Of a stretch of DNA of 64,000 nucleotides, positions 1 through 64,000 are shown in pieces; within the stretch, counting starts at the first letter, position 1, and every line of letters starts with the position of its first letter. Source of the stretch: Thermoplasmata archaeon (GTDB lineage Archaea > Thermoplasmatota > Thermoplasmata > RBG-16-68-12 > JAJISG01); assembly GCA_046758325.1 (NCBI GenBank), contig JBHHZZ010000001.1, forward strand, positions 17,016-81,015, given 5' to 3'. Under the pieces are notes generated by a model. The model worked only from the letters and a program-made list of their open reading frames with translations, was not told the DNA's origin and did no database searches. A program made the position numbers and the translations under genes.

Positions 1-193
1 CAACCTCCTTCACACCCTTCCCGGGGCAGTAGACCACCTCTGGAAAGCCCCTCCTGACAGACCTATGGGTGTCTACCTTGGCAAACCCCAGGTCCTCGAA
101 GGGGAGCCTTCGAAGGGCCTCCATAGCTTGTCCCACGTCCAGCTTTCCCTTCTTAAGCTGCGCCAGAATCGATCTGAGCTTCTCCCTGTCCAT
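1..193 (-). CDS. LarB-like (PurE-family nickel-pincer cofactor biosynthesis) protein, N-terminal fragment running off the window
   Basis: Reverse translation MDREKLRSILAQLKKGKLDVGQAMEALRRLPFEDLGFAKVDTHRSVRRGFPEVVYCPGKG matches the LarB N-terminus; the ATG is the reverse complement of cat at 191-193. Confidence 0.4.
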   Translation of the reverse strand, partial: MDREKLRSILAQLKKGKLDVGQAMEALRRLPFEDLGFAKVDTHRSVRRGFPEVVYCPGKGVKEV

Positions 194-201
194 GGGACCC
201 C

Positions 202-1512
202 TCAGCCAACCTTCTCCCACTTCTCCAGTTCCAACACGCTGGAGAGAGTCCCCCCGCGCTTGATCTCCTCTCGAATCCTGTTCTCCCTCTCAAGGACGTC
301 CAGGGCCCTGTTGGCTATCTCCACCGCCACCTCCTGGGGAACGACGACCACACCGGTCTCGTCCCCGACGATCCAGTCTCCTGTCCTGACCCTCCGACCC
401 CCACAGATGATCTCCGGGCCGATCTCTCCGTGCCCCTTGGGCTCACCCGCGTGGGGAACAAGCCAGCGGGCAAAGACCGGGAAGTCGATGTCCAGGATGG
501 TGTCGATGTCCCTGGTAGCGCCGTCGATGACCACGCCCGCCACGCCCTTCACCTTGCAGCTCCACGATGCCAGTTCGCCCCACACCGCCGTCTTCCCACC
601 GCCAGCTTCCACCACGATGACCGTCCCCTTGGTGGCCTTGTCTATGGCCTCGACGGGTTTCGCCCAGTCGCCGTCGGCCGTCTTCACGGTGAGGGCCCGG
701 CCCACCATCTTGGTCCCCCTGTTTATCCTCGGGATGATTCCCTCCATGGGTCCCCTCTTCTGCATGGCGTCAGCGATGTTGGGGGTCGAAACCTTGCTGA
801 AGGCCCCGTAGAGCTCCTCCTTCCCGTATTTCTTGTACAGTCCGGTGCGTATCGACCTGACCTCATCTATGGCCTTCCTGAGGGCCTCCGTGGCCTGGGT
901 GACGTTGGGCTCCTTTATGATGGCGCCACCCACGATGATGATGGTGGCTCCCGCCTTCAGGGCCTGGGCCACCGTCTCTGAGTTTAGGCCCCCGGCCACG
1001 GCGATGGGTATGTTCACGGCCTCGGCCAGGGCCTTCAGCTCCTCCAGCGGGGTCCTGGCTATCATCTGCTCATCGATGCTCACGTGATGACAGAGGTAAT
1101 CCACGCCCAGGGCCTCGACCTCCTTCGCCCTCCTGACCTTGTCCTGGACGGCCATCAGGTCCCCCATGATCTTGGCACCATAGCGGCGGGCGGCCTTGAC
1201 AGCTTCCAGGACCGTGGCGTCGTCGGTCACCACCATGACGGAGATCACCTCCGCACCGGCCTTGGCCGCCATCTCCACCTCGAAGGCTCCGGTGTCCATG
1301 GTCTTCAGGTCAGCAACGATCACCCTGTCAGGAAAGGTCCGCTTCAGGGCCCTAACGGCCTCCAAGCCTTCGCTCTTTATGAGGGGGGTCCCCGCCTCCA
1401 GCCAATGGGCGCCGCCCTTGACGGCCTCCTCGGCCGCCTGTAGGGCCCTCTTGAGATGCATGAAGTCGAGGGCCACCTGAAGGACTGGCCGCTCTAGCAT
1501 GTCACGTTCCAT
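202..1512 (-). CDS. 3-hexulose-6-phosphate synthase (OMP-decarboxylase-like TIM barrel) fused to an RraA-like (MenG/RraA family) C-terminal domain
   Basis: N-terminal PVLQVALDF...VIVADLKTMD...IAVAGGL matches the HPS/KGPDC family. C-terminal ...GTKMVGRALTV...GTVIVVEAGG...GVVIDGATRD... matches the RraA fold. Start taken at internal MERDML. Confidence 0.6.
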   Translation of the reverse strand: MERDMLERPVLQVALDFMHLKRALQAAEEAVKGGAHWLEAGTPLIKSEGLEAVRALKRTFPDRVIVADLKTMDTGAFEVEMAAKAGAEVISVMVVTDDATVLEAVKAARRYGAKIMGDLMAVQDKVRRAKEVEALGVDYLCHHVSIDEQMIARTPLEELKALAEAVNIPIAVAGGLNSETVAQALKAGATIIIVGGAIIKEPNVTQATEALRKAIDEVRSIRTGLYKKYGKEELYGAFSKVSTPNIADAMQKRGPMEGIIPRINRGTKMVGRALTVKTADGDWAKPVEAIDKATKGTVIVVEAGGGKTAVWGELASWSCKVKGVAGVVIDGATRDIDTILDIDFPVFARWLVPHAGEPKGHGEIGPEIICGGRRVRTGDWIVGDETGVVVVPQEVAVEIANRALDVLERENRIREEIKRGGTLSSVLELEKWEKVG

Positions 1513-1649
1513 ACCGATGGCGATGTTAAAGCTTTGTCTGCGGCGCCGGTCCGTGGGAAGTCCCACGCCGCGCCGAGACCAGAGACTCAAAATCCTGGTT
1601 GATAACGATTGAGAAAACATGATAAGCGGAGGCCTAGGATAGCAGTTCT

Positions 1650-2399
1650 GTGTCCAAGACCGTGGAGGCTTCTGAACGGGAGAGGTGTTTGACGGGCATC
1701 GACGCTCTAGACAACATCCTCAACGGAGGCATCCCCTGGGGCAACACCGTGCTGGTGACGGGGAGCTGCGGCACCGGGAAGACCTCCCTCAGTCTGGAAT
1801 TCATCCTCCACGGGGCGGAGGAGGGAGAGATCGGCCTCTTCGTCGCGGCCACTGAGACTCCGGAAAAGCTCATAGGGAACATGATACCCTACGACTTCTT
1901 CGATTCGATGATGATGGAGGATGGGATGGTCCATCTGGTGGACCTCCATGACCTCTACAAGGCCGCTGGGATAGGAGAGCCAGAGATCGACAGGAAGAAG
2001 GCTGAGGCCCTGGTGAAGGCCATCGTTGCCGCCGTCAAGGAGAGGAAGGCGAAGCGGCTCGTGATAGACTCCATAACCTCCATCTGCGCGAGGCTAAACA
2101 CCGGAGACAGGATTCGGGAATTCATCACCGCCCTCAGCCACGCTCTCGCCAAGCAGGGCTGCACCGCCCTCCTGGTCTCGGAGGTCTCGGCGGGCTCCCA
2201 CGTCTACTCCCCCTACGGCGTGGAGGAGGCCGTGGTGGATGGCGTCATCCTCCTCGGGAACCTGGAACGAAGGGGAGACCTGCTGAGGACCTTGCAGGTA
2301 GTCAAGATGAGGGGAACGACCCACTCCAGGGCCATGTACATACTGGACCTCACCTCCTGCGGCGTCCTGCTGGCCCCCCTCCTCAAGGGAGGTGGGTAG
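1650..2399 (+). CDS. KaiC-like single RecA-domain ATPase
   Basis: GIDALDNIL...VTGSCGTGKTSL Walker A with a KaiC/RadA-like core; GTG start. Confidence 0.7.
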   Translation: MSKTVEASERERCLTGIDALDNILNGGIPWGNTVLVTGSCGTGKTSLSLEFILHGAEEGEIGLFVAATETPEKLIGNMIPYDFFDSMMMEDGMVHLVDLHDLYKAAGIGEPEIDRKKAEALVKAIVAAVKERKAKRLVIDSITSICARLNTGDRIREFITALSHALAKQGCTALLVSEVSAGSHVYSPYGVEEAVVDGVILLGNLERRGDLLRTLQVVKMRGTTHSRAMYILDLTSCGVLLAPLLKGGG

Positions 2400-2966
2400 T
2401 TGGCCCTCGCTACGGATGCCATGGGCAAGCTGCTGGAAATGCCGCCAGCATCGGCCGTCGCTATGGTGATGAAGGCGGAGCATTACTTCGATGCCGTCAG
2501 GGTGATCCTGGACGTGTTCGCTCCCAAGAGAGACGTTCATTCCATCTACGTCACGGCCACCATACCCTCCAAGTCCATCATCAACGCCCTGGAGGTCCTA
2601 GACGTGGACCTGAAGAGGACCTACTTCGTCGACTGCGTCTCGAGCATGATGATGGGCATCGGCGAGAGACATGAGAAGGCGGTCTATGTGGAGAGCCCCA
2701 GCATGCTGGAGAACATCATGCTCAAGGTGGAGTTCCTCATCAGGAAGCTGAAGGGGGTGGACTGCGTCGTCGTCATCGATTCCATAAACTCCCTGGCGAT
2801 CCACAACAGCCCCAAGATCCTCTCTGAGTTCCTACACATCCTCATCAACCATCTGCGATCCAGGAACGCGTACACCGTCATCTTCGCCATGGAGGAGTAC
2901 GCCACCGAGGAGATAGGAAACATCCTGAACCTGGTCTGTGACGACTCCGTCACCTTCACCGGCTAG
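2400..2966 (+). CDS. Degenerate KaiC/RecA-like domain protein lacking a Walker A motif
   Basis: Layout resembles a KaiC second domain (VVVIDSINSL, TVIFAME) but has no P-loop. It begins at TTG one nt after the TAG stop of the upstream KaiC-like gene, with GGAGGTG 7 nt upstream. Confidence 0.45.
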   Translation: MALATDAMGKLLEMPPASAVAMVMKAEHYFDAVRVILDVFAPKRDVHSIYVTATIPSKSIINALEVLDVDLKRTYFVDCVSSMMMGIGERHEKAVYVESPSMLENIMLKVEFLIRKLKGVDCVVVIDSINSLAIHNSPKILSEFLHILINHLRSRNAYTVIFAMEEYATEEIGNILNLVCDDSVTFTG

Positions 2967-3057
2967 GCGAATACCATTGGTGAGAATCGTAGGAAAGGGT
3001 TTATCTAGATTCCATCAGACCTCCTCCTTCGTAGGGAAACCTACAGGAGGACAGAAC

Positions 3058-3516
3058 TTGAGAAAGCCATGGGCGATCCGAAAGGATCAGGCCGCAGTGT
3101 CGCCGGTTATTGCTACCATCCTCATGGTGGCGATCACCGTCGTCCTGGCCGCAGTCCTGTACGTAATGGTATCAGGACTAGTCAGTGGTCCTGGGTCGAC
3201 GCCTGAAGTCATACTAGTCTCGGTCAGAAAGACCACAGACGGCACCAACTGGGAACTGACCTTCCAGGACGTTCCCACGGGGAAGAGCCTATCTTCCGTC
3301 TATCTGATTGTCTTCTACGGCAACGGAACCGTTGCACTGACGAAGACTGCCCTTAGCTCGCTAAGCGGCAACGCCCAGTTCGTACAGATAGATACTAGCG
3401 CAACAAGCATACAGGCCGGAGACAGGTTGCTGCTGAGCGTCACTACGTACGCAGCAGGCTCCACCTTCCAGTTGGTGGATGACAACGGCGTCCTAGCAAC
3501 GGGAACACTACAGTAG
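3058..3516 (+). CDS. Archaeal class III signal peptide (type IV pilin-like) protein
   Basis: MRKPWAIRKDQAAVSPVIATILMVAITVVLAAVLYV is a prepilin-like N-terminus. TTG start sits 8 nt downstream of GGAGG; an alternative ATG at 2938 overlaps the upstream gene. Confidence 0.5.
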   Translation: MRKPWAIRKDQAAVSPVIATILMVAITVVLAAVLYVMVSGLVSGPGSTPEVILVSVRKTTDGTNWELTFQDVPTGKSLSSVYLIVFYGNGTVALTKTALSSLSGNAQFVQIDTSATSIQAGDRLLLSVTTYAAGSTFQLVDDNGVLATGTLQ

Positions 3517-3523
3517 ACAACGC

Positions 3524-3556
3524 GGGAGTTTCCCGCACCTCCCCCTTTTTATTTTT
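3524..3556 (+). terminator. Hairpin (gcggga-gtt-tcccgc) followed by the oligo-T run ccccctttttatttttcg
   Basis: Inverted repeat plus T-tract immediately 3' of the pilin-like gene. Confidence 0.4.
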
Positions 3557-3766
3557 CGTTATTCTTGTAAACGGAAGTGGAAGCCAGAGGAGGACTTTCG
3601 TCGGGTAGACTTCGGGTCGGCCCAACCGATGCGGACGACTGCTTCGAGAAAAGTCGGTGCCACTCAGATCGCCCATCATTCATCATCCTCAGCGTCGGTA
3701 CTTGTCATCACAGCGGCCTTATTGTTATGAACCTCCGATGCCTTATTGGTTGCGGTACGAGGTATC

Positions 3767-4270
3767 ATGGCTGTCATCAGACTCTACGCATACCACCAGG
3801 AGCTCTGTGATCCCAAGAGGTGCACCTCGAAAAAGCTCGCCCGGCACGGATTGCTTCGACTGGTGAGCCGCCTGAAGAATCTGCCCAGGGGTTCCGTAGT
3901 CCTGAACCCCGTGTCGGGGACCGCCCTCTCAAGAAAGGACGCCGCCGCCGCGGGACACCATGGCCTGTGTGTCCTGGACACCTCATGGAGGTCCGGGAGC
4001 TTTCCTAGGGTGAGGGGATGCAGGGAGCGGACCCTCCCCTATCTCGTCGCCGCAAACCCGGTGAACTATGGGAAGCCCATCAAGCTCTCCAGCGCTGAGG
4101 CCCTGGCCGCGGCGCTGTACGTCATGGGGTATGCAGAGCAGGCCGAGAAGCTGTTGTCGAAGTTCAAGTGGGGCCCCATCTTTCTGCAGCTCAACGCTGA
4201 GCCCCTGAAACTCTATCGAGAGGCTGAAGACAGTTCAGAGGTCGTTGCGGCCCAGGCCGAGTTCATCTGA
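3767..4270 (+). CDS. tsr3: Tsr3 (DUF367) 16S rRNA aminocarboxypropyltransferase
   Basis: IRLYAYHQELCDPKRCTSKKL signature. Confidence 0.65.
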   Translation: MAVIRLYAYHQELCDPKRCTSKKLARHGLLRLVSRLKNLPRGSVVLNPVSGTALSRKDAAAAGHHGLCVLDTSWRSGSFPRVRGCRERTLPYLVAANPVNYGKPIKLSSAEALAAALYVMGYAEQAEKLLSKFKWGPIFLQLNAEPLKLYREAEDSSEVVAAQAEFI

Positions 4271-4439
4271 GGTCGGGAGGCAGGAGGTTTGGAATGCCCT
4301 CCTTTATCTCATAAGTGTAGTCGCACTGATGGCAGATGAGCCGCCCCTCCAATACCTCATCCTCCTCCACATCCACCTTGAGTTCCAAGTCGCCCTTGCA
4401 GACAGGACAGCAGAGGATGTCCATCAGTTCTCGCTTCAT
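4263..4439 (-). CDS. Trm112-like small zinc-finger protein
   Basis: MKRELMDILCCPVCKGDL...GRLICHQCDYTYEIKEGIPNLLPP. Confidence 0.55.
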   Translation of the reverse strand: MKRELMDILCCPVCKGDLELKVDVEEDEVLEGRLICHQCDYTYEIKEGIPNLLPPDLR

Positions 4440-4552
4440 CCGTGACCATAGACTTCCAGGCGAACTTAAACCCTTCGTCGGCCATTTAATCAGGAACCCG
4501 CTGGAAATAGATAAATAGGGGCGCCCTGTCAGTATCCAATCCAGGTGGGGCC

Positions 4553-7500
4553 TTGGCCGAAGCAAAGACCATTAGGCAGACAATCAGCGTCACCCTCATT
4601 CTAGGTGGCATCTTCGCCCTCGCCGTCTTCATCCGGGCCTACTTCGCCTACGACCTGGCCCTCCGGGACTTCCTCGTGTCGGGAGGTTCCGACGCCTTCT
4701 ACTACAAACGCATCATCGACTACATCGTCTCCACGGGGAAGCACCTCGTCCGGGATGAGATGCTGAACTATCCCTTCGGAATGAACAACCCCAGGCCCCC
4801 CATCTACGCCTGGAGCGTGGCCCTCATCGGCATCCTGCTGGGCAACGTGCAGGGCTCCCTGGAGCTCGGAATATGGCAGAGCTTTCTCTTCTCCACCGCC
4901 TTCTGGGGCGCCCTCACCATCTTCCCCACCTACTTCCTGGCCCGGGACATCTTCGGCCGTCGGGTCGGGTTCGTGGCTGCATTCTTCTTGGCGATCCTCC
5001 CGGCCCACATTCAGAGGACGCCCCTGAGCAACGGGGACCACGACGCCCTCGTCCTCTTCTTCGTGGTGACTGCCTTCTACTTCTTCCTGAGGGCCTTGGG
5101 AGAGCTCAAGGAGAAGACCTGGGTGGACAACTGGATCAGGCCCACCACCGTATATCGGGGTTTGAGGCAGCTCATCGGGGAGAATAGAAGACCCGTCCTC
5201 CTATCGATCATGTCCGGCACGGCCATAGCGGTGGTGGCTCTCACCTGGCAGGGGTGGGCCTATGCCCCGGTGGTCGTAATAGCCTACTTCCTGGTCCAGC
5301 TCCTGGTGCACAAGTTGAGGAACCAGGACCCCCTGGGCACCCTCCTGTGCTTCACCGTGGCCCTGGGAACCGCTCATCTCCTGGCCGCTCCCTACTACAT
5401 CGCAACCGGCTTCGTCCGCACATGGTTCGACGTGCCCCTATTCCTCTTCGCCGCCTCTGTTGCCCTGGGCTTCCTCTTCGCCATCTTCCATCGCCTACCA
5501 TGGATGTTGGTCATCCCGCCCATCGTCCTTGGCTTCGGGGCCGGTCTTGCCATCGCATCCCTCTACAGTCCGGCGGTGGCCCAGACCCTGACCTCCGGTC
5601 TCGGTTACTTCGTCAGGACGAAGGTCTATGAGACCATCGCCGAGGCCCAGCCCCCTAACCTGAGCCAGGCAATCCTCTCCTTCGGCGCCGTGACATATTA
5701 CCTCTCCATGGTCGGCATCGTCTGGATGGCCATCCAGTTTGTTCGGAGGCCAAGGCTCCATTATCTCTTCGCCCTAGCGTGGAGCGCTGCGGCCATCTTC
5801 ATGGCCATGTCAGCCGTCCGGTTCATCTTCAACGCTTCCCCCGCCTTCGCCATCACCTCGGCGTGGGTGACGGTCCTCATCGTGGAGAGGCTGGGGCTAG
5901 AGCAGGTGAGGAAGGCCGTGGTATCCACGGGCGGGAGCAAATGGGTGGCCCTCAAGAGGGGGATAAAGGTCAGGCATGTGGCCGGAGCCCTCTTCGTTGC
6001 CCTTCTCCTCATCCTTCCTAACACCTGGTACGCCGTAGACGCTGCCATACCCTTCGAGAAGAAGCAGGAACTGGATCTGGAGGTGTACAGGAGCACGCCG
6101 GAGCCCCTGAGGCCCCAGGGCTACAGGGAGGGGAGTCTCTTCTACTTCGGCGCCTTCGGTTACAGTCTTCCCCTACCCAACAGGTACTTCCCGAAAGCTT
6201 GGGAATGGCTACGCCAGCAGGACGCCGACATAGTGCCGTATTGGGAGCGACCTGCCTTCCTGAGCTGGTGGGACTACGGGTTTGAGGCCATCCAAGAGGG
6301 CAGGCACCCGACAGTGGCGGACAACTTCCAGAACGGTCTCGAGTTCGCGGGTCACTTCCTGGCGGCCCAGAGCGAGAACGAGGCCATCGCGGTACTGAAC
6401 ATACGCCTCCTCCATGGAGACTTGACCCTCAACCGCGGCAGCTTCAGCGCGGGGGTCCGACAGGCCCTGGCCGATAAGGGCCTGGACCCTGATTTCGTGA
6501 AGGACGTCCTTCGCAGGCCCGCCGTCTACGTCCCCCTCATTAGGTCAGACCCGGATCGCTTCGGGGAATGGGATGTCCGACTCTCCAGCAAGAACGTGAG
6601 GGTGATCTTCCTCAAGACCGTGCTGACGGAGACGCTGGACCTGGACGGTCAGGCTGATCTCTATAGGGACCTGAGAAGCGCCACGGGCAACTCCGTCCTC
6701 TATTTCGCAGTCGACTCCCGACTCGTGCCCTTCTCAGGGACGAACACCGGGATATTCTACGCACCCATCAAGCTCACAGACCACAGAACGGTGGAATTGC
6801 CCGATGGCAGGAGCATACCCGTAGACTTCTACAGACTGGTGGCAGAGACAGACCGGGGGGAATATGACCTCGAAAAGGTGCCGCCAACGGCCAGGGTCAT
6901 CAACATCCGCATCGAGTACAAGGAGATGTTCTACAACAGCATGCTGTACAGAATCTTCTTCGGAACTCGCGGCCAGGACGTGGGTAAGGAGGACGATGGG
7001 CTTCCCGGGATATCTGGACAGCTGCAAGCAGAGGCACCCAGCCAAGGCCGAATGCTGAAGCACTTCAAAATGGTTTATCGAACGGCGTATTTCAACCCGA
7101 ACCCGCCCGACGAGGCCGCCAACAGAACGGAGGACTGGAGTGCCATCAACCTGTTCGACGCTCTGGAGCTGCAACAGAGCATCGAACGCGGGGAAGCAGA
7201 GGGGACCGTGGACATCTCGGCCCGAGCAAGTCTGCAACAGGGAATCGTCATCCTGAAGTACTACGACGGGGCCATCCTTAGGGGCCAGGTCACGACTCAG
7301 GCAGGCAGACCGCTGGAAGGAGTAAGGATAACAGTGCTCGACGACCTTTCCATACCCCACGATGTCACCTTCACAGACTCCAAGGGATTCTACGAAGCCC
7401 TGCTGCCCTTTGGGGAGGTCCGGGTGGTGGCCTCCGTGGGAGATGTGGACGGCGCTACCCAGACTGGGAGAACTGTCCTGGGCGAGAAAGAGCTGACGGT

Positions 7501-10500
7501 GAGCGAGGACCAGGCAATGAACCTCCCTCTGGACGTCGACGGCGATGGTCGCCCTGATTACCTCCTAGAGGAGCTGTTCCAGATCCAGGGGGCATCCCTG
7601 GAGGGCGTCGCCTTCCTGGACCTCAATGGAAACACGAGGAAGGACATGGAGGAAGGCACGCTTGAGGGACTGCAGGTGGAGGTTACGGACAGTAAGGGTG
7701 GTACCGTTGCCGCGACCCTGACGGACGCCGACGGGTTTTATCGGGTCACTGACCTCCTACCTGGCACCTACAACATCTCTCTCAGACGCGCGGACGCAAA
7801 GGTGGTGGAAACGGAAGTGACCATAACCCTGGGCGAGCGCAGGACTCAGGACCTGCCCGTCTTCGTCAAGCAACTGGCTGGCAGGGTGGTGGACGAGTTA
7901 GGTGGACCGGCGGAGGGAGCCCTAATCCAGCTGACGGAAGAGGCCACAGGCGTGCGGATCGTGACGGTGGCGAACGGCAAGGGAAACTACACCTTCGAAG
8001 GGCTCTTCGAGGGCAACTATACGCTGGAGGCCACCCTCGGAGAACGGGGCTCCCTCCCCAGGAGGTTGAGGATTGTACGGGGACAGAACACCACCGGAGA
8101 CCTAGAGGTGGAACCCATGGGCGAGCTCACAGGGAGATCCCTCCTTTCGTTTGTGCCGGCGCCTTTCGTGTCCTTTACATTGTTGAGGAGAGGGGACGGT
8201 CTTGCCGCAACCGTCATTAGCGACTCCTCAGCTCGCTTTGACGTGAGGTTGCCTGAAGGCACTTATGATGTCTACGCCTTGCACTTCGAGAGGAGCAGAC
8301 CCTACAGCTTTTTGGGAGCCCTCCAAGTGGGCGAAGGGAGCGTTCAGACTCTAGAGTTGAACCTCCAGCCCGCCTTGAGGGTCCATGGAAGCATCGTACA
8401 AGAGGACGGGACCGGGGCGGGCGGGGCCCACATTACTTTCGAGATGTCCGGGGCACAGACTACCCTCGTATCTGACAATGACGGCTCCTTCCTGGTGTAC
8501 CTACCACCTGGACCCTACAACTTGTGGGCCCTCTCGGAGGAGGGACAGCATGTATCCTCCTTGCTCTTGGAGACGACCACAAGTCTGGAGGTTCTCCTAG
8601 TAAGCGGGACGCCCGTGGAGGGAAGGGTTTTCTACGACAAAAACCGGAACGCCACGTGGGATGCCGGAGAGGGGCTGGAGGGCGTGCGGATTCAGCTCGT
8701 CGATTCCTCTGGAAGAGCCCTGTCTGTCATCACCCAGGAAGAGGGGAGGTACCGGGTTCCGCTCCTAAAGGAGACGAGCTACCGGCTGAGCATCGATGAG
8801 GCTGGTTTCACACCTATATCCCTCGGACCCTTCACGGCGACAGAGATGGCCGGCGTCGCCATCATCGAGCTGAGGCCTGAGACCCTTCAGGTTTCCGGAC
8901 GCCTCGAGGGGTCGGTGGACCTGGCGGGTATCGGTGTCCTCCTCGACGCCATCGGGGACGGCGCGACCTCCGTCGAGGTGACGACAGACGCCGCGGGCGC
9001 CTTCTCTGCCGAGGTCCTCCCTGGACTTTACAGGTTGGTAGTCGACGTCAGGGAGGACGGTGGCGGCGATGGCGTGAGAATCCAGAACCTGCAGGAGGAG
9101 ATTCTGAGGGTTCCCGTAGGAAAGGACGTGGGGCCCATCCTCATTCGAGTGGTCAGAAGGGTACTGGTGGAGGGGCAGATTGATGTGGAAGGGGGCCCCT
9201 TTGAGGGGGCACTTTCATTTATCGGCCCTGAGGAGGCCTCTCTCAACATCCAGGGGGAGTTCGCAACATACCTGCAGCCGGGAAACTACACTATCTACGC
9301 GACCGCCCAGCTGAACTTCAAGAAGTATGCGCTCCTGGAGCACAGAGACCTCACATCACCGGCAAACCTCTCCTTCACCCTAGATGAGGCCGCGGTTCTG
9401 TCAGGGGGTGTGAAGGTGGGAGATTCCATCGTCTCAAACAGCATTCCCCTGAGCTTCCTCCGCCAGGATGGGGCAAGGGTGGAGCTGCAGACTGAGGTCT
9501 CAGGGACCTACCTGGCAATCCTCTCTGGTGGTACATATCAGGTAAACCTCGAGTGGCGGGGCCTGGACGAGGTTGACGGCCTTCGGAGATTCGTTCGCTA
9601 TACCTTCAGTCAGGAGGTAACGGTCCAGGGAGGACAACCGGAACAGCTTGACCTCACGCTGAGCAGGTCCCTGGACAACGCTACCCTTGTGACTGAAGTG
9701 CTCCTCTCTGACCAGCTGGTCTCAGCTACCCTCACCTTTGAGGCAGCAAATGAGACAGCGGTGTCCACAACTGTCAAGGCTCCCGCTGGGACCTCTTTTG
9801 AGGTCTCTTTGGCGCCTGGAACCTACAGCATCTACGCCTACAGGGACACGGGCAAGTCGGTAAACCTGACCATGCTGGAGGTGGTGCCCTACATGAGCAA
9901 CGAGGCCACACTTCGCCTGGAGGCTGGATATAGAGTCGCCGGCGTCGTCTCTCTCGAGGATGGCACCAAGGAGACAGCGAGGATAGAGTTCACGTCGGTG
10001 GCAAGCATTAGCTTCGACTCCGACGGGCTAGGCATCTTCGAGGCGTATCTCCCCAAGGGCCAGTACCAGGTGACGGCCACCTCCCAGAGGCTCGAAAGGG
10101 GGATGCTCGTCGACTACGAGTTCTCTGGTCCCCTGGACATCAGGGAGAGTACCCTCCTGAACCTGCAGCTGGCCAGGGTAACCTTCCAGGGCGTGGAAGT
10201 CATATGGGATCCGTTGGAGAGGACCAGCGCCCTTCCAGGAGAGGGAGCGGTGTACACCCTGACCTTGAGGAACACGGGAAACGTGGAGGACAGCTTCAGA
10301 CTGGAGGGCCGACCCCAGGACTGGGGATTCGACTTCGACCCCCCAGTCGTGACCCTGCCCTTCGGTGAGAGTAGCGAGACTACCGTCAAGCTTACCATCA
10401 CCTCTCCCGACGACGCCGAGGTGGCTCATGAGCCTCTCGTCATCGAGGCCGTCTCCACCTCCAATGCCAGCGTTATGGAATTCACCCAGGTTGAGCTCGA

Positions 10501-11020
10501 CATACTTCAGATCAGGGGAGTCGTCCTACGTCTTTCGGAGGAGCCCCCTGTGCTGTCACCCGGGGCACTGGAGTACGAGGTCGAGGTGTTCAACGAGGGG
10601 AATGGGGAGGATATCTACACCCTCATCCTGACGAACCCAGAGACCCTCTCCATCCAGGGATGGAGAGCGAAGCTTCTCTACAAAAACCAGACCTCCCCAG
10701 ACAGGACGGAGGATGTCGCGGTCCCAGCTAGGGAGGCGAGGTCAGTGACCCTGAGGCTGGAGACAACGGGCCCCGTCAGCGCCTCCAAGGTTGTTCTGCT
10801 GGCCTTTTCCCAGGATGATCGCAATGTGGAGTCTTACCTAGAGGTGAAGCTCTCCTTCCCTTCCCTTGACATTCCCATTGAGGATGTAAGCCTCGAAGGG
10901 AAGAACGTGAGGTTGGGACCTCCGGAGTTCCCACTGATCCTCTACGCGGCCATAGCAGCGGCCGCCGTCCTCGCGGCCATCATCCTCATTCGGTACAGAC
11001 AGAAGAGGTGGCGCCGTTGA
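4553..11020 (+). CDS. aglB: Giant AglB/STT3 oligosaccharyltransferase (2155 aa): N-terminal multi-TM STT3 domain with WWDYG, then about 8 tandem CarboxypepD_reg/Cna-B (SdrD-B-like) beta-sandwich repeats and a C-terminal TM anchor
   Basis: WWDYGFEAIQ catalytic motif near nt 6268. Repeats of the form G.V.D..G.PLEGV.I.L.D......TDA.GFY....L.PG.Y.L span about nt 7250-10850. Hydrophobic LILYAAIAAAAVLAAIILI lies at the C-terminus. TTG start. Confidence 0.8.
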   Translation: MAEAKTIRQTISVTLILGGIFALAVFIRAYFAYDLALRDFLVSGGSDAFYYKRIIDYIVSTGKHLVRDEMLNYPFGMNNPRPPIYAWSVALIGILLGNVQGSLELGIWQSFLFSTAFWGALTIFPTYFLARDIFGRRVGFVAAFFLAILPAHIQRTPLSNGDHDALVLFFVVTAFYFFLRALGELKEKTWVDNWIRPTTVYRGLRQLIGENRRPVLLSIMSGTAIAVVALTWQGWAYAPVVVIAYFLVQLLVHKLRNQDPLGTLLCFTVALGTAHLLAAPYYIATGFVRTWFDVPLFLFAASVALGFLFAIFHRLPWMLVIPPIVLGFGAGLAIASLYSPAVAQTLTSGLGYFVRTKVYETIAEAQPPNLSQAILSFGAVTYYLSMVGIVWMAIQFVRRPRLHYLFALAWSAAAIFMAMSAVRFIFNASPAFAITSAWVTVLIVERLGLEQVRKAVVSTGGSKWVALKRGIKVRHVAGALFVALLLILPNTWYAVDAAIPFEKKQELDLEVYRSTPEPLRPQGYREGSLFYFGAFGYSLPLPNRYFPKAWEWLRQQDADIVPYWERPAFLSWWDYGFEAIQEGRHPTVADNFQNGLEFAGHFLAAQSENEAIAVLNIRLLHGDLTLNRGSFSAGVRQALADKGLDPDFVKDVLRRPAVYVPLIRSDPDRFGEWDVRLSSKNVRVIFLKTVLTETLDLDGQADLYRDLRSATGNSVLYFAVDSRLVPFSGTNTGIFYAPIKLTDHRTVELPDGRSIPVDFYRLVAETDRGEYDLEKVPPTARVINIRIEYKEMFYNSMLYRIFFGTRGQDVGKEDDGLPGISGQLQAEAPSQGRMLKHFKMVYRTAYFNPNPPDEAANRTEDWSAINLFDALELQQSIERGEAEGTVDISARASLQQGIVILKYYDGAILRGQVTTQAGRPLEGVRITVLDDLSIPHDVTFTDSKGFYEALLPFGEVRVVASVGDVDGATQTGRTVLGEKELTVSEDQAMNLPLDVDGDGRPDYLLEELFQIQGASLEGVAFLDLNGNTRKDMEEGTLEGLQVEVTDSKGGTVAATLTDADGFYRVTDLLPGTYNISLRRADAKVVETEVTITLGERRTQDLPVFVKQLAGRVVDELGGPAEGALIQLTEEATGVRIVTVANGKGNYTFEGLFEGNYTLEATLGERGSLPRRLRIVRGQNTTGDLEVEPMGELTGRSLLSFVPAPFVSFTLLRRGDGLAATVISDSSARFDVRLPEGTYDVYALHFERSRPYSFLGALQVGEGSVQTLELNLQPALRVHGSIVQEDGTGAGGAHITFEMSGAQTTLVSDNDGSFLVYLPPGPYNLWALSEEGQHVSSLLLETTTSLEVLLVSGTPVEGRVFYDKNRNATWDAGEGLEGVRIQLVDSSGRALSVITQEEGRYRVPLLKETSYRLSIDEAGFTPISLGPFTATEMAGVAIIELRPETLQVSGRLEGSVDLAGIGVLLDAIGDGATSVEVTTDAAGAFSAEVLPGLYRLVVDVREDGGGDGVRIQNLQEEILRVPVGKDVGPILIRVVRRVLVEGQIDVEGGPFEGALSFIGPEEASLNIQGEFATYLQPGNYTIYATAQLNFKKYALLEHRDLTSPANLSFTLDEAAVLSGGVKVGDSIVSNSIPLSFLRQDGARVELQTEVSGTYLAILSGGTYQVNLEWRGLDEVDGLRRFVRYTFSQEVTVQGGQPEQLDLTLSRSLDNATLVTEVLLSDQLVSATLTFEAANETAVSTTVKAPAGTSFEVSLAPGTYSIYAYRDTGKSVNLTMLEVVPYMSNEATLRLEAGYRVAGVVSLEDGTKETARIEFTSVASISFDSDGLGIFEAYLPKGQYQVTATSQRLERGMLVDYEFSGPLDIRESTLLNLQLARVTFQGVEVIWDPLERTSALPGEGAVYTLTLRNTGNVEDSFRLEGRPQDWGFDFDPPVVTLPFGESSETTVKLTITSPDDAEVAHEPLVIEAVSTSNASVMEFTQVELDILQIRGVVLRLSEEPPVLSPGALEYEVEVFNEGNGEDIYTLILTNPETLSIQGWRAKLLYKNQTSPDRTEDVAVPAREARSVTLRLETTGPVSASKVVLLAFSQDDRNVESYLEVKLSFPSLDIPIEDVSLEGKNVRLGPPEFPLILYAAIAAAAVLAAIILIRYRQKRWRR

Positions 11021-11781
11021 GGGCACTCCTGGTCCTTCTCCTCCTCGTCCTGGCCCTGATTCCCCTCCCCTCCCAAGCCCAAGGGCCTGTCGCCATCTTC
11101 ATATCGACCCCAGATGTTGCCGGAACGGGCAAGGACGTGCCCGTCAGCGTAACCGTAGCGGGAGGTCCGGGGGAGGACAACGGGACCTTCAGCATCAAGG
11201 TCTACCTGCGGGGAGAGGATATGGAGGGAGCGGCGCCTCTGGAGGAGTCTCCCCTGGAGAAGTCCTCCTCAGATAAGACCTTCGACTTCAACGTAACCAT
11301 GCCCCTCGCGGAGCAACAGGTGGAGATTGTCGTTGAAGCCAACTCCACCAAGGGTGGCCAGTGGAGCGTCAGTTCCTCCAGCAAGACGGTCACCGTGTTA
11401 GTGCCTCTGATCGTCTCGGCCAGCGTGGTGAACACTGGAGATGTGGAGATCAAGGACGTCCCCGTCTTCCTCTACCTAGACGGAAAACAGGTCGCGGAGA
11501 CAAGGCTGGGCAGCCTTAAACCCGAGGAGTTCGAGGAGGTCAGCTTCGAGTACCTGCCAGTAGGCCTATCCGTCGGGACCCACAGGCTAGAGATCAGGGT
11601 CGACCTCAATGAGGACGGGAACATCGACCCTGCCATGGGCGAGGTCGTGCTTCAGATGACCTTCGTGAAGGAAGCGGAGCCCATAAACCCCCTCTACATC
11701 GTGCTGGCCGTCATCGGGGCCTTCGTCGCGGCCCTCTTCGTCGGTGCCGCCATCCGCCAGCGGAGGGCCACCAAGAAGTAG
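11008..11781 (+). CDS. Secreted Ig/CARDB-like protein with signal peptide and C-terminal TM anchor
   Basis: N-terminus MAPLRALLVLLLLVLALIPLPSQAQG; C-terminus LYIVLAVIGAFVAALFVGAAIRQRR. The GTG start overlaps the aglB TGA stop. Confidence 0.45.
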   Translation: MAPLRALLVLLLLVLALIPLPSQAQGPVAIFISTPDVAGTGKDVPVSVTVAGGPGEDNGTFSIKVYLRGEDMEGAAPLEESPLEKSSSDKTFDFNVTMPLAEQQVEIVVEANSTKGGQWSVSSSSKTVTVLVPLIVSASVVNTGDVEIKDVPVFLYLDGKQVAETRLGSLKPEEFEEVSFEYLPVGLSVGTHRLEIRVDLNEDGNIDPAMGEVVLQMTFVKEAEPINPLYIVLAVIGAFVAALFVGAAIRQRRATKK

Positions 11782-12432
11782 CTACGACTTCCCACTCAGC
11801 TCATCCAGCTTCTTCTCCAGCTCGAAACTTCGAAGGGCGACGGCGACCTCTCCCCTGGTCTTCTCCAGCAGGCTCCGGGCGATGTCCTGCTTTCTCTTGA
11901 TGGCCACCACCGCCTTGGGGTAGTCAAACCTCATGAGGCCTTGATATATGGTTTCCATGGCCTCCAGGGCCTTCTTCGATCCCTCCAACTGTCCTTCCCG
12001 CAGCCTCTCAAGGGCATACCGCCTCAACTCCCCAACGACGTCTCCCAGGCCTAGTACGTACGCCCTGCTGGTGACGGCCAAGTCCTGTGGTCTGGGCAGA
12101 GGCGATCCCTTAAGGAGACTAAAGGCCACCGCGGCCTCCGTTATGTCCTGATGGGCGTTCTCCACAAAGCCCGAGTGGAAGATATCCGGGTGTTCCTTGA
12201 GGAGGCTCCTCAGCCTGAGGGCCTCGTCCCGGGCCTCGTCCAACAGCTTCCGCACATCCTCCCCCCGATGAAGGCCTCCCAGGGCGCTGACGGACAAGCG
12301 GGCTATGGCTCGACTCGACTTCAGGGCCAGCTCCCTGACAGTATCCTTCTCCTCCATCTCCTCCTCAATGCCGTCTAGAATGTCCTCCAGATTCTTCGCC
12401 TTCGTTTTGTCCATCAAGGGCATGTCACTCAC
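11782..12432 (-). CDS. Translin-family protein
   Basis: Helical protein with translin-like blocks ([30 protein letters not shown]). Confidence 0.5.
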
Positions 12433-13747
12433 CCCTCAAGACCCTCATCCTCTTCACCTTCCCCTCCAGTATCCACGGCTTTCCTATGTCATGGCGCATG
12501 TAGACCTTTCCCTTCGCGTGCGCCAAGCCGGCCTCCGCCAGGGATTCGGCCGAGGCCAGGTCCTCGGCAACGCCGACGATCGCCAAGGCCCTCGAGGTGG
12601 TCGTGAATATCGCTCCATCCCGCTCGTCCACCGAGGCGTAGAAGAGATAGGCGCCATTCCCACGGACGGCCTCCTCGTCGACGAACAACTCCTCGCCTGC
12701 CTTGGGAACGGTGCCGTAGCCCTCGGGAACCACGTACTTGCACACCGTCGCCTTCTTCTCGAACCGAACGCTCTCCGCAAGTTTCCCATCAACGATGGAC
12801 CAGCAGATGTCCAGAAAGTTCTCATCGAGTATCGGAAGGACGTTCATGGCCTCAGGATCCCCGAAGCGGGCGTTGAATTCCAGAATCTTCGGGCCGGCCC
12901 TCGTGAGTATGAAACCACCGTAGAGAACGCCCCTGTAGGTCAGCCCTTCGGACTGCATGGCGTGGACCGTCCTTCTCATGATGTCCACCGACGCCTCGTA
13001 ATCCTGCCTCGACATGAAGGGGAGGATGCCGTCAGCGTCGGATATGGACCCCATGCCCCCCGTGTTCGGGCCCTCGTCCCCCTCGTATGCCCGCTTGTAG
13101 TCCTGAACCACGGGCATGGGTGCGAGATTTTCTCCATCGGTGAAGGCCTGGAGGGAGAACTCCTCCCCCTCCTCCCTCCTCTCGATGAGGACCCTGGACT
13201 CTCCGCCGATTCGCTTCTCCAAGACCTCTCGAACGTAGCCAACGGCCTCCTCCTTTGTGGAGAAGTGGTCCCCCATCACCTTCACGCCCTTACCACCGGT
13301 GAGGCCGATGGGCTTCACCACCACCGGATAGTCCACCTCCCGCAGGAAACGCCTGGCCTCTTCTACGCTCTCGAAGGCGCCATACTCCACAAGGCCTGAG
13401 ATTTCGTGTCGCCTCATGAGGTCCCGGGCGAACTTCTTGGAGAGCTCTATCCTGGCAGCAGCCCTACTGGCTCCCACGGTGGGAATCCCCTTGCCCTCCA
13501 ACCGATCCGTCAGCCCGAAGCCCAGGGGGGCCTCCGGGCCGATGACGGCCAAATCCACTCCCATGCGATTCGCCCAGGCCACCACTTTGTCTACACGAGT
13601 CTCCTCACAGAGAAGGACCCGTTCCGAGGACCTCGCTATCCCTGGGTTCCTGTTCTTCATGACTGAGAAAACCCTGGCATCGCTCCTCCTCAAGGCCTCC
13701 ACAATGGCGTGTTCCCGACCACCCCCGCCTACAGCCAGAACCTTCAA
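12425..13747 (-). CDS. purD: Phosphoribosylamine-glycine ligase
   Basis: [15 protein letters not shown]... ATP-grasp protein with end-to-end PurD similarity. Confidence 0.85.
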
Positions 13748-13777
13748 AGAACCACTGCTCCCCTAACCGGCTGCGAG

Positions 13778-14665
13778 TTAAAATCTTTCCCGGATGCCTA
13801 GCTCGGCGGCTGCTACCGTGTTCTTAAGGAGCATGGCCACGGTCATCGGTCCCACGCCCCCCGGGACAGGAGTGATGGCACCAGCCACCTTGGCAGCCTC
13901 TTCAAAGGCCACGTCCCCCACGAGCCTATACCCCTTCGGCTTCCTCGCGTCCTCGACCCTGTTGATGCCCACATCGATGACCACGGCGCCCTCCTTCACC
14001 ATATCTCCCCGAATGAAACGAGGACGTCCTATGGCCACCACCAGGATGTCGGCCCTTCTTGCATGGTCCCCCAGGCCCTCTGTGGCAGAGTGACAGAGAG
14101 TGACTGTCGCATTCGCCCCAGGGGCCTTCTGCATCAGGAGGGCAGCCAGAGGCTTCCCGACGATGTTGCTTCGCCCTATGATGACCACTTCTTTCCCGTC
14201 CGGTGGATGGTTGCTGCGCAGGAGGAGCTCCCGAATCCCGAGGGGCGTGGCCGGGACGAAGGAGGGCCTTCCCGTCAGCAGCCTTCCCAGGTTGTGGGGA
14301 TGAAAGCCATCCACGTCCTTGACGGGATCCACGACCGCCAAGACCTCATCCTCGGAGATATGATCCGGAAGGGGCTGCTGGACGAGGATGCCGTGAAACC
14401 GGGGGTCCCTGTTGAGGGCCTCTACCCTATCTACCAGGTCCTCCTGGGTGATGCTCGCAGGAAGCTCTACTATCTCGGAGTGGATTCCGGCCTCCAGGCA
14501 GGCCCTCCTCTTCGTCTTGACGTAGATCCTCGACGCCGGGTCCTGCCCCACTAGGACCGCAGCGAGGCCAGGTCTCACGCCCCTTCTAGAGAGCTCGGTG
14601 ACCTCGGCCTTCACCTCTGCCCTTACCTCCGCCGCTATGCCCTTGCCGTCGATGATTTCGGCCAT
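13778..14665 (-). CDS. folD: Bifunctional methylene-THF dehydrogenase/methenyl-THF cyclohydrolase
   Basis: VLVGQDPASRIYVKTKRRACLEAGI...IIGRSNIVGKP...PVPGGVGPMT. Confidence 0.85.
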   Translation of the reverse strand: MAEIIDGKGIAAEVRAEVKAEVTELSRRGVRPGLAAVLVGQDPASRIYVKTKRRACLEAGIHSEIVELPASITQEDLVDRVEALNRDPRFHGILVQQPLPDHISEDEVLAVVDPVKDVDGFHPHNLGRLLTGRPSFVPATPLGIRELLLRSNHPPDGKEVVIIGRSNIVGKPLAALLMQKAPGANATVTLCHSATEGLGDHARRADILVVAIGRPRFIRGDMVKEGAVVIDVGINRVEDARKPKGYRLVGDVAFEEAAKVAGAITPVPGGVGPMTVAMLLKNTVAAAELGIRERF

Positions 14666-14827
14666 TCTCTGTCCTAGCGAAACGCCTGAGTTCAGTTAAG
14701 CCTTGTCGTGAGTCAGGTGGGCAGGGGACCTGCCGACGCCATAGGAAAAAAAGAGGTGTCGGATGGGTGGGGTTTTCAAGGAGGGGGGAGGTTGCCCATT
14801 CGACACCCAAGATTTCTACTGGCGGGG

Positions 14828-14838
14828 TATATATAAAG
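14828..14838 (+). promoter_or_regulatory. TATA-like box (tatatataaag) in the folD/metF divergent intergenic region
   Basis: AT-rich element in an otherwise GC-rich spacer, about 110 nt upstream of metF. Confidence 0.3.
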
Positions 14839-14947
14839 GTTTCTTTGCGAATCGTTGAAAGGGTCGTGACGCTGTTTTTAACCCGCTAATGCTGAACCTG
14901 CATGAAAGGAAAAGGGTTATAAAACTCCTAGTCCTTTTCCCTCGCCC

Positions 14948-15886
14948 ATGGGGAGGGGCACGGTCCAGCTCAAGGCTGACAGCAGGCTCGAGCGGTTAGC
15001 CTCCGATGGCGCCTTTGTGGTAACCGCAGAGGTGAATCCGCCCGCCTCCGCCTCTCCCGAGAGGATCAGAGAGGTGGCCAACCTCCTTCGTGGCTGTGCG
15101 GATGCCTACAACGTGACGGACAACATAAGGGCCTTCGTGAAGATGTCCAGCCTGGCAGCCTCAATCCTCCTGCTGAGGGAAGGCCTCGAGCCCGTCATGC
15201 AGATGGTCACTCGCGACAGGAACCGTATCGGGCTCCAGTCCGACATCCTGGGCGCTACCGCACACGGCATTCGAAACGTCCTCTGTCTGAGGGGGGACAA
15301 TCCTCGTCACGGTGGCGAGGGCGGGACCTCGGCGGTGGAGGATGTGACACCGGAAGTGCAGATCGGCATGTTCCGGCGGCTCAGGGATGAGGGCGTCCTC
15401 CTCGGCGGCGAGAGGGTCCAGGAGCCTCCCAAACTCTACATAGGTGCCACCTCGAACCCCTTCGGGGGCAGCTACGAGATCGGGGCCGACATCCTTGAGC
15501 AGAGGGTACAATCCGGGGCAGACTTCATCCAGACCCAGGCCATCTACGACCTGGAGGGATTCGAGGAGTTCCTGCGAATCGTCAGGTCCCGGAATCTCGA
15601 TCGTAGGGTGAGGATACTGGGAGGAGTGGTCCCCCTGAAGTCTCAGAAGATGGCTCGCTTCATGAGGGACAAGGTCCCGGGGATCTTCATCCCTGATGAA
15701 GTGGTGGAGAGGATGGAGAGGGCGAGCCATCCCGGCAAGGAGGGGATGAGGATATGTCTAGGGACCCTGGACAGGCTCCAGGACATGAGGGGCTTGACAG
15801 GAGTCCACATAATGCCAGTGGGATGGGAGAAGCGTCTTAGAGAGATAGTGGACGGGGCGGGCCTCTACCCGAGACCTGGCGTCTAG
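14948..15886 (+). CDS. metF: Methylenetetrahydrofolate reductase
   Basis: MTHFR TIM-barrel family (FVVTAEVNPP..., NVTDN, LCLRGD). Confidence 0.75.
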   Translation: MGRGTVQLKADSRLERLASDGAFVVTAEVNPPASASPERIREVANLLRGCADAYNVTDNIRAFVKMSSLAASILLLREGLEPVMQMVTRDRNRIGLQSDILGATAHGIRNVLCLRGDNPRHGGEGGTSAVEDVTPEVQIGMFRRLRDEGVLLGGERVQEPPKLYIGATSNPFGGSYEIGADILEQRVQSGADFIQTQAIYDLEGFEEFLRIVRSRNLDRRVRILGGVVPLKSQKMARFMRDKVPGIFIPDEVVERMERASHPGKEGMRICLGTLDRLQDMRGLTGVHIMPVGWEKRLREIVDGAGLYPRPGV

Positions 15887-16044
15887 CCTGGGTCTTTCCA
15901 GGGAAGGTGCGTCTGCCTGATGTATCCCTGCAGGAGGGCTATGAGTCACCGGGGCTCTCTCGGCCCCGGGTAGAATCCACCCCCCGGATGCCACGCTAGA
16001 GAAACGCTTAATTAAGTTTCTACCATAGTAAGCTGGTAATAGTC

Positions 16045-17589
16045 ATGGTTTCCTCCCGCTGGGCCCTCCTGAGCACCTTCAACAAGGAGGGGATAGAGGA
16101 CCTATCAAGGGAGCTTCTGGATTGGAACTACGGGTTGCTGGCCAGCGATGGAACGGCCTCTCACCTCACTGCCAAGGGTCTAAGAGTTCGGACGGTGGCA
16201 AGCCTCACGGGTTGGGAACAGCTCCTCCATGGAAGGGTCAAGACCCTCCATCCGAGGATAATGGCTGGGATACTGGCTGACAGGGACAAGGAACACGACA
16301 TGAAGGAGCTGGAGGGACTTGGCGTGTCCCCCATCGACGTCGTGGTCGTCAACCTGTACCCTTTTGAGGAGATGGCTAAGACAGGCACCGCGCCCCTGGA
16401 AGCAGTGGAGATGGTGGATGTGGGCGGTGTCGCCCTGATCAGGGCGGCGGCCAAGAACTGGCCCCACGTGAGTGTCCTCACGAGCTCCTCCCAATATGCA
16501 GCCTTCGTCCAGGAGCTGAGGTCGTCGCAGGGAGAGGTGTCGAAGGAAATCAGACGTCGACTGGCCGTTGAGGCCTTCGCCGTCACCAGCCGCTACGAGG
16601 CTTCCATCTACAACTACCTATCCCGGACCCTCAACGAGGACGCCTTTCCTGCAGAGCTTCGCATCGCCTATGGGGGGGCTGCAAAGCTCAGATACGGGGA
16701 AAACCCCTACCAGAAGGCGGCCTTCTACAGGGACCCTGGATATGAGGGAGCCTCCGTCGCCCAGTCAGAGGAGCTGTTCGGGAGGGGCCTCTCCTTCAAC
16801 AACATCTTGGACCTGGACGCCGCTCTTGAACTCATCATGAAGTTCGATAGGCCTACGGCGGCCATCATCAAACATACCAACGCCTCAGGCGTGGCCAGCT
16901 CCGACGTCCTGGGGGAAGCCTACAAGCTTGCCCGCGCCACCGATCCGAAGTCAGCCTATGGGTCTGTGGTGGGCTTCAACCGGAAGGTGGATGGGGGTAC
17001 GGCGGAGGCCATGAAGAAGCACTTCATCGAAGCTGTGATCGCGCCCGATTTCGAGGAGGGAGCCCTTGAGATTCTCAGGCAGAAGAAGAAGCTGCGAGCC
17101 TTGCGGACGGGAAGGGATACGCGGTGGGAGCCTTGCACCCATGCCCTAGGCATCCGAGGCGGCATCTTGGTGCAGACTAGGGAGCGGGTCCCGATTCGAC
17201 CTGAGAGCATGAAGACGGTGACCAAAGTGAAGCCCACACAGGACCAGGTGAGGACGATGCTCTTCGCCTACAAAGTGCTCGGACACGTCAAGTCCAACGG
17301 TATCGTCCTGGCCAAGGATGAGAGGACCGTGGGCATCGGCAGTGGACAGATGAGTCGTGTGGATGCGGTCGTCGTGGCCGGGATGAAGGCCGGAAAGGAG
17401 GCCAATGGCTCCGTGCTGGCCAGCGATGCCTTCTTCCCTTTCAGGGATGGTATCGATGAAGCAGCCAGGGTGGGGGTGGAGGCCATCGTCCAACCGGGGG
17501 GCTCCATAAGGGATGATGAGGTCATCCAGGCCGCCAACGAGCATGGCATGGCCATGGTATTCACTGGCGTGAGGGTGTTCAAGCACTGA
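16045..17589 (+). CDS. purH: AICAR transformylase/IMP cyclohydrolase
   Basis: MGS-like N-domain followed by the AICARFT domain, 514 aa. Confidence 0.85.
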   Translation: MVSSRWALLSTFNKEGIEDLSRELLDWNYGLLASDGTASHLTAKGLRVRTVASLTGWEQLLHGRVKTLHPRIMAGILADRDKEHDMKELEGLGVSPIDVVVVNLYPFEEMAKTGTAPLEAVEMVDVGGVALIRAAAKNWPHVSVLTSSSQYAAFVQELRSSQGEVSKEIRRRLAVEAFAVTSRYEASIYNYLSRTLNEDAFPAELRIAYGGAAKLRYGENPYQKAAFYRDPGYEGASVAQSEELFGRGLSFNNILDLDAALELIMKFDRPTAAIIKHTNASGVASSDVLGEAYKLARATDPKSAYGSVVGFNRKVDGGTAEAMKKHFIEAVIAPDFEEGALEILRQKKKLRALRTGRDTRWEPCTHALGIRGGILVQTRERVPIRPESMKTVTKVKPTQDQVRTMLFAYKVLGHVKSNGIVLAKDERTVGIGSGQMSRVDAVVVAGMKAGKEANGSVLASDAFFPFRDGIDEAARVGVEAIVQPGGSIRDDEVIQAANEHGMAMVFTGVRVFKH

Positions 17590-17600
17590 AGGGTGAGATC

Positions 17601-18236
17601 ATGGGCAGAATCAACGTGGGGGTGCTGGCTTCTGGAAGGGGAACGGACTTCCAGTCCATCGTCGACGCCGTGGAGCGGGGGGACCTCGACGTCAACATCG
17701 CCATTCTGGTCTGCAACCATAGGGACGCACCGGTGATTGACAGGGCGAAGAGGCACGGAGTTCCGTGGGTCTTCATCGACCATCGGGGAAAGGGTAGGAA
17801 GGAATTTGAGGAGGAGGTGGTGAAGGTCCTCCAAGAGAAGGAAGTGGACCTGATCGTCTTCGCCGGCTTCATGCGCATCGTGACCTCCTACTTCATCGGC
17901 CAGTTTCGGGGCAGGATAATCAACATACACCCCTCCCTTCTCCCATCCTTTCCTGGAACCCACGCCCAGAAGGATGCCCTGGACTGGGGGGTCAGAGTCA
18001 GCGGCTGTACCGTCCATATCGTGGACGAGTCGGTGGACGGGGGACCTATCATATTCCAGAAGGCCGTGCCCGTCTATCCCGAGGACGACCCGGATACGCT
18101 AGCCGCGAGGATCCTGAAGGAAGAGCACAAGGTTCTGCCATACGTGATAAGGCTCTTTGCAGAGAATCGCCTCAAGGTCGTTGGCAGAAAGGTCTTCATC
18201 GACGAGAAGGGAATCGAGCCTCTCTCACCTGTCTAG
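17601..18236 (+). CDS. purN: Phosphoribosylglycinamide formyltransferase
   Basis: INVGVLASGRGTDFQSI...NIHPSLLPSFPG. Confidence 0.8.
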   Translation: MGRINVGVLASGRGTDFQSIVDAVERGDLDVNIAILVCNHRDAPVIDRAKRHGVPWVFIDHRGKGRKEFEEEVVKVLQEKEVDLIVFAGFMRIVTSYFIGQFRGRIINIHPSLLPSFPGTHAQKDALDWGVRVSGCTVHIVDESVDGGPIIFQKAVPVYPEDDPDTLAARILKEEHKVLPYVIRLFAENRLKVVGRKVFIDEKGIEPLSPV

Positions 18237-18398
18237 GGTCCTGGTGGAGGACCCTGGCCCTCACAAGGATGTCTCGGAGGCTGGTAAACCTCTGGAATCC
18301 GGTGTGACAGAACGACGTGTCAACCGTCATCCATGGGTGAGGGCATCAATCCCTAGGGCATCTAGGAACATCGGCCAGGGCCGGGACGATCTGTCGAG

Positions 18399-19352
18399 TC
18401 AGCTTGCCCTTCTGGCCCTCCTCGGGGAAACCTCTAGGCCAAGAGCCGATGCGATGCTCGTGTACCTCACCCTTATGGTTACCTCAGAGACCCCGGCGAC
18501 CTCGCTGATACTCTCCTGAGAAACCTTCCTACCAGTCAGGATTGAGGCGAGGTAGATGCAAGCCGCCACGGTCCCAGCGGGTGCCTTGGAGTGGAACCGC
18601 TCCGCCAGCTCCGTCTTGCGAACGAGCTCCAAGGCCTTGAGTTCCACATCCATGGGGAGCTTCAGCTTGCTCGCGAACCGCTTAACAAAGTCCTCGGCCT
18701 TGGGTGGTCGAAGGCCCAATCCCAAACCCCGGACGATGGCTTTGTATGACAGGGTGAGCTCCTTCTTCTCGACCTCTAGCAGATGCGAGACCTCGTCCAG
18801 GGTCCTGGGGACCATCATGACCCTGCAGGCTATGTAGATGGAGGCGGCCACCATGCCCTGAATGGTCCTGCCCCGGACGAGCCCACGGGCCGCCGCCTTT
18901 CTGTAGACCAGGGCCGCCTCATCCCTAATCTGCTGCGGTATCCGCATGACCGAGGCCATTCTGTCCAGCTCCATCAGCGCCTCTGCGAGGCTCCTCTCTC
19001 CCGACCTGGAATACTTCATCCGCCTCTGAAGCATCCTCATACGGTAGATTCTCACCTTATCGCCGCCAGGCAGTGGTCTGCCGTGGAAGTCCCTTGCACT
19101 GGAAGATATCTCCGTCGTCAAGCCCTTGTCGTGGACGCTGACGCTGGAAGGGGACCCGGTCCTGATCCTGGCGGCCGCTTCGATGCCACTACCCGTCCAC
19201 TCGGGGCCCTTGTCGATGTAGTTGTCACTGACAACAAGCCCGCAGCTCTCGCACACCAGCTCCCCCCTGACATAGTCCCTCACCAGATGGCTGCTGCCAC
19301 ATTCTGGGCACACGTCCTCGTCTGCACGCTGTTCTAAGGTACTGGCCTCCAT
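18399..19352 (-). CDS. tfb: Transcription initiation factor IIB (TFB)
   Basis: Zinc ribbon CPECGS...CESCG followed by two cyclin repeats. Confidence 0.85.
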   Translation of the reverse strand: MEASTLEQRADEDVCPECGSSHLVRDYVRGELVCESCGLVVSDNYIDKGPEWTGSGIEAAARIRTGSPSSVSVHDKGLTTEISSSARDFHGRPLPGGDKVRIYRMRMLQRRMKYSRSGERSLAEALMELDRMASVMRIPQQIRDEAALVYRKAAARGLVRGRTIQGMVAASIYIACRVMMVPRTLDEVSHLLEVEKKELTLSYKAIVRGLGLGLRPPKAEDFVKRFASKLKLPMDVELKALELVRKTELAERFHSKAPAGTVAACIYLASILTGRKVSQESISEVAGVSEVTIRVRYTSIASALGLEVSPRRARRAS

Positions 19353-19461
19353 TCGCCTCCTCCCGGCTGCCTTCTACAAGCTGGAGACAGGGACGTAACA
19401 GTGGTCCCGCTGTAATAAAATATGTTCTTCAAATGTTTGATGAGTGGTTGAAAGGTCTTCT

Positions 19462-19752
19462 CTAGCCCCAGCTTATGACTAGCAGCACAGCGAAGGCCGA
19501 AGCCTCGGCGATGCTGAGGTAGAGCATCGGCAAAGCAACCTCGGGGCCAAAGCCCTGTTCTGACAGTTGGAAGTAGGAGAATATGCCCACAAGGTTCTCC
19601 ACGAGGAATAGGAGCGCGAAGATGAGAAGGCCCAGGGCAAAGGGCGACCTCGCCTTCCTGAAATTCCTCCCATAGACAAACGTCAGGCCGAGGAGCAGGG
19701 CCACACTTATGCTCCCCACGACGATGTCCATGAGCCAAATAGTGCCTACCAT
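19462..19752 (-). CDS. Small 3-TM membrane protein; paralog of the 42397-42678 gene
   Basis: Three hydrophobic helices, 96 aa; alignable with the 42397 ORF. Confidence 0.45.
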   Translation of the reverse strand: MVGTIWLMDIVVGSISVALLLGLTFVYGRNFRKARSPFALGLLIFALLFLVENLVGIFSYFQLSEQGFGPEVALPMLYLSIAEASAFAVLLVISWG

Positions 19753-19801
19753 GAGGGTTCAGCCTCCAGGCCACAGCCGACCATCCTTTCATCCTCCACT
19801 T

Positions 19802-20086
19802 CTACTTTTTCCCAACCTTCTCCCAAATCTCCTCAAACTCCTTCCAGAACCTGAGTATGGTAGGGGTGAGGAAGTATAGGGTTCCGTATTCCTCCCCCTC
19901 GGAAGTCATCACCAGATCGTTCCTCTTCAGCACCTTGAGATGATGCCTCACCGTCTTGTAGTCCACTCCTAGCTCCGACGCGAGGCTGTTGGCGTTGTAG
20001 GGACGCTCCTTCAGGAGTACCAGGATGCGAGCGCGATTGATACCGCCCCCGGTCCCCACGACCAGGTGCCAAAGGAGCTTCTTCAA
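19802..20086 (-). CDS. Winged-helix (ArsR/PadR-like) transcriptional regulator
   Basis: RARILVLLKERPYNANSLASELGVDYKTVRHHLKVLKRNDLV is an HTH plus wing. Confidence 0.6.
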   Translation of the reverse strand: MKKLLWHLVVGTGGGINRARILVLLKERPYNANSLASELGVDYKTVRHHLKVLKRNDLVMTSEGEEYGTLYFLTPTILRFWKEFEEIWEKVGKK

Positions 20087-20199
20087 GGAGATCGAACGGC
20101 CAAGGGCCTCGGATTATTTTACTCTACGCAACTCCAGGGGGTTGAAGAATGTCTACAAGATTGAAACTCCTTTTATAACAGAAGCCCCCTCTCAGGGGC

Positions 20200-20862
20200 A
20201 TGGCCCTGAAGGTTCTACAGATCGCCACCCTGGGTGATGAGGAGGATCCGATCTATGTCGGTATACGAGAGTATCCAATAAGCAAGCTCGTTCTCATCCA
20301 TGAGCCAGAGAAGAGGCTACGGGCGGCTGAGATTACTGGGAAGCTACGGGAGCTCCGCATCCCAGTGGAGAGGAGAGAGGTACAGAATCCTGCCCGGGAC
20401 ATGTATCAGGTCATCAGCTCCATAATCAAGGAGGAGGGGAAGAGGTTTGACGACATTATCATCAACGTCTCCAGCGGGAGGAAGCTGATGACGTGTTCTG
20501 CCATCAGCGCCGCCTTCGTCAACGGCCTCAAGGCCTTTCACGTGGAGGACGACACGCCCATGATGCTTCCAGTGCTGAAGTTCAGCTACAGCGAGGTCAT
20601 CTCGCCGAGCAAGGTCAGCATCCTGAGGGCCCTGGACAGGATGGGCGGCGTTGCCGACTCCCTCAGCGACCTCAGCAAGATATCCGAAGTGGAGAAATCC
20701 CTGCTGAGCTACCATCTGAGAGGTGGTAGGGAGTCGAAGGGGCTAGAGACGCTGGGCCTGGTGGAGATCGACCGTGGCACCCAGGGCAGGCTGCTGATCA
20801 AGCTGACGGAGATGGGTAGGCTCCTCCTCATAGGCCAGGAGGAGGTGGATAGCCCAAGCTGA
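20200..20862 (+). CDS. CARF-domain plus wHTH (Csa3-like) regulator, orphan with no cas genes in the window
   Basis: N-terminal Rossmann-like domain with LQIATLGD (motif 1) and NVSSGRK ([DN]x[ST]xxx[RK], motif 2); C-terminal wHTH ILRALDRMG...LSYHLRGGRE..GLVE. Confidence 0.5.
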   Translation: MALKVLQIATLGDEEDPIYVGIREYPISKLVLIHEPEKRLRAAEITGKLRELRIPVERREVQNPARDMYQVISSIIKEEGKRFDDIIINVSSGRKLMTCSAISAAFVNGLKAFHVEDDTPMMLPVLKFSYSEVISPSKVSILRALDRMGGVADSLSDLSKISEVEKSLLSYHLRGGRESKGLETLGLVEIDRGTQGRLLIKLTEMGRLLLIGQEEVDSPS

Positions 20863-20896
20863 CCGATGGCTTCCCTGGGGTAGGAACATTAAAAGG

Positions 20897-21076
20897 CTAA
20901 TCCTCTACAACTTCCCCGAAGGCCATCCTTCTGAGGACACGGGTGATCTTAATCTTCACCCTGTCCCCAATCTTGGTACCAGGAACAAAGACGACGAAGT
21001 TCTCAATCCTAGCGAGGCCGTCTCCTTCCCTTCCCAGATCCTCGATTGTGGCCTCATAGACCTTACCTTCCTCCAC
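20897..21076 (-). CDS. TRAM-domain small protein (59 aa), absent from the ORF track
   Basis: Reverse-strand translation M(GTG)EEGKVYEATIEDLGREGDGLARIENFVVFVPGTKIGDRVKIKITRVLRRMAFGEVVED is a classic TRAM fold. Confidence 0.55.
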   Translation of the reverse strand: MEEGKVYEATIEDLGREGDGLARIENFVVFVPGTKIGDRVKIKITRVLRRMAFGEVVED

Positions 21077-21271
21077 AGGGGCTTGGTATGGTCCAGAGCC
21101 GAATCCTCTATTCAGTAGCTCAACTCCCGCGATGGTATCGCACCATCAAGATTTGGTGCCATGTATTTAAAATCTTTGAACTGAGAACTCTGAGACGCTG
21201 CTCGATGAGAGGTGCAGACGCTCAAATCCACGGCTCTATCTTTAAATCGTAGTCTCCTCTACTCAAAGGTG

Positions 21272-23401
21272 ATGGCCAAGATATTCCTGGGCGTTGCCTG
21301 GCCCTATGCCAGCGGACCGAGGCATATAGGACATGCAGCGGGTGCATACATCCCCGCGGACATCTTCGCCCGCTACCACCGCATGGCAGGGAACGAGGTC
21401 CTCATGGTGAGCGGTAGCGACATGCACGGCACTCCAACGACGGTGAGGGCAGACGAGGAGGGCGTCCCGCCTGACGTAGTCGCCGAGCGATATCACGCCC
21501 TCCATACAAAGAACTTCGACGAACTCGGCATATCGTTCGACCTATACTGGAAGACTTCAGCCTCCGCCCACAAGGCCGTCGTGCAGGACGTCTTCCTTCG
21601 GCTCATGGAGAAGGGCCATGTTTACGAGGATACCATGGAGGCGTCCTGGTGTCCCACATGCGAGAAATTTCGACCCGATCGCTACATCGAGGGTGAATGT
21701 CCCCACTGCCACTTCTCGCGCAGCCGCGGCGATCAGTGCGAGGAGTGCGGTCGGATGCTCGACCCCTTTGACCTGATCCAGCCCCGCTGCAAGGTCTGTG
21801 GGGAACCCGTCGAGCGGCGCGAAACCCGTCACTTATTCTTTCGACTGAGCGGCTTCCAGAAGTCAATCAAGGACTGGCTGAAGACAAAGGGCCACTGGAG
21901 ACCACACGTCCTTCACTTCACCCTGGCGTGGCTGGAGGAGGGTCTCAGGGACCGGCCCGTGACTCGGGACATTGACTGGGGAATCGAGATTCCCCTGGAG
22001 GGCTACGATTCGAAGAGGATTTACGTTTGGTTTGAGGCTGTCATGGGCTACCTAACCGCCAGCATGGAGTGGGCCCGATGCCGCGGCGAGGAGGATCTGT
22101 GGAAGTCGTGGTGGTTAGACTCCGACGCCCGTCACTACTACTTCGTAGGCAAGGACAACATCGTGTTTCATACGATAATCTGGCCCGCGATCCTCATGGG
22201 ATACGACGAGGAACTTGGACTTCCTTACGATGTACCAGCGAACCAATACATGAACTTCGGAGGCGAGAGGATGTCTACCGGGCGCGGAGTGGGGGTGTGG
22301 CTTCAGGACCTCCTGGAGGCCTTCGAACCGGATACCTTGCGGTACTACGTCAGCGCGGCCATGCCGGAGAACAGAGACTCTGAGTTTTCCTTCGAGGAAC
22401 TCGAACGCCGGACAAACACGGAACTCGTCGCAGTCTACGGTAACCTCGTCCACAGGGTCCTCACCTTCACGTACAAGAACTTCGGAAAGGTGCCACCGAC
22501 CATCGACCTAGCAGAGGAAGATGAGTCCTTGTTGAGGGAGATGAGGGAGAGGTGGAGGAAAGCGGGACAGAACCTGGAGTATTGCCACTTCAAGGACGCC
22601 CTGAAGGAGGTAATGCAGCTGGCCCGCCGGGGAAACCAGTATTTCGACGGTAAGGCCCCCTGGGACCTGATCAAGGAGAACCGGGAAGCCTGCGGAACCG
22701 CACTGCACGTCTCCCTGAGACTGGTGAAAGCCCTGGCCATTCTGACGGCTCCCTTCTTGCCCTTCTCCGCTGACAGACTCTGGAGAATGCTAGGGTATGA
22801 GGGAAGTGTGCACAATGTATCCTGGGAGGAGGCCCTGGAGGACGTGCCTACGGGTCAGACCCTGGTCCCGCCGCGACCCTTGTTCAGGAGGATAGAGGCC
22901 GCAGGGGCTACTGTGGAGGAGGAGGCCCAAAGACTGGACATTAGGGTCGGGCGTGTCGTCAAGGTAGAGAATCATCCCAGGGCCGACAAACTCTACCTAG
23001 TAGAGGTGGACCTCGGGACGGAGCGGAGGAGGCTCGTGGTGGGCATCAGACAGGAGTACAAGACCTCCGAGATTGAGGGTAGGAGCATCGTCGTCCTCTG
23101 TAACCTCAAGCCCGCTACCTTCAGGGGAATCAAGTCCGAGGGCATGCTCCTGGCCGCCGTCGAGGGGGACGTCATATCCATCCTGCTGGCAGGGAATGCA
23201 GCCCCCGGAACCCAGGTCCTGGGTAGCCCTGAGGCGCCCGAAATCTCCTTCGAGGAGTTCAGAAAGCTGAAGATTCGGACGGATGAGGAAGGGAGGGTGC
23301 ACTTCTACGGGACCGCCGACGGCGAGGGTGTACCATTGAGGGCGGGCGATGAGTTCATAAAGGTCGACCGACCCGTCCAGTCAGGCTCCGAGGTAACCTG
23401 A
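21272..23401 (+). CDS. metG: Methionyl-tRNA synthetase with C-terminal EMAP/Trbp111-like tRNA-binding domain
   Basis: Begins MAKIF; PYASGPRHIGHAAG (HIGH motif), zinc knuckle CPTCEKF..CPHC, C-terminal RVGRVVKVENHP. Confidence 0.85.
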   Translation: MAKIFLGVAWPYASGPRHIGHAAGAYIPADIFARYHRMAGNEVLMVSGSDMHGTPTTVRADEEGVPPDVVAERYHALHTKNFDELGISFDLYWKTSASAHKAVVQDVFLRLMEKGHVYEDTMEASWCPTCEKFRPDRYIEGECPHCHFSRSRGDQCEECGRMLDPFDLIQPRCKVCGEPVERRETRHLFFRLSGFQKSIKDWLKTKGHWRPHVLHFTLAWLEEGLRDRPVTRDIDWGIEIPLEGYDSKRIYVWFEAVMGYLTASMEWARCRGEEDLWKSWWLDSDARHYYFVGKDNIVFHTIIWPAILMGYDEELGLPYDVPANQYMNFGGERMSTGRGVGVWLQDLLEAFEPDTLRYYVSAAMPENRDSEFSFEELERRTNTELVAVYGNLVHRVLTFTYKNFGKVPPTIDLAEEDESLLREMRERWRKAGQNLEYCHFKDALKEVMQLARRGNQYFDGKAPWDLIKENREACGTALHVSLRLVKALAILTAPFLPFSADRLWRMLGYEGSVHNVSWEEALEDVPTGQTLVPPRPLFRRIEAAGATVEEEAQRLDIRVGRVVKVENHPRADKLYLVEVDLGTERRRLVVGIRQEYKTSEIEGRSIVVLCNLKPATFRGIKSEGMLLAAVEGDVISILLAGNAAPGTQVLGSPEAPEISFEEFRKLKIRTDEEGRVHFYGTADGEGVPLRAGDEFIKVDRPVQSGSEVT

Positions 23402-24070
23402 ATGTTGAGGCTGGACCTCCACGTTCACAGTAAGTACTCGCCGGACAGTTCCTGCGAGGTGAGGGACATCCTGAGGGGTGCCACCGCTAGGGATCTCCAC
23501 GGGGTCTCCATCACGGATCACCATTCCCTGAAGGGGAGCCTCAAGGCGCTGGAGATGGCGAGAGAGGAAGGCATCATTCTCGTCCGGGGGATGGAGGTCT
23601 CCTCCCGGAATGGACACATCCTTGCCTACGGCCTGGAGGAGGAGATTCCTGAAGGCCTCAGTGCCGAGGAGACTGTGGAGAGGATTACGGAGTCCGGGGC
23701 TTTCGCCGTGGCAGCCCATCCCTACCGCTTCTGGTCCGGCCTGGGGGAGGACGTCATAAGAGGGGCTCGCTTCCAAGGCCTGGAGGTCCGGAACGCCAGA
23801 TCCGTCGTCGGCCACAACCGGAGGTCCGAGAGCCTGGCCCTGGAGCTGGGGCTGCCCGCGACGGCAGGTAGCGATGCCCACGCCACTTCCGAAATAGGCA
23901 GGGCCGTCGTCCTGCTCCCAGATGGGCTGGATAGCGAGGAGGAGGTGCTTCTGGCCCTGCGGAAGGGCCTGGGCAGGACGGCGGGGGTGAGCAGGGACAC
24001 CGTCAGGACCCTTCGATACGTGGCCAAGTGTGTGGGCGGGTGGTTCTTGCGGGGATTCAAGAAGATCTAG
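23402..24070 (+). CDS. PHP-domain metal-dependent phosphoesterase
   Basis: LDLHVHSKYSPDS...ITDHH...AAHPYR...GSDAH; the ATG abuts the metG stop. Confidence 0.6.
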   Translation: MLRLDLHVHSKYSPDSSCEVRDILRGATARDLHGVSITDHHSLKGSLKALEMAREEGIILVRGMEVSSRNGHILAYGLEEEIPEGLSAEETVERITESGAFAVAAHPYRFWSGLGEDVIRGARFQGLEVRNARSVVGHNRRSESLALELGLPATAGSDAHATSEIGRAVVLLPDGLDSEEEVLLALRKGLGRTAGVSRDTVRTLRYVAKCVGGWFLRGFKKI

Positions 24071-24430
24071 TCAGAGGTACTCCTGGAGGCGGTCCGAGTA
24101 GGCGATCAGGGAATCCTTCAGACGACTCACTCTCACCTCCCTGGAGACTCTCAGGACGAAGAGCGCCTTCGGCCCGTCCGCTATGACCACCACCTTGGAG
24201 TTCTCCAGATTCACTACTACACTGGACAGCTGCTCCCTGAGCTCAGCCGTAGCCGTATCGGCCGCCCCAAGCAGCACCGCGAACATGCTGGCGTACGTCT
24301 CGGCGTGGACCTCGGACGGCAGCTTACCAGCGATGTACATGCCGGATCTGGATACCAGAATGGCCTCGTTGACCCCCTCGAGGGACTCGATATCCCGGAG
24401 GATTTCCTCGATCTTGGCACTGTCGGCCAT
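24071..24430 (-). CDS. Roadblock/LC7 (MglB-like) domain protein
   Basis: LEGVNEAILVSRSGMYIAG...VVVIADGPKALFVL matches the roadblock fold pattern. Confidence 0.55.
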   Translation of the reverse strand: MADSAKIEEILRDIESLEGVNEAILVSRSGMYIAGKLPSEVHAETYASMFAVLLGAADTATAELREQLSSVVVNLENSKVVVIADGPKALFVLRVSREVRVSRLKDSLIAYSDRLQEYL

Positions 24431-24492
24431 GGGTCCACACCTACATCCCGAGGGAGTCGGTCCCTTCCTTATTGAGGGTATCCATATAACCT

Positions 24493-24924
24493 TTATCGGG
24501 AGGAGGGTCGGCCAGAGAGCTGCTTCACGGCCTTCAGGAGCTTTGCCACGCTCTCCACAGCTTCCCTTGCCTTCTCAACCCGGTCGAGGGCTTGGAGCTT
24601 GGTCTCTCCATGGCCCGATATGCCCAGGCCGATGGGCTTCTCGTACTCCACCGCCAGGTCGGCAATCTTCCGCGCCGTGTGCTGCATCACCACCTCATCG
24701 TGCTTCGTCTCCCCCTCGATAACGGCGCCGATGGCGACCAGGGCGTCGATGTCCTTCCTCTGTGCCAGCTTCTTCAGAATCAACGGCATGTCATAGACAC
24801 CGGGCACCTTCACGATCTCCTTGACCGTCATACCGAGAAAGGCCGCATGGTCCTTGGCCCTCTCCAGCATGACAAATGTCACGTCCGCGTTGAACTCACT
24901 AACCACAATTCCCAGATTCGGCAT
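24493..24924 (-). CDS. ribH: 6,7-dimethyl-8-ribityllumazine synthase
   Basis: MPNLGIVVSEFNADVT... Confidence 0.8.
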   Translation of the reverse strand: MPNLGIVVSEFNADVTFVMLERAKDHAAFLGMTVKEIVKVPGVYDMPLILKKLAQRKDIDALVAIGAVIEGETKHDEVVMQHTARKIADLAVEYEKPIGLGISGHGETKLQALDRVEKAREAVESVAKLLKAVKQLSGRPSSR

Positions 24925-24933
24925 CCAAAGCAC

Positions 24934-25416
24934 CTACCTGTAGGAGGACTTGAGCGGACCCACATCCTTGAAGCCCTCCCTCAAGCCCATGCCAGCGTTC
25001 TTCCTCAACACTTGGGGCCGGAAGAGGAGATGATAAGCGTTCCGAGCGTGTTCCCGGGCCCTCCTCTCTGCAAGCCAGGCCAGCTCCTTCGCATCCGCCG
25101 CCTCGTCCTCATACACGAAGACGCCCAATATGGGAGCGTTGGCGGAAATCTGAGCCTCCTGCAGGCCGATGTCGGCCACCAGGGCGCTCTGTTTATCCAC
25201 CGGCAGCGGCCCCGGCATCCCCATGGCAAGGACCAAGTCGCATCCATCTTCCTCGATGAGCCGTTTGCAGGCTAGGGGGAGGTCCTTGATCCCAGGAACG
25301 GTCCGCCTTACGACCTTGAAGCCCGTGCCCATTCCCTTCAGCTCGGCCTCCGCCGCCCGTCCCATGTCGTAGCGGGCGAAGGTGGTGTCGGCAATCCCGA
25401 TGCGTCGCAGGCTCAC
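24934..25416 (-). CDS. ribC: Archaeal-type riboflavin synthase
   Basis: IGIADTTFARYDMG...VPGIKDLPLACKRL...ALGMPG...LAWLAERRAREHARNAYHLLF closely parallels MJ1184-type RibC. Confidence 0.75.
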   Translation of the reverse strand: MSLRRIGIADTTFARYDMGRAAEAELKGMGTGFKVVRRTVPGIKDLPLACKRLIEEDGCDLVLAMGMPGPLPVDKQSALVADIGLQEAQISANAPILGVFVYEDEAADAKELAWLAERRAREHARNAYHLLFRPQVLRKNAGMGLREGFKDVGPLKSSYR

Positions 25417-25880
25417 TCCTCCGATGTCGGGCTGCCTTCGATCCTCTCCAGCCTCTTCTGAAAGGACCAGAGGCTAATCACCTTGTTGATTATCTTGGTC
25501 GTTCCATCAAGGTCCCCCTCCAGTCTCCCAAGGCGGACCACCTTGACGTCGACCCCTCGCTTCCTGCACTGCGCTTCGATATCCTTGGGGTCGAAGGCCT
25601 GATCCCAGCCCAGGGTTATGATGTCGGGCCGCACGTCCTCGACCGTCCTATATATGTCCCTCTCATGGCCCAGGATGGCCCTGTCCACGGGCTTCAGAGC
25701 GTCCACCAGCTCCCTCCTCATCTCCTCCGGGGTCACCGGTTCGTGCTTCATCCTCCTCACCGTAGAATCCCTGGCCACGACCACCACTAGCTCGTCTCCC
25801 AGTTCCTTGGCTTGTCTAAGATAGTGAAGGTGCCCTAGGTGGAGGATATCGAAGACTCCTGTAGCCATGACCCTGACCAT
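25413..25880 (-). CDS. ribL: Archaeal FAD synthetase (cytidylyltransferase-like)
   Basis: VMATGVFDILHLGHLHYLRQAKELGDELVVVVARD. Confidence 0.7.
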   Translation of the reverse strand: MVRVMATGVFDILHLGHLHYLRQAKELGDELVVVVARDSTVRRMKHEPVTPEEMRRELVDALKPVDRAILGHERDIYRTVEDVRPDIITLGWDQAFDPKDIEAQCRKRGVDVKVVRLGRLEGDLDGTTKIINKVISLWSFQKRLERIEGSPTSEE

Positions 25881-26566
25881 TTCCGCCAAGCCTCGAGGAT
25901 TTTCTCCCCTTCGATGAAGACCAGATTGCGAGCTCTTGCATATTTCTTTGCATCTTCCTTCCTCAAGGCTCCTCCATCGTCGCTCATCATCTCGCACAAC
26001 GTGGCGGATGGGATGAGATCCGCCATGATGGACAGGGCGGTGGCGAGCTCCGTGTGGCCTTTCCTGGCCTCCAGGACGGGCTCGGCGGCGATGAGCAGAT
26101 GCACATGTCCCGGTGACCTGAACTCCCTCGCGAAGAGCTCCCTGGCCCAGCCATCATCGGTCCCCTGAGCCTCGTGACACACCACGGCCAGGGTAGAGAT
26201 GGTAAGGGCTCTGTCCCTGTCCGTGATCCCAGTGTACGTCTCGCGGTGGTTGACCGTCAGGCTGAAGGCGGACCGAGCATCGTAGGGTGGAGCACCCCTC
26301 AGGAGCCCTTCCAGCACGGGATAGACTGGAGAGAGCTTCTCCAGGGCCTCCTCGAGCAAGGGTAGGCCCAAGCTGCTCGCAACAGAGCTCGGCAGGGTCG
26401 TGCAGATGAGGCCGCCGGCCTCCCGCCTCATGGTCCTGACGACCTTCGGCGTGACGAACTGAGAGCAAATCACCAAGTCAGTTTCCTCCTCCCTGCCGTC
26501 AGCATCATATACTAGGACCAACCTCCCTCTTCTGAGAGCTTCCAGTGCCTGCTCAATGGAGCTCAT
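25835..26566 (-). CDS. ribB: 3,4-dihydroxy-2-butanone 4-phosphate synthase
   Basis: MSSIEQALEALRRGRLVLVYDADGREEETDLVI; start at the internal Met of the listed ORF. Confidence 0.8.
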   Translation of the reverse strand: MSSIEQALEALRRGRLVLVYDADGREEETDLVICSQFVTPKVVRTMRREAGGLICTTLPSSVASSLGLPLLEEALEKLSPVYPVLEGLLRGAPPYDARSAFSLTVNHRETYTGITDRDRALTISTLAVVCHEAQGTDDGWARELFAREFRSPGHVHLLIAAEPVLEARKGHTELATALSIMADLIPSATLCEMMSDDGGALRKEDAKKYARARNLVFIEGEKILEAWRKWSGSWLQESSISST

Positions 26567-26668
26567 GGTTGGGCACGACGACGGTTCCTCTAATAATATT
26601 TTTGTAATTACCAGCAATATGGTTGATTCGCACCATAACCCTTTGTAAGCACCGTCCAATGACCAGAC

Positions 26669-27715
26669 GTGCTGGACGACCCCCGGAGGATAGCACAGGT
26701 TGACAGCAAGGGCATGATCGGTATTCTCTCCTCCCTCCCGGAGCAGCTGGAGGAGGGGCTCGGCCTCTGTAGTAACCTGAGAATTGAACCTCCAAGGCAT
26801 GGCCGCATCGTCGTTGCAGGGATGGGGGGCTCCGCCATTGCGGGGGACATAACGGCGGCGGTGGCCCATCAGACAACTGAGCAGGAGGTCCTGGTAGTCA
26901 GAGGTTACGGACTCCCTCCCTTTGTCGGTCCCGAGGACCTTCTGATCTTCATCAGCTACTCGGGAGACACGCAGGAAACTCTCTCGATGTATGGAGAGGG
27001 ACTGAGGAGGGACTGTCGCTGCCTGACCGTCAGCTCAGGGGGCGAGCTCCGAGAAATAGCGTCATCACGAGGGGACCCCCACGTGAGGGTGCCCCGAGGC
27101 CTCCCGCCCCGAGGCGCCTTGGGGTATCTGCTCGCGGCCCCTCTAACCGTCCTCTCCACCACCTCCCCCTCACTGAGGGAGGGGATGACGAAAGCCATCG
27201 ATCATCTCAGCAGGGTGCGAGAGGGGTGGACACCGGCGGCCCCCACTGCTGAGAACCGAGCGAAGCAGCTGGCCCTGGCCCTCCAGGACAAGACGCCGAT
27301 CGTATACGCCCCGTCGAGCCTCCAATGCGTCGCCAGGCGCTGGCAGACACAACTCAACGAGAACGCCAAGGTGGTGGCATGGAACAGCGCTCTTCCAGAG
27401 GCCAGCCACAACGAGATTGTGGGCTGGGTGGAGGACCCCCAGGCATCGCGCTTCATGCCCATCGTCCTCATCGGTCCAAAGGACGGGTCAGAAGAAGTCC
27501 ATATCGATGAGGTGGTGAGACTGCTCAGAGAGAATGTGGAGGTCCAGACGGTGCGCTCCTCGGAACGGGGAATCCTTTCTCATCTCCTGGAGTTCATCCT
27601 CCTCGGAGATTTCGTGAGCGTCTATCTCGCGGTCCTGAGGGGAGTCGACCCCCTCCCCGTCACGCCGATTGACCGTCTCAAGAGGGCCATCAGGTCCCGG
27701 TCGGGCGAACCCTGA
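26669..27715 (+). CDS. Bifunctional phosphoglucose/phosphomannose isomerase (SIS domain)
   Basis: IVVAGMGGSAIAGD...FISYSGDTQETL. Confidence 0.7.
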   Translation: MLDDPRRIAQVDSKGMIGILSSLPEQLEEGLGLCSNLRIEPPRHGRIVVAGMGGSAIAGDITAAVAHQTTEQEVLVVRGYGLPPFVGPEDLLIFISYSGDTQETLSMYGEGLRRDCRCLTVSSGGELREIASSRGDPHVRVPRGLPPRGALGYLLAAPLTVLSTTSPSLREGMTKAIDHLSRVREGWTPAAPTAENRAKQLALALQDKTPIVYAPSSLQCVARRWQTQLNENAKVVAWNSALPEASHNEIVGWVEDPQASRFMPIVLIGPKDGSEEVHIDEVVRLLRENVEVQTVRSSERGILSHLLEFILLGDFVSVYLAVLRGVDPLPVTPIDRLKRAIRSRSGEP

Positions 27716-27731
27716 CTAGAAGAGCGGTAAG

Positions 27732-27830
27732 CGCCGAGGGGGAGATTTGAACTCCCGAGGCGGTTGCCCGCCACGAGCTCTCCAGGGGTTCTCTCCAGGC
27801 TCGCGCCCTACCGGACTAGGCGACCTCGGC
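27732..27830 (-). tRNA. tRNA-Ser (anticodon GGA) with a putative 13-nt intron in the anticodon loop; no encoded CCA
   Basis: Minus-strand cloverleaf: GCCGAGG acceptor; D-arm GCCT/GGGC; anticodon stem CGAGC/GCTCG enclosing CTGGAGAGAACCCCTGGAGA (duplicated heptamer CTGGAGA); long variable arm GGCGG-GCAA-CCGCC; T-arm GGGAG-TTCAAAT-CTCCC; acceptor 3' CCTCGGC-G. Confidence 0.55.
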
Positions 27831-27890
27831 CCTTTCAGCCATGTCTGAGATGAAAATGGAGTTCCTACTCATTAAACCTACCGCGGTGGC

Positions 27891-28847
27891 CTACTTCCAC
27901 AGATCCGGGTAGGTGCCGGGATTCATGAGGACCCTCTCCAGTCCCACGGCCACACCGCTGCCGGCGGACAACATCTGCTCTGAGTTCATCTGGGCGGCTC
28001 CCAGGGCCACCACCTCTCCCTTCCGCGTGAATATGGCCACCAGGTCCCCTCTGGTGATCCCTGAGTCGATCTCCATGATGCCCGGAGCGGCCAGGCTGGC
28101 CCCGTGACAGAGAGCCCCCACGGCCGTATCCTTCACCACCACCTTCCTCAAGTGCCTCAGCAGGTCTTCCATGGGCCTGACAATCTTACGGAACCCTGTC
28201 TCATCCCCCTCTTCCTTCCAGAAGACGAAGGCGTCCCTCAGGTCGTTCAGGGATACCGCATCTTCCTCCGTGATACCCGCCGTCCTGGTCCTCCTGAGAT
28301 CCTGCATGTGCCCTCCTACGCCGAGAGCCTCGCCCAGGTCAACACAGAGGGTCCTGATGTACGTTCCAGACTCACAGCAGACCCTGAAGAGGTAGTCCCT
28401 TCCCAACCGGTCCAGGATCTCCATCTCGTAGATCCGGCGGACCCTGAGTTCCCTCTTGACGGCAGCCCTTACCGGGGGCATCTGATATATCTCGCCCACG
28501 AACTCCTCCATGACCTCCCTGACCCTCTCCTCGGGGACGTCTTGGTGCAGTCTAAGGACCGCCACATACTCCTTGTCCCCCACATGGAGGGCGTCTAGGG
28601 CCCTTACCGCATCGCTGAGGGCTATCGGGAGGACGCCTGTGACCCTGGGATCCAGCGTACCGCCGTGGGCTGTCTTTCGAAGGCCCAGGAGGTCCCTGAC
28701 CCAGGCAGAGACCTGGTGAGATGTGGGGCCCTGGGGCTTATCCACGACCACCATCCCTGCATCGAGGAGCTCCTCGAGGCTCCGTTCCTCAGGTCTCTTC
28801 CCATACCTGGATTTGCTGAGGTCTTCCACCTTGACGAAGGGGGTCAC
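27891..28847 (-). CDS. cbf5: H/ACA RNP pseudouridine synthase Cbf5 (TruB family plus PUA)
   Basis: VVDKPQGPTSHQV...HGGTLDP core and a C-terminal PUA domain. Confidence 0.85.
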   Translation of the reverse strand: MTPFVKVEDLSKSRYGKRPEERSLEELLDAGMVVVDKPQGPTSHQVSAWVRDLLGLRKTAHGGTLDPRVTGVLPIALSDAVRALDALHVGDKEYVAVLRLHQDVPEERVREVMEEFVGEIYQMPPVRAAVKRELRVRRIYEMEILDRLGRDYLFRVCCESGTYIRTLCVDLGEALGVGGHMQDLRRTRTAGITEEDAVSLNDLRDAFVFWKEEGDETGFRKIVRPMEDLLRHLRKVVVKDTAVGALCHGASLAAPGIMEIDSGITRGDLVAIFTRKGEVVALGAAQMNSEQMLSAGSGVAVGLERVLMNPGTYPDLWK

Positions 28848-29389
28848 AGGCCTGTCTCCTTTGTCAGGAGCTCCACCACCTCGGACGGCGTCTTGTCGGA
28901 GGTGTCCACCACGTAGTCGTATACGTCCATGTCCTTCAGATCGATGCCGTATATCTCCCTGTACCTGCGGGCCTCAACGGCCTCCCTCTCCTTCACCTCT
29001 CGGAGGGCCACCTCTTCGGACTTGGTCTCCCTCCCAGATATCCTCTTCACCCTGACCCTGAGGGGGGCGTGCAGCCACACTTTCAAGGTCCTGAGGCCTG
29101 TCTTGTCCAGAAGATGGGCCTGGAGTCGGCCCTCCACCACTACGTCCTCTCCACGAGAGGCGTGCTCCTTGACCATCTGCGCAACCCTCTCATCCAGTCC
29201 GACATCGATGGAGTGGTCCCTCTCAGCCAGCTCGCCAAACTCGTCCAGGGTGAGACCCCTCTCCCGGGCCATCTGCCTGAAAAGGCGTCCGGCAGACACG
29301 AGTTTGAAACCCCTTCTCTTGGCCAGCAGCTCCGCCACGGTGGTCTTGCCACTTCCCGGCGGCCCGCCTATCACGACAGTGGTCGCCAT
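28844..29389 (-). CDS. cmk: Archaeal cytidylate kinase
   Basis: VVIGGPPGSGKTTVAELLAKRRGFKLVSAG. Confidence 0.8.
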   Translation of the reverse strand: MATTVVIGGPPGSGKTTVAELLAKRRGFKLVSAGRLFRQMARERGLTLDEFGELAERDHSIDVGLDERVAQMVKEHASRGEDVVVEGRLQAHLLDKTGLRTLKVWLHAPLRVRVKRISGRETKSEEVALREVKEREAVEARRYREIYGIDLKDMDVYDYVVDTSDKTPSEVVELLTKETGL

Positions 29390-29400
29390 AACGGCTTCCT

Positions 29401-30060
29401 CTAACCCTCCCCCATTTCCCTCAGCTTTCTGCTGAAGGTTATGAACTTGAGCACCCGGGAGAGGACCATGCTCAGCGGCAGGGTCAGGAGGGAGTACAAC
29501 AGGAGCCAGTGGGGCAGCACCGTGGCCTCTCGCAGGAAGGCGTTGTAGGACCAGGGAACGGCGAAGGTGGGTGCCACCCAGGGATTGTACACGAAGCTGC
29601 TGAGCCAGGCGAAGATGATGATGAAGAGTATCATGGTAAAGCCCGTGGGTTTCAGCTGGGCCATCTGCACGGGCAGGAACTCCTTCATGATCTCCGACCT
29701 CGCCTCGTTGAGTTTCTTCATCTTCGCCATGTTCTTCTTGGCCATGGTCTCCCTCATCTCCTTGCTGAGGGCCTTGTTGACGGCGGCCATCTTCGCCGCG
29801 GCTATCCAGTCTACCATGTAGTGACGCAGGAGGGTGGAGATGACGATGGGTATCGTGCCGGCCAGCAGGATGGTGAGGACGGGGAACTCTCCCCCGAAGC
29901 CTATGGCAGGTTCCAGCAGGAAGCCCGCGGCCCTACCCAGGCCTAGACGGGCCTCAGGTATGAAGAGGATGAAGAGGGCCACGAAGAACATGACCATCAT
30001 CAGCATCTGCTGGGATGCCTGAGGTGAGGGTTGAGACTTGTCCGCCATACGCTTCACCAT
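29401..30060 (-). CDS. DUF106 membrane protein (archaeal YidC/Oxa1/EMC3-like)
   Basis: 3-TM protein with a coiled-coil insert, in the conserved position next to cmk. Confidence 0.55.
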   Translation of the reverse strand: MVKRMADKSQPSPQASQQMLMMVMFFVALFILFIPEARLGLGRAAGFLLEPAIGFGGEFPVLTILLAGTIPIVISTLLRHYMVDWIAAAKMAAVNKALSKEMRETMAKKNMAKMKKLNEARSEIMKEFLPVQMAQLKPTGFTMILFIIIFAWLSSFVYNPWVAPTFAVPWSYNAFLREATVLPHWLLLYSLLTLPLSMVLSRVLKFITFSRKLREMGEG

Positions 30061-30090
30061 GGGCGCCGCTCACTTAATCGTTTTGGACGT

Positions 30091-30465
30091 CTAGCCAGCT
30101 CCCGTTCCGGGGGACATTCCCGTCCCGCCGAGGGCCTGGGTGATCTGTTGCTGCATCCTCTCGTACCTCTCCGCCAAGGTCTTCTCCTGCTTCTCGAGCG
30201 TCTTCACCCTGATGGCCAGCGTCTCCCTCTGATCCTCCAGCTCCTTTCGGACCTCGTCCCTCTCTTTCGCCCGGATCAGTAGGCTGCCGATGCTCTTGTA
30301 GATGGGAGCCTCCTCATCCGCCTTTGACAGCTCCTCCAGAGTCACCTGAACCTCCTTCAGCCTGGTCTCCAGCTGAACTCTCTGGGCAGTAATCATCTGG
30401 AGCTGCTGCTGCAGCTGCTGAAACTGGTTGATCTGGTTCTGTAGCTGGGGCGGTATCTCCCTCAT
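30091..30465 (-). CDS. pfdB: Prefoldin beta subunit
   Basis: QLQQQLQMITAQRVQLETRLKE...APIYKSIGSLLI coiled-coil/beta-hairpin pattern. Confidence 0.7.
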   Translation of the reverse strand: MREIPPQLQNQINQFQQLQQQLQMITAQRVQLETRLKEVQVTLEELSKADEEAPIYKSIGSLLIRAKERDEVRKELEDQRETLAIRVKTLEKQEKTLAERYERMQQQITQALGGTGMSPGTGAG

Positions 30466-30695
30466 CCCTTCGCCTCCTCTATCATCTTGAGAGCCGTGGA
30501 GGCCCACCTGAGATATGAGTTCAGGGCCGCCCTCAAGGCGCTAGTGTCCTGGGCGACCACCTCCAAGCGAAACTCGTCCCCCCTGGCATGAAAGGAGATG
30601 CTGGTCCTGGGCAAGGCTCGTGTGGCTTCTGGATTTAGAGAGGCCTCCAGGGTCGCTCCCGCATCTGTCCTCACCCTGACCACGGCCTTCCTCAA
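30462..30695 (-). CDS. pcc1: KEOPS subunit Pcc1-like
   Basis: 77 aa with ...LRAALNSYLRW...; sits in the conserved superoperon slot between rpoP and pfdB. Confidence 0.5.
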   Translation of the reverse strand: MRKAVVRVRTDAGATLEASLNPEATRALPRTSISFHARGDEFRLEVVAQDTSALRAALNSYLRWASTALKMIEEAKG

Positions 30696-30830
30696 CTAAC
30701 GCACCTTGATGACCTTCTTTACGTTGGGCCTCTCCTTGTAGAACATCTTGGAACCGCAATGCTCGCACTGTATGCCCACCGTATCGATGTTGGCCCTGAC
30801 GGGCTCCTTGCACACGGCGCACTTGTACAT
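30696..30830 (-). CDS. rpoP: RNA polymerase subunit P (Rpb12/RpoP), 44 aa, absent from the ORF track
   Basis: Reverse translation MYKCAVCKEPVRANIDTVGIQCEHCGSKMFYKERPNVKKVIKVR is a C4 zinc ribbon. Confidence 0.6.
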   Translation of the reverse strand: MYKCAVCKEPVRANIDTVGIQCEHCGSKMFYKERPNVKKVIKVR

Positions 30831-30832
30831 AA

Positions 30833-31129
30833 TCACTCCTCCAGGCCCTCGGGGGCCTCCACATCTTCCAGGGAGATTCTACGGGACACCTGCCGCTTGA
30901 CGGAAGTGGTGACCACCGGTCTGTAAGCGCCACCCGCAAAGGTGTAGTCGCACCTCCTGCACCTCCACACGCCGCTGCTCACCCTCTTCACGGAGGGATG
31001 CCTGCATCGGGGACACGGGTGCCACCGGGACTTCTCCTCCAGGATCTCCCTGATCCTTCGCCTGGCCTTGACGCCATACCGCGGTCCAAGGGACCCCGAG
31101 GGCCCGACCTTTTTCGTCCTTCGAGACAT
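30833..31129 (-). CDS. rpl37ae: Ribosomal protein L37Ae (eL43)
   Basis: CPRCRHPSVKRVSSGVWRCRRCDYTFAGGAY. Confidence 0.8.
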   Translation of the reverse strand: MSRRTKKVGPSGSLGPRYGVKARRRIREILEEKSRWHPCPRCRHPSVKRVSSGVWRCRRCDYTFAGGAYRPVVTTSVKRQVSRRISLEDVEAPEGLEE

Positions 31130-31134
31130 GATCC

Positions 31135-31914
31135 CTAGGCCTCCAAAATGCTCTTCCTCACCTCAGCCCCGATCTTCTGAGACAGGGAGATGACTCGGTT
31201 GACCTCATCAAGGGTAAGGCTGCCCTTTAAACCTTTCTGCATGGCGCGGATGTGGCCCTCCTCATCGGTGGTGACGGTGAGGCGAGCATCGGCAATCCTC
31301 TCCTCATCCAGCGAGGGATCGATGAAGAGGACGTCTCCTATCTTACAGGCCGTTACGGAGACGGGATGGTGGACGACCTCCAGGGGGAAGTCCTCCCCCT
31401 CACCCAGCTTCTTGGAGGCCGGGACGATGGTGTTGGTGAGGGCGGCCAGGGCGCCCGAGCTGCTGGCATCGAAGAGGTTCCCGTCGTAGTCCAGAACATG
31501 GATGTCTATGAAGAGTAACCAGACCTTCTCCCCAGGCTCGATACAGAGCTTCTCCAGGTCCACGGTCCCGGTCTCCCTGATGCCCCTGTCCACCACCCGG
31601 GCCAGCTCGATGGCCTCCGGTCTGGGTGGGCCAGACTCGAAGGTGGGGCTCGCCATAGGGATGAGTTCTGCATTGGTGATCAGCACTCCGGAGTTGGGGG
31701 TGTCGGGATAGGGGTCCCCCAGCTCCAGCTTGACGCCCACCAGGACATCCGTGTTTCCCAGCCTCACGCGGGCGCTTCCCTCGGCGGATTCGACGTAGCC
31801 CTTCTGCACTGTGAGGGGTCTGTAGTCCTCCAGGCCGCGGCCGTCGACGCGTTTGCCGGCGTCGGCCAACTTCTGAATGTGACTCCTCATCAGCTCGTGA
31901 ACCACTTCCACCAT
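31135..31914 (-). CDS. rrp42: Exosome subunit Rrp42 (RNase PH-like)
   Basis: RVDGRGLEDYRPL...GSARVRLGNTDVLVGVK. Confidence 0.8.
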   Translation of the reverse strand: MVEVVHELMRSHIQKLADAGKRVDGRGLEDYRPLTVQKGYVESAEGSARVRLGNTDVLVGVKLELGDPYPDTPNSGVLITNAELIPMASPTFESGPPRPEAIELARVVDRGIRETGTVDLEKLCIEPGEKVWLLFIDIHVLDYDGNLFDASSSGALAALTNTIVPASKKLGEGEDFPLEVVHHPVSVTACKIGDVLFIDPSLDEERIADARLTVTTDEEGHIRAMQKGLKGSLTLDEVNRVISLSQKIGAEVRKSILEA

Positions 31915-31915
31915 C

Positions 31916-32674
31916 TCAGGCCTCCTCCTTCACGGCCTCTTCCAACTCAAGCTCCTCCATAGTGACGGCATACCTCCTCTTGAGGGCGTCCTTCTGCATC
32001 TGGTAGATCTCCTTGCAGGCATCGATGGCCATGCTGAGGCCTCCCTGAAGCTCCTCCACTGAGAGGTCGCCATCCATCTGCAGGAGGACGATCTCCTCCG
32101 TTCGGGGCACGATGGCTATGGGAACGTCCGCCTCGCCGAAGTTGTCCTCCTCCTTGTCCAGATCTAGGACCACGACGCCCTCCACCCTTCCCACGGCACA
32201 GGAGGATACCAGGTCCCTCATCGGGATGCCCGCGTCAGCCAGGGCGACGGCGGCGCAGGTTATGCCGGCGCACCTCGTCCCCGCATCTGCCTGCAGGATC
32301 TCTATGAAGATGTCGATAGTCGTCCTCGGGAACTGCTCCAGGAAGACCACGGAGGAGAAGGCCTCCCCCACGACCTTCGAGATCTCGATGGAGCGGCGGT
32401 CGGGTCCAGGTCTCTTCCTATCGCCGACGGAGAAGGAGGCCATGTTGTAACGGCACTGCACCACGGCCTTGGCCGGGTTCTGCAGGTGCCTAGGATGGCA
32501 CTCCCTGGGTCCGTAGACCGCTGCCATAACCTTGTTCTTTCCCCACTCGACGTAGGCGCTACCGTCGGCGCGCTTCAGCACCCCCGCCTCGATCCTTAAC
32601 GGGCGGAGCTCGTTGGGCTTTCTTCCGTCCAGTCTCAAACCTTTTGAGTCGATCAGCTTGGGCTTTTCTACCAT
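31916..32674 (-). CDS. rrp41: Exosome catalytic subunit Rrp41
   Basis: [13 protein letters not shown]...[13 protein letters not shown]. Confidence 0.85.
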
Positions 32675-32690
32675 GACTTACCACCTAAAA

Positions 32691-33380
32691 CTACTCGCTT
32701 TTTCCATACACACTGTCGAGGAAGGCCTTGACCGTCTCCGTAAGGCCCATAACCTGGGCCTGTTCCTCGACCATCTTCACCACGGCCACGGCATTAATCA
32801 TGTCATCGATGCTGCCGTCAATCCAGATTCGGCCGTTCTGGCCCACGAACATCCTACACTTGGTGTAGCTCTTGATCAGGTTGATCATGCTCCCCTTTTT
32901 CCCTATGACCCTCGGGACCTTGGCGTGGGAGATTTCGACGATCTGACCGCCCGTCAGCTTCCTGCTGGTGTGGTCCTTCATCGTGAGGTTCACCCTCTTG
33001 GTCTCGTCCACGCTCAGGACCTTGGCCAGGATGGCGTCCTCGACATCCAGGTAGCGAGCCGTGTCGCCGAAGTCCACCCTCCAAGGCACCTCGTTCACGT
33101 GCATGGGAGCTGGGTAGGGCGAGTCGATGTCCACCACCCAGTAGGTGGGGCCCACGTCCACCACCTTGCCTATGACGGCGTCCCCGGGCCTGGGAATGTA
33201 CCTGCCGCCCAGGGGTATGATATTCACGTATCCCGCCCGCTCGCTCTTTATGCCTAGGAGAGCGGAGTATATGGGGCCCCCCTCGCTGAACGTACCCACG
33301 CCCGGCTTGAGGTCACCACCATCCAGAAGATCTCCGGGAACTACTACTTCCCGCTTGACAGGAGTACCCATTAAACTCAC
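32691..33380 (-). CDS. rrp4: Exosome RNA-binding subunit Rrp4 (S1 plus KH)
   Basis: VVPGDLL... S1 domain and a KH domain (VIGKKGSMINLI). Confidence 0.75.
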   Translation of the reverse strand: MSLMGTPVKREVVVPGDLLDGGDLKPGVGTFSEGGPIYSALLGIKSERAGYVNIIPLGGRYIPRPGDAVIGKVVDVGPTYWVVDIDSPYPAPMHVNEVPWRVDFGDTARYLDVEDAILAKVLSVDETKRVNLTMKDHTSRKLTGGQIVEISHAKVPRVIGKKGSMINLIKSYTKCRMFVGQNGRIWIDGSIDDMINAVAVVKMVEEQAQVMGLTETVKAFLDSVYGKSE

Positions 33381-33407
33381 TCTTTTTCGGAATGATAGGT
33401 ATGCTGC

Positions 33408-34133
33408 TTACTTAAGAATTTTCGTATCAACGTTCCCGTGGGTCCTCTCGTTCAGACGGTCGAGGAACTCCCCCTGGAGGCCAGCGGGGACCTCGACGAC
33501 GCCGATCCAGGAGCCGTCTGCCTGCCACTCCTCCTTCAGAATGGACCCGTAGGAGCGGATCTCTCCATAGCACCTGCCGACGTCCGACGGCATGAGCTTG
33601 ATGGCTATCTTGGCCTTCTCGATCCTGATGGGTATCAAGGGGCGGAGGGCATCTAGGACATGGCCCACCTGCTCCTCCACGGACTTGAAGGGATCCAGGT
33701 TGACCTTCGCCTCCTCCATGGCGAGCTCGATCCTCTGGGGCGGATGGGGGGTTCCCGTCTGCGGGTTGATGGCGTTGGCCGCTATGTAGGAGACTATCCT
33801 CTTCCTCTTGGCCTCCTGCAGGGCCCTCCTCTGCTCGGTGCTGAGATGGATGGTCCCCTTCTTGATGATGATTTCCGCCACCTTGACGGGGTCGCTCGTG
33901 CCGAAGACCTCCTTCATCTTCTCCTCCGACGCCCGGAGGCCCTTCTTCACGTCTCGGAAGATGGCATCGATGGCCAGGCTCTCCACAAGATCTACTTCCT
34001 GACCATCCCTTATCATCTCCACCGCCCGTGGCTTCACCAAGATCTCGAAGGTCTCGCCGCCACTATCGAGGCGGGCGGTCACCATCTCCTTGAAAATCTC
34101 ATCCCTTCGAGTGGTGCGTAGCTCCTTCGGCAT
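33408..34133 (-). CDS. sdo1: Ribosome maturation protein Sdo1/SBDS
   Basis: EIFKEMVTARLDSGGETFEILVKP... Confidence 0.75.
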   Translation of the reverse strand: MPKELRTTRRDEIFKEMVTARLDSGGETFEILVKPRAVEMIRDGQEVDLVESLAIDAIFRDVKKGLRASEEKMKEVFGTSDPVKVAEIIIKKGTIHLSTEQRRALQEAKRKRIVSYIAANAINPQTGTPHPPQRIELAMEEAKVNLDPFKSVEEQVGHVLDALRPLIPIRIEKAKIAIKLMPSDVGRCYGEIRSYGSILKEEWQADGSWIGVVEVPAGLQGEFLDRLNERTHGNVDTKILK

Positions 34134-34141
34134 GGACGCCC

Positions 34142-34861
34142 CTAGGTCTCACTGAGCCTCCTCAGGTAGGCCCCCACCTCTTCCACCGTGAGCCTTCTGA
34201 ACCTCTTGCCAGTCTCCATCAAGCCCACCTCGATGGTGTCGGCCTTCAGCTTCTCATCAGAGGCCTTCTGAAGGGCCTCGAGGCCGAGGAGGATAGCCAC
34301 GTCCTCTTCCATCCCCTCCTGATACTTCTCCTCGAAAACCTCCCTCACCGTGTTGCTTCCAGAGCCTATGCTCCCGGCCTTGTAGGAAACCAGGGCACCG
34401 CTGGGGTCCGTCTCGTACAGGTGCACTCCCTGGTCGTCCACGCCCCCGATGAGGAGGGCGGTCCCGAAGGGCCTCACGCCACCGTACTGGGTGTAGTTCT
34501 GCTTGTAGTCGCACACCCTCTTCACCAGGAGGTCCACGGAGATGGGCTCCCGGTAGGTGACCTTGTTTATCTGAGCCATGATCCTGGCATAGTCCACCAG
34601 TACCCGGGCGTCGGCCACCAAGCCCGAGGTGGCGCAGCCGATGTGATCATCTATCTGGAAGATCTTCTCGATGGAGGAGGACTCCATCAAGCGGCTGCTC
34701 AGTCCCTTGCCCGCTAAGAGGACGACTCCGTCCTTAAACTTCAGCCCGGCCGTGGTCGCTCCCCTAGTAACGGCCACCCTAGCGTACTCCACCTGGAACA
34801 GGCGGCCGTCGGGAGAGAATACGGTAATTGCACGATCGTAGGCCATTTGACCTGGTTGCAT
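34142..34861 (-). CDS. psmA: Proteasome alpha subunit
   Basis: YDRAITVFSPDGRLFQVEYA. Confidence 0.85.
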   Translation of the reverse strand: MQPGQMAYDRAITVFSPDGRLFQVEYARVAVTRGATTAGLKFKDGVVLLAGKGLSSRLMESSSIEKIFQIDDHIGCATSGLVADARVLVDYARIMAQINKVTYREPISVDLLVKRVCDYKQNYTQYGGVRPFGTALLIGGVDDQGVHLYETDPSGALVSYKAGSIGSGSNTVREVFEEKYQEGMEEDVAILLGLEALQKASDEKLKADTIEVGLMETGKRFRRLTVEEVGAYLRRLSET

Positions 34862-34938
34862 TACTTCACCTTGGTCCGACTATCGGCCGCAAAATAATAA
34901 ACCTTCGGTCCAATTATGCGCGGACCGATAACGACACT

Positions 34939-35268
34939 TCAGGGCTGGTTTCCTCCCTGGGATGAGGGGGCCATGTACTTCTTCATCGCCCTTCGGACCG
35001 TCCCCGAGGTTCCCAGCGTCCTTATCCGAACCTCTCGACCCCCAGCCTCCCGGATGGACTGTAGCAGCTGGATGACCTCCTCCTTGTGGATGTGGGAGCA
35101 CCTGACGATGCCTTGACCTCGGCGGAAGAGGACGAGCCAAGGACGAGCGTCCTGGGCGAGGGATGTCGAGGCCTCTTGGAGGGCCTGAATCATCTCCCCC
35201 GTCTCCAGATTCTCCCCGCCCTCCACCTGGAAGACGACGTAGCGATGCCTGCCCACCCTGTCCTTCAC
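34939..35268 (-). CDS. RNase P protein subunit Pop5 (Rpp14)-like
   Basis: RHRYVVFQVEG...LVLFRRGQGIVRCSHIHKEEV. Confidence 0.5.
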   Translation of the reverse strand: MKDRVGRHRYVVFQVEGGENLETGEMIQALQEASTSLAQDARPWLVLFRRGQGIVRCSHIHKEEVIQLLQSIREAGGREVRIRTLGTSGTVRRAMKKYMAPSSQGGNQP

Positions 35269-35299
35269 GACCGTGGTGATCCCAGCACGGAAAAGGAGA

Positions 35300-36424
35300 T
35301 TAACGGATAAGGTCTATCTCCCCCTCCACGATGTGCCCCGTCTCCTTTCCGAGGAGGTGTTCGCCCTCCACCCCTGTCAGAACCACGAGGACGCGGACAT
35401 CCTCCTTCAGGTTGGGATCCACCGAACAACCCCAGATGATGCGGGCCATGCTGTTTATCCTGTCCCCTATGAGTTCGGCCGCTCGCTCGGCCTCGGACAC
35501 CGTCAGGTCGGTGCCGCCGACCACCCGGATGAGGGCCCCACCGACCTGGCTGAGGTTGACCTCTCCCAGGAGGGGTGATTCCAGGGCCTCGGCCACCGCC
35601 ACGTCGATCCTATCCGTCTCGCCTCCACCCTCCCCCATGCCGATCATGGCCACCCCGCCATCCTCGATGATCGTCATGAGGTCGCTGAAGTCGATGTTCA
35701 CCAATCCTGGCCTCGTGACTATCTCGGTCATGCCCTTTATGCTCTGCATGAGGATTTCGTCCGCGACCTTGAAGGCGGCCTCGATGGGCAGCTTTGGGAC
35801 GAGCTCCAGGAGCTTGTCGTTCTCGATGACGGCCGTGGTGTCACAGTAGCGTCGAAGCTTGTCGATGCCGCCGTCAGCGTTATCCCTCCTCATGCCCCCC
35901 TCGGCGGTGAAGGGCATGGTCACCACGCCCATGACGAGGGCGCCAGTCTCCTTCGCCAGTCGCGCAACAACATGAGCGCTACCGGTCCCCGTTCCCCCTC
36001 CAAGGCCCGCCGTCACGAAGACGACGTTGGCTCCCTGCAGGAACGCCCTGATCTCCCCCTCACTCTCCCTAGCCGCCTTCTCACCTATCTCAGGGATGGC
36101 CCCGGCACCCAAACCCCTGGTAATGCGCCGGCCGATGAGCATCTTCTTGGGGGACCTGATATGGAGGAGATGCTTGGCGTCGGTGTTGATGGCGCAAAGC
36201 TGAGCGCCCACTATGCCGGCCTCGCACAGCCTGCTAATGGTGTTGGACCCTCCGCCGCCGCAACCCACAATCTTGATGCTGACGCTCAGGGACTCCACAA
36301 TGCCCCTTAGCTCCTCGTCCTCTTCTGCAATGGGGAGGTTCATGGCCTCGTGAGGCTCTCCCCCTCCGACCCCCTCAAACCTGGCGATGGCCCTGTCGAC
36401 AATGGACTTCATAGAGCATCCCAT
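35300..36424 (-). CDS. ftsZ: Cell division GTPase FtsZ
   Basis: [18 protein letters not shown] tubulin signature. Confidence 0.85.
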
Positions 36425-36476
36425 CCCGTAGGAGGGCCTGATTTCCCTCAGCGTATTTAAAACTAATCAGGTCGAC

Positions 36477-37652
36477 CTACCAGGCGCCCTTGCCACGGCG
36501 GAAGATCGCGGCCGAGGCGGCGGCGGTGACGGCCACCCCAAGGAGGACGTACATGATGACACCTGGCGTAAGCTCCCGGATGGGACCCTCCAACAGCTCC
36601 CCGATGGTGAGTATCTTGGTGGAGAGCTCGGGGATGTAGACCAGGAAGATGATTCCGTTGGGTCCCGTGGCGGCATAGTATCTGGGGGAAGAGGAGGAGG
36701 ATGAGGGAATCTCGTCCGCGTTGTTCGTCCTTTCGACGGGGTTGCCGTCCAGTTCCACAGATAGCCTGTCCATGTCCGCAATCTTGAGGACCTCATGGTG
36801 CAGGTTGATGGCAACCACGATGCCCGGCGATGGGACCGCTGTCTGGGAATCCCGGGAAATTGTGACCTCCACGTTTCCCGCCGCGTCGAGGCTCGACTTC
36901 ACAGATATGTCGGAGTAGAGGACCGCGTCCTCCATGATGCCCCCCTCAAAGGCAACCAGGAAGAGCTCCGCGCCCAGCCTCTGCCGGGCCAAGGCGTTGA
37001 AGACGGTCGCCTGGGCCCAGGAGCCGACCGCCCCTTCATCATCTGCTGGATGGGCCCTGAAGGAGATGACGCTGCCCTGAGACAGGCCGACTCTGACGAC
37101 GTTCGGCTCTACTGAGGTCGTGCTCGACCCGGGCGTGGCGAGCTGACCGCTGAAGCCCGTCCCTGAGACGAGGACGGAATCGCTCTGGAGGGCGAAGAAG
37201 ACGCCTGGAGCGGCTGTGAAGGTGATGCTGAGCTGTTGGGCCATGGAGCGGTAGACGAGGGCCCGGCTGGGATTGTTATGGATACTGACCGATACGTCCG
37301 TACCTTCAAACAAGAGGGCGGGTGACTCTTCAGGTGCTAGGGCCCAAGCTCCAGTCTCCGTGGTGCCTTCGACCTCGACCTGTGCAAACACCTCTGTTGA
37401 CACACCGTCCCTCACGATGCTAAAGGAGGCTAGGCTGCCGTCTGTTCCGAGCATCTCTGCTTCCACGAAGGCGCCCTCGAGAACGCCACCCTCGAACGAG
37501 AGTGGGCCGAACATTCCGACACTTTGGGCTAGATCGAGAGCCTCTTTCCTCCATTCAGCACCGAAAGGTGGCTCGAAGGGGGGCTGAGCCGCGCCTGCCC
37601 CTACGAGTAGGATGACGGATGCGAACACCACTGCCAGGTAGACTCCCCTCAT
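36477..37652 (-). CDS. Secreted surface protein with signal peptide and C-terminal TM anchor
   Basis: N-terminal MRGVYLAVVFASVILLVGAGAAQ; C-terminal IMYVLLGVAVTAAASAAIFRRGK. Confidence 0.5.
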   Translation of the reverse strand: MRGVYLAVVFASVILLVGAGAAQPPFEPPFGAEWRKEALDLAQSVGMFGPLSFEGGVLEGAFVEAEMLGTDGSLASFSIVRDGVSTEVFAQVEVEGTTETGAWALAPEESPALLFEGTDVSVSIHNNPSRALVYRSMAQQLSITFTAAPGVFFALQSDSVLVSGTGFSGQLATPGSSTTSVEPNVVRVGLSQGSVISFRAHPADDEGAVGSWAQATVFNALARQRLGAELFLVAFEGGIMEDAVLYSDISVKSSLDAAGNVEVTISRDSQTAVPSPGIVVAINLHHEVLKIADMDRLSVELDGNPVERTNNADEIPSSSSSSPRYYAATGPNGIIFLVYIPELSTKILTIGELLEGPIRELTPGVIMYVLLGVAVTAAASAAIFRRGKGAW

Positions 37653-37843
37653 TCCACATCACCCTCCGTGGGCCCCCTGGTGGACCACCACGGGAGCTGC
37701 TCGGGGCCCACAGGAAGACGAGCGCCCAGCCCGAGTACGATCTGTCGGGGCCCTTGGTTCGCATCCTCCGGCCCCCTGGAGAATCCGAGAGGATGAGGGG
37801 AGGCCTCCACATCGTCCCCGAGGAGCGCTGTCTCTGCAGGCAC
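37649..37843 (-). CDS. Putative small leaderless ORF (64 aa, Pro/Gly/acidic-rich) coupled by ATGA to the downstream surface protein gene
   Basis: ATG lies about 28-30 nt downstream of the TATA at 37868-37879. Its TGA stop overlaps the ATG of the 36477-37652 gene. Confidence 0.3.
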   Translation of the reverse strand: MPAETALLGDDVEASPHPLGFSRGPEDANQGPRQIVLGLGARLPVGPEQLPWWSTRGPTEGDVE

Positions 37844-37867
37844 ACTGGAGATTACGCGTCCGGGGCC

Positions 37868-37920
37868 TTAAATAGAATTTGGCACAAATCTCGAACCGCT
37901 TCATACGACCATCGAACTCA
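37868..37920 (-). promoter_or_regulatory. Promoter: TATA (ccttaaatagaat) plus two TCGAAC-core boxes 21 nt apart
   Basis: cacaaatcTCGAAcc at 37883-37897 and cgaccaTCGAActca at 37906-37920; same architecture as at 41297-41352 and 42272-42325. Confidence 0.45.
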
Positions 37921-37928
37921 CGTGGCCC

Positions 37929-39023
37929 TCACAGGGCTTCAAGAAGATCGAGACCTTGTATCAGCCCGTATCCGTATAGGTCGTCGTGGGGGACCTCCTG
38001 GTCATCCAGCTCGCGGGCCGTCTCCATCAAAGCCATCTTCAGCTGGAGCACGCCACTCGAAGATGATGCGATCTTGAGAGAGGGCATGCCCTGTAGGATC
38101 AGGGCGAGGAGGGCGGAGACGAAGGCAGCGGCGGCTGAGGTGCCCGAGATCCTCACGTACTTTCCGTCGAGACTCGCGGTTACCAAGTCCACGCCAGGGG
38201 CCACCGCCTCCGGCTTCTTGTTGGGGTCCGTCCTACCTTCAGGGTTGAAAGGTCTCGGCCCATTGTTGCCCCCCTGGCTGAAGGGCGCTATTCGGAGGGA
38301 GCTGTCCACCGCTCCTACAGCTATGACGAGGGGTTCCGAGGCAGGGCTCTGAACATCTCGAGCGGCGGACCCCTCGTTTCCCGCAGCCGCCACGACAAAG
38401 ATGCCCTTGGACACCGCTTCCGCCGCTGCGGCCGCGACCTCGTCCTCCTGGACGGGGCGCGTGGAGCCCCCTAGGGAGAGAGAGATGATGTGAGACCTAG
38501 TGTTGTTTCCAAAGGGGTCCATACAGAACGTGATGCCTTCCAGGACGACTGAGGAGCCGCTCTCCCCCGTCTCCGTGATGGCCTTTACCACAACGAGGGA
38601 GACCTTGGGCGCGAGGCCCGATACCTGCCCCTGAGCGGCGATAAGGCCCACCATGGCGGTCCCGTGGCCCTCGTCGTCGTAGGGGTCTTCCCTCCCGTTG
38701 ACAAGGTCCTTCCACGCCAGAAGGTTAACATCCGATAGTCCAGGATGCTGCAAATCTACGCCAGTATCGACGACGCAGAGAATGACTCCGCTACCGTCTA
38801 GCCCCTTCGCATGCAGCTGTGTAGCCTGTGTGACGGACCAGGCCCACTCGTTACCTGGGACCAAACCTAGGAGCCTCTCCAGCTCCGGGAGGACCGGCAG
38901 CAGGGTGATTCCCACGATTCCTAGAAGCAGAACGATGACGACGACGGCCGCCCACCTCCGGCGTCGCCCGGACCTTGGCTCAGGGCCTGGTAAAGCCGTA
39001 TCCCTCATGCTCTGGATTTTCAT
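37929..39023 (-). CDS. Subtilisin-like S8 serine protease with N-terminal membrane anchor/signal
   Basis: VVDTGVD...HGTAMVGLIA...GTSAAAAFVSA gives the D/H/S triad. Confidence 0.8.
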   Translation of the reverse strand: MKIQSMRDTALPGPEPRSGRRRRWAAVVVIVLLLGIVGITLLPVLPELERLLGLVPGNEWAWSVTQATQLHAKGLDGSGVILCVVDTGVDLQHPGLSDVNLLAWKDLVNGREDPYDDEGHGTAMVGLIAAQGQVSGLAPKVSLVVVKAITETGESGSSVVLEGITFCMDPFGNNTRSHIISLSLGGSTRPVQEDEVAAAAAEAVSKGIFVVAAAGNEGSAARDVQSPASEPLVIAVGAVDSSLRIAPFSQGGNNGPRPFNPEGRTDPNKKPEAVAPGVDLVTASLDGKYVRISGTSAAAAFVSALLALILQGMPSLKIASSSSGVLQLKMALMETARELDDQEVPHDDLYGYGLIQGLDLLEAL

Positions 39024-39093
39024 AGGAGTCAGCGGGTATTAGGCCCTTGGGTCTCTTCTGCTCCAGGCGCAGTCCCAGCTCTCCCGCCTAGGG

Positions 39094-41034
39094 TTACCCT
39101 CCATCCCCCTTTCTCATGAGCTTGAACACGAGGAAGCCTAGGACCGCCAAGAGAGTGGCTATCCCAACCGCGACATAGAACAAGCTCGTGCTGGTCAGGG
39201 GAGGCGGGAAGTCGCTGAAGGTCAGGGTGATGCTTTCGGAGCTGTTGAGCTCAGTCTGGGCCGATTGAACGCCCGAGTCATAGAGTGAGCCCATGTACGA
39301 GGTCACGTAACGAGCCTGGACTGTGTAGCTGCCCCCGGGCAGGAGCAGCACGACTGTGCCGTCTGGACCGGTAAGGCCAGCGTCATAGACGAGACCCGTG
39401 GAATCTGTCAAGCTGACGAACACGCCCGAGAGCGCCTGTCCGTCTCCCGACATGGTGGTGACGGTGAGCTTGTAAACGGCCGTCCTGAAGGCGATGATAT
39501 CGTTGCCCACCACGTCACCGCTTCCGTTGAAGACGTCGACCCCCCGCCAGGCTGCCAGGAGGGCGTATGTGCCTACCGGGACCTGGCTGAGGGTGACCTG
39601 GCCGCTTCCGTCGGTCTTGTAGGGGCCGAGTTTCTCCCCGTTTGGATGAATGAAGATCAGCGAAGCCCCCGCCAGGGCAGAGCCGTCTGAATCCTCAGCC
39701 TGGAAGACGGGGTAGTACACCTGTGTGTCGATTACCAGAGGGTTCGACTCTGTGATGTTGGACTGGACATCCTGAAGCGAGGAGGCGACCCTCACGTCTT
39801 GCCAATAGACCTGGAACTCGTACGCGGCCTTGGCCATGGTAAAGTTCACCATTCCATCCGGGTCCGTCGTCTTGGCGTCTACGATGAAGCCGCCACTTAC
39901 CAGTTCCACCCTCGCACCTGCCAGGGGCACGCTCTTGGAGTCGACCGTCTTTACGTTTGCATAGACGGGCAGCCCGTCGATGAAGAACGTCGATGTAGCG
40001 GTATCGGGATAATCGTCATAGTCGAACTGCTGGAAGAAGTGGTAGTAGTTGTGACCGTTGTTGTCGAGCGCCCAAACCTGCATCGTGTATTCCCCGATTG
40101 CCTGGTCCGTGTAGTTCCAGACGACCTCGAACACGCTGTCGTAGCTCCTAGGGGTGCCAGAAATGTGGGCCATGGAGACGTTGTCCAGGAGGACGACGCC
40201 GAACGGAGACATGAGGGTAAGGTTGACCCAGCGGATGTCGTACCCGCCTAGGGGGTCGGTAACATTGGCCTGGATGTACACCGTCTTGTTTTCAGCCACA
40301 GGATCGAAGTTGATTTCTGGGTTCCGATTCCAGTCCAGGGTCGCGATTGTGGCAACATCCAGGGAATCGGGTCCACGAAAGCTAATGCGGCTGTTGACCT
40401 GGGGTGTGTCGTAATGAAGCCAGATCCCTTGCAGAGCTCCCGGCGTGACGGTCATCCGCAGCTCGATGGAAGATCCGGCTCGGAAGGTGTGAGGGGACAC
40501 AAAGGTCGCGTTCCAGCTAGCCAGTGTCGGTGTGACTGGAAAGTCCTGACTGCCCAAGTTCTCCTCATGGACCAACGTGGAGGTCGTCGTATTCAGCTCG
40601 AAAATCTCCAGGGTGACCTGCGCGTTGCTGCTCGCTCCCGTAGAGGAATTGGCCCAGATTCGCAGGGTGAATCCATCCGCGCTGAAATCGCCCACCAAGG
40701 CAGGGACTGAGAACCACTGCATCACTTTCTGCGTTCCCTCGACCAGAACGCTTACGTTCACGTCGTTGAAGTCCAGGGTCGTATCGAAGTAGGTGAGTGT
40801 GCTGCCACCGTCCGGCAAGGGCTTTGCCGTCTCTGTTGCGTTGACCGAGTGGAGCAGAAAGGTCATGTCTTTTGTCACGCCGTTGACGGCGTGGACCGTG
40901 GGGGCCGGAAGCGTGACCACGAGTAGGGCGGACAGGACGAGCAGCGGAAGAGCGAGCAACGTCAAGGCCTTGGACGCAGTCGATCTCGTTCCTGCATACC
41001 GGAGAGGGGTCTTTTCTCGGGTCATGGGAAGCAC
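39094..41034 (-). CDS. Large secreted glycoprotein candidate: signal peptide, CarboxypepD_reg-like repeats, many N-x-S/T sequons, C-terminal TM anchor
   Basis: GARVELVSGGFIVDAKTTDPDGMVNF..., GASLIFIHPNGEKLGPYKTDGSGQVTL..., GVFVSLTDSTGLVYDAGLTGPDGTVVL...; at least 14 sequons; C-terminal LFYVAVGIATLLAVLGFLVFKLMRK. Confidence 0.55.
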   Translation of the reverse strand: MLPMTREKTPLRYAGTRSTASKALTLLALPLLVLSALLVVTLPAPTVHAVNGVTKDMTFLLHSVNATETAKPLPDGGSTLTYFDTTLDFNDVNVSVLVEGTQKVMQWFSVPALVGDFSADGFTLRIWANSSTGASSNAQVTLEIFELNTTTSTLVHEENLGSQDFPVTPTLASWNATFVSPHTFRAGSSIELRMTVTPGALQGIWLHYDTPQVNSRISFRGPDSLDVATIATLDWNRNPEINFDPVAENKTVYIQANVTDPLGGYDIRWVNLTLMSPFGVVLLDNVSMAHISGTPRSYDSVFEVVWNYTDQAIGEYTMQVWALDNNGHNYYHFFQQFDYDDYPDTATSTFFIDGLPVYANVKTVDSKSVPLAGARVELVSGGFIVDAKTTDPDGMVNFTMAKAAYEFQVYWQDVRVASSLQDVQSNITESNPLVIDTQVYYPVFQAEDSDGSALAGASLIFIHPNGEKLGPYKTDGSGQVTLSQVPVGTYALLAAWRGVDVFNGSGDVVGNDIIAFRTAVYKLTVTTMSGDGQALSGVFVSLTDSTGLVYDAGLTGPDGTVVLLLPGGSYTVQARYVTSYMGSLYDSGVQSAQTELNSSESITLTFSDFPPPLTSTSLFYVAVGIATLLAVLGFLVFKLMRKGDGG

Positions 41035-41035
41035 G

Positions 41036-41278
41036 CTACCGGGTGACTAAGCTCTTCGCTGCAGCCGCAATCGCGGCCCCGATACCACCCCCTGCGGCTC
41101 CACCGGCGAGGGCGTTCGAGACCGCTGAGACCACCGTGTAGCCATGCGTTCCCTGCGGGATGTGGGCGAGGGCGACGCCCAGCCCCGTGACGTCTCCTGT
41201 TGTCACCGACATAATCCCCATGGTGACTGCTCCGATCGCCGCCCCAACGGCGGCCGCGATGGGTATTGATATCATCAT
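41036..41278 (-). CDS. Small Gly/Ala-rich (glycine-zipper-like) membrane peptide, first gene of the surface operon
   Basis: 80 aa with AAAVGAAIGAVTMGIM...GGAAGGGIGAAIAAAA. Its stop is 1 nt from the downstream start. Leaderless, with the ATG about 24 nt from the TATA. Confidence 0.45.
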   Translation of the reverse strand: MMISIPIAAAVGAAIGAVTMGIMSVTTGDVTGLGVALAHIPQGTHGYTVVSAVSNALAGGAAGGGIGAAIAAAAKSLVTR

Positions 41279-41296
41279 TGTTTCGATGAGGCACTG

Positions 41297-41352
41297 TGTT
41301 TAAGAGCGCTTTGGCTCAAGCAACGAACAGTGTGGAACAAGCTTCGAACAAG
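41297..41352 (-). promoter_or_regulatory. Promoter: TATA (tgtttaagag) plus two CAAGCnnCGAAC boxes 21 nt apart
   Basis: caagcaACGAAc at 41317-41328 and caagctTCGAAc at 41338-41349. Confidence 0.5.
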
Positions 41353-41593
41353 AGTCTCTCAGTCATGGACTAGGCGCACGGAAGGCGAACGGGACCGCCC
41401 TAGGATGCCCGCAGACGGCTGCTGGGGAAGGGACTGGACACCGGCATCGGCCGCGACCGGTCGGTTTTCGGGAACGTGCATCGAGAACCGGTGCGCTCCT
41501 CGGTTCACTTGATGGAGAGTGCCGCTGTCTGGCTCCTTGAGGACACGCTTAGGGTGTGTTGGAAGAGCCGGCAAAAGAAAACCGGGGGAAGGG

Positions 41594-42250
41594 CTAGTGC
41601 CTCTTCCGCAGGGCCACCGTGGCAGCTAGCAGGACGATGACGACCGCCAGTGTGATGAGGGCCCAGCCCATGGCGGTGAGGCCGTCGGCTCCCAGTATGG
41701 TGCCGATGTCTGAGGTCGTCGGGGATATCTCGATGTACTGGACCGAGAAGTGCGTGATCACGAAGACGTAGACCTCCGCACCACCTGCATCCACTGAGCT
41801 GGTCACGCCCTGGTAGTTCACCCCCTCCGAGACCTCGATGGATAGACTGCTTTCATCACTCTCGACGTAGGTTTCTATGAAGTCCTTGTTGACGAGGAGG
41901 GTCACCAGATTGGTCGGGACCCCGTCCTCCGCCTCTATGGAGAGGGCCTTTGTGTCCGTGGAAAGGGAGACGGTTACCCTGTCGATCCCGTCCGGCGTGC
42001 CGGCGTTGACGACCAAGGCTGCCCACGGCTCGATGTCATCTGTAAAGATGAACGTGGCGACGCCTATCCTGGCGGCGTCGTTAGCGGTGCCGATGGCCGA
42101 TTCCGTGTCCTTTCCTGGTACTGACGGAAGGTCGATCGTCAGAGGGGACTGGGCGGAAGCCAGACCCCCGAAGACGAGGGCCAGACCGATGAGGAAGGCT
42201 ACCCTCACCATTGCTGCCCCCGTTTCCATCCTCGTAGTCCTCAGCTCCAT
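41594..42250 (-). CDS. Secreted protein with signal peptide and C-terminal TM anchor
   Basis: N-terminal VAFLIGLALVFGGLASAQS; C-terminal WALITLAVVIVLLAATVALRKRH. Confidence 0.5.
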   Translation of the reverse strand: MELRTTRMETGAAMVRVAFLIGLALVFGGLASAQSPLTIDLPSVPGKDTESAIGTANDAARIGVATFIFTDDIEPWAALVVNAGTPDGIDRVTVSLSTDTKALSIEAEDGVPTNLVTLLVNKDFIETYVESDESSLSIEVSEGVNYQGVTSSVDAGGAEVYVFVITHFSVQYIEISPTTSDIGTILGADGLTAMGWALITLAVVIVLLAATVALRKRH

Positions 42251-42271
42251 GGTACTGGCTCTGCCAGGAGA

Positions 42272-42325
42272 CCTTATATTCTGTTTGGCACAAGCCTCGA
42301 ATCGCCTAGCACAGGCTTCGAACGG
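42272..42325 (-). promoter_or_regulatory. Promoter: TATA (ccttatattc) plus two CA(A/G)GCyTCGAA boxes 21 nt apart
   Basis: caagccTCGAAt at 42291-42302 and caggctTCGAAc at 42312-42323; the ATG is about 27 nt from the TATA (leaderless). Confidence 0.5.
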
Positions 42326-42396
42326 AATGAACTGCTATTATCGATACTAAAAACAGAAGCTTTTTACCAGCCCCTAGGCTATTTCCGTTTGATTAC

Positions 42397-42678
42397 ATGG
42401 TTTCCCTGAGCGAAGTTGAGCCCTTCTTTCGGGTATCCTTGATGGGATTTGCCCTGCTCCTTACGATCCTCATGGGCGTGACCACCTACCGTGTGAAGAG
42501 CGGGAAGCTCCTCCTGGTAACTCTGGGATTCCTGGCCTTCTTCATCAAGGGACTTCTCCTGACCTTGGGAATCTTCTTGACCGCGTTCAGAGACGCTTTC
42601 CAGGCCAACCCGGAGATAATGCTGATGGACTTCGCCATCCTCGTCCTGATCTACGCGGGGATGGTAAAGGGCTCCTGA
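42397..42678 (+). CDS. Small 3-TM membrane protein; paralog of the 19462-19752 gene
   Basis: 93 aa with three hydrophobic helices; alignable with the 19462 ORF. Confidence 0.45.
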   Translation: MVSLSEVEPFFRVSLMGFALLLTILMGVTTYRVKSGKLLLVTLGFLAFFIKGLLLTLGIFLTAFRDAFQANPEIMLMDFAILVLIYAGMVKGS

Positions 42679-42688
42679 GGACAGGCCC

Positions 42689-43210
42689 ATGGGAGAGGAG
42701 GAGGTCCTGGACCTCGAGAGACGCAGAATGGTCTACCAGTTCATCAAGTCCCATCCGGGGCTCCACATGAGGGGCCTGGAGAAGCGCCTAGGCATCTCCC
42801 TGGGGGACCTAAGGTACCACCTGGACTATCTCGAGAAAAAGGAGTTGATAACCAGCCGGAGCGATGGCTACAGGAAGACTTACTTCTCCACTAGGGATGT
42901 CTACCTCCAGGATAGGGACCTTCTGGCCCTGCTGCGGCAACGTGGGCCCAGGAAGCTCATCCTGCATCTCATGCTCACCCAGAACGCCTCCTTCGACGAG
43001 CTCCGCCAGGTCTTGGGAGTGTCGAAATCCACCCTCTCCTTTCACTTAAGAAAGCTCACAGACAAGGGTATCGTGAAGGTCCTGAGGCGGGAGGGAAAGA
43101 ACGCCTACTACGTGGAGGACAAGGAGAACGTTGCAGAGCTGCTGATTACCTACAAGGGGAGCTTCCTGGACGAAGCGGTTGACAGGGTGTTGCAGGTCTG
43201 GCTTCCCTAG
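42689..43210 (+). CDS. Transcriptional regulator with two tandem wHTH domains
   Basis: Two repeats: ...FIKSHPGLHMRGLEKRLGISLGDLRYHLDYLEKKELI... and ...ASFDELRQVLGVSKSTLSFHLRKLTDKGIV.... The first resembles the 19802 regulator. Confidence 0.6.
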   Translation: MGEEEVLDLERRRMVYQFIKSHPGLHMRGLEKRLGISLGDLRYHLDYLEKKELITSRSDGYRKTYFSTRDVYLQDRDLLALLRQRGPRKLILHLMLTQNASFDELRQVLGVSKSTLSFHLRKLTDKGIVKVLRREGKNAYYVEDKENVAELLITYKGSFLDEAVDRVLQVWLP

Positions 43211-43968
43211 GCCTCCTCCGCGTGGACGAGAATGCCGCCCTCCTTGATCTCCATGGGGACGATGTACTCCAAGTGGCTGGAGCCCTTGTACTTCTCGATG
43301 GAGATGAACCTCTTGATGCCGTTCTCGTGACGGAACTTGTACAGTCTGATCTCGCCCCTGGCCAGGAATGTCTCCAGCTTCGATCCTGTGTTATCCGGTG
43401 TCTCCACCGTCATCAGGGCCGTTTTCCCCGACTCCGTGAGGAAGCGGATGAAGGACTGGGTACTCACGTTCTCCTCGAAGTCCCGCATGCAGAACTGCCT
43501 CAGAGCCGTCAGACTGTCGATGACGACCCTCTGGTAGTCCCTCCTCGTGAAGAGGTTCTTGAGGGCCTGTTGCAGGGAGTGGACCGTCACCTCCCGGGAT
43601 TCCCCCTCAGGACTCTTCCTGATCTTGAAGGGAACGTTTTTCATGGGTACGGCGCCAATCTCCGAGGAGATCTCCAGAATCGGTTTGGGCTCGAACCTGC
43701 GGATGTCGGAATTTGCGTCCAGGATCTCCACGTCCCCGACCTTCCATCCATAGGACTCCATGTTATACCTTATCTCGTTTGGCGGCTCCTCCAAGGCAAC
43801 GAAGAGGACCCTCTGCCCCTCCTTCAGCCCCTGCAGGAGGAACTGCATGCATAGGGTGGTCTTCCCACTGCCCAGGGGGCCGGAGACGATGTAGGGCCTT
43901 TTGGGGATGAGGCCTCCCTTGAGCATGCGATCGACCCCCTCTATGCCCGTCGTAACCTTGTCCACCAT
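43207..43968 (-). CDS. KaiC-like single-domain ATPase
   Basis: GIEGVDRML...VSGPLGSGKTTLCMQF. Confidence 0.7.
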   Translation of the reverse strand: MVDKVTTGIEGVDRMLKGGLIPKRPYIVSGPLGSGKTTLCMQFLLQGLKEGQRVLFVALEEPPNEIRYNMESYGWKVGDVEILDANSDIRRFEPKPILEISSEIGAVPMKNVPFKIRKSPEGESREVTVHSLQQALKNLFTRRDYQRVVIDSLTALRQFCMRDFEENVSTQSFIRFLTESGKTALMTVETPDNTGSKLETFLARGEIRLYKFRHENGIKRFISIEKYKGSSHLEYIVPMEIKEGGILVHAEEA

Positions 43969-43971
43969 GGC

Positions 43972-45027
43972 CTACCTCTCGATCAGCCTCTTCGCCACGG
44001 CCTTCTCCTTCCTCTCCCTCAGGACCTGCAGTAGGGAAAGGGACTGTCTCAGCACATCCTCATGTCTGCCCAGGTGAAGGTATATCATGACGCGATAGAT
44101 GCGGGGGCTCAGGTCTCCGACGTCGATTCCCCTCACCTCGCAGTCCTCCCACAGCCTTATGATCTCCTCTAGGAACTCGGAGGCCTCCTCGGACATGATG
44201 TCCTGCAGGAAGTGGCCCACGAAACCGTCGGTCCTCTGGCCGTGGAGGGAAACCTCTCCGTCCGCCAGGACGAATATTCCCTTGCTCCCGATCACCATCG
44301 GCCTGAAACGATCGTCGAAGGGGGAGCCCCTGAGCCTCTCTATGGAGATGGCTCTCCTCACGGCGTTGGACTCAAACCACTTATGGAGCCTGATCTCGCC
44401 CCTGGCAAGCAGGAACTCCGTCTCGACTTCTCCGGGGTTCGGTAGCTCCGTGATGATGAGGGTTGTGGCCTCCAACTCCGAGAGGAACCGCATGAAGGAC
44501 TGGATCAGTATGCGCCTGTCCTCTCCCCTCATTCCAAACATCTTGAGGCTGGTCATGGAGTCGATGACGACCCTGGTGTACCTCTTCCCCGTGGCCTTGA
44601 AATGCCCCTGAAACTCCTGCTTGAGCATCTTCTGGACTGAGTGGATGGACACTTCCATGACCCGGAGCTGTTGGCTCTTCCTCATCTCAGTGACCTGCTC
44701 CATGTCGCGGACGTCGAGGGTGGTGCCCACATCGATGATCGTCTTTGTCTTGCTGTGGGAACGGATGTCGGGGGTGGCATCGAGGATACGAAGACGGTCA
44801 AGACTCCACCCGAAATGGGCCATGTTGGTCTTGATCTCGTTGGGTGGCTCGTCTACCGCCACCATGATGACGCTCTCGCCGTTCTTTATGCCCTCCAGGA
44901 GGAAATGGATGCCGAGAATGCTCTTGCCGCTTCCGGGAGGGGCTGTGACCACGTATGGACGGCCGGGAATCAGACCTCCGTAAAGCATCTTGTCTAGACC
45001 CTCGATCCCCGTCGATACCCTGTTCAT
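43972..45027 (-). CDS. KaiC-like ATPase with roughly 100 aa helical C-terminal extension
   Basis: GIEGLDKML...VTAPPGSGKSILGIHF plus a C-terminal tail. Confidence 0.7.
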   Translation of the reverse strand: MNRVSTGIEGLDKMLYGGLIPGRPYVVTAPPGSGKSILGIHFLLEGIKNGESVIMVAVDEPPNEIKTNMAHFGWSLDRLRILDATPDIRSHSKTKTIIDVGTTLDVRDMEQVTEMRKSQQLRVMEVSIHSVQKMLKQEFQGHFKATGKRYTRVVIDSMTSLKMFGMRGEDRRILIQSFMRFLSELEATTLIITELPNPGEVETEFLLARGEIRLHKWFESNAVRRAISIERLRGSPFDDRFRPMVIGSKGIFVLADGEVSLHGQRTDGFVGHFLQDIMSEEASEFLEEIIRLWEDCEVRGIDVGDLSPRIYRVMIYLHLGRHEDVLRQSLSLLQVLRERKEKAVAKRLIER

Positions 45028-45445
45028 CAGGAACCGCCTAGGTTCGTTCCATGGAGCCCTGGGGCTGATAAGCTTATCCTTTCAATTCTTACGGGCGATA
45101 AGGTGGAGGGGTTCTGCCGTGGCACTCATTCAAACCGCCACCCACCTACGCCGCCGCGATGCACTCACCAAGGGGCGATGCGTTCAGGGCCATGACGAGG
45201 TCGTGAGTCTCCGAGAAAGATAGGGTCATAGCGGGGCCTGGAAGTTCAGTCCGGGGATGACGGTTTGAGACCGCCCCCGGGCATTTGAACCAGGGATCTC
45301 CGGGTTATGAGCCCGGCGGGATTTTAGGCTCCGACTCCCCGGGAAGGGCATCCGGGATCCGGGGTTTCCTAGCTACCCCACCCCGCTTCTGCTTCATAGA
45401 CCGTAGCGTCGAATATTAATGTATCGCCACCCGGAGGCCAATGGA

Positions 45446-45775
45446 CTAGGATAGCAGCTTCCTGAACCGTAAGGCGTCCTCCAGAGAGGCCTTGATCTTG
45501 AGCTTTCCGGTGGCGAGGGCTTTGAAAGGGGGTATGCGACCCTCGAAGACGCCTCTCAGAGTCTCCTCATCAGCGAGTACAGACAGGTCCGCTGACTCGA
45601 GCTGCCCCTCCTCCAGATCCCCGATCTCGCCGTCTCGGAGGGTCATGTGGAACTGTTGCTTCTCTGTGACGACCTGTATGGTCTTCTCCAGACCCCCAAG
45701 CTCTTCCCGCAGCCCATCGTCCGTTCGAACCCTCTCGTTGAAACGGGCGATAAGTCTCTCCAACGACTCTCTCAT
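45446..45775 (-). CDS. SCP2 sterol-carrier-like domain protein
   Basis: ...GEIGDLEEGQLESADLSVLADEETLRGVFEG...GKLKIKASLEDALRF. Confidence 0.5.
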   Translation of the reverse strand: MRESLERLIARFNERVRTDDGLREELGGLEKTIQVVTEKQQFHMTLRDGEIGDLEEGQLESADLSVLADEETLRGVFEGRIPPFKALATGKLKIKASLEDALRFRKLLS

Positions 45776-45776
45776 C

Positions 45777-46424
45777 CTAATCCCACTCCGTCAGCTTCCT
45801 CAGCCTGGCCCTCGACAGCAACCTCTGCGATGTCCTCCAAGACATCCTGACGTGGGAGGGCATCTCCTTATGGTTCTTCAGCCAGCCCTTCAGGAAGGCG
45901 AGGGTCTGGGGGTCGTGGGCATAGCCGCTCCCTACAGGCTGTCCGATCTCCTCACCTATGCGTTTCATCTCCTCATCCCTCCTGACCTTTGCGATGATGG
46001 AAGCGGCGGAAACGATGGGGTACCTCTCGTCGGCCCCGTGCTCCACCCGAAGGGATAGATCGTAGCCCAGATGTCTCAGGATGGCGCGCTCGAACCTGGC
46101 CGGGGAGGTATCGCAGCAGTCCACGTAGACCTCTTCTGGGGAGAGGTCACGAATGATGTCGGCGAAGTAGCGGGCCTCAAGCTGGTTCAGGGAGGCCTCG
46201 CCCATGGCATCGTCCAGCTCCGCTGCCGAGACTACCCGTTCCTTGCACTCCGCCACGCTTCGGATCTCCTCAGCCAGACCCATCCTCCTCTGGGGGGTCA
46301 GCTTCTTGGAATCCCTCACCCCCAAGCGTCGGAGGACCTCCTGATCCGTATGCAGGACCCCTGCCAGGACCATCGGGCCCATGACAGGCCCACGACCAGC
46401 CTCGTCAACGCCAAGAATCCTCAT
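45777..46424 (-). CDS. rnhB: Ribonuclease HII
   Basis: MRILGVDEAGRGPVMGPMVLAGV. Confidence 0.8.
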   Translation of the reverse strand: MRILGVDEAGRGPVMGPMVLAGVLHTDQEVLRRLGVRDSKKLTPQRRMGLAEEIRSVAECKERVVSAAELDDAMGEASLNQLEARYFADIIRDLSPEEVYVDCCDTSPARFERAILRHLGYDLSLRVEHGADERYPIVSAASIIAKVRRDEEMKRIGEEIGQPVGSGYAHDPQTLAFLKGWLKNHKEMPSHVRMSWRTSQRLLSRARLRKLTEWD

Positions 46425-47673
46425 GGCCCAGCTCCGCCCTCATTCTCCCGACATCCTCCCTCAGGACCTCTATGTCCACCGTCCTAAGCGCCGCATCCTC
46501 GACCACGTGAGCGCCGGAAACCACGACGTGCCTCACCTGAGCGCCCTCCGCCACATATACGAGGTAGGATATGATTTCTTCCGGCCCCGTAGGTAGGGAT
46601 ATGCGCCGTTGGGGGTCCAGGACGACCACGTCCGCAACCCTCCCCTCCTCCAGGCTTCCTCCATCGAGACCGAGACACTCCGACGATCTCACGGTGAAGA
46701 GGTCCAAGATGAGCTGCGCGGGGACCGCAGCGGCGTCCCACCTGTTCCCCTTGTGGAGGCTGCCACAGAGCCTCATGTGATGGAAGGGGTCCAGGGTCCC
46801 ACAGAGGAAGGGCGAGTCCGTTCCGATCCCCACGGCGAGGCCCTCGTGGAGCATCTCCTGGAGGGGCATGGGCCCTCCCGCACCCGTCATCTGGTTGGAA
46901 GCTGGACAGTGAATGACTTTGACCTCGGCTCGGGACAGGGATCGGATCTCGTTGAGCGTGAGCCAGATACAGTGGAGGGCGATGAGGTCCGCCGATAGGA
47001 GTTGCCCCTTTGCCAGCCACTCCACGGGCCTCGCGCCCGTCTCCCTCTGAAAACGATAGACGGCTGTCCTGGTCTCTGAGAGGGGGACGCACCACCTCGT
47101 TCCGTACTTCCTGGCCAGATCCCTCACGGCCTCGGCCTGACTCAGATTCCCGGTTCCGACAAGCGGGACTATCCTCTCCCGGCTTTTGAAGCGGCTCAGG
47201 TATTGCTCGCAGGCATCCAGGTCCTCCGCCGCTTCTCCCACATCCCACGCCAGGAAACCCCGCATGCCCACATGGGCAACGGCCCGGGACACCTCATCCT
47301 CCCAGGTGAAGAGGTCCAGGAAACTCGTGGTCCCACTCTGCAGCATCTGCGCAGCGGCAAGGGCTGCAGCCATCTGGACATCCCGACGGGTCAGCCTCTC
47401 CCTCAAGGCCTCCATCTTTCGGTGGGCCGACTCAGGGGAGAGATCCTTCGGCGGGCCCAGGAGGGTGTGGGCGACCCGGGTGTATCCGTTGACCAGGCCC
47501 GGCAGGACCAAGCAGCCCGAGGCGTCAATCACCGAGTCGGCGGATCGGTCGGGACCCGCCACTTCCACGATCTTGTCCCCCTCCACGTACAGGTTTCCCT
47601 CAAGCACCCTACGAGACTGGTCCTGGGTGACGAGCAGGCCGTTCTTGATCAGGATCGACACTCCTCGAGCCAT
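46405..47673 (-). CDS. Amidohydrolase-superfamily (MtaD/SAH-deaminase-like) protein with a substituted N-terminal HxH metal motif
   Basis: LPGLVNGYTRVAHTLL where LPGLVNTHTHAAMTLL is expected; downstream HCIWL and GIGTDSP ligands are retained. Confidence 0.6.
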   Translation of the reverse strand: MARGVSILIKNGLLVTQDQSRRVLEGNLYVEGDKIVEVAGPDRSADSVIDASGCLVLPGLVNGYTRVAHTLLGPPKDLSPESAHRKMEALRERLTRRDVQMAAALAAAQMLQSGTTSFLDLFTWEDEVSRAVAHVGMRGFLAWDVGEAAEDLDACEQYLSRFKSRERIVPLVGTGNLSQAEAVRDLARKYGTRWCVPLSETRTAVYRFQRETGARPVEWLAKGQLLSADLIALHCIWLTLNEIRSLSRAEVKVIHCPASNQMTGAGGPMPLQEMLHEGLAVGIGTDSPFLCGTLDPFHHMRLCGSLHKGNRWDAAAVPAQLILDLFTVRSSECLGLDGGSLEEGRVADVVVLDPQRRISLPTGPEEIISYLVYVAEGAQVRHVVVSGAHVVEDAALRTVDIEVLREDVGRMRAELGHEDSWR

Positions 47674-47683
47674 CTTGAGTCCC

Positions 47684-47693
47684 GTATATAAGG
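47684..47693 (+). promoter_or_regulatory. TATA box (gtatataagg) upstream of the ATL-EndoV gene
   Basis: Only AT-rich element in the spacer; about 135 nt upstream of the ATG at 47826. Confidence 0.35.
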
Positions 47694-47825
47694 TCTGAGA
47701 GAGGAGGCAAACCAGTGGGGATTTGAACTCCGCCCGGTGGAGGACTACGGCCCAGCCCGCTTCTCGCCTTGCTGTCCCTTATCGGATGGGCGTGAGAGTT
47801 TAAGCTCCCTAGCCGATAGTCCATC

Positions 47826-48752
47826 GTGGACTTCCAGCATGAGCTCCAGAGACTCTTGGACCAGGTGCCGCCGGGCCGAGTGACATCCTTCAAGGCCCTG
47901 GGAGAGGCGCTGGGAGATGCGAGGGCCGCCAAGGCCATCTTTCAGATTCTCAGGGACGAGAGGCCCCGGGGTTGGCATCGGGTGGTAAGGTCTGACGGAA
48001 GCCTCTCCTTTCCTGAAGCCTCTCGAACGCTGAGGACTGAGGGAGTCAGCGTGTCGGCTGACCGGGTCGGTGGGTTCCAGCAGTCCATGTTTGCGGAGTT
48101 CGACTCCCCGAGGCCCTTGGAGAGACTGCGCGAGGAGCAGAGGGCCCTCTCCCGAAGGGTAGTTCTGGAAGACCTCTTCGGAGAGCTTGCGACCGTGGCG
48201 GGGTTCGACGTCTCCTACGAGGGACAACGGGCATATGCAGCCGCCGTTGTGCTGGATTGGCCTGACCTCGGAGTCGTGGAAGAGGCGACCGTCAGAACCC
48301 GTGCATCCTTCCCCTACATCTCCACCTATCTCGCGTACCGGGAGTTTGAGCCCATCGCCCGCTGTTATCGACGTCTTCAACGCGAGCCGTCCCTCATCCT
48401 GGTGGACGGAAACGGCGTCCTGCACCCGGCATCCTTCGGTATCGCCTGCCTCACAGGCGTCAAGCTGGACAGGCCCACCATCGGGGTCGCCAAGAGCCTG
48501 CTGATGGGGACCCTTGAGGCCGTCCCCATGAAGCAGGGGGAGGTGTCACCCGTCGCCCACCGGGGAAGGGTCCTGGGCTATGCCTACAAGTCGGCCAGAC
48601 AGGGAAAGCCCATCTACATCTCACCGGGGCACAAGGTCAGCCCTCAGACCGCAGTGAGACTGGTGAAAGGCCTATGCAGGGACAGGATTCCGGAGGCCCT
48701 GCGCCTGGCTCACCTGGCCTCTCGGCGGCTGAAGAGGGAGAGGGCGGCCTAG
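47826..48752 (+). CDS. nfi: Alkyltransferase-like (ATL/MGMT DNA-binding) domain fused to endonuclease V
   Basis: N-terminal ...AKAIFQILRDERPRGWHRVVRSDGSL has Trp in place of the MGMT active-site Cys. C-terminal GFDVSY...AAAVVLD...LVDGNGVLHPASFGIACLTGVKLDRPTIGVAKSLL is endonuclease V. Confidence 0.7.
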   Translation: MDFQHELQRLLDQVPPGRVTSFKALGEALGDARAAKAIFQILRDERPRGWHRVVRSDGSLSFPEASRTLRTEGVSVSADRVGGFQQSMFAEFDSPRPLERLREEQRALSRRVVLEDLFGELATVAGFDVSYEGQRAYAAAVVLDWPDLGVVEEATVRTRASFPYISTYLAYREFEPIARCYRRLQREPSLILVDGNGVLHPASFGIACLTGVKLDRPTIGVAKSLLMGTLEAVPMKQGEVSPVAHRGRVLGYAYKSARQGKPIYISPGHKVSPQTAVRLVKGLCRDRIPEALRLAHLASRRLKRERAA

Positions 48753-48787
48753 ACCACCTTTAATAGCCCTTTGAGGATTGATGGAGC

Positions 48788-49693
48788 GTGAGGTTCCTCG
48801 TGTTCGGGGCGGGGGCCCTGGGTAGCCTTGTGGGAGGCCTGCTGTCCCAAAGGCATGAGGTCGTGCTCGCAGGACGAAGACCCCATGTGATGGCGATACG
48901 CCGCAAGGGCCTGAGAATCACCGGGCGGACAGAACTCCTCGTGAAACCCCACTCGGTAGAGGACATCTCCGACGTGCCCACTCCCGACGTCATCCTGCTG
49001 ACGGTGAAGGCCTACGATACGCCACAGGCCGTCGACGCACTGGAACCCTTCTGGAGGACATCCATCTTCCTGTCCCTGCAGAACGGCCTGGGAAACGAGG
49101 ACGTGCTGGCAGCGAGGGTGGAGCGGGTCCTCGGAGGGGTAACCAACCACGGGGTGACCTTCCTCGGACCGGGGGAGGTGTACCATGCGGGGGTTGGAGA
49201 GACCTATGTGGGTCCCTACAAGGGCACGGTCCCGCAGGACGGTGCCGAGGTTGTGAAGGCCTTCCGGGAGTCCGGCATGCCCGCCAGCCTGGTGGAGGAC
49301 ATAGGGAGGGAGCTCTGGCTCAAGGCTTTGCTGAACGCCTGCATCAACCCCCTGACCGGGCTTCTGAGGGTGAGGAATGGATACATCCTGGAGAGGGATG
49401 CTCTGAGGGATTCCGTAGGGATGATCGTCGAGGAAGGCATCAAGGTGGCCCACAGCTACGGAATCCACCTGGAGAGGGATGAGGTCTTGGAGAGGGTCTG
49501 GACCGTCGCCAAGGCTACGGCGGAGAACAGGTCCAGCATGCTGCAGGACCTGGAGAGGGGACGGGGGACGGAAGTGGACGCCATCAACGGGGCCATCGTG
49601 GAATTGGGGAGGGCCAAAGGTGTGAGCTGCAGGGTGAACTCCCTGCTGACCCTTCTGGTCAAGGCCGCAGAGCAAGCGTCCGGGGTCAGATGA
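48788..49693 (+). CDS. panE: 2-dehydropantoate 2-reductase
   Basis: MRFLVFGAGALGSLVGGLL Rossmann N-terminus with a KPR C-domain. Confidence 0.7.
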   Translation: MRFLVFGAGALGSLVGGLLSQRHEVVLAGRRPHVMAIRRKGLRITGRTELLVKPHSVEDISDVPTPDVILLTVKAYDTPQAVDALEPFWRTSIFLSLQNGLGNEDVLAARVERVLGGVTNHGVTFLGPGEVYHAGVGETYVGPYKGTVPQDGAEVVKAFRESGMPASLVEDIGRELWLKALLNACINPLTGLLRVRNGYILERDALRDSVGMIVEEGIKVAHSYGIHLERDEVLERVWTVAKATAENRSSMLQDLERGRGTEVDAINGAIVELGRAKGVSCRVNSLLTLLVKAAEQASGVR

Positions 49694-50792
49694 CCTGCAG
49701 GTCTCGGGTGTACTCGTCGAACCTCTTGGCCTTCCCGCTGTGCATGTAGACGATGTTCTCTATCCTGACCCCGAACCTCCCGGCCAGGTATATGCCTGGC
49801 TCCACACTGAAGGTCATCCCGTTCTCTAGGGGCCTCCGGTTTCCCTGGACGATGTAGGGCTCCTCGTGTACCTCGAGGCCGATGCCGTGACCCGTCCTGT
49901 GGATGCACCTGTCCCCGTAACCGCCGTCGGCGATAGTCTTTCGTGCCGCCTGGTCCACGGCCTCAGCCGGCGTCCCTGAGGTAGCCGCCTCCACGGCCGC
50001 CTCGTTGGCCTCTCTGACTAAATCGTAGACCTCCCTCTGCTCATCGTTCGCGAAGCCCAGGAAGACCGTGCGGGTGATGTCGGTGTAGTAGCCACCGAAG
50101 ACGCCGCCGAAGTCCAGCACCACCGCGTCTCCCCGGCGAAGGCGGCGGTCGCCGTACCTGTAGTGAGGCTGGGAGCCATTGGGGCCCGATGAGGCTATCG
50201 GCATGAAGGAGGTAGCATCTGCACCGCGCTCCATCACGGCCGACTGTATCAGCGATGCCGCTTGGCGCTCCGTCATCCCCTCCTTCAGCGAGCTTACCAC
50301 CATCTCCATGGCCTTGTCCGTGGCCCTGAAGCCCCTCCTCATGGCCTCAATCTCCTCCTCCCCTTTGACGATCCTGAGCTCATCCATGACGATACATGCG
50401 TCCGCGAACGCTGCCCTGGGCAAGGCCTCCCGGAACATGAGGACGAATCGGGCCCACATCCTGGTGTCCAGGGCCACCTTTTTCCCACCTTCGTCGAGTT
50501 CCTTCAGGGCCTCCGACAGCAGCCTCAGGGGGTCCTCCGCGTCCCGCCACACCCGCATGTCCTCTATCCAGGAAGCCCTCGCCACCTGTTCCTCGTAGAG
50601 CTCCGGGACTATGAAGAGCGGGTCTCCCTCCAGGGGGAGGAGGGCCGTGAGTAGCCTCTCCCCAGGCTCCTCCCGGAAGCCCGTCATGTAGGTCATGTTG
50701 GGACCCGGAGTGAGGACCATCAGGTCCACCCCGGTCTCGCCCAGGAGTTCCCGGCAGCGCCTCCATCTCTTCAGGTATACTCGCCTCTCCAT
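49686..50792 (-). CDS. M24-family Xaa-Pro aminopeptidase/dipeptidase
   Basis: HRTGHGIGLEVHEEP...FSVEPGIY...GVRIEN. Confidence 0.75.
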   Translation of the reverse strand: MERRVYLKRWRRCRELLGETGVDLMVLTPGPNMTYMTGFREEPGERLLTALLPLEGDPLFIVPELYEEQVARASWIEDMRVWRDAEDPLRLLSEALKELDEGGKKVALDTRMWARFVLMFREALPRAAFADACIVMDELRIVKGEEEIEAMRRGFRATDKAMEMVVSSLKEGMTERQAASLIQSAVMERGADATSFMPIASSGPNGSQPHYRYGDRRLRRGDAVVLDFGGVFGGYYTDITRTVFLGFANDEQREVYDLVREANEAAVEAATSGTPAEAVDQAARKTIADGGYGDRCIHRTGHGIGLEVHEEPYIVQGNRRPLENGMTFSVEPGIYLAGRFGVRIENIVYMHSGKAKRFDEYTRDLQVI

Positions 50793-50937
50793 GGGATACC
50801 CCCGGTCAGCGGGGGGAACAAAGCAACAGGCCTATTTCTCCTTTCCCGATTCTGAACCTGGTGGACAGATGAGAGAGACAAAGCCTTTATAAGGAGTCTC
50901 AAAATATAGGTGGAGCAGCGGAAACGTTTTTATCCGC

Positions 50938-51501
50938 GTGGGAGGAAGAGGTTTGGCCAAGATAAAAATAGAGAATGTTGTGGCATCGACCTCCCTGGGG
51001 GGCGAGCTAGATCTGCAGGCCATCGCCCTCGCCCTCGGAGGAGCTGAGTACGAGCCAGAGCAGTTTCCGGGGCTCATATACCGACTCAAGGAGCCCAAGA
51101 CCGCCACCCTTCTCTTCAGGAGCGGGAAGGTGGTGTGCACCGGAGCCAAGAGCCTCGAGCATGTCAGAATTGCGATTCAGACCGTGGCCAAGCAGATAGA
51201 GGCTGCGGGCATCAAGATAGACAAGAATCCAGACATCGAGGTCCAGAACATAGTCGCATCCTCGGACCTGGGTCAGGAGATCAACCTCAACGCCATCGCC
51301 ATCAGTCTCGGGCTCGAGAGGGTGGAGTACGAGCCTGAGCAGTTTCCTGGATTGGTCTACCGGCTGGACGTCCCCAAGGTAGTCGTCCTTCTCTTTGGTA
51401 GCGGCAAGCTCGTCTGCACCGGCGCCCGAAAGCCCCAGGACGTCGAAAGAGCTGTGGAGAGGATTACGGAGGAGCTGCAGGCGGCGGGGCTTCTCAGGTA
51501 A
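50938..51501 (+). CDS. tbp: TATA-box binding protein
   Basis: IENVVAS...AEYEPEQFPGLIYR repeated twice. GTG start at 50938, or TTG at 50953 preceded by GGAGG; TATA elements at 50885-50907. Confidence 0.85.
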   Translation: MGGRGLAKIKIENVVASTSLGGELDLQAIALALGGAEYEPEQFPGLIYRLKEPKTATLLFRSGKVVCTGAKSLEHVRIAIQTVAKQIEAAGIKIDKNPDIEVQNIVASSDLGQEINLNAIAISLGLERVEYEPEQFPGLVYRLDVPKVVVLLFGSGKLVCTGARKPQDVERAVERITEELQAAGLLR

Positions 51502-51518
51502 CCAAGGGTGCGCAGGCC

Positions 51519-52388
51519 TTGTTCGAGCCCGGCAAGCTGCTGCGCGGCATACCCATCACCGACGATCACATTCACCTCAGGCCCGAAGGCCGAATGGTGG
51601 AGGCAGTCAGGGAGTTTCACCGCCAAGGAGGAACCCGCCTGCTGCTCGTCCACACCCCGTACGAGGACCTGATGGCTGCCAGGGTGGGCAGTTTCGAGGC
51701 TGGGTACCAGAGGACTCTTTCCATAGCGAAGCGGGTGCGGGAGAGGGGAGGGGTGGAGATTCACGTCGCCCTGGGGCCCCATCCCGTGGAACTCCTCGCC
51801 CTGGAGGAGGCCGTGGGTCTGGAGAGGGCCGTGGACACGATGAGGTCTGGCCTAGAAGCTGCTTCTCGCCACGTCGTCGACGGACAGGCCATCGCCATAG
51901 GGGAGATAGGGAGACCCCACTTCCCGGTGGACAAGACAATCTGGAAGCACTCAAACGAGCTGATGGCCCACGGGATGCAGCTTGCCAAGGAGGCGGGGTG
52001 CGCCGTCATACTTCACACCGAGGAGGCCACGCCGGGGACCTTCAAGGAACTGGCTGAAACGGCGGACGCCGTGGGGATACCTCGCGGGAAGGTGGTTAAG
52101 CACCACTCTGCCCCTCTCGTTCTCCAGGAGGAGAACCACGGCATCTTTCCCTCCGTGATAGCCAAGGGGGACAATCTGCTGAGGGCGGCCAGAAAGGATC
52201 TGAGGTTCTTGACGGAGACGGACTACCTGGATGACCCAGAGAGGCCCGGAGCTGTTCTTGGACCAGGAACCGTTCCCAGGCGCTGTGCTCGACTCCTGCA
52301 GAAGGGCATCCTCTCAAGGGAGGATCTCCATAAAATTCACGAGGACAACGTGCGTCATGTCTACGGAGCGCGGTTTACCTCCGAATGA
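51519..52388 (+). CDS. TatD-related metal-dependent hydrolase
   Basis: DDHIHL...IGEIG...ILHTEEA...KHH matches the TIM-barrel amidohydrolase/TatD pattern. Confidence 0.5.
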   Translation: MFEPGKLLRGIPITDDHIHLRPEGRMVEAVREFHRQGGTRLLLVHTPYEDLMAARVGSFEAGYQRTLSIAKRVRERGGVEIHVALGPHPVELLALEEAVGLERAVDTMRSGLEAASRHVVDGQAIAIGEIGRPHFPVDKTIWKHSNELMAHGMQLAKEAGCAVILHTEEATPGTFKELAETADAVGIPRGKVVKHHSAPLVLQEENHGIFPSVIAKGDNLLRAARKDLRFLTETDYLDDPERPGAVLGPGTVPRRCARLLQKGILSREDLHKIHEDNVRHVYGARFTSE

Positions 52389-52650
52389 AGAAGTCCTCGA
52401 ACTCCCCCTCATAGTCCTCCCAGGAAACCTTGGCCTCGGTGACCCTGGCATAGGGCTGACGGGTCCGGCACCAGTCGACGAGCTCCTCCACCCTATCCTT
52501 GGATCCCTCCAAAACGGCCTCCACGGAGCCATCCCTCAGGTTCCTGACCCAGCCCACGACTCCCAACTCCTCCGCCTTCCGGCGGGTGTTGTCTCTGAAG
52601 AAGACCCCCTGAACCCTTCCGAGGAAGATGACATGAGCCCGAACATTCAT
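52375..52650 (-). CDS. acyP: Acylphosphatase
   Basis: VRAHVIFLGRVQGVFFR...GWVRNLRDGSVEAVLEG. Confidence 0.7.
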   Translation of the reverse strand: MNVRAHVIFLGRVQGVFFRDNTRRKAEELGVVGWVRNLRDGSVEAVLEGSKDRVEELVDWCRTRQPYARVTEAKVSWEDYEGEFEDFFIRR

Positions 52651-52708
52651 CGCAAAGTTCAAGGATGAACATACATATGATTGTGTCGGCGCCCCCCAAG
52701 CTCATATA

Positions 52709-53899
52709 TTGATGGCGCGTAGGGAGACCCTTCGGACAGTGACGCAGATGAGAAGCCGGACCATTCTTGACTTCAGGGTCAAAGACCTCATGTCCACCAA
52801 GCCTGTGACGGCCAAGCCCGACGAGGATGTCTCAGAGATCATGGGGAAGATGAAGAAGTACGATGTACACGATGTCCCCGTCATCCAGGGAAGAAGACTC
52901 TTGGGGACGGTATCCTACAGCACCCTTCTGAAGAGAAGGAACCTGCCCATGACGACCAGGATCGACAGCCTTCTCATGAGACCTCCGAAGGTCGGGGAGG
53001 AGGACGACCTCCCCCATATCGCTGAAATCCTCATGTCTTCGGGTTACAGGGCCCTGCCGGTGGTCAGAGACGACACCCTGGTGGGCATCATCTCTAGGAC
53101 AGATGTGGTGAGGGCTATCGCCGAGGCAGAGGAGTTTTCCGGCCTGGAGATAAGCGCCATCATGACGCCGGACCCCCAGGTCGTGAGGGAGGAAGATACC
53201 ATCCTCAGGGCCCGGGAGATGATGAGGGCGCTGGACGAAAGGGCGATTCCTGTTGTGAACGAGGCGGGAAGGGTTACGGGAGTCGTTGGTCTCAAGGACC
53301 TAGTAGAGGTCCTCACCAGGCCTAGGAAGAAGGCCACCACCGGCGATGTGTCTGGGGAGAAGACCCCCGTGGAGGCGGAGGTAAAGGGTTTCATGAGCGT
53401 ACCGCCGATAACCGTGAGACCTGAAGAGAGCGTGGCAGAGGCGGCCAGGCTCATGGAGGAGTTCGGCATCTCCAGCGTTGTGGTGGTAGAGGATGGAAAG
53501 CCTGTAGGGATCGTCACCCAGGTAGACCTTCTGGAACACGTAGCGGCCCTGAAGGGGAGGGAGGAGGTCTTCGTCCAGATAAGCGGGTTGGATGAGGAGG
53601 ACTGGTGGACCTACGAGAGCCTCTACTCCGTCATCGGAAGGGGGCTTCGAAGGATAGCCAGCATAGTGAGGCCCACCATCTTCAGCGTCCACGTTGTGAC
53701 CCATCGGAGCGGGGGCGACAGGGCCAAGTATTCCATCGGGGCAAGGCTCACCACGGAGAACGGCCTGTACATCGCCAGAGACTACGACTGGGACCCCAAC
53801 ATGGCCATGCACAAGGTCATGAATCAGCTGGAGCGGCGCATCAAGAAGGAGAAAGAGCTGAAGGTAGGGCTGAAGAAGAGTCACAGAGACAAGGGCTAG
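52709..53899 (+). CDS. Four-CBS-domain protein fused to a C-terminal HPF/RaiA (ribosome hibernation factor)-like domain
   Basis: Two CBS pairs; C-terminal VQISGLDE...IFSVHVVTHRSGGDRAKYSIGARLTTENGLYIARDYDWDPNMAMHKVMNQLERRIKKEKE parallels the S30AE/HPF fold. Confidence 0.5.
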   Translation: MMARRETLRTVTQMRSRTILDFRVKDLMSTKPVTAKPDEDVSEIMGKMKKYDVHDVPVIQGRRLLGTVSYSTLLKRRNLPMTTRIDSLLMRPPKVGEEDDLPHIAEILMSSGYRALPVVRDDTLVGIISRTDVVRAIAEAEEFSGLEISAIMTPDPQVVREEDTILRAREMMRALDERAIPVVNEAGRVTGVVGLKDLVEVLTRPRKKATTGDVSGEKTPVEAEVKGFMSVPPITVRPEESVAEAARLMEEFGISSVVVVEDGKPVGIVTQVDLLEHVAALKGREEVFVQISGLDEEDWWTYESLYSVIGRGLRRIASIVRPTIFSVHVVTHRSGGDRAKYSIGARLTTENGLYIARDYDWDPNMAMHKVMNQLERRIKKEKELKVGLKKSHRDKG

Positions 53900-53919
53900 G
53901 GGATGCCATTGCTCGAAGC

Positions 53920-54284
53920 CTCGTGATACGCTTCCCCGTGGGAAGACGAAGGCGGAGCTGACGGGAGAGAACCCTAGGACGGCGGAGGCGATCTGGGCCC
54001 GCCTGCCCATCGACGGCAAAGCCCTGCGTTGGGGGAAGGAGGTCTACTTCTACGTGGACTTCGACCTGCCTCGGGAGAACGGGCGGGAGGTCCTGAAGGT
54101 GGGGGAAGTGGGCTACTGGCCTGAGGGCAAGGCCGTCGCCATCTTCTTCGGGCCGACGCCTTCAAGCCGCGGGGAGGAGCCAAGAGCGTACTCGGAAGTG
54201 AACGTCTTCGCCCGCCTCGTGGACGATCCTATGATACTCGACGCTGTGCGAGAGGGCGAGAGAGTGGAAATCCGTCAGGGATAG
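53920..54284 (+). pseudogene. Cyclophilin-like (PF04126-type) small protein with an apparent frameshift near 53940
   Basis: Frame A reads V(GTG)IRFPVGRRRRS* to 53960. Frame B, open from 53874 and lacking a canonical start, reads KTKAELTGENPRTAEAIWARLPIDGKALRWGKEVYFYVDFDLPRENG...GYWPEGKAVAIFFGPTP...VNVFARL; the joined product resembles the complete family. Confidence 0.35.
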
Positions 54285-54289
54285 GAAGG

Positions 54290-55584
54290 TCAGAGCTGTT
54301 TGAACTCCCTGGTGAGAAGGGCTCTCTGCCTCTCCACCAAGGCGAGAAGGTCGATGGGTATGATGAGCTTCGCACCCGTGGACGGTACGGTGTCCTTCAG
54401 GGTCTGGAGGAGCTTCATCACCTCGGTAAAGCTGTTCTGGACGAAGAGGTACTCCACGCCGTCCAGAAGCACGACTCCCTTCTCCTCCCTGGACAGGAAC
54501 TTGTCGATCCTGTCCGCCAAGGATTCCAGGGAACTGACGGCTTCCTTTTCCTTCGCCTGTCCGTTGGTGAGCCAGTAGACCTTCGCACCTTCCAGGTCCC
54601 AGCTTCCCTTCAGCTTGTCAGGATAGGTGCGGGTTATGCATAGCCCGCTATGCCCCTTCTTCAGCTCTTGGGCGAAAACCTTGAGGGCCTTGTTCTGCCC
54701 CTGGGTAACCAGGTAGGCCTCTCCAGGCTCGAGCTCGGGGGGCTTCTCCGACCTCGACCCGTCAGCCCTCATGTCCCGGCCCTGGAAGCCGTTCCTCCTC
54801 TTTTTCACGTGCCGAGCTGCGATGTAGAGGCCCACGAGGGACGTCATGAACAGCAGGAGAAACATGGTGGCGGCCCTGTCCTGGGAGTCCTCCGCGAAGG
54901 CGGTGCCCACGCTGAAGCTGGAGGTTGCGGCCACCTCCTTGACCCCTCCATAGGTCGCGACAACGTAGAGGTCCTGTCCCACCCCCGACACCGGCCACAC
55001 GCTTGAGGCCCTTCCCTCGGGGGTCGGGAACCTGCTTTCGGCGAAGACCAAGTCACCAGGTGACCTGTACCACTGGAAACTGACCTCCTCCAGGAGGGTG
55101 GCGTTTCCCGCGTATGTCAGGATGGCGGTGGCGGTGGCCGTCCCTCCGGGGTCGACGACGGGACTGCCTAACTCCAGCCGGATGTCCATCACCACGGCCA
55201 TGTCCTCGGGATTGAAGGCCTCAAAGGACAGGTTGTAGGCCAGGGATGTGGCGTCTGATGTCAAGACGACGTCTAGGTAGTAGACGCCTGTCGTCGGCAG
55301 GAGCAGGGTGGAAGAGGCTGAGGCCGAGCGGGGTCCCTCAGTGTCTAGGATGGCGGACTCCACGGTCACATTTCCATCCGGGAGGAACCATCGGAAGGTC
55401 ACGGTGTCGGTCCCATCGGGCGTGGAGGAGTAGGAGGCCATCGCCCTGGCCGTAGCGGTCATCCCTCTCACGTATGCGGGGGAGTCCATAGAGGCGTAGA
55501 TGGCCTCAGGACTGGCGGTGCCGCCTGGAATCAGCGAGAGGGAAAGCAGACTCAGGACTAGGAGGAAGGGGTACAGCCCTTTCA
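54290..55584 (-). CDS. Membrane receptor-like protein: signal peptide, extracellular domain, one TM, cytoplasmic DUF835 (degenerate KaiC/RecA-like) domain
   Basis: MKGLYPFLLVLSLLSLSLIPG signal; TM MFLLLFMTSLVGLYIAARH; C-terminal GLCITRTYPDKL...VYWLT...VVLLDGVEYL...KLIIPIDL matches the DUF835 pattern. Confidence 0.5.
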
Positions 55585-55737
55585 TTGACTCGGACGAAGC
55601 CATCGAAGGGTCTGCTTAAATCCCTAATGCAACCATTTTCTTTCTTGATTCCATCTATCGATATCGACCGTTAGGCGTGAGAGAACCGGAGCTCGGAGGC
55701 TTTAAGACGGCGTATCCCTTCAAACCCCTGGAAGACC

Positions 55738-55857
55738 ATGCCTCGGTGCCACCAGTGCGAGAGGAACGTGAGGGAGCCCTCAGAATTCTACTACTGTCCT
55801 ACCTGCGGTGACACCCTGTGCCCCCAGTGCAGGAAGAGGCATGCTCACGCCGACTAG
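55738..55857 (+). CDS. Small zinc-ribbon protein (39 aa, three CxxC pairs), absent from the ORF track
   Basis: MPRCHQCERNVREPSEFYYCPTCGDTLCPQCRKRHAHAD; TATA-like ctttaaga about 30 nt upstream. Confidence 0.3.
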   Translation: MPRCHQCERNVREPSEFYYCPTCGDTLCPQCRKRHAHAD

Positions 55858-56942
55858 ATCTCCAGCAGCTCCTTCGTGGCTGGAGTGAGCACCTCCACGC
55901 CCTTCGAGGTCACCATGACGTCGTCTTCGATTCTGACACCCCCATATCCCGGAAGGTAGACTCCCGGCTCGACGGTGATGGCCACCCCTTCCTGGAGGAC
56001 GAAGCCCTCGGAGGCCCTCATAGCTGCCCCGTCGTGAACCGCGAGGCCGATGGTATGACCGAGGCCGTGGGTGAAGCGGCCCCTGAACTCCGTGGCATCG
56101 ATGATGTCTCGGGCAACCTCATACACCTCCTGGCCTCCAACCCTGGGCCTCATGGCATCCAGGGCGGCCTGTTGGGCCTGAAGGACGACCTCGTAGACCC
56201 TCCTCTGCTTCTTGTCCGCCCTGCCCAGGACTAGGGTGCGGGTGATGTCTGAGACGTAACCTTTGTAGAGGGCCCCGAAGTCCATCAGCAGGAAGTCCCC
56301 CTCCTGGAGGCGCCTCTCCCCGGTGGAGTAGTGGGGCAGGGCGGAGTTCGGGCCCGAGGCGATTATAGGAGGGAACGAGGGTCCTGAGGCTCCCTTGCTC
56401 TGCATCAGGTAGACGAGTTCCGCGGCGATCTCGGCCTCCGACCTGCCCGTCTCGATGTAGGGGAGGAGTTCCTCGAAGGCGCTCACCGCGATCTCGCAGG
56501 CCCTCCTTATGCTCTCAATCTCGGCCTGGTCCTTCACCTGCCTGGCCCCTATGATGGCCTCGGACACGTCCAGCAGCGCGGCCTCCGGGCACGCGGATTG
56601 CACTTCAGTGAAACTGGAATAGGTGATTTCCTTGCCGTTTACCCCTATCGATCTGCAGCCGCTGAGGAGCTTCCTCAGGGCGGCCTTCCATTCCTCCCTG
56701 GTGGAGAAGACCTCCACAGGGCTCCCATAGGCCCTGGCGATGTCGGCCTCTAGCTTGGAGGAGAGGATGTGACAGCCGCCGTCAGGACGGAGGAGGGCGA
56801 CGCATCCCTCAAAGAGGCCCGCCTGGATGCCGGTGGAGTAGAAGAAAGTGCGGTCGATGTGGGGCTCCACGCCGTTGGCGATGACGATGATGTCTACCGG
56901 CTTCTCCAGGTGCCGGAAGATCCTCTTTATCCTCTCCTTCAT
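55854..56942 (-). CDS. M24-family Xaa-Pro dipeptidase, second paralog
   Basis: HGLGHTIGLAVHDG...ITVEPGVYLPGYGGVRIED. Confidence 0.75.
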   Translation of the reverse strand: MKERIKRIFRHLEKPVDIIVIANGVEPHIDRTFFYSTGIQAGLFEGCVALLRPDGGCHILSSKLEADIARAYGSPVEVFSTREEWKAALRKLLSGCRSIGVNGKEITYSSFTEVQSACPEAALLDVSEAIIGARQVKDQAEIESIRRACEIAVSAFEELLPYIETGRSEAEIAAELVYLMQSKGASGPSFPPIIASGPNSALPHYSTGERRLQEGDFLLMDFGALYKGYVSDITRTLVLGRADKKQRRVYEVVLQAQQAALDAMRPRVGGQEVYEVARDIIDATEFRGRFTHGLGHTIGLAVHDGAAMRASEGFVLQEGVAITVEPGVYLPGYGGVRIEDDVMVTSKGVEVLTPATKELLEI

Positions 56943-57011
56943 ACGGAAACCTAGGAAAGGGCCGGGGATAAAGCTTCTGAAGTTTTAAGCTGTAAGGCCA
57001 TTGAGGAGGCT

Positions 57012-57356
57012 GTGCCGAGGAGAAGGAAGGGGCTGGAGAGGAGAATCGCCAGGGAGAGGATCGAGATTCTCTTCGGCCTGGCTGAGGAGGAGGCCGCCAA
57101 GGGGAACCGGCCAAGGGCGGCCCGGTACGCTCAGCTAGCCCGGAGGATTGGCATGCGCTATAATGTTCCCCTTCCGAGCCCCTTCAGGAGGTTTTTCTGC
57201 AGAACCTGTGAGGGCTACCTGGATCCAGGTTCCAGCGCCTCGGTACGGCTACGGCGATCGCGGGTCATCATCACCTGTAAGGCCTGTGGTTCCATCTACC
57301 GATATCCCTACCTTCGGGAGGTCAAGGAGAGACGACGGGCCTCTAGTAGGCGGTAG
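57012..57356 (+). CDS. RNase P protein subunit Rpp21 (Rnp4)
   Basis: ...CRTCEGYLDPGSSASVRLRRSRVIITCKACGSIYRYPY zinc ribbon. Confidence 0.65.
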   Translation: MPRRRKGLERRIARERIEILFGLAEEEAAKGNRPRAARYAQLARRIGMRYNVPLPSPFRRFFCRTCEGYLDPGSSASVRLRRSRVIITCKACGSIYRYPYLREVKERRRASSRR

Positions 57357-58059
57357 TCATGTCTATCTTCCCCTTCTTTCTGGCTAGGTATTCAGCGTAA
57401 CGGAATACCCCCAGAGAGACCAAGAAGAAGAGGGCCGTGGCCCCGGCCAGGTAGACGAGGAGGAGGGAGTCTGGTATTGAGATGAGGAAGGGGTCACCAT
57501 GAATCCCGGGCAGCATGGCCCTCCTGAGGCCCTCGAACCAGTAGGTTAACGGTATGTACCTGCCGAAAACCTGACCCCATTCCGGCAGGACGGACAGAGG
57601 GAATATGACCCCAGAGAACACGTAGAAGATGCCGGCTACGCCCTCGCTCATACCGCTCCCGTGCCTGGCTGTGAGGAAGGTCACCCCCGAAAGAGCGATT
57701 CCGATGGCCACGGTGCAGAAGGCCCCTAGCAGGAGAATCGCCAGAAAGAAGGGCAGCTGTCCGAGGCTGAGATGGATCGGGAGCTTCAGCAAGAACTTTC
57801 CGAAGAGGAGGACGATGGTCACACCGAAAGCAGCAACCGCCATCTGGGTGACTCCCCTCCCCGCAACATACGTGTAGTAGCTTATGGGGGATATGTAGAT
57901 GTATCTGATCGTCTGGAACCACTCCCTATCTCCCTGGATTACCTCAAAGAGCCCGAAGAAGGCCTGGAAGACGAACATGTAGAAGGCGCTGCCAACGTAC
58001 ATGAAGGCCAGCCTCTCAAGGCCGGCTCCCCCTCCGGCGAAGGTGGCCAAATAGTACAT
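57343..58059 (-). CDS. ABC-2 family permease (second subunit); the N-terminus probably extends upstream without a canonical start codon
   Basis: 6-TM permease. The in-frame upstream 47 codons (to 58257) align with the paralog N-terminus (RALKTGAWLGWQYGSNWTDPWLFAIYSVIKPIAG vs RALAGRAYPRVIGAQREPSWIFFETFLPLLTIAA). Confidence 0.6.
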   Translation of the reverse strand: MYYLATFAGGGAGLERLAFMYVGSAFYMFVFQAFFGLFEVIQGDREWFQTIRYIYISPISYYTYVAGRGVTQMAVAAFGVTIVLLFGKFLLKLPIHLSLGQLPFFLAILLLGAFCTVAIGIALSGVTFLTARHGSGMSEGVAGIFYVFSGVIFPLSVLPEWGQVFGRYIPLTYWFEGLRRAMLPGIHGDPFLISIPDSLLLVYLAGATALFFLVSLGVFRYAEYLARKKGKIDMTTAY

Positions 58060-58190
58060 GAAGACGAGGATAAGGGTTCCTGCGATGGGCTTTATGACGG
58101 AGTAGATGGCGAAGAGCCAGGGGTCGGTCCAGTTGGAGCCGTACTGCCAGCCCAGCCAAGCTCCCGTCTTGAGGGCCCTCCATTGCCCGG

Positions 58191-59027
58191 CTACTGATGG
58201 CGTAGGGTCAGCCTCCCTTCCTCTTTCGCAAGCCTCTCTAGATAGGCCAAGGCGACTCTAGCGAGGTAGATGAAGATGGGCGCTAAGCCCAGGAGGATGT
58301 ACAGCTCTAGCTGGGGTGCGAGAAGGCCCCAAGGCAGCAGTTCCGGAAAGAGAAGCTGCCTCATGGCGTCGAGGCCCAATGTCATGGGAATTATGGAGGC
58401 TCCAGCGGCCACCCAGAAGCCTCCCGCGCCCAGCCTCAGCCCGAAGGTCTTTACGGGGAAGTAGAACCCGGACGCGAGGAACACCGGCTCCTGCAAGAGG
58501 TTCGAAGCGTGCCATGCCTCCCGGCCATACAGCAGGTAGACGGAGGCGAAAATCATGCCCATGCCGTAGAGAGCGGCCAAGGTTGTCAGAAAGATGGCCA
58601 CCAGGAGGAGGGGGTCCAGGACCACGAGAGTGATCTGGAAGATGAGCACACCTAGGACAAGGGTGGCCGCCGCTCGGGTAGAGGTCATCACCGCGCCCCC
58701 CACCGCCATGCCTCCCAGGAGAGCCATCCTCGACATGGGCGCCATCATGTAGAGCTGCAGGTTTCCTATCTGCTTCTCCCAGTATAGCTGGGCGGCCATG
58801 CTCCAGAGCACGTTCATCCAGAAGGCCACCATGGTGCCTCCCAGGATGACGAAGCCGATGAACTGGGGCACGCCGAGGTATTGGTAGATGTAGACGTAGG
58901 CAGCGATGGTAAGGAGGGGCAAGAAGGTCTCGAAGAATATCCAGCTCGGCTCTCTCTGGGCACCGATGACCCGCGGGTAGGCCCGTCCTGCGAGGGCTCT
59001 AAGGTTCAAGGGGATCTCGATCTTCAT
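58191..59027 (-). CDS. ABC-2 family permease
   Basis: 278 aa multi-TM; its start overlaps the ATPase gene end. Confidence 0.65.
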   Translation of the reverse strand: MKIEIPLNLRALAGRAYPRVIGAQREPSWIFFETFLPLLTIAAYVYIYQYLGVPQFIGFVILGGTMVAFWMNVLWSMAAQLYWEKQIGNLQLYMMAPMSRMALLGGMAVGGAVMTSTRAAATLVLGVLIFQITLVVLDPLLLVAIFLTTLAALYGMGMIFASVYLLYGREAWHASNLLQEPVFLASGFYFPVKTFGLRLGAGGFWVAAGASIIPMTLGLDAMRQLLFPELLPWGLLAPQLELYILLGLAPIFIYLARVALAYLERLAKEEGRLTLRHQ

Positions 59028-60025
59028 TCCAGACCTCTCCCAACAAGGCTGATGAAGACTTCCTCCAGGGTGGGCTCGGTCTTCCTGAGGGAGTGCACCT
59101 TGCTGCCCTGGTTCAGAACCTCGGACATGATTTCGGCAATGGGGGTCTCATCCTCCAGGATGAATGTTACGGTCATGCTGTTGCTCTTTGCGTCCTCGGA
59201 GACAGCAAAGTTCTTTATCCCTGCAATCGGCCGAAAGACGTTCGTGTCCTTCAGACGATTTGTCTCAATCTTCAGCGTGACATCTCTCTTCACCATCCTC
59301 TTGAGCCTCTCCGGGGTATCGCAGGCCAGGATACGACCCCGGTCTATGATGGCGATCCGATCGCAGAGCTCATCGGCTTCCATCATGTAGTGGGTCGTCA
59401 TGAGGACGGTCTTACCGTCCTGCTCCTGAATCCAGCGCTGAATGAACTTACGAATGGACCTGGCCGCATTGACATCTAGGCCGAGGGTGGGCTCATCCAG
59501 GAAGACGATCTCCGGATCCGTCACGAACCCCCTTATCATGTTCATCTTCTGTCTCTCACCGGTTGAGATGGTGCGGACCTTGGCATCCCTGCGGTCCCAC
59601 AGGTCGAACTCGTGGAGTAGACGGTCGATCTCCTCCTTCGCCTGCCGTGAGGGTATGCCGTAGAACTGAGAGAACATCCAGATGTTCTCCCTGGTGGTGA
59701 GCAGGCCGTACCCTGAGGTCTCGCCTCCGGAGACCATGTTTATCTTCTTCCTTATCGGGAAGGGGTCCTTGCTGACATCGTAGCCAGCCACGTAGGCCTC
59801 CCCCGATGTCGGTAGGAGCAGGGTGGCAAGGATCTTGATCAGCGTGGTCTTGCCGGCGCCGTTGGGGCCAAGGAGGCCGAAGAGTTCTTCCCGGGCAACA
59901 TCCAGGTCGACGGAGTCCAGGGCCACTACCTCCTTCGGAGCTTCTCGCTTCCGCTGTAGCCGCCTTGGCTTTCCGCCAAAGACCCTCGTCAGGTTCCTGG
60001 TTAATATTGCTTCTTCCACAGCCAA
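59024..60025 (-). CDS. ABC transporter ATP-binding protein (ABC-2/DrrA-like)
   Basis: LLGPNGAGKTTLIKIL Walker A, LSGGE signature, Walker B. Confidence 0.8.
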   Translation of the reverse strand: MAVEEAILTRNLTRVFGGKPRRLQRKREAPKEVVALDSVDLDVAREELFGLLGPNGAGKTTLIKILATLLLPTSGEAYVAGYDVSKDPFPIRKKINMVSGGETSGYGLLTTRENIWMFSQFYGIPSRQAKEEIDRLLHEFDLWDRRDAKVRTISTGERQKMNMIRGFVTDPEIVFLDEPTLGLDVNAARSIRKFIQRWIQEQDGKTVLMTTHYMMEADELCDRIAIIDRGRILACDTPERLKRMVKRDVTLKIETNRLKDTNVFRPIAGIKNFAVSEDAKSNSMTVTFILEDETPIAEIMSEVLNQGSKVHSLRKTEPTLEEVFISLVGRGLE

Positions 60026-60060
60026 ACCTCAAAAGATTAGGGGGGTTCCGGGCAGCGGCA

Positions 60061-60252
60061 TCATGTTTCCTGTATCTGCTTCAACCGGGTCACGTAACCT
60101 GCAATTCTGTTCCTCATCGTCGTGGTACTCACGTCAGTGAGTTCCGTCACAACCTTCTTGTTGTGCTCGAAGTCCTCATTGAACTGCTCCGGAAAGAGCC
60201 TTATGAGCTCTAGGGCAACCCGCTTGATGTAGGTCGGTCTGATGTTTCCCAT
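60061..60252 (-). CDS. rps17e: Ribosomal protein S17e
   Basis: MGNIRPTYIKRVALELIRLFPEQFNEDFEHNKKVV. Confidence 0.75.
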   Translation of the reverse strand: MGNIRPTYIKRVALELIRLFPEQFNEDFEHNKKVVTELTDVSTTTMRNRIAGYVTRLKQIQET

Positions 60253-60507
60253 GTTCGAATCCCTGACCCTCGAAGTTAGGGCTTATCCTCACGCTGGAGC
60301 ATATAGATAAACCTTACTGGGGGAATGCAGGACCTAGGCCGGTCAGTCTCGCCCGGGACTGCCGTCACGGTTCTGAATTCCGCCGATCGGTTCGCCTCGT
60401 CTTGACTCGTTGAGCGTAGCGGCCTTTCCTGGCCACGTCCCATAACGCTTAAATATGGCTCGAAGATGAACTACCCAGGGAAATCAGGTGGGTGAGAGGC
60501 GCGAGGG

Positions 60508-60681
60508 ATGACGGTAGAGGAGTCCCTTGTCAATGTGGAATTCCTCAAGAGCTCGAACACCTACATTGCCAGGGTGCAGAGCGAGCTTGGCGGCTTGAGG
60601 GAATACAGGAGTTCCACTTTCGAGGAGGTGCTGGAGCAGGTCATCATCGACCTTCAGGAAGAGTTTGAAAGCACTCCGTAG
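60508..60681 (+). CDS. Small UPF0150/HicB-like fold protein (57 aa), absent from the ORF track
   Basis: MTVEESLVNVEFLKSSNTYIARVQSELGGLREYRSSTFEEVLEQVIIDLQEEFESTP; TATA cttaaatatgg at about 60452-60462. Confidence 0.35.
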   Translation: MTVEESLVNVEFLKSSNTYIARVQSELGGLREYRSSTFEEVLEQVIIDLQEEFESTP

Positions 60682-60682
60682 G

Positions 60683-61465
60683 CTAGGTACCTCGGAACAC
60701 AGGCTTTCTCTTCTCGGTGAAGGCCCTCAGCCCCTCCGTTTTGTCGTCGGTGGAGAAGACAAGACTGAAGGCCTCTGCCTCGTAGGCCAGGCCCGCTGAC
60801 AGGCCCGTTTCCTGAGACTGCTGGATGGAGGCCTTGGCCAGCCTCAAAGCGACGGGGCCGCGTCCCAACATCCTCCTCCCCAGTTCCTTGGCCTCCTCCA
60901 TGAGCCTCTCGTGGGGAACCACCCTGTTCACCAGCCCTATGCGCTCCGCGGTATCCGCGTCCACGGGATCCCCGGTGAATATGACCTCCGAGGCCCTCCC
61001 GCGTCCTACGAGTCGCGTCAGGCGTTGCGTGCCGCCGAAGCCCGGGAAGATGCCAAGGCCCACCTCTGGCAGCCCGATCTTGGCCCTCTCCGAGGCTATC
61101 CTGATGTCGCAAGCCAGAGCCAGTTCACAGCCACCGCCCAGGGCGTAGCCGTTGATGGCTGCGATGACCGGCTTTTCCATCCTCTCCAGAATGCGGGTGA
61201 CCTCATGGCCCAGAGAGGCGAAACGCCTCGTCTCCACGGGCTCCATGGGGAGCATCTCCCTGATGTCCGCTCCCGCCACGAAGGCTTTGTCCCCCGCACC
61301 CGTGAGAATGAGGACCCTCAGGTCCTTCCTCCTCTCTATCTCCTTGAGCGCATCCCTCAGCTCCTTCAGCACCTCGGTGTTGAGGGCGTTGAGGGCCTCC
61401 TGGCGGTCGACGTAGAGGATGGCAAGGCCGTCCTCCTCTTCGAGCCTCACGTGCTCAGGGCTCAT
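60683..61465 (-). CDS. Enoyl-CoA hydratase (crotonase family)
   Basis: LNALN...LTGAGDKAFVAGADI...; the ATG lies 1 nt after the hbd TAG. Confidence 0.75.
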   Translation of the reverse strand: MSPEHVRLEEEDGLAILYVDRQEALNALNTEVLKELRDALKEIERRKDLRVLILTGAGDKAFVAGADIREMLPMEPVETRRFASLGHEVTRILERMEKPVIAAINGYALGGGCELALACDIRIASERAKIGLPEVGLGIFPGFGGTQRLTRLVGRGRASEVIFTGDPVDADTAERIGLVNRVVPHERLMEEAKELGRRMLGRGPVALRLAKASIQQSQETGLSAGLAYEAEAFSLVFSTDDKTEGLRAFTEKRKPVFRGT

Positions 61466-61466
61466 C

Positions 61467-62336
61467 CTATGCACTCCTGTAGTCGTATACCCCCCTGCCT
61501 GCCTTTCTACCGAGGCGGCCAGCCCGGACGTACTGCCGGAGCAGAGGGGAGGGTCGAAACTTCGGATCCCCCGTCTCCCGATGCAGGACCTCCATGACCG
61601 CCAGGCCCACATCCAGACCGGTGAAGTCAGCCAGCTCAAAGGGGCCCATAGGCATGTTGGTGCCCAGTTTCATCGCCTTGTCTATGTCCTCAGCCGAGGC
61701 GGTGCCCTCCATGAGGAGGTTGAAGGCCTCGTTCATCATCGGCACTAGGAGGCGGTTCACGACGAAGCCTGGGGATTCCTTCACCACGACGGGCTCCTTT
61801 CCGAGCCTGTGACTCAGTTCCCGGGCCAACGTCATGGTATCGTCCGAGGTCTCCGAGCCCCTGATGAGCTCGATGAGCTTCATGACGGGGGCCGGGTTGA
61901 AGAAGTGCATGCCTAGGAACCGGTCCGCCCTGGAGGTGGCGGCGGCCATCTCGGTTACGCTGAGGGACGAGGTGTTGGTGGCAAAGACCACCTCTGGACG
62001 ACACAACCTGTCAATCTCCCGATAGAGCTCCTTCTTCACTTCCATGTTCTCGAAGATGGCCTCGATGACGAGGTCTGCGTCCTTCACGGCCTCCTCAAGA
62101 TCGACGGTGCCGTGAATGTGCCCGATGATCTCCTCGACCTCATTCTGCGTCATCTTTCCCTTTCGGACCCTCCTCTCCAGAGGGGTGCGGATCCTCTCGT
62201 AACCGGCTTCCACCAGCTCCTCCGTCAGGTCCCGCATGATGACCTTGTACCCCGCCTGGCTGCAGGTCTGCGCTATCCCAGCGCCCATGGTTCCCGCTCC
62301 CAGTACGCAGATCCTTTCGATGTCCTCTGCCTTCAT
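61467..62336 (-). CDS. hbd: 3-hydroxyacyl-CoA (3-hydroxybutyryl-CoA) dehydrogenase
   Basis: ICVLGAGTMGAGIAQ Rossmann N-terminus with a 3HCDH C-domain. Confidence 0.8.
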   Translation of the reverse strand: MKAEDIERICVLGAGTMGAGIAQTCSQAGYKVIMRDLTEELVEAGYERIRTPLERRVRKGKMTQNEVEEIIGHIHGTVDLEEAVKDADLVIEAIFENMEVKKELYREIDRLCRPEVVFATNTSSLSVTEMAAATSRADRFLGMHFFNPAPVMKLIELIRGSETSDDTMTLARELSHRLGKEPVVVKESPGFVVNRLLVPMMNEAFNLLMEGTASAEDIDKAMKLGTNMPMGPFELADFTGLDVGLAVMEVLHRETGDPKFRPSPLLRQYVRAGRLGRKAGRGVYDYRSA

Positions 62337-62374
62337 GCTCCTCCCTAGAATCGGCCATCATCCCCACCGTATAA

Positions 62375-63334
62375 TTAGTTTCCTTGAAAGTCCTCAGGTA
62401 GGCTGCACTCCCCAGGCTTCAGGTCCGGTCTTAGCCTCAGGAAGACAGGGGCCCTCAACTTTCCATCCTCCGTGAACTCCAGGTACTTGACCTCGCAGAC
62501 CAGGGCAGGTCTCAGCCAGGTCAGGACACCTGGGTCCACTTGGGGTTCTCGGGGAAAGGGGCAGCGGCTCACAAGGCTTCTGGCTGCCTCTTCGATCTCG
62601 ACCACCCTGGCTTCGTCGAACCCGGTGCCGACCTTTCCCAGAAAGTGGAGTTCCCCCTCCTTGTAGGCTCCCAGGATGAGGGCACCGAAGCGGCCCGCTC
62701 TGGTCCCTCTTCCCACGGTCAGGCCACACACAATGCAGTCCAGGCTCTTGTAGGTCTTTATCTTCAGCCAGTGGCCCACCCGCCTGCCAGGTTCGTACAG
62801 GCCCTTCAGCCTCTTGGCCATGATACCCTCCAGACCCCTCTCTTTGGCCGCCTCGAAGAAGGCTATGCCCTCGCCCCAGACGGGCTCGCTCAGGGACACG
62901 TTCTCGTCAGGTTCCAGCACATCCTCGAGGACGCGGCGCCGCTCTGCGAGGGGCATAGACAGGAGGCTCGTGTCCTCAAAGTGAAGGATGTCGAAGACGA
63001 CATAGGTGGCCGGGAACTCCCTGGCTAGGAGGGACGCCTTGAAGGCATCGCCGGCCCTCTCCCTCTGCTGCAGCCTCTGAAAATCAGGTCTCCCCCGGTG
63101 CATGACGACGATCTCGCCGTCGAGGACCGCTCTGCCCCCGACCTTTGGCTCGATTTCCGGATATCGCCGGGTGATGTCCGTGAGCCGTCGGTTCTGAAAC
63201 CTGTGCTTCTCCTCACAGAAGGCTATCACCCTCGTCCCGTCCCACTTGATCTCGAAAAGGTAGTCCTCGGAGTCGAAGGGTTCGCTCCTGGCCGTGGCAA
63301 GCATGGGCTTGATGGGACCTTTGGGAAACGGCAT
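62375..63334 (-). CDS. ATP-dependent DNA ligase, small LigD-ligase-domain type
   Basis: EIKWDGTR (KxDG motif I) in a 319-aa OB-fold ligase. Confidence 0.75.
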   Translation of the reverse strand: MPFPKGPIKPMLATARSEPFDSEDYLFEIKWDGTRVIAFCEEKHRFQNRRLTDITRRYPEIEPKVGGRAVLDGEIVVMHRGRPDFQRLQQRERAGDAFKASLLAREFPATYVVFDILHFEDTSLLSMPLAERRRVLEDVLEPDENVSLSEPVWGEGIAFFEAAKERGLEGIMAKRLKGLYEPGRRVGHWLKIKTYKSLDCIVCGLTVGRGTRAGRFGALILGAYKEGELHFLGKVGTGFDEARVVEIEEAARSLVSRCPFPREPQVDPGVLTWLRPALVCEVKYLEFTEDGKLRAPVFLRLRPDLKPGECSLPEDFQGN

Positions 63335-63335
63335 G

Positions 63336-64000
63336 TCACGATGGCTTCTTCACGGATTCCAGACTGGCTTTCAAAGCCGCCATGAGATCCTCGGGGGACT
63401 CCCGCTGCTCCACCGCGGGGGCCTCGACCTCCCTTCCCTCAACCTTGGCCTCGATGACCTCCAGGATGGCCTCCCTGTAGCGGTCCTTGAACTTGCTCAT
63501 GTCGAAGGGCGCGGTCAGGGTCTGAATCAGGTTGAGAGCGAGTTCCACCTCCCCCTCGGACACCGTCACGGGTTTTTCGGCGGGAATCGCCGGCGGCTCC
63601 CTGACGTCGTCTTCGTAGTAGAGCGTGGAGAGCACCAAGTGGTTGCCTCGCGGCCGGATGATGACCACCTGCTCCTTCTTCCATATAGTGGCCTGGGCCA
63701 CAGCGGCCTTGTTAGTGAGTTCCAGGGCCTGCCTGAAGAGTTCGAAGGGCTTGACACTGGTCTCAGTGGGCGCCAGGTAGTAGGTGGACTCGTAGAGAAT
63801 GGGGTCCACCTCCTCCCGGTCTACAAAGCCCTGGACCTCCAGGGCCTTGCTGCTCTCTAGAGGCACCTTCTGAAAGTCCTCATCCACGAGAATGACATAC
63901 TGGCCCTTGGCGTACTCGTACCCCTTCTGAATGTCATCGTAGGATACCTGCACCTCGCAGGTGGGGCAGTAGTACGGTCTCTTCAGGGGCGTATTGCACT
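63336..64000 (-). CDS. ku: Ku protein (NHEJ), 5' end outside the window
   Basis: ...YESTYYLAPTE... Ku core. The ORF continues past the window edge as KRPYYCPTCEVQ. Its stop abuts the ligase ATG. Confidence 0.7.
   Translation of the reverse strand, partial: CNTPLKRPYYCPTCEVQVSYDDIQKGYEYAKGQYVILVDEDFQKVPLESSKALEVQGFVDREEVDPILYESTYYLAPTETSVKPFELFRQALELTNKAAVAQATIWKKEQVVIIRPRGNHLVLSTLYYEDDVREPPAIPAEKPVTVSEGEVELALNLIQTLTAPFDMSKFKDRYREAILEVIEAKVEGREVEAPAVEQRESPEDLMAALKASLESVKKPS

Follow-up and report, generated by a model that had tools for sequence, protein, structure and literature searches.

The ArsR/SmtB repressors typically have an inverted-repeat operator. In cyanobacterial KaiC, the B-loop comprises residues 116-123, or residues 112-126 in a broader definition (PMC12084410). 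A role as signalling hubs has been suggested for archaeal KaiC-like ATPases (Makarova, Galperin and Koonin 2017, as relayed in PMC5847659 and PMC6393860), on the grounds that they share operons with sensors or output domains; T4P-associated KaiC ATPases have also been described (PMC4858521). An analogy with the Haloferax cir genes, which would have required cirB, cirC and cirD to be adjacent, was dropped: according to the published account they are dispersed.

We analysed a 64,000-nucleotide stretch of the genome of an uncultured member of the Thermoplasmata, hereafter the window, with a focus on four genes that an initial annotation had described as one signalling cluster. All four ORFs are present (Table 1), and the reading of the individual products stands: the 253-aa and 351-aa proteins (K253 and K351) are KaiC-like, with 145 and 136 bits respectively for PF06745 against a cutoff of 26.6; the helical C-terminal extension of K351 is a three-helix bundle in the AF2 model; the 173-aa regulator encoded tail-to-tail with them (wHTH173) contains two winged-helix (wHTH) domains; and the product of the adjacent membrane gene (memb93) is a 93-aa protein with three hydrophobic segments. 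The wHTH173 and K253 genes are convergent, and their stop codons overlap (CTAG, 43207-43210). As set out below, the locus is probably best explained as two independent units that abut, namely a K351-K253 operon and a memb93-wHTH module with an associated island of envelope genes. A search of the whole window at Rfam gathering thresholds gave zero matches, and a PADLOC search for a defence system returned generic wHTH and P-loop matches only.

Table 1. Coordinates of the features discussed, counted from the first nucleotide of the window.
Feature	Position	Strand	Description	Basis
Single exact GGCACAAATCTCGAA site	37881..37895	+	Far island end, near start of 81-aa ORF	
Envelope-protein island	37929..42250	-		Pfam, hydropathy
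Subtilase	37929-39023	-	Island gene	Pfam
646-aa surface protein	39094-41034	-	Island gene; C-terminal anchor	
small80	41036-41278	-	Island gene	
Candidate wHTH operator B	41313..41348	+	Abuts BRE of small80 promoter	Repeat family D3
memb218	41594-42250	-	Island gene	
Candidate wHTH operator A	42287..42322	+	Two direct copies of GGCACA-N5-CGAA, 21 bp apart	Repeat family D3
memb93	42397-42678	+	Small membrane protein; first gene of memb93-wHTH operon	Hydropathy
wHTH173	42689-43210	+	Cytoplasmic regulator	Pfam, NCBIfam
K253	43207-43968	-	KaiC-family ATPase; second gene of operon	PF06745
K351	43972-45027	-	KaiC-family ATPase; first gene of bicistronic operon	PF06745
K351 C-terminal three-helix bundle	43978..44223	-	Residues 269-350	AF2
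K351 insertion	44653..44766	-	Residues 88-125; at KaiC CI B-loop position	AF2, alignment
BRE/TATA promoter of K351-K253	45066..45081	-	Holds the palindrome	Comparison with orthologous promoters
Two boxes upstream of BRE	45083..45103	-	AAGAATTG (45083-45090) and CCTTATC (45097-45103)	
Initiator-type tRNA-Met	45229..45387	-	Between SCP2 and the KaiC operon	Alignment, ARAGORN

K351 consists of a RecA/KaiC core (residues 1-256) that carries an insertion at residues 88-125, followed by the C-terminal bundle. The core fold is evident in the AF2 model (mean pLDDT 78), whose top Foldseek matches, PH0284 (2dr3) and KaiC CI (4tl7), have a probability of 1.00 and target-normalised TM scores of 0.81-0.85. 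Orthologues with 50-86% identity were found in 60 genome loci, and in an alignment of 28 sequences the Walker A residues G32, G34 and K35 (GSGKS), the D59-E60 pair, the Walker B residue D156 (VVIDS) and R233-G234 are invariant. The insertion is modelled as disordered in the monomer (pLDDT <50), and many of its columns are invariant or nearly so (H91, D99, V100, G101, R116, S118 and E125). Position 87 of the K351 profile is matched to KaiC residue 111, after which some 35 more residues pass in K351 than in KaiC before the two align again. The helices of the bundle (residues 269-298, 304-318 and 322-350) are modelled with a pLDDT of about 90; their sequence is weakly conserved, R312 being the sole invariant residue, and the K351 orthologues of three loci (L050-L052; 259-261 aa) lack the bundle, as do the fused proteins described below. 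A phmmer search with the C-terminal 90 residues of K351 against 1.8 billion representatives returned one match only.

K253 and K351 are paralogues, 44% identical by BLASTP across 257 aa, and the insertion of K351 has a homologous counterpart in K253. Its start lies 3 nt past the K351 stop (junction GAGAGGTAGgccATG), with an SD-like GAGAGG in the gap, and the two genes are translationally coupled. A K253 orthologue follows directly after K351 in all 58 loci of uncultured Thermoplasmata for which downstream sequence is available, a conserved pairing that sets these genes apart from RadA paralogues scattered at random, the outcome which the initial annotation had named as counting against it. The Walker A (GSGKT), the EE pair, the Walker B (VVIDS), FLARGEI and KY(K/R)GS are kept in 59 K253 orthologues, and with all catalytic motifs retained both paralogues are predicted to be catalytically intact. 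In some lineages the two occur as true fusions of about 533 aa, with a K351-like N-terminal part, a K253-like C-terminal part and a basic linker between them; the AF2 model of one such relative (P0019, from a 7-sequence alignment) has a mean pLDDT of 56 and a pTM of 0.41, at which the packing of the two parts is unreadable. K351 and K253 are thus most likely a split, two-tier KaiC-like ATPase.

Among the ArlH, KaiC and RadA groups, between which the affiliation of the pair had been left to be checked, KaiC ranks highest by NCBIfam score: both proteins score well above ArlH, RadA and RadB with the KaiC models. Neither reaches equivalog level, the two scoring 107.6 and 91.3 bits with the KaiC equivalog (cutoff 408) and 68-98 bits with the archaeal KaiC equivalogs (cutoffs 248-307), of which they are not members. 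The ArlH (FlaH) model, whose cutoff is 215 bits, gives 34 bits for K253 and nothing for K351, and there are no archaellum genes among the neighbours scanned by Pfam; scores with RadA and RadB are 20-28 bits against cutoffs of 172-403. KaiA and KaiB families are absent from the Pfam results for the genes between positions 30091 and 50792. The two KaiC domains are here encoded by separate genes, single-chain fusions being found only in other lineages. In the HMM alignment, S431/T432 of KaiC CII fall on the Leu-Leu of K351 FLLARG (about residues 206-207), and for this reason a KaiC-type phospho-cycle is not supported; at this position K253 reads ETFLARG, an assignment made by eye only.

The strongest of the other readings of the pair, itself unlikely, holds that K351 and K253 are RadA-paralogue (aRadC or 'RAD55-like') mediators of recombination or repair and not signalling ATPases. 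It would agree with the NCBI protein name ('RAD55 family ATPase'), with the presence among the sequence matches of Sulfolobus SSO2452, a RadA paralogue, and with the upstream block, which has genes for RNase HII and for an EndoV that carries a fused MGMT-type DNA-binding domain. However, KaiC and PH0284 are much closer to the pair than RecA/RadA in both sequence and fold, EndoV and RNase HII form separate transcription units from which the pair is divided by SCP2 and a tRNA gene, and distant pair-bearing lineages have the pair without EndoV or RNase HII as neighbours.

Upstream of the operon, the initial annotation had pointed to a perfect 12-bp palindrome as a regulatory element, with a second GATAAG at 45095. 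The palindrome (GATAAGCTTATC, 45067-45078) is present as claimed, and the second GATAAG lies at 45097-45102. One half of the palindrome, CTTATC(A), is the TATA box (45066-45072) and the other, GATAAG, occupies the BRE position; the resulting GGATAAG-CTTATCAG is centred about 42 nt 5' of the K351 ATG, as in archaeal promoters, where an A/T-rich TATA-like octamer follows a purine-rich BRE some 35-50 nt before the start codon. Ten close orthologous loci all keep GATA and TTATC, and six of them break the symmetry (GATAGGCTTATC, GATACGTTTATC); at the same place more-distant loci have GCAACGTTTATCG, GCAAATCCTTAAAC and similar sequences, with TTTATC or CTTAA. Similar promoters elsewhere in the window are GAAGCTTTATCC (gene 55854), GATAAAGGTTATAT (gene 24071) and AAGGTTTATTAT (psmA). 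We found no further copies of the palindrome in the window when up to 2 mismatches were allowed, and neither perfect 12-bp palindromes (17 observed, 20 +/- 4 in shuffles) nor GATAAG (23 observed, 17 +/- 4 expected) are enriched there. Judged by these promoter comparisons, the palindrome is an ordinary archaeal BRE/TATA that reads palindromic in this genome; a single-copy BRE/TATA of the operon is what the annotation itself had given as refuting its proposal, and that part of it is not supported.

Two boxes lie upstream of the BRE, of which CCTTATC contains the second GATAAG. The window and its 10 close relatives agree fully in CCTTATC and almost fully in AAGAATCG, with flanks that are not conserved. 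In most loci of a clade of about 52% identity, a GATTCTCA box keeps a constant place some 64 nt 5' of the ATG. The two boxes are a possible binding site for a regulator. That the palindrome and the upstream CTTATC box together form the operator of a dimeric transcription factor, overlapping the promoter and with a function beyond that of a BRE/TATA, we consider improbable: the block of about 50 bp (CCTTATC, AAGAATCG, GATAnGyTTATCA) is conserved in the 10 relatives while its flanks diverge, and a further CTTATC stands 30 bp 5' of the one at the TATA position (45097-45102 vs 45067-45072), but two-fold symmetry is gone in 6/10 relatives while the TATA-like half is invariant, 64 kb hold no second copy, and the same class of sequence stands at unrelated promoters of the window.

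On the other side of the overlapping stop codons, wHTH173 matches PF24266 at residues 10-69 (56 bits) and the ArsR-type HTH_5 at residues 88-130 (48.5 bits), and scores 66.7 bits over residues 88-152 with the ArsR/SmtB model NF033788, above its cutoff of 55. Homologues form 66 clusters, all of about 172-200 aa, and in every context examined an ORF of about 90 aa lies some 10-15 nt ahead of the wHTH gene. A metagenome scan with a 13-sequence wHTH alignment as query yielded 80 loci, of which 59 are informative: the KaiC pair is adjacent in 10 and absent in 49 whose downstream sequence extends for 1 kb or more, these 49 including close relatives (62-77% identity) that retain the envelope island. 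KaiC pairs without the wHTH gene number about 50 loci. Thus memb93 and the wHTH gene are an autonomous two-gene module, separable from the KaiC pair.

The module is associated with repeats of the motif GGCACA-N5-CGAA. Candidate operator A lies in the divergent memb218/memb93 intergenic region, directly next to the BRE of memb218 on one side and 30-60 nt 5' of the memb93 TATA on the other; candidate operator B is a second copy of its 40-nt element, 75% identical. A pair of GGCACA-N5-CGAA motifs stands about 110 nt before memb93 in loci L001, L061, L063, L066, L071, L072, L077, L078, L079 and L082, and is kept whether or not the KaiC genes adjoin; extra pairs occur ahead of island genes in L071, L072, L077, L079, L081 and L082. 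The motif was sought 5' of K351 and is absent there. The island has been inserted between the KaiC pair and p391/ftsZ in this lineage, and its genes accompany memb93-wHTH in L077, L079, L081 and others, which have no KaiC pair. The pattern of repeats suggests that the wHTH protein most likely binds the tandem GGCACA-N5-CGAA motifs, and that the memb93-wHTH pair probably controls the adjacent cell-surface genes through them. Of the regulatory circuit for envelope genes originally proposed, a probable envelope regulator is therefore kept in the form of the wHTH module, and the KaiC pair, being separable and without the operator before its operon, is not.

These observations also bear on the original single circuit, in which KaiC, by ATP or phosphorylation, would modulate the wHTH protein and hence the envelope genes, with the palindrome as its operator. 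We regard this as unlikely. The tight convergent arrangement with overlapping stops is kept in two sub-clades (82-100% and 51-54% wHTH identity), the wHTH protein does appear to control envelope genes, and KaiC-like ATPases have been put forward as archaeal signalling hubs (as cited in PMC5847659). Against it, the pair occurs without the wHTH gene in about 50 loci and the module without the pair in 49 of 59, island-bearing close relatives included; the wHTH motif is missing 5' of K351; and the palindrome, which has no second copy and whose symmetry is not conserved, fits the BRE/TATA pattern. Given the recurrence of the overlapping stops, some functional coupling of the KaiC and wHTH genes, such as antisense interference at their 3' ends, may exist.

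The pair itself sits in a housekeeping block that includes proteasome and exosome genes, with the order RNase HII-SCP2-tRNA-iMet-K351-K253-ftsZ-Rpp14-PsmA-exosome, and is part of the core that a large uncultured clade of Thermoplasmata conserves. In most loci with the pair (about 50 genomes) ftsZ is directly downstream of K253; it has its own conserved promoter (TTTTAAATA), and the GATTCTCA box, which could have indicated co-regulation, is fixed 5' of K351 and inconsistent 5' of ftsZ. A division or cell-cycle role comes into question because the pair directly precedes ftsZ in that many genomes. On this view the split two-tier KaiC-type ATPase, part of the core genome, would recruit a partner through its expanded, conserved B-loops and would switch or time FtsZ-dependent cell division or the cell cycle, in place of sensing the environment; it is the least probable of the readings considered. 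A conserved partner was sought in the distant lineages L050-L052 and L070, where the neighbours vary (UbiA, AIR synthase, PAC2, FeoB); upstream of the pair, L050-L052 have two uncharacterised membrane proteins in common and nothing else. Aligned with the intron-less orthologues of L047 and L049, the tRNA-Met gene of the block shows two non-canonical inserts, at about 45324-45367 and 45243-45282; ARAGORN recovers a 75-nt tRNA-Met once both are removed, and only 45269-45347 from the raw sequence.

The window had also been described as rich in KaiC-superfamily parts. The genes concerned are real: PF06745 matches at 1650-2399, a KaiC-like protein without Walker A is encoded at 2400-2966 (PF06745, 31 bits; DUF7090), and a DUF835 receptor is encoded at 54290-55603. 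Nothing ties them to the pair, however; the product of the gene at 1650 (K249), which lies in a KaiC, iKaiC and pilin cluster at 1650-3516, has only 22-26% identity to K351 and K253.

Under the preferred reading, that of two abutting units, the K351 and K253 rings would stack in the manner of CI and CII in KaiC, the K351-type ring taking the N-terminal place. Driven by ATP, the assembly would work as a switch, and its partner would bind to the enlarged, conserved loop at the B-loop position. The operon would be driven by its ordinary BRE/TATA, and the upstream boxes may bind a regulator. The memb93-wHTH module would have arrived together with the envelope-protein island; the wHTH protein would act on repeats just 5' of the BRE, in its own divergent promoter region and at other island promoters, with memb93 probably supplying the signal input. 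This reading removes a false lead, replacing the palindrome and the single KaiC-wHTH circuit with two units that can each be tested. In cyanobacterial KaiC the site of the conserved insertion is where KaiB docks, so that the insertion offers a handle on the partners of archaeal KaiC-like proteins. For uncultured Thermoplasmata, memb93 and the tandem-wHTH regulator, with a well-defined candidate operator before surface-protein genes that comparison between genomes supports, make a small candidate system through which the envelope may be regulated. The locus is ordinary overall, and a specialist would find neither unit surprising.

Among known systems, the best PDB sequence match of the pair is cyanobacterial KaiC, a CI-CII hexamer (1u9i, and 4tl7 for CI; E down to 1e-48), of which CI aligns better than CII. 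The fold, Walker A, catalytic Glu pair, Walker B and Arg-finger region are common to both. KaiC is a two-domain chain whereas here there are two genes, with a single-polypeptide version in relatives; the insertion of K351 and K253 at the B-loop position is roughly 20-35 residues longer, K351 has the additional C-terminal bundle, S431/T432 are not conserved, and KaiA and KaiB genes are absent from the neighbours scanned. The proposed hubs (as relayed in PMC5847659 and PMC6393860) and the T4P-associated ATPases (PMC4858521) are of the same general class, that of expanded KaiC paralogues and inactivated KaiC (iKaiC) domains, and the window has further such parts in its cluster at 1650-3516 and its DUF835 receptor; unlike the hubs as proposed, K351 and K253 have no conserved sensor or output neighbour and lie in a housekeeping block beside ftsZ. 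PH0284 and PH0186 of Pyrococcus (2dr3, 2zts) resemble K351 and K253 in having one RecA-like domain, about 250 aa long. PH0284, whose 2dr3 entry has six chains, is the top structural match of K351 (E 3e-19, target TM 0.84) at an identity of only 25%; in contrast to both Pyrococcus proteins, K351 and K253 form an obligate paralogous pair with an insertion at the B-loop. The second wHTH domain of wHTH173 places it, by subfamily score, with the ArsR/SmtB regulators, and like theirs its gene appears to be autoregulatory: operator repeats occupy the intergenic region that separates it from a divergently transcribed target. Unlike them, wHTH173 has two wHTH domains per chain, the N-terminal one being PF24266, its gene is strictly coupled to that of a membrane protein of about 90 aa, and its candidate operator consists of direct repeats 21 bp apart in place of the inverted repeats typical of ArsR/SmtB.

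The four open reading frames proposed at this locus were recovered with the positions and domain identities claimed for them, as judged by Pfam matches and hydrophobic segments: two tandem KaiC-family ATPase genes (K351 and K253) and, tail-to-tail with K253, the membrane-protein gene memb93 and a tandem-wHTH gene. K351 ends 3 nt before the start of K253, which is preceded by a Shine-Dalgarno-like GAGAGG. K253 and the wHTH gene are convergent and their stop codons share a CTAG (43207-43210), as they also do in loci L001 and L064; this overlap leaves no space for terminators, so that the 3' ends of the transcripts must overlap.

Features of the KaiC-wHTH locus and of other genes discussed in the text
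Feature	Position	Strand	Description
RraA fusion gene	202-1620		OMP-decarboxylase/HUMPS-family domain fused to RraA-like aldolase domain
STT3 protein gene	4553-11020		2155 aa
Half-site	37881-37895		exact, single
Second repeat element	41313-41348		upstream of small80; 75% identical to 42287-42322 copy
Paired direct repeats	42287-42322		GGCACA-N5-CGAA x2, 21 bp apart; memb218/memb93 intergenic; candidate operator
memb93	42397-42678	plus	93 aa; three hydrophobic segments
Tandem-wHTH gene	42689-43210	plus	173 aa; PF24266 (residues 10-69), ArsR-type HTH_5 (residues 88-130)
K253	43207-43968	minus	253 aa; PF06745 (KaiC) by Pfam
K351	43972-45027	minus	351 aa; PF06745 (KaiC) by Pfam
Palindrome	45067-45078		12 bp, GATAAGCTTATC
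AAGAATTG box	45083-45090		upstream of BRE; conserved
CCTTATC box	45097-45103		upstream of BRE; conserved
tRNA-Met	45229-45387	minus	initiator type; two non-canonical inserts
tRNA-Met insert 2	45243-45282		~40 nt, T-loop
tRNA-Met insert 1	45324-45367		~44 nt, D-loop region
EndoV fusion gene	47826-48752		PF01035 + PF04493

K351 and K253 share 44% identity. Profile searches place them closest, among solved proteins, to KaiC (CI ahead of CII) and then to PH0284, PH0186 and SSO2452, and the AF2 model of K351 (mean pLDDT 78) matches PH0284 and KaiC CI with a target TM of ~0.84. NCBIfam KaiC models score far above those for ArlH, RadA and RadB, yet every score is under the family cutoff, which indicates a distinct KaiC-like subfamily. 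We regard the pair as a newly recognised representative of the known KaiC-like class; that the two proteins are instead RadA paralogues with a role in repair is improbable given the same ranking.

A genome scan yielded K351 orthologues at 60 loci, all from uncultured Thermoplasmata or 'Methanobacteriota' MAGs, and a K253 orthologue follows in every one of the 58 that have downstream sequence. Most consist of a K351 with its C-terminal extension plus a K253; L050-L052 carry two ~260-aa genes without the extension, and true fusions of ~533 aa also occur, in which a basic linker of ~30 residues joins a K351-like to a K253-like domain. Both paralogues retain Walker A, the acidic catalytic pair, Walker B and the R/K-G-S finger region. 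Directly 5' of the pair in L050-L052 (~4500-5900), on the same strand, are two conserved, function-unassigned proteins, one of ~275-300 aa with an N-terminal hydrophobic stretch and one of ~180 aa with several such stretches (both by eye), which may be lineage-specific partners.

The pair lies in a conserved backbone comprising EndoV (divergent), amidohydrolase, RNase HII, SCP2, tRNA-iMet, K351, K253, ftsZ, Rpp14, proteasome alpha, SBDS and exosome genes. In 50 of 58 loci the pair is followed, in the same orientation, by ftsZ, which is immediately 3' of K253 in most; elsewhere a subtilase gene, or the wHTH module together with p391 (the gene beside ftsZ), intervenes. As ftsZ has its own conserved promoter (TTTTAAATA), and the neighbours of the pair are unrelated in the short-form and fused-form lineages, the link to ftsZ is one of inherited synteny only.

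The EndoV gene, divergent from the amidohydrolase gene and kept in nearly all related loci, fuses an N-terminal MGMT-type DNA-binding domain to Endonuclease V. The tRNA-Met is read by ARAGORN as a standard 75-nt tRNA only once both inserts are taken out; L003 and L004 share the two inserts, L047 and L049 have none, and L043 has a canonical anticodon-loop intron in their place.

The initial annotation noted the palindrome upstream of the KaiC pair. Its position was correct, but the second GATAAG is at 45097-45102 rather than 45095. The palindrome is statistically unremarkable: the window holds 17 perfect 12-bp palindromes (20 +/- 4 in shuffles), no further copy of this one at up to two mismatches, and no enrichment of GATAAG. 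On the coding strand it reads GGATAAG-CTTATCAG, with its centre ~42 nt 5' of the K351 start codon. A block of ~50 bp, CCTTATC-N7-AAGAATCG-N-AAGGATAnGyTTATCA, is kept between diverged flanks at ten close orthologous loci, whose K351 is 71-86% identical; in six of the ten the two-fold symmetry is broken (GATAGGCTTATC or GATACGTTTATC) with TTATC retained. More distant loci have GCAACGTTTATCG, GCAAATCCTTAAAC or GAAGGTTAATATCC at the equivalent position, and similar-looking elements (GAAGCTTTATCC, GATAAAGGTTATAT, AAGGTTTATTAT) stand at unrelated promoters of the window. Because symmetry is lost while TTATC is kept, and distant loci and unrelated promoters look alike, we conclude that the palindrome is the BRE/TATA element of the operon, a result that the initial annotation had itself named as speaking against its reading, and we consider a palindromic operator unlikely. 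Judged by their conservation, the CCTTATC and AAGAATTG boxes could be regulator-binding sites. In a clade of ~52% identity (~30 loci, L013-L048) a GATTCTCA box has a fixed place ~64 nt before the K351 ATG, upstream of the BRE; in the window's clade a comparable position is taken by AAGAATCG, which contains the core in reverse complement (GAATC).

The wHTH gene is preceded by a membrane ORF of ~90 aa in every context inspected. A convergent KaiC pair adjoins it in 10 of 80 metagenome loci with wHTH homologues, representing two sub-clades (82% and 51-54% wHTH identity). Of the loci whose downstream sequence extends for 1 kb or more, 49 have no KaiC there, including relatives 62-77% identical that retain memb218, small80, the large surface protein and subtilase on the opposite side; in one MAG, a KaiC-less module and a KaiC pair occupy different contigs (L062 and L004). 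The GGCACA-N5-CGAA repeat elements before memb218 and small80 each abut the BRE of a minus-strand promoter. Ten other loci have the paired repeat ~110 nt 5' of memb93, with or without KaiC nearby, and six (L071, L072, L077, L079, L081, L082) have additional pairs before other island genes; none was found upstream of K351. Such repeats are candidate operators, predicted from sequence, for a regulon of the tandem-wHTH protein. The locus probably does encode an envelope-gene regulator, as had been suggested. The KaiC pair is, however, a unit separable from the wHTH module, so the integration of the two into one circuit, for which their adjacency might speak, has little probability. Read most simply, memb93 and the wHTH protein together regulate the envelope island locally, and the island in its entirety (37929-43210) was inserted between K253 and p391/ftsZ.

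Nothing was found to tie this locus to the DUF835 receptor at 54290 or to the cluster at 1650-3516, both of which had been linked to it; the KaiC-like protein at 1650 is only 22-26% identical to K351 and K253. That cluster, which resembles T4P-associated KaiC systems (PMC4858521), encodes an archaeal type IV pilin, a KaiC-like ATPase of 249 aa, and a 188-aa KaiC-like protein (DUF7090) that lacks Walker A and shares 27% identity with the DUF835 domain of the 54290 protein. Beyond the RraA fusion, the window also encodes a protein with an N-terminal STT3 (AglB-type oligosaccharyltransferase) domain and, towards the C-terminus, a very long series of Ig-like domains, among them CarboxypepD_reg and SdrD_B.

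K351 and K253 would most likely form a two-tier ATP-driven switch working with some partner. A three-helix bundle at the C-terminus (residues 269-350), confidently modelled, is found in K351 and not in K253; its sequence is fast-evolving and it is absent from fused and short forms. The split or fused architecture and the expanded B-loop make the pair of modest interest. In KaiC the B-loop (residues 116-123) is the docking site for KaiB (PMC12084410); K351 has there a conserved insertion (residues 88-125; pLDDT <50), starting where KaiC residue 111 aligns, with a homologous insertion in K253. KaiC S431/T432 align with Leu-Leu in K351, which gives no support to a phospho-cycle of the KaiC type.

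Follow-up and report, generated by a model that had tools for sequence, protein, structure and literature searches.

A CBS tetrad fused to an HPF/RaiA-like domain in a Methanomassiliicoccales-like archaeon: a probable orthologue of the archaeal hibernation factor HibA/AHA

A gene within the window (the whole stretch of 64,000 nt of archaeal DNA that was analysed) encodes four CBS domains followed by a domain resembling the bacterial ribosome hibernation factors HPF and RaiA. Sequence, structural models and homology to characterised proteins make it highly probable that this gene is the HibA/AHA orthologue of a Methanomassiliicoccales-like archaeon, and that its product acts as the characterised members of the family do. 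The domain architecture, the folds, the full-length homology and the conservation of a loop and of ribose-binding residue pairs are established here. As the protein would belong to a family that has already been described and characterised experimentally, the finding is one that is already known. The features discussed below are as follows (residues in the numbering of the 383-aa product).

52375..52662, reverse strand: acylphosphatase (AcyP) gene, divergent from hibA
52701-52708, forward strand: TATA-like box CTCA(T/A)ATA, made up of invariant columns in the AcyP-HibA intergenic alignment
52748..53899, forward strand: hibA/AHA gene, likely coding sequence, 383 aa plus a TAG stop at 53897-53899
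52775..53545, forward strand: CBS tetrad (two Bateman modules), defined by four PF00571 stretches and the AlphaFold2 model; CBS1 at about 10-62, CBS2 at about 71-126, CBS3 at about 135-190 and CBS4 at 212-266
53315..53380, forward strand: extended loop ending CBS3, residues 190-211, TRPRKKATTGDVSGEKTPVEAE, which aligns with the HibA PTC loop
53561..53896, forward strand: HPF/RaiA-like domain, residues 272-383, defined by secondary structure, Foldseek, PF02482/TIGR00741 and a profile search; beta1 275-279, alpha1 286-304, beta2 309-320, beta3 326-336, beta4 339-347 and a long, basic alpha2 350-382

The gene and its relationship to HibA/AHA

The ORF listing of the window contains a mechanical ORF at 52709..53899 on the forward strand, which opens with TTG and is 396 aa long. 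These are exactly the coordinates given in the preliminary description, and the four strings quoted there (QISGL, HVVTHRSG, YSIGARL and QLERRIKKEKE) are all present in the translation. The real start of hibA is most likely the ATG at 52748, 39 nt 3' of the TTG, as indicated by the length of a database protein, by homologue N-termini and by the position of an upstream box. The database protein (P0001) has 383 aa and is identical to the product read from this ATG; most homologues in the protein collection are 379-385 aa long, and in the alignment the methionine at 52748 falls where their N-termini line up. When the AcyP-hibA intergenic region (52663..52747, about 85 bp) was aligned between the window and three Methanomassiliicoccales metagenome-assembled genome (MAG) loci, blocks reading TGTGTCG..CCC.CAA.CTCA(T/A)ATA were conserved in the four genomes. 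The box (52701-52708) ends directly before the TTG and lies about 43 nt upstream of the ATG; we infer that it is a putative archaeal promoter element of hibA. A sigma-70 promoter scan, whose bacterial-type consensus does not cover archaeal promoters, gave no match, and a scan for terminator-like sequences, again with a bacterial-type consensus, gave no excess over chance expectation.

In a phmmer search, residues 23-389 of the query matched residues 5-379 of chain H of PDB entry 9SR9, a full-length match with E 1.9e-33. Under data availability, Madru et al. (Nat Commun 2026, PMC13324472) list 9SR9 as the HibA-ATP model of Pyrococcus abyssi HibA; the depositors gave the molecule the name 'Dehydrogenase'. 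BLASTP against the P. abyssi HibA sequence, reconstructed from the 9SR9 alignment, gave 29% identity over 381 columns (E 4e-35), and the two proteins (392 aa for HibA, 383 aa here) are collinear throughout, from CBS1 to the last helix. As to whether the CBS module belongs with that of HibA (HibA-CM) or with CM-1 to CM-6, Sri or Dri, bit scores against the PDB favour HibA: it scored 119, whereas all others scored at most 82, with Sri chains at 72.6 or less and Dri at 59; Foldseek was without power to separate these clades. A further CBS-HPF chain of 406 aa and haloarchaeal appearance (9L96_a) was matched in two collinear pieces (E 5.4e-22), and a literature search found no paper behind PDB 9L96. 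Several homologues have been named by JGI 'CBS domain-containing protein/ribosome-associated translation inhibitor RaiA', while the NCBI name for homologues is 'CBS domain-containing protein'.

HibA, known from P. abyssi (PAB0961/Q9UYR4; PDB 9SR9-9SRF and 9T7H) and Thermococcus barophilus, was discovered when stressed P. abyssi cells were studied by cryo-EM. [quoted passage not shown] It inhibits translation in vitro; the C-terminal domain is required for this, and the isolated CBS module does not inhibit (PMC13324472). Deletion of hibA in T. barophilus doubled the lag phase and lowered 70S ribosomes by about 60% (PMC13324472). The same family was described independently as AHA from Haloferax volcanii (HVO_2384; Souza et al., bioRxiv 2026, PMC12934967), where knockout cells lost viability and were depleted of ribosomal proteins (PMC12934967); knockout strains of the homologues are delayed in regrowth (PMC13324472, PMC12934967). 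The queries used to define the AHA family included a Methanomassiliicoccales protein, A0A0Q4BAF9 (PMC12934967). The preliminary description regarded HPF homologues as uncommon in archaea, a view that is now outdated: among 4026 archaeal genomes, 47% have HibA (PMC13324472), while 3,160 AHA homologues occur in 2,723 of 6,968 archaeal species, with a standalone HPF in a further 814 (PMC12934967). The family would thus be present in about 40-47% of archaeal genomes.

[quoted passage not shown] The two modules would hold the idle 70S ribosome together, block translation and guard the ribosome against degradation in stationary phase or under stress. Ribosome binding, inhibition of translation and AMP binding would be properties that the present protein shares with its homologues. 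The settings of the three proteins differ in several respects. P. abyssi is a hyperthermophile, whereas the present host is of a mesophilic, Methanomassiliicoccales-like type, and control by the Phr regulator has been reported for the HibA of Thermococcales. H. volcanii AHA combines an AMPK-gamma-like CBS tetrad with an HPF domain, as the present protein does, but haloarchaeal proteins are acidic and more divergent.

The CBS tetrad, its loop and its nucleotide sites

Four N-terminal CBS domains had been recognised in the preliminary description, and Pfam likewise placed four PF00571 stretches there (E 3.7e-53 to 4.4e-53). An AlphaFold2 model of the full-length protein, built on the family alignment, reached a pLDDT of 88.3 and a pTM of 0.82; in the CBS module it displays four beta-alpha-beta-beta-alpha repeats with pLDDT mostly above 90. 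We predict that this tetrad is an adenylate-binding and large-subunit-binding module. The best PDB matches of the full-length model in Foldseek were ribosome-bound CBS tetrads, such as chain 4 of 9ZNF (the Methanosarcina SriA/SriB complex, E 3.7e-21) and Pyrobaculum Dri (9E6Q, E 2.4e-19); crystal structures of CBS tetrads from archaea, together with AMPK gamma, ranked next. The AHA tetrad has likewise been placed structurally near the Sri and Dri tetrads and AMPK gamma (PMC12934967).

The nearest structures to the present tetrad belong to the hibernation factors that consist of a standalone or double CBS tetrad, namely SriA-D from Methanosarcina acetivorans (PMC13454478), ARC-A/ARC-P and Dri from Pyrobaculum calidifontis. 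All have a long loop after CBS3, but they lack an HPF domain and bind in other orientations or at other sites; their distribution is largely exclusive with that of HibA/AHA (PMC13324472, PMC12934967). AMPK gamma has the same four-CBS fold (Foldseek E about 1e-16, TM about 0.5-0.65), with adenylate pockets built on Ser/Thr-Asp pairs. It has no HPF domain, however, and the present protein has no kinase partner; its output would be occlusion of the ribosome rather than phosphorylation. In the sequence comparisons, NCBIfam HhpR matched the CBS region with E 3.7e-17 but fell far short of the 520 bits that its cut-off demands. Assignment as an IMPDH or other dehydrogenase, or as a generic CBS protein, was considered and rejected: there is no catalytic domain, and those families matched the CBS regions only, far below their cut-offs.

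The loop that ends CBS3 is the counterpart of the 'PTC loop' of HibA and of 'loop 3' of AHA. It aligns with residues 190-207 of P. abyssi HibA (KPRFKAQYGELAGEKIP) in the common pattern PR.KA..G...GEK.P, and its best-kept positions in the family alignment are G199 (34 of 51 sequences) and G203 (42 of 51). On the ribosome, the P. abyssi loop folds around an adenine of the PTC that is universally conserved (PMC13324472). In the AlphaFold2 model of the free protein, pLDDT falls below 50 at residues 195-206, as would be expected if the loop became ordered only on the ribosome. Its role at the PTC would be the one described for HibA and AHA (PMC13324472, PMC12934967).

Ser/Thr-x-x-Asp pairs of the ribose-binding type are conserved in two of the repeats. 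In CBS2 the pair is S116 (44/51) and D119 (46/51), and in CBS4 it is T257 (45/51) and D260 (48/51). CBS3 carries G181 and D184, with an almost invariant glycine, and CBS1 lacks the aspartate. The CBS module of HibA binds AMP, ADP and ATP with Kd values of 12, 65 and 113 uM (PMC13324472), and by homology the present tetrad probably binds adenine nucleotides, AMP best. The pattern of pairs differs from that of P. abyssi HibA, in which, as read off the alignment, it is CBS3 and CBS4 that carry the canonical Ser/Thr-Asp pairs. The nucleotide site of P. abyssi HibA is at the CBS3/CBS4 interface (PMC13324472), and two AMP molecules are found at CBS3/CBS4 in AHA (PMC12934967). Usage of the nucleotide sites may therefore differ between the present protein and P. 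abyssi HibA. Judged on sequence, this appears to be a difference at the level of motifs only, and it is the sole mildly new point at the locus.

These sites raise the question of whether the protein is an energy-charge switch, in which an adenylate on the CBS tetrad would directly gate ribosome binding by the HPF domain, through binding of AMP and release by ATP. The preference of the HibA module for AMP over ADP and ATP and the position of its nucleotides at the CBS3/CBS4 interface (PMC13324472) are consistent with such a switch, as are the conserved pairs in CBS2 and CBS4 of the present protein. Ribosome-bound AHA contains its two AMP molecules, and the level of AHA protein is constant across growth phases (PMC12934967), which suggests post-translational control. 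ATP has been found to free ARC-A and ARC-P, separate CBS factors of Methanolobus, from ribosomes (10.64898/2026.01.19.700304). This ATP-triggered release, however, has been shown only for the ARC factors. For P. abyssi, 5 mM AMP or ATP left the conformational landscape of reconstituted 70S:HibA complexes largely unchanged, native HibA complexes were without nucleotide, and the authors could not conclude on a role for ATP in release (PMC13324472). We regard direct gating as possible but doubtful. The term 'CBS-gated' in the preliminary description goes beyond the evidence, since AMP and ATP had no clear effect on ribosome binding by HibA in vitro (PMC13324472).

A narrower proposal can be derived from the motif difference, namely that the Methanomassiliicoccales-type clade uses another set or number of adenylate sites and, in addition, has genuine AMP/ATP gating of ribosome binding. 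We consider this combination improbable. A HibA/AHA orthologue acting as its characterised relatives do is the reading that we retain.

The C-terminal HPF/RaiA domain

No HPF match was present among the best 50 rows when the full-length model was compared with the PDB by Foldseek, and the HibA entries were absent from these rows also. The CBS tetrad dominated that search, and the C-terminal domain was therefore modelled on its own. The isolated model had a pLDDT of 92.4. DSSP assigned strands to residues 4-8, 38-49, 55-65 and 68-76 and helices to 12-33 and 79-111 of this model, and the order strand-helix-strand-strand-strand-helix was seen in both the full-length and the isolated models. Its Foldseek ranks 1-33 in the PDB were all HPF, RaiA, pY, YfiA, RafH or MPY structures (probability 1.00, TM 0.47-0.76), among them chloroplast pY, Thermus protein Y, Vibrio and Escherichia coli HPF, RaiA, mycobacterial MPY and RafH, and Listeria and Staphylococcus HPF.

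The single sequence gave a fainter signal. For the C-terminal 107 aa, the best Pfam match was PF02482 (Ribosomal_S30AE), at E 0.0015 and 19.6 bits, which is below the gathering score of 23.7; the best NCBIfam match was TIGR00741 (HPF/YfiA), at E 3.9e-4 and 20.8 bits, below the cut-off of 40.9. The preliminary description would have been abandoned had the region failed to match HPF profiles above background, and with these E-values it did not fail. Within the family the signal was stronger: 38 of 51 aligned members matched PF02482 at E <= 0.01, the best at E 3e-9, and some passed the threshold. When a profile of 26 C-terminal domains was compared with all PDB sequences, 28 matches were obtained at E <= 1, of which 25 were of the HPF, RaiA, YfiA, protein Y or HibA type, and the PDB matches spanned nearly the whole domain. 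Precomputed Pfam assignments list PF02482 for two homologues (P0099 and P0109) and PF00571 only for most. Taken from the single sequence, the HPF signal is weak but specific; taken at the level of the family and of the modelled structure, it is firm. By the curated cut-offs the domain is not a member of these HPF families; it represents a distant branch, in archaea, of the HPF fold and superfamily. The architecture put forward in the preliminary description, a CBS tetrad with a bacterial-type HPF/RaiA domain, is thus borne out by Pfam, the family profile and Foldseek, and is the one that defines HibA/AHA.

The domain shares fold and topology with bacterial HPF/RaiA (YfiA, protein Y) and plastid pY, with a sequence likeness that is weak but specific, and cryo-EM of two homologues of the present protein places them at the same 30S site as bacterial HPF. 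We predict that it acts as a plug of the 30S mRNA/tRNA channel. Several differences from the bacterial proteins are apparent. Bacterial HPF stands alone or carries the dimerisation domain of long HPF, whereas the present domain has a CBS tetrad fused to its N-terminal side and ends in a longer, basic helix. Small insertions specific to archaea have been reported, but no 100S dimerisation has been reported for HibA.

The presence of this domain bears on two further readings. The first takes the protein as a nucleotide-sensing regulator of some other partner, either proteins of DNA replication and recombination or a transcription target, as with HhpR, for which ribosome binding would be secondary. 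In pull-downs, the HibA of Thermococcales was linked to factors of replication and recombination, and a model with a sequestering partner was raised by the authors of that work; HhpR, moreover, is among the NCBIfam matches of the CBS region. However, HhpR-type (CM-3) proteins have no HPF domain (PMC13324472), whereas here the domain is present and, in the model, well folded. It is the full P. abyssi protein that inhibits translation and the isolated CBS module that does not (PMC13324472), and HibA is the best match by a wide margin of bit score. This reading is in our view very improbable. The second, that the HPF likeness is due to chance or convergence in a merely generic 'CBS domain-containing protein', could appeal to the sub-threshold PF02482 and TIGR00741 scores and to the precomputed assignments, but it is effectively refuted by two independent HPF models heading the C-terminal matches, by the PF02482 matches of the homologues, by a family profile that retrieves almost only HPF chains, by the 33 leading structural matches and by the cryo-EM position of the domain in two homologues, and it has next to no standing beside an HibA/AHA orthologue.

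Genomic setting and significance

The closest genomes are those of uncultured Methanomassiliicoccales MAGs, with 65-74% identity in HibA and 93% in TBP, and database homologues are labelled Thermoplasmata or Thermoplasmatota. On these sequence identities, the host is a Methanomassiliicoccales-like archaeon, uncultured and represented by MAG-type sequence alone. TBP and a TatD-family hydrolase lie upstream of hibA and M24 peptidases on either side; in order, the neighbours are an M24 peptidase, TBP, TatD, AcyP, a cyclophilin-like protein, a DUF835 protein, a second M24 peptidase and an ABC transporter. The arrangement TBP-TatD-AcyP-HibA, with AcyP on the reverse strand and hibA on the forward strand, was kept in relatives with HibA identities as low as 44-49% (L005 and L006) and lost at 34% (L007). 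Among the annotated neighbours none is related to the ribosome, and we therefore read this order as synteny of the lineage, not as a functional module. A search of all six-frame ORFs of at least 60 aa in the window with both halves of the protein and a family HMM revealed no second CBS-tetrad or HPF gene, whether of the Sri, ARC or Dri type or a paralogue; only hibA was matched.

Some features of the flanking DNA were observed in passing. In locus L005 (GCA_030157145.1), an IS605-type OrfB/TnpB-like gene (PF01385, weak, and PF27234) at 2166..3494 on the reverse strand lies between the AcyP gene and hibA. The cyclophilin-like gene of the window (PF04126; 53920..54284, forward strand), about 24 nt downstream of hibA, appears to be frameshifted. 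Only 54054..54284 is present as an ORF, which corresponds to positions 54-120 of the 120 in the Pfam model; the missing N-terminus can be read in the neighbouring frame as 'MIRFPVG', starting with a GTG near 53923, and continues as GKTKAELTGENPRTAEAIW in the main frame, with the switch at a run of G near 53938-53946. Either an assembly error or a pseudogene would account for this. The gene is absent from the position next to hibA in the related loci L001-L003. The DUF835 protein (54290..55603, reverse strand) has 437 aa with a signal-peptide or TM-like N-terminus and the DUF835 domain at its C-terminus, and its gene adjoins hibA also in L001-L003 and L005.

Elsewhere in the window, a 2155-aa ORF at 4553..11020 (forward strand) begins with an STT3 oligosaccharyltransferase (AglB-like) domain, after which come numerous repeats of the CarboxypepD_reg, SdrD_B and prealbumin-like types; for an oligosaccharyltransferase from an archaeon, the fusion is unusually long. 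ARAGORN called a 79-nt tRNA-Met (CAT) at 45269..45347 on the reverse strand, with the anticodon at position 39. A scan of the whole window at Rfam gathering thresholds gave no match, not even to a tRNA, and the call may represent an atypical or intron-bearing tRNA or may be false. PurH (AICARFT/IMPCHase) is encoded at 16045..17589 on the forward strand, as a housekeeping gene. In Methanosarcina a repurposed PurH-aEF2 complex dimerises 50S subunits (PMC13324472); nothing suggests such a role for PurH here.

The value of the locus lies in its correct annotation, since the records for such proteins say 'CBS domain-containing protein' and the PDB entry says 'Dehydrogenase'. We regard it as very probably one more HibA/AHA orthologue, together with a minor lead on how nucleotide-site motifs may vary between clades. 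The CBS-HPF fusion itself is biologically important, as cryo-EM, biochemical and genetic work on Thermococcales and Haloferax (2025-2026) has already established.

Follow-up and report, generated by a model that had tools for sequence, protein, structure and literature searches.

A tightly coupled ku-ligase gene pair in a Thermoplasmata archaeon probably constitutes a minimal bacterial-type NHEJ module

We analysed 64 kb of contiguous DNA from a Thermoplasmata archaeon (the whole stretch is referred to as the window in the rest of the text), at the far end of which two genes, ku (63336..64000) and lig (62375..63334), follow each other on the minus strand. Both genes have already been annotated automatically in GenBank by the NCBI pipeline, as a matter of routine annotation, under accession numbers MFQ5837240.1, which is identical to our ligase sequence, and MFQ5837241.1 ("MAG: Ku protein [Thermoplasmata archaeon]"); the two entries are located on the same 155,932-bp contig of a Thermoplasmata archaeon MAG. 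Other genes of the window code for ribosomal protein S17e, RNase P Rpr2, an STT3/AglB-type oligosaccharyltransferase, MetRS, PurH, PurD and FtsZ, and the region is ordinary archaeal chromosome. Among the species representatives of GTDB, three MAGs that bear the label "uncultured Methanomassiliicoccales archaeon" come closest, with ligases 63-67% identical to that of the window. Searches against Rfam returned no match anywhere in the 64-kb window. An exact-match search of the contig index with the ligase of the window returned nothing. The locus is, however, present on three Logan contigs, from which a further 1.4 kb past the window edge is known.

The window contains the C-terminal 220 codons and the TGA stop of ku, the frame of which (63336..63998, minus strand) stays open as far as the window edge. 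This part matches the Pfam Ku domain (PF02735, 1.2e-38), and scores 228 bits against the TIGR02772 Ku_bact model (cutoff 150) over profile positions 37-259. Since the match begins at position 37, about 39 N-terminal codons should lie outside the window. The complete ku gene found on the near-identical Logan contigs L001 and L002 codes for a protein of 259 aa, so that its initial 39 codons lie, along with the putative promoter, beyond the window edge. Contig L002 differs from the window by 3 mismatches in 1701 overlapping nt, and its full-length Ku covers TIGR02772 positions 1-259 with 289 bits (Pfam, 6.5e-50). The initial annotation had recognized a Ku core from the peptide YESTYYLAP (63768..63794), which these scores bear out, and had considered that the ORF might be a mere fragment. 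We rejected the latter possibility, as the gene is cut by the window edge only and is entire on L002.

Among solved structures, Ku is closest in sequence to bacterial Ku proteins (PDB 9vnq, 6.6e-56; 8v53, 4.5e-43). With a score above the curated cutoff, the product of ku is predicted to be a bacterial-type, single-domain Ku with a Ku70/80-like beta-barrel core. Its C-terminus consists of a conserved minimal motif, DLMAALKASL, which aligns with bacterial Ku proteins, and the same alignment revealed no extended basic C-terminal tail. The protein also contains an H-x2-C...C-P-x-C motif that is common to Ku proteins of Bacillota. In part of the wider clade, the fourth Cys of this H/C...CPxC motif has been lost.

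The adjacent gene lig (62375..63334, minus strand) is an ATG-initiated ORF coding for a 319-aa protein, a stand-alone ATP-dependent DNA ligase of the LigD (NHEJ) type. Pfam analyses revealed a DNA_ligase_A_M domain (9e-35) followed by a DNA_ligase_A_C domain (2e-24), corresponding to the NTase and OB domains, and the same scan of the 319-aa protein found no DNA_ligase_A_N domain, the N-terminal DNA-binding domain. All six motifs of the nucleotidyl transferases could be located: motif I at K30 (KWDG, carrying the KxDG lysine), motif III at D72-G-E74, motif IIIa at F114-D115, motif IV at E169...K174, motif V at K191/K193 and motif VI at R300/R302. In an alignment of 36 ligase homologues, K30, D32, G33, R35, D72, E74, F114, D115, E169, K174, K191 and K193 are invariant, and R300 and R302 are nearly so. 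An AF2 model of the ligase folds into two domains with a pLDDT of 94.8.

The junction between ku and lig (63332..63338, minus strand) reads TGA-c-ATG: the TGA of ku (63338..63336) is separated by a single base (63335) from the ATG of lig (63334..63332), so that the initial annotation, which had the ATG abutting the stop, was right to within 1 nt. In 10 of 10 archaeal loci checked, the two genes are spaced by 1-5 nt or overlap by ATGA. The 1-nt gap between the stop of ku and the start of lig implies that both genes would be co-transcribed, and their translation is probably coupled. Beyond the window, a TATA-like element, (a)aatt-CCTTTAA-c, precedes the ATG of ku by 32-40 nt in seven loci. Since CCTTTAA is kept whatever adjoins upstream, be it a Lig1-type ligase gene, a MatE transporter gene or other genes, this one short motif suggests that ku-lig carries its own putative promoter. 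At the other end, a 38-nt spacer (62337..62374, minus strand) marks the downstream boundary of the ku-lig unit. On the coding strand, a TATA-like TTATAC comes right after the ligase stop, and GGGAGGAG stands just 5′ of the ATG of the next gene, which codes for a 3-hydroxyacyl-CoA dehydrogenase (61467..62336). The same layout is seen in the corresponding spacer of L004 and L005, suggesting that the dehydrogenase gene begins a separate downstream unit with a putative promoter of its own.

On the Logan contigs, ku is preceded at a distance of 57 nt by a gene of the same orientation for another ligase, which is cut by the contig end and which has three domains (A_N, A_M and A_C). In relatives, its full-length orthologue is a 536-aa protein that scores 376 bits against the dnl1 superfamily model and matches the replicative ligases of Thermococcus, Pyrococcus and Archaeoglobus with E-values of about 1e-116 to 1e-120. 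Given this three-domain structure and the resemblance of the orthologue to replicative ligases, the gene beyond position 64000 codes for a Lig1-type ligase and not for a polymerase (PolDom) or phosphoesterase (PE), the modules that the initial annotation had expected there if they were present at all. We also considered that the Lig1-type ligase gene and ku might belong to one operon. This was rejected, because the two are kept apart in relatives by a MatE transporter gene, an ORF of 1004 aa or a small ORF in divergent orientation.

Taken as a whole, the locus is quite probably a chromosomal two-gene operon, ku followed by lig, that would constitute a minimal bacterial-type (Archaeo-Prokaryotic) NHEJ module. 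The initial annotation had gone further and spoken of complete NHEJ. We built PolDom and PE HMMs from the corresponding Pfam-identified domains of bacterial loci, and used them to search six-frame translations (--max) of the 64-kb window and of all archaeal loci retrieved, amounting to about 312 kb including overlapping copies. In this search space nothing better than E = 9 was obtained for PolDom (PF21686), and nothing better than E = 16 for PE (PF13298). A Bathyarchaeota locus included as a positive control gave 1.3e-74 and 1.7e-61, respectively. Precomputed Pfam annotations likewise revealed no Pol or PE gene within ±10 kb of ku-lig in five further archaeal contigs, each of which carries ku and lig and codes for a ligase 47-68% identical to that of the window; none was found either in the 1.4 kb past the window edge. 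Since the roughly 312 kb searched, covering the window and the ±10-kb surroundings of ku-lig in the related archaeal loci retrieved, yielded neither PolDom nor PE, complete NHEJ is not supported at this locus.

The pair could instead be one half of a complete four-component NHEJ (Ku, Lig, Pol and PE), as in Methanocella paludicola, with Pol and PE encoded elsewhere in the genome. This arrangement is possible, though we regard it as unlikely. Archaeal NHEJ genes have been reported to be dispersed and not gathered in a single operon (bioRxiv 10.1101/2023.09.30.560322). In M. paludicola, the PE gene is in an operon with those of Pol and Lig (PMC4797286), to which ku is unlinked. In the Bathyarchaeota locus, PolDom, Ku and a Lig-PE fusion are encoded side by side, and the LIG domain of Mycobacterium tuberculosis is by itself poor at joining double-strand ends. 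Against dispersal stands the absence of PolDom and PE from the 64-kb window, from 1.4 kb beyond it and, in about ten distinct archaeal loci, from the 10 kb on either side of ku-lig. Moreover, lig is coupled here to ku and not to the genes for Pol and PE. In bacteria, the closest operons have the structure ku-lig-pol, so that the pol position appears to be simply empty in the Thermoplasmata lineage.

Those operons belong to anaerobic Bacillota, namely Desulfotomaculum, Pelotomaculum and Clostridiales MAGs (L012, L013 and L026). They share with the window the order ku then lig and separate LigDom-only ligases, and their Ku proteins share the H/C...CPxC motif and the minimal C-terminus and form the sister group of the Thermoplasmata proteins (87% bootstrap). 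However, at about 40-45% identity, they carry a PolDom gene directly after lig, whereas the Thermoplasmata unit stops at lig. The AP-NHEJ system of M. paludicola (Ku, Lig, Pol and PE) is the only archaeal NHEJ to have been characterized experimentally (PMC4797286, PMC8708640). Like the window, this euryarchaeon combines a bacterial-type Ku with a stand-alone ligase, as separate small proteins. Unlike in the window, where ku and lig are coupled, the Lig gene of M. paludicola shares an operon with those of Pol and PE, and the complete set of four is described as not being united in one operon. A Methanocellales MAG codes for a ligase that is 52% identical to that of the window and falls into the same broad, weakly supported archaeal grouping.

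By homology, the two proteins of a minimal ku-lig module would act in succession. A homodimeric ring of Ku would thread onto both ends of a double-strand break and bridge them; the Ku core and its minimal C-terminus, DLMAALKASL, would then recruit and stimulate the stand-alone ligase, which would adenylate itself at Lys30, pass the AMP to the 5′-phosphate and seal the strands. For M. tuberculosis, direct binding has been reported between Ku and the LIG domain, which is stimulated by the minimal C-terminus of Ku (PMC9638933). Taken by itself, however, the LIG domain of that species is only weakly able to join double-strand ends, and POL is regarded as the main contact of Ku on LigD (PMC9638933). 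By analogy with this weakness of LIG on its own and the role of POL as the main Ku contact, a module made of Ku and LIG only may be inefficient without a polymerase partner. With no PolDom or PE nearby, the module could be limited to clean or compatible ends. Alternatively, ends could be processed in trans by general enzymes such as PriSL (the replicative AEP primase), PolB/PolD or nucleases. PriSL carries out end joining in Saccharolobus (PMC12019639), and by analogy it may plausibly, if speculatively, act as a surrogate polymerase partner.

Compared with the Ku and LigD of M. tuberculosis and Bacillus subtilis, the Thermoplasmata pair has a Ku with a homologous core and the minimal C-terminus, together with a ligase that corresponds to the full-length ligase domain with its six motifs. 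In contrast, LIG is fused in those bacteria to POL, and in M. tuberculosis also to PE, and their Ku proteins have an extended C-terminal arm (PMC9638933) that is absent in the Thermoplasmata Ku.

The reading of ku-lig as an NHEJ module depends on the ligase being of the LigD type, as the initial annotation had it when it described a 319-aa KxDG ligase. Alternatively, lig could code for a ligase foreign to NHEJ, either a second replicative, Lig1-like enzyme or a LigC-like excision-repair enzyme, whose adjacency to ku would be incidental. Some results speak for this reading. In a phmmer search of PDB sequences, the best match of the ligase, aligned end to end, was the ligase domain of M. tuberculosis LigD (1VS0, 4e-43), which only a narrow gap separates from the replicative ligase of Pyrococcus furiosus (1e-40). 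A fold search with the AF2 model retrieved LigD LigDom and Lig1 cores alike, at E-values of about 1e-26, thereby confirming the fold only and leaving the two types inseparable, and a Lig1-type ligase is indeed encoded in the same neighbourhood. However, against curated families the ligase reached 253.3 bits with TIGR02779 NHEJ_ligase_lig (NCBIfam), above the cutoff of 227.75. It remained below the cutoff with dnl1, the generic Lig1 superfamily model (145.6 bits), with PRK08224, which we take to be a LigC-type model (167.3 bits, cutoff 296), and with PRK03180 (121 bits). With phmmer, the ligase scored mostly 200-255 bits against bacterial LigD ligase domains versus about 93-101 bits against the neighbouring Lig1-type ligase. 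In a small, bootstrapped, distance-based (NJ) tree of ligases preselected by similarity, the LigD-type clade, which includes the ligase of the window, separated from the neighbour-encoded Lig1 cores with 100% bootstrap support.

Because these three decisive lines (curated family scores, phmmer scores and the NJ tree) agree, the ligase is assigned to the LigD type and not to Lig1. The grouping with replicative Lig1 enzymes that the initial annotation had named as the case against its own reading did not occur. A Lig1-type identity was rejected on the dnl1 score, the missing DNA-binding domain and the bootstrap support of the LigD-type clade. These results also speak against any non-NHEJ ligase, as does the coupling to ku at a distance of 1-5 nt, which is kept in every archaeal relative examined. 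A merely incidental association of lig with ku is thus very improbable.

Hardly any more probable is a recent horizontal gain of the pair from bacteria, or its carriage as cargo of a mobile element, a virus or a defence island. Ku and LigD-LIG are known to have passed between bacteria and archaea (PMC7719229). In a Ku tree obtained in the same way as the ligase tree (small, NJ, bootstrapped, with sequences preselected by similarity), the Thermoplasmata proteins formed a clade with 100% support that was sister to anaerobic Bacillota with 87% bootstrap, while the Ku of Archaeoglobi fell outside. Against a recent gain, however, the GC content of ku-lig (0.60-0.62) is indistinguishable from that of the flanks, and the surroundings are housekeeping genes (S17e, Rpr2, MetRS, FtsZ and purine synthesis). 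The gene order Lig1-type ligase ... ku-lig-3HCDH-ECH-57-aa ORF-S17e-ABC-Rpr2-M24 peptidase is conserved in genomes with a ligase 61-69% identical to that of the window. Ku and ligase are 62-73% identical to their counterparts in these syntenic genomes, compared to 61-81% for the flanking housekeeping genes. Synteny is thus identical in genomes that have diverged by about 30-40%, with a divergence of the pair like that of its neighbours. The closest bacterial ligases, moreover, are only 39-46% identical to that of the window. As for mobile or defence cargo, a PADLOC search with Ku, the ligase and two small ORFs nearby gave no defence-system match. We therefore rejected a mobile or defence island, in view of the housekeeping flanks, the conserved synteny and the lack of PADLOC matches.

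Because of the host-like GC content, the conserved synteny and a divergence on par with the neighbours, we likewise rejected a recently transferred pair. The horizontal acquisition from bacteria for which the initial annotation proposed a phylogenetic check is accordingly unlikely as a recent event, and ku-lig sits in a chromosomal, vertically inherited context. The evidence against a recent gain implies that any transfer would be older than the radiation of this Thermoplasmata clade. In the ligase tree, the ligase of the window lay inside a Methanomassiliicoccales/Thermoplasmata clade with 100% support, and the wider archaeal grouping received 37-54%. What the sequences suggest would fit an early exchange, in either direction, between Firmicutes and archaea, such as Sharda et al. 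(PMC7719229) have proposed. Finally, although Pol and PE are missing nearby and the fourth Cys of the Ku motif has been lost in part of the wider clade, the notion that ku and lig are decaying, functionless remnants is next to negligible, as neither ORF is interrupted or shortened in any relative, and all nucleotidyl-transferase motif residues, the Ku C-terminal motif and the putative promoter motif are conserved.

A two-gene arrangement of this kind has a precedent within the archaea. The bioinformatic papers of 2001 that first reported prokaryotic Ku are said to have described a Ku/ligase pair of Archaeoglobus fulgidus, presumably AF1726/AF1725. We represented the Archaeoglobus-type pair by the locus of an Archaeoglobi MAG (L010), which, like the window, has an archaeal two-gene unit with ku followed by lig, a stand-alone LigDom-only ligase and tight coupling, in this case an ATGA overlap. 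No PolDom or PE was found on its 9.6-kb contig. The two loci differ in that the Archaeoglobi ligase is 43-44% identical, the flanking genes are not the same, and the Archaeoglobi Ku stands outside the grouping of Thermoplasmata and Bacillota.

According to reviews, Ku occurs in very few archaea and a working NHEJ set in Methanocella paludicola only (PMC8708640, PMC12019639, PMC7719229). "Only M. paludicola" is credited with a complete complex among archaea (PMC8708640), Ku and LigD-LIG were found together in 10 of 243 archaeal genomes (PMC7719229), and OrthoDB holds 19 archaeal Ku sequences (PMC11936186). The view taken in the initial annotation, that NHEJ is rare and patchy in archaea, agrees with these reports, but it sits less well with the many close ku-lig relatives in uncultured Thermoplasmata. 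In a large protein collection, the best 120 matches of the ligase were at least 44% identical and the best 120 matches of Ku at least 54%. Those of these best matches that bear an organism name (9 for the ligase and 11 for Ku) are all archaeal, coming from Thermoplasmata, Methanobacteriota/Euryarchaeota MAGs, and Methanocellales or Halobacteria MAGs. Judged by these matches, the ku-lig family is well populated among uncultured Thermoplasmata from many metagenome sources, and in the closest lineages examined the pair occupies a stable chromosomal position.

What goes beyond annotation here is that Pol and PE are consistently missing nearby, that the pair has been conserved vertically in the Thermoplasmata clade and that it contrasts with the notion that Ku is rare in archaea. 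If the module is self-sufficient, no cellular NHEJ system would be simpler, and its two genes, totalling about 1.75 kb, would make it a candidate for a compact tool; it would also bear on the spread of repair by Ku between archaea and Bacillota. A broader reading, which we put forward tentatively and consider rather doubtful, is that a large uncultured Thermoplasmata clade has vertically inherited a form of end joining made of Ku and a LigDom-only ligase, without dedicated NHEJ Pol and PE and perhaps borrowing PriSL. If that were true, Ku-dependent end joining would be much more widespread in archaea than published accounts state, and a genuinely two-component form of archaeal NHEJ would exist.

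Besides the ku-lig pair, other ORFs of the window were noted. The giant ORF at window 4553..11020 (plus strand) encodes 2155 aa, longer than is usual for an archaeal AglB. Its N-terminal part (aa 46-433) is an STT3/AglB-type oligosaccharyltransferase, and behind this come many CarboxypepD_reg, SdrD_B and transthyretin-like Ig-fold domains in a long row. The minus-strand 472-aa ORF at 202..1620 codes for an OMP-decarboxylase/HPS-family domain fused to an RraA-like aldolase domain. Adjoining ftsZ (35300..36424), a 391-aa ORF (36477..37652, minus strand) returned no match in a Pfam search at E<=1e-4. A 57-aa ORF (60508..60681, plus strand), flanked by S17e on one side and the gene for enoyl-CoA hydratase on the other, has no Pfam match on record and none in PADLOC; gene calls of 56-57 aa occupy the same position in L001, which carries the same locus, and in the relatives L004 and L040.

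Residues 37-55 of the full-length Ku (window about 63850..63920, minus strand) form an H-x2-C-x12-C-P-x-C motif which looks like a metal-binding site. The motif is common to this Ku and Bacillota Ku, and in part of the Thermoplasmata clade its final Cys is swapped (CPxD or CPxH). Among the database matches of this Ku, the 440-aa protein P0215 (59% identity) comprises Ku and the ligase A_M and A_C domains; it may be a fusion of the two proteins, or gene calling may have joined them artificially across the 1-nt junction.

Other genes flank ku-lig in relatives. In the more distant Thermoplasmata loci L038 (11089-11526) and L041 (11006-11836), a gene coding for a glyoxalase/bleomycin-resistance-like protein (PF00903, PF22677) lies directly 3′ of the pair. 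Bleomycin produces double-strand breaks, and the presence of such a gene beside ku-lig could reflect this thematic link or could be a coincidence. Two relatives carry a small minus-strand ORF of 112-142 aa divergent from ku (L004:8732-9070 and L007:8756-9184), whose product starts with MPQPRSRKPTISIRVELTPQENAIVETAKA; it has neither a Pfam nor a PADLOC match and is absent from the window's lineage.

A three-domain Lig1-type ATP-dependent DNA ligase, probably replicative, is encoded 5′ of ku-lig in every close relative (L004:6598-8208, L040:6091-7701, L006:292-1902, L007:5318-6922 and L008:4492-6081). In the near-identical contig L002 (1-1413), it is found just past window coordinate 64000 on the same strand as ku. 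Only a 57-nt spacer separates it from ku-lig in the window's lineage, making the two directly adjacent; in other lineages the two are kept apart by the gene of a MatE transporter, by an ORF of 1004 aa or by a small ORF in divergent orientation. One conserved neighbourhood therefore holds two ligase genes that belong to different classes.
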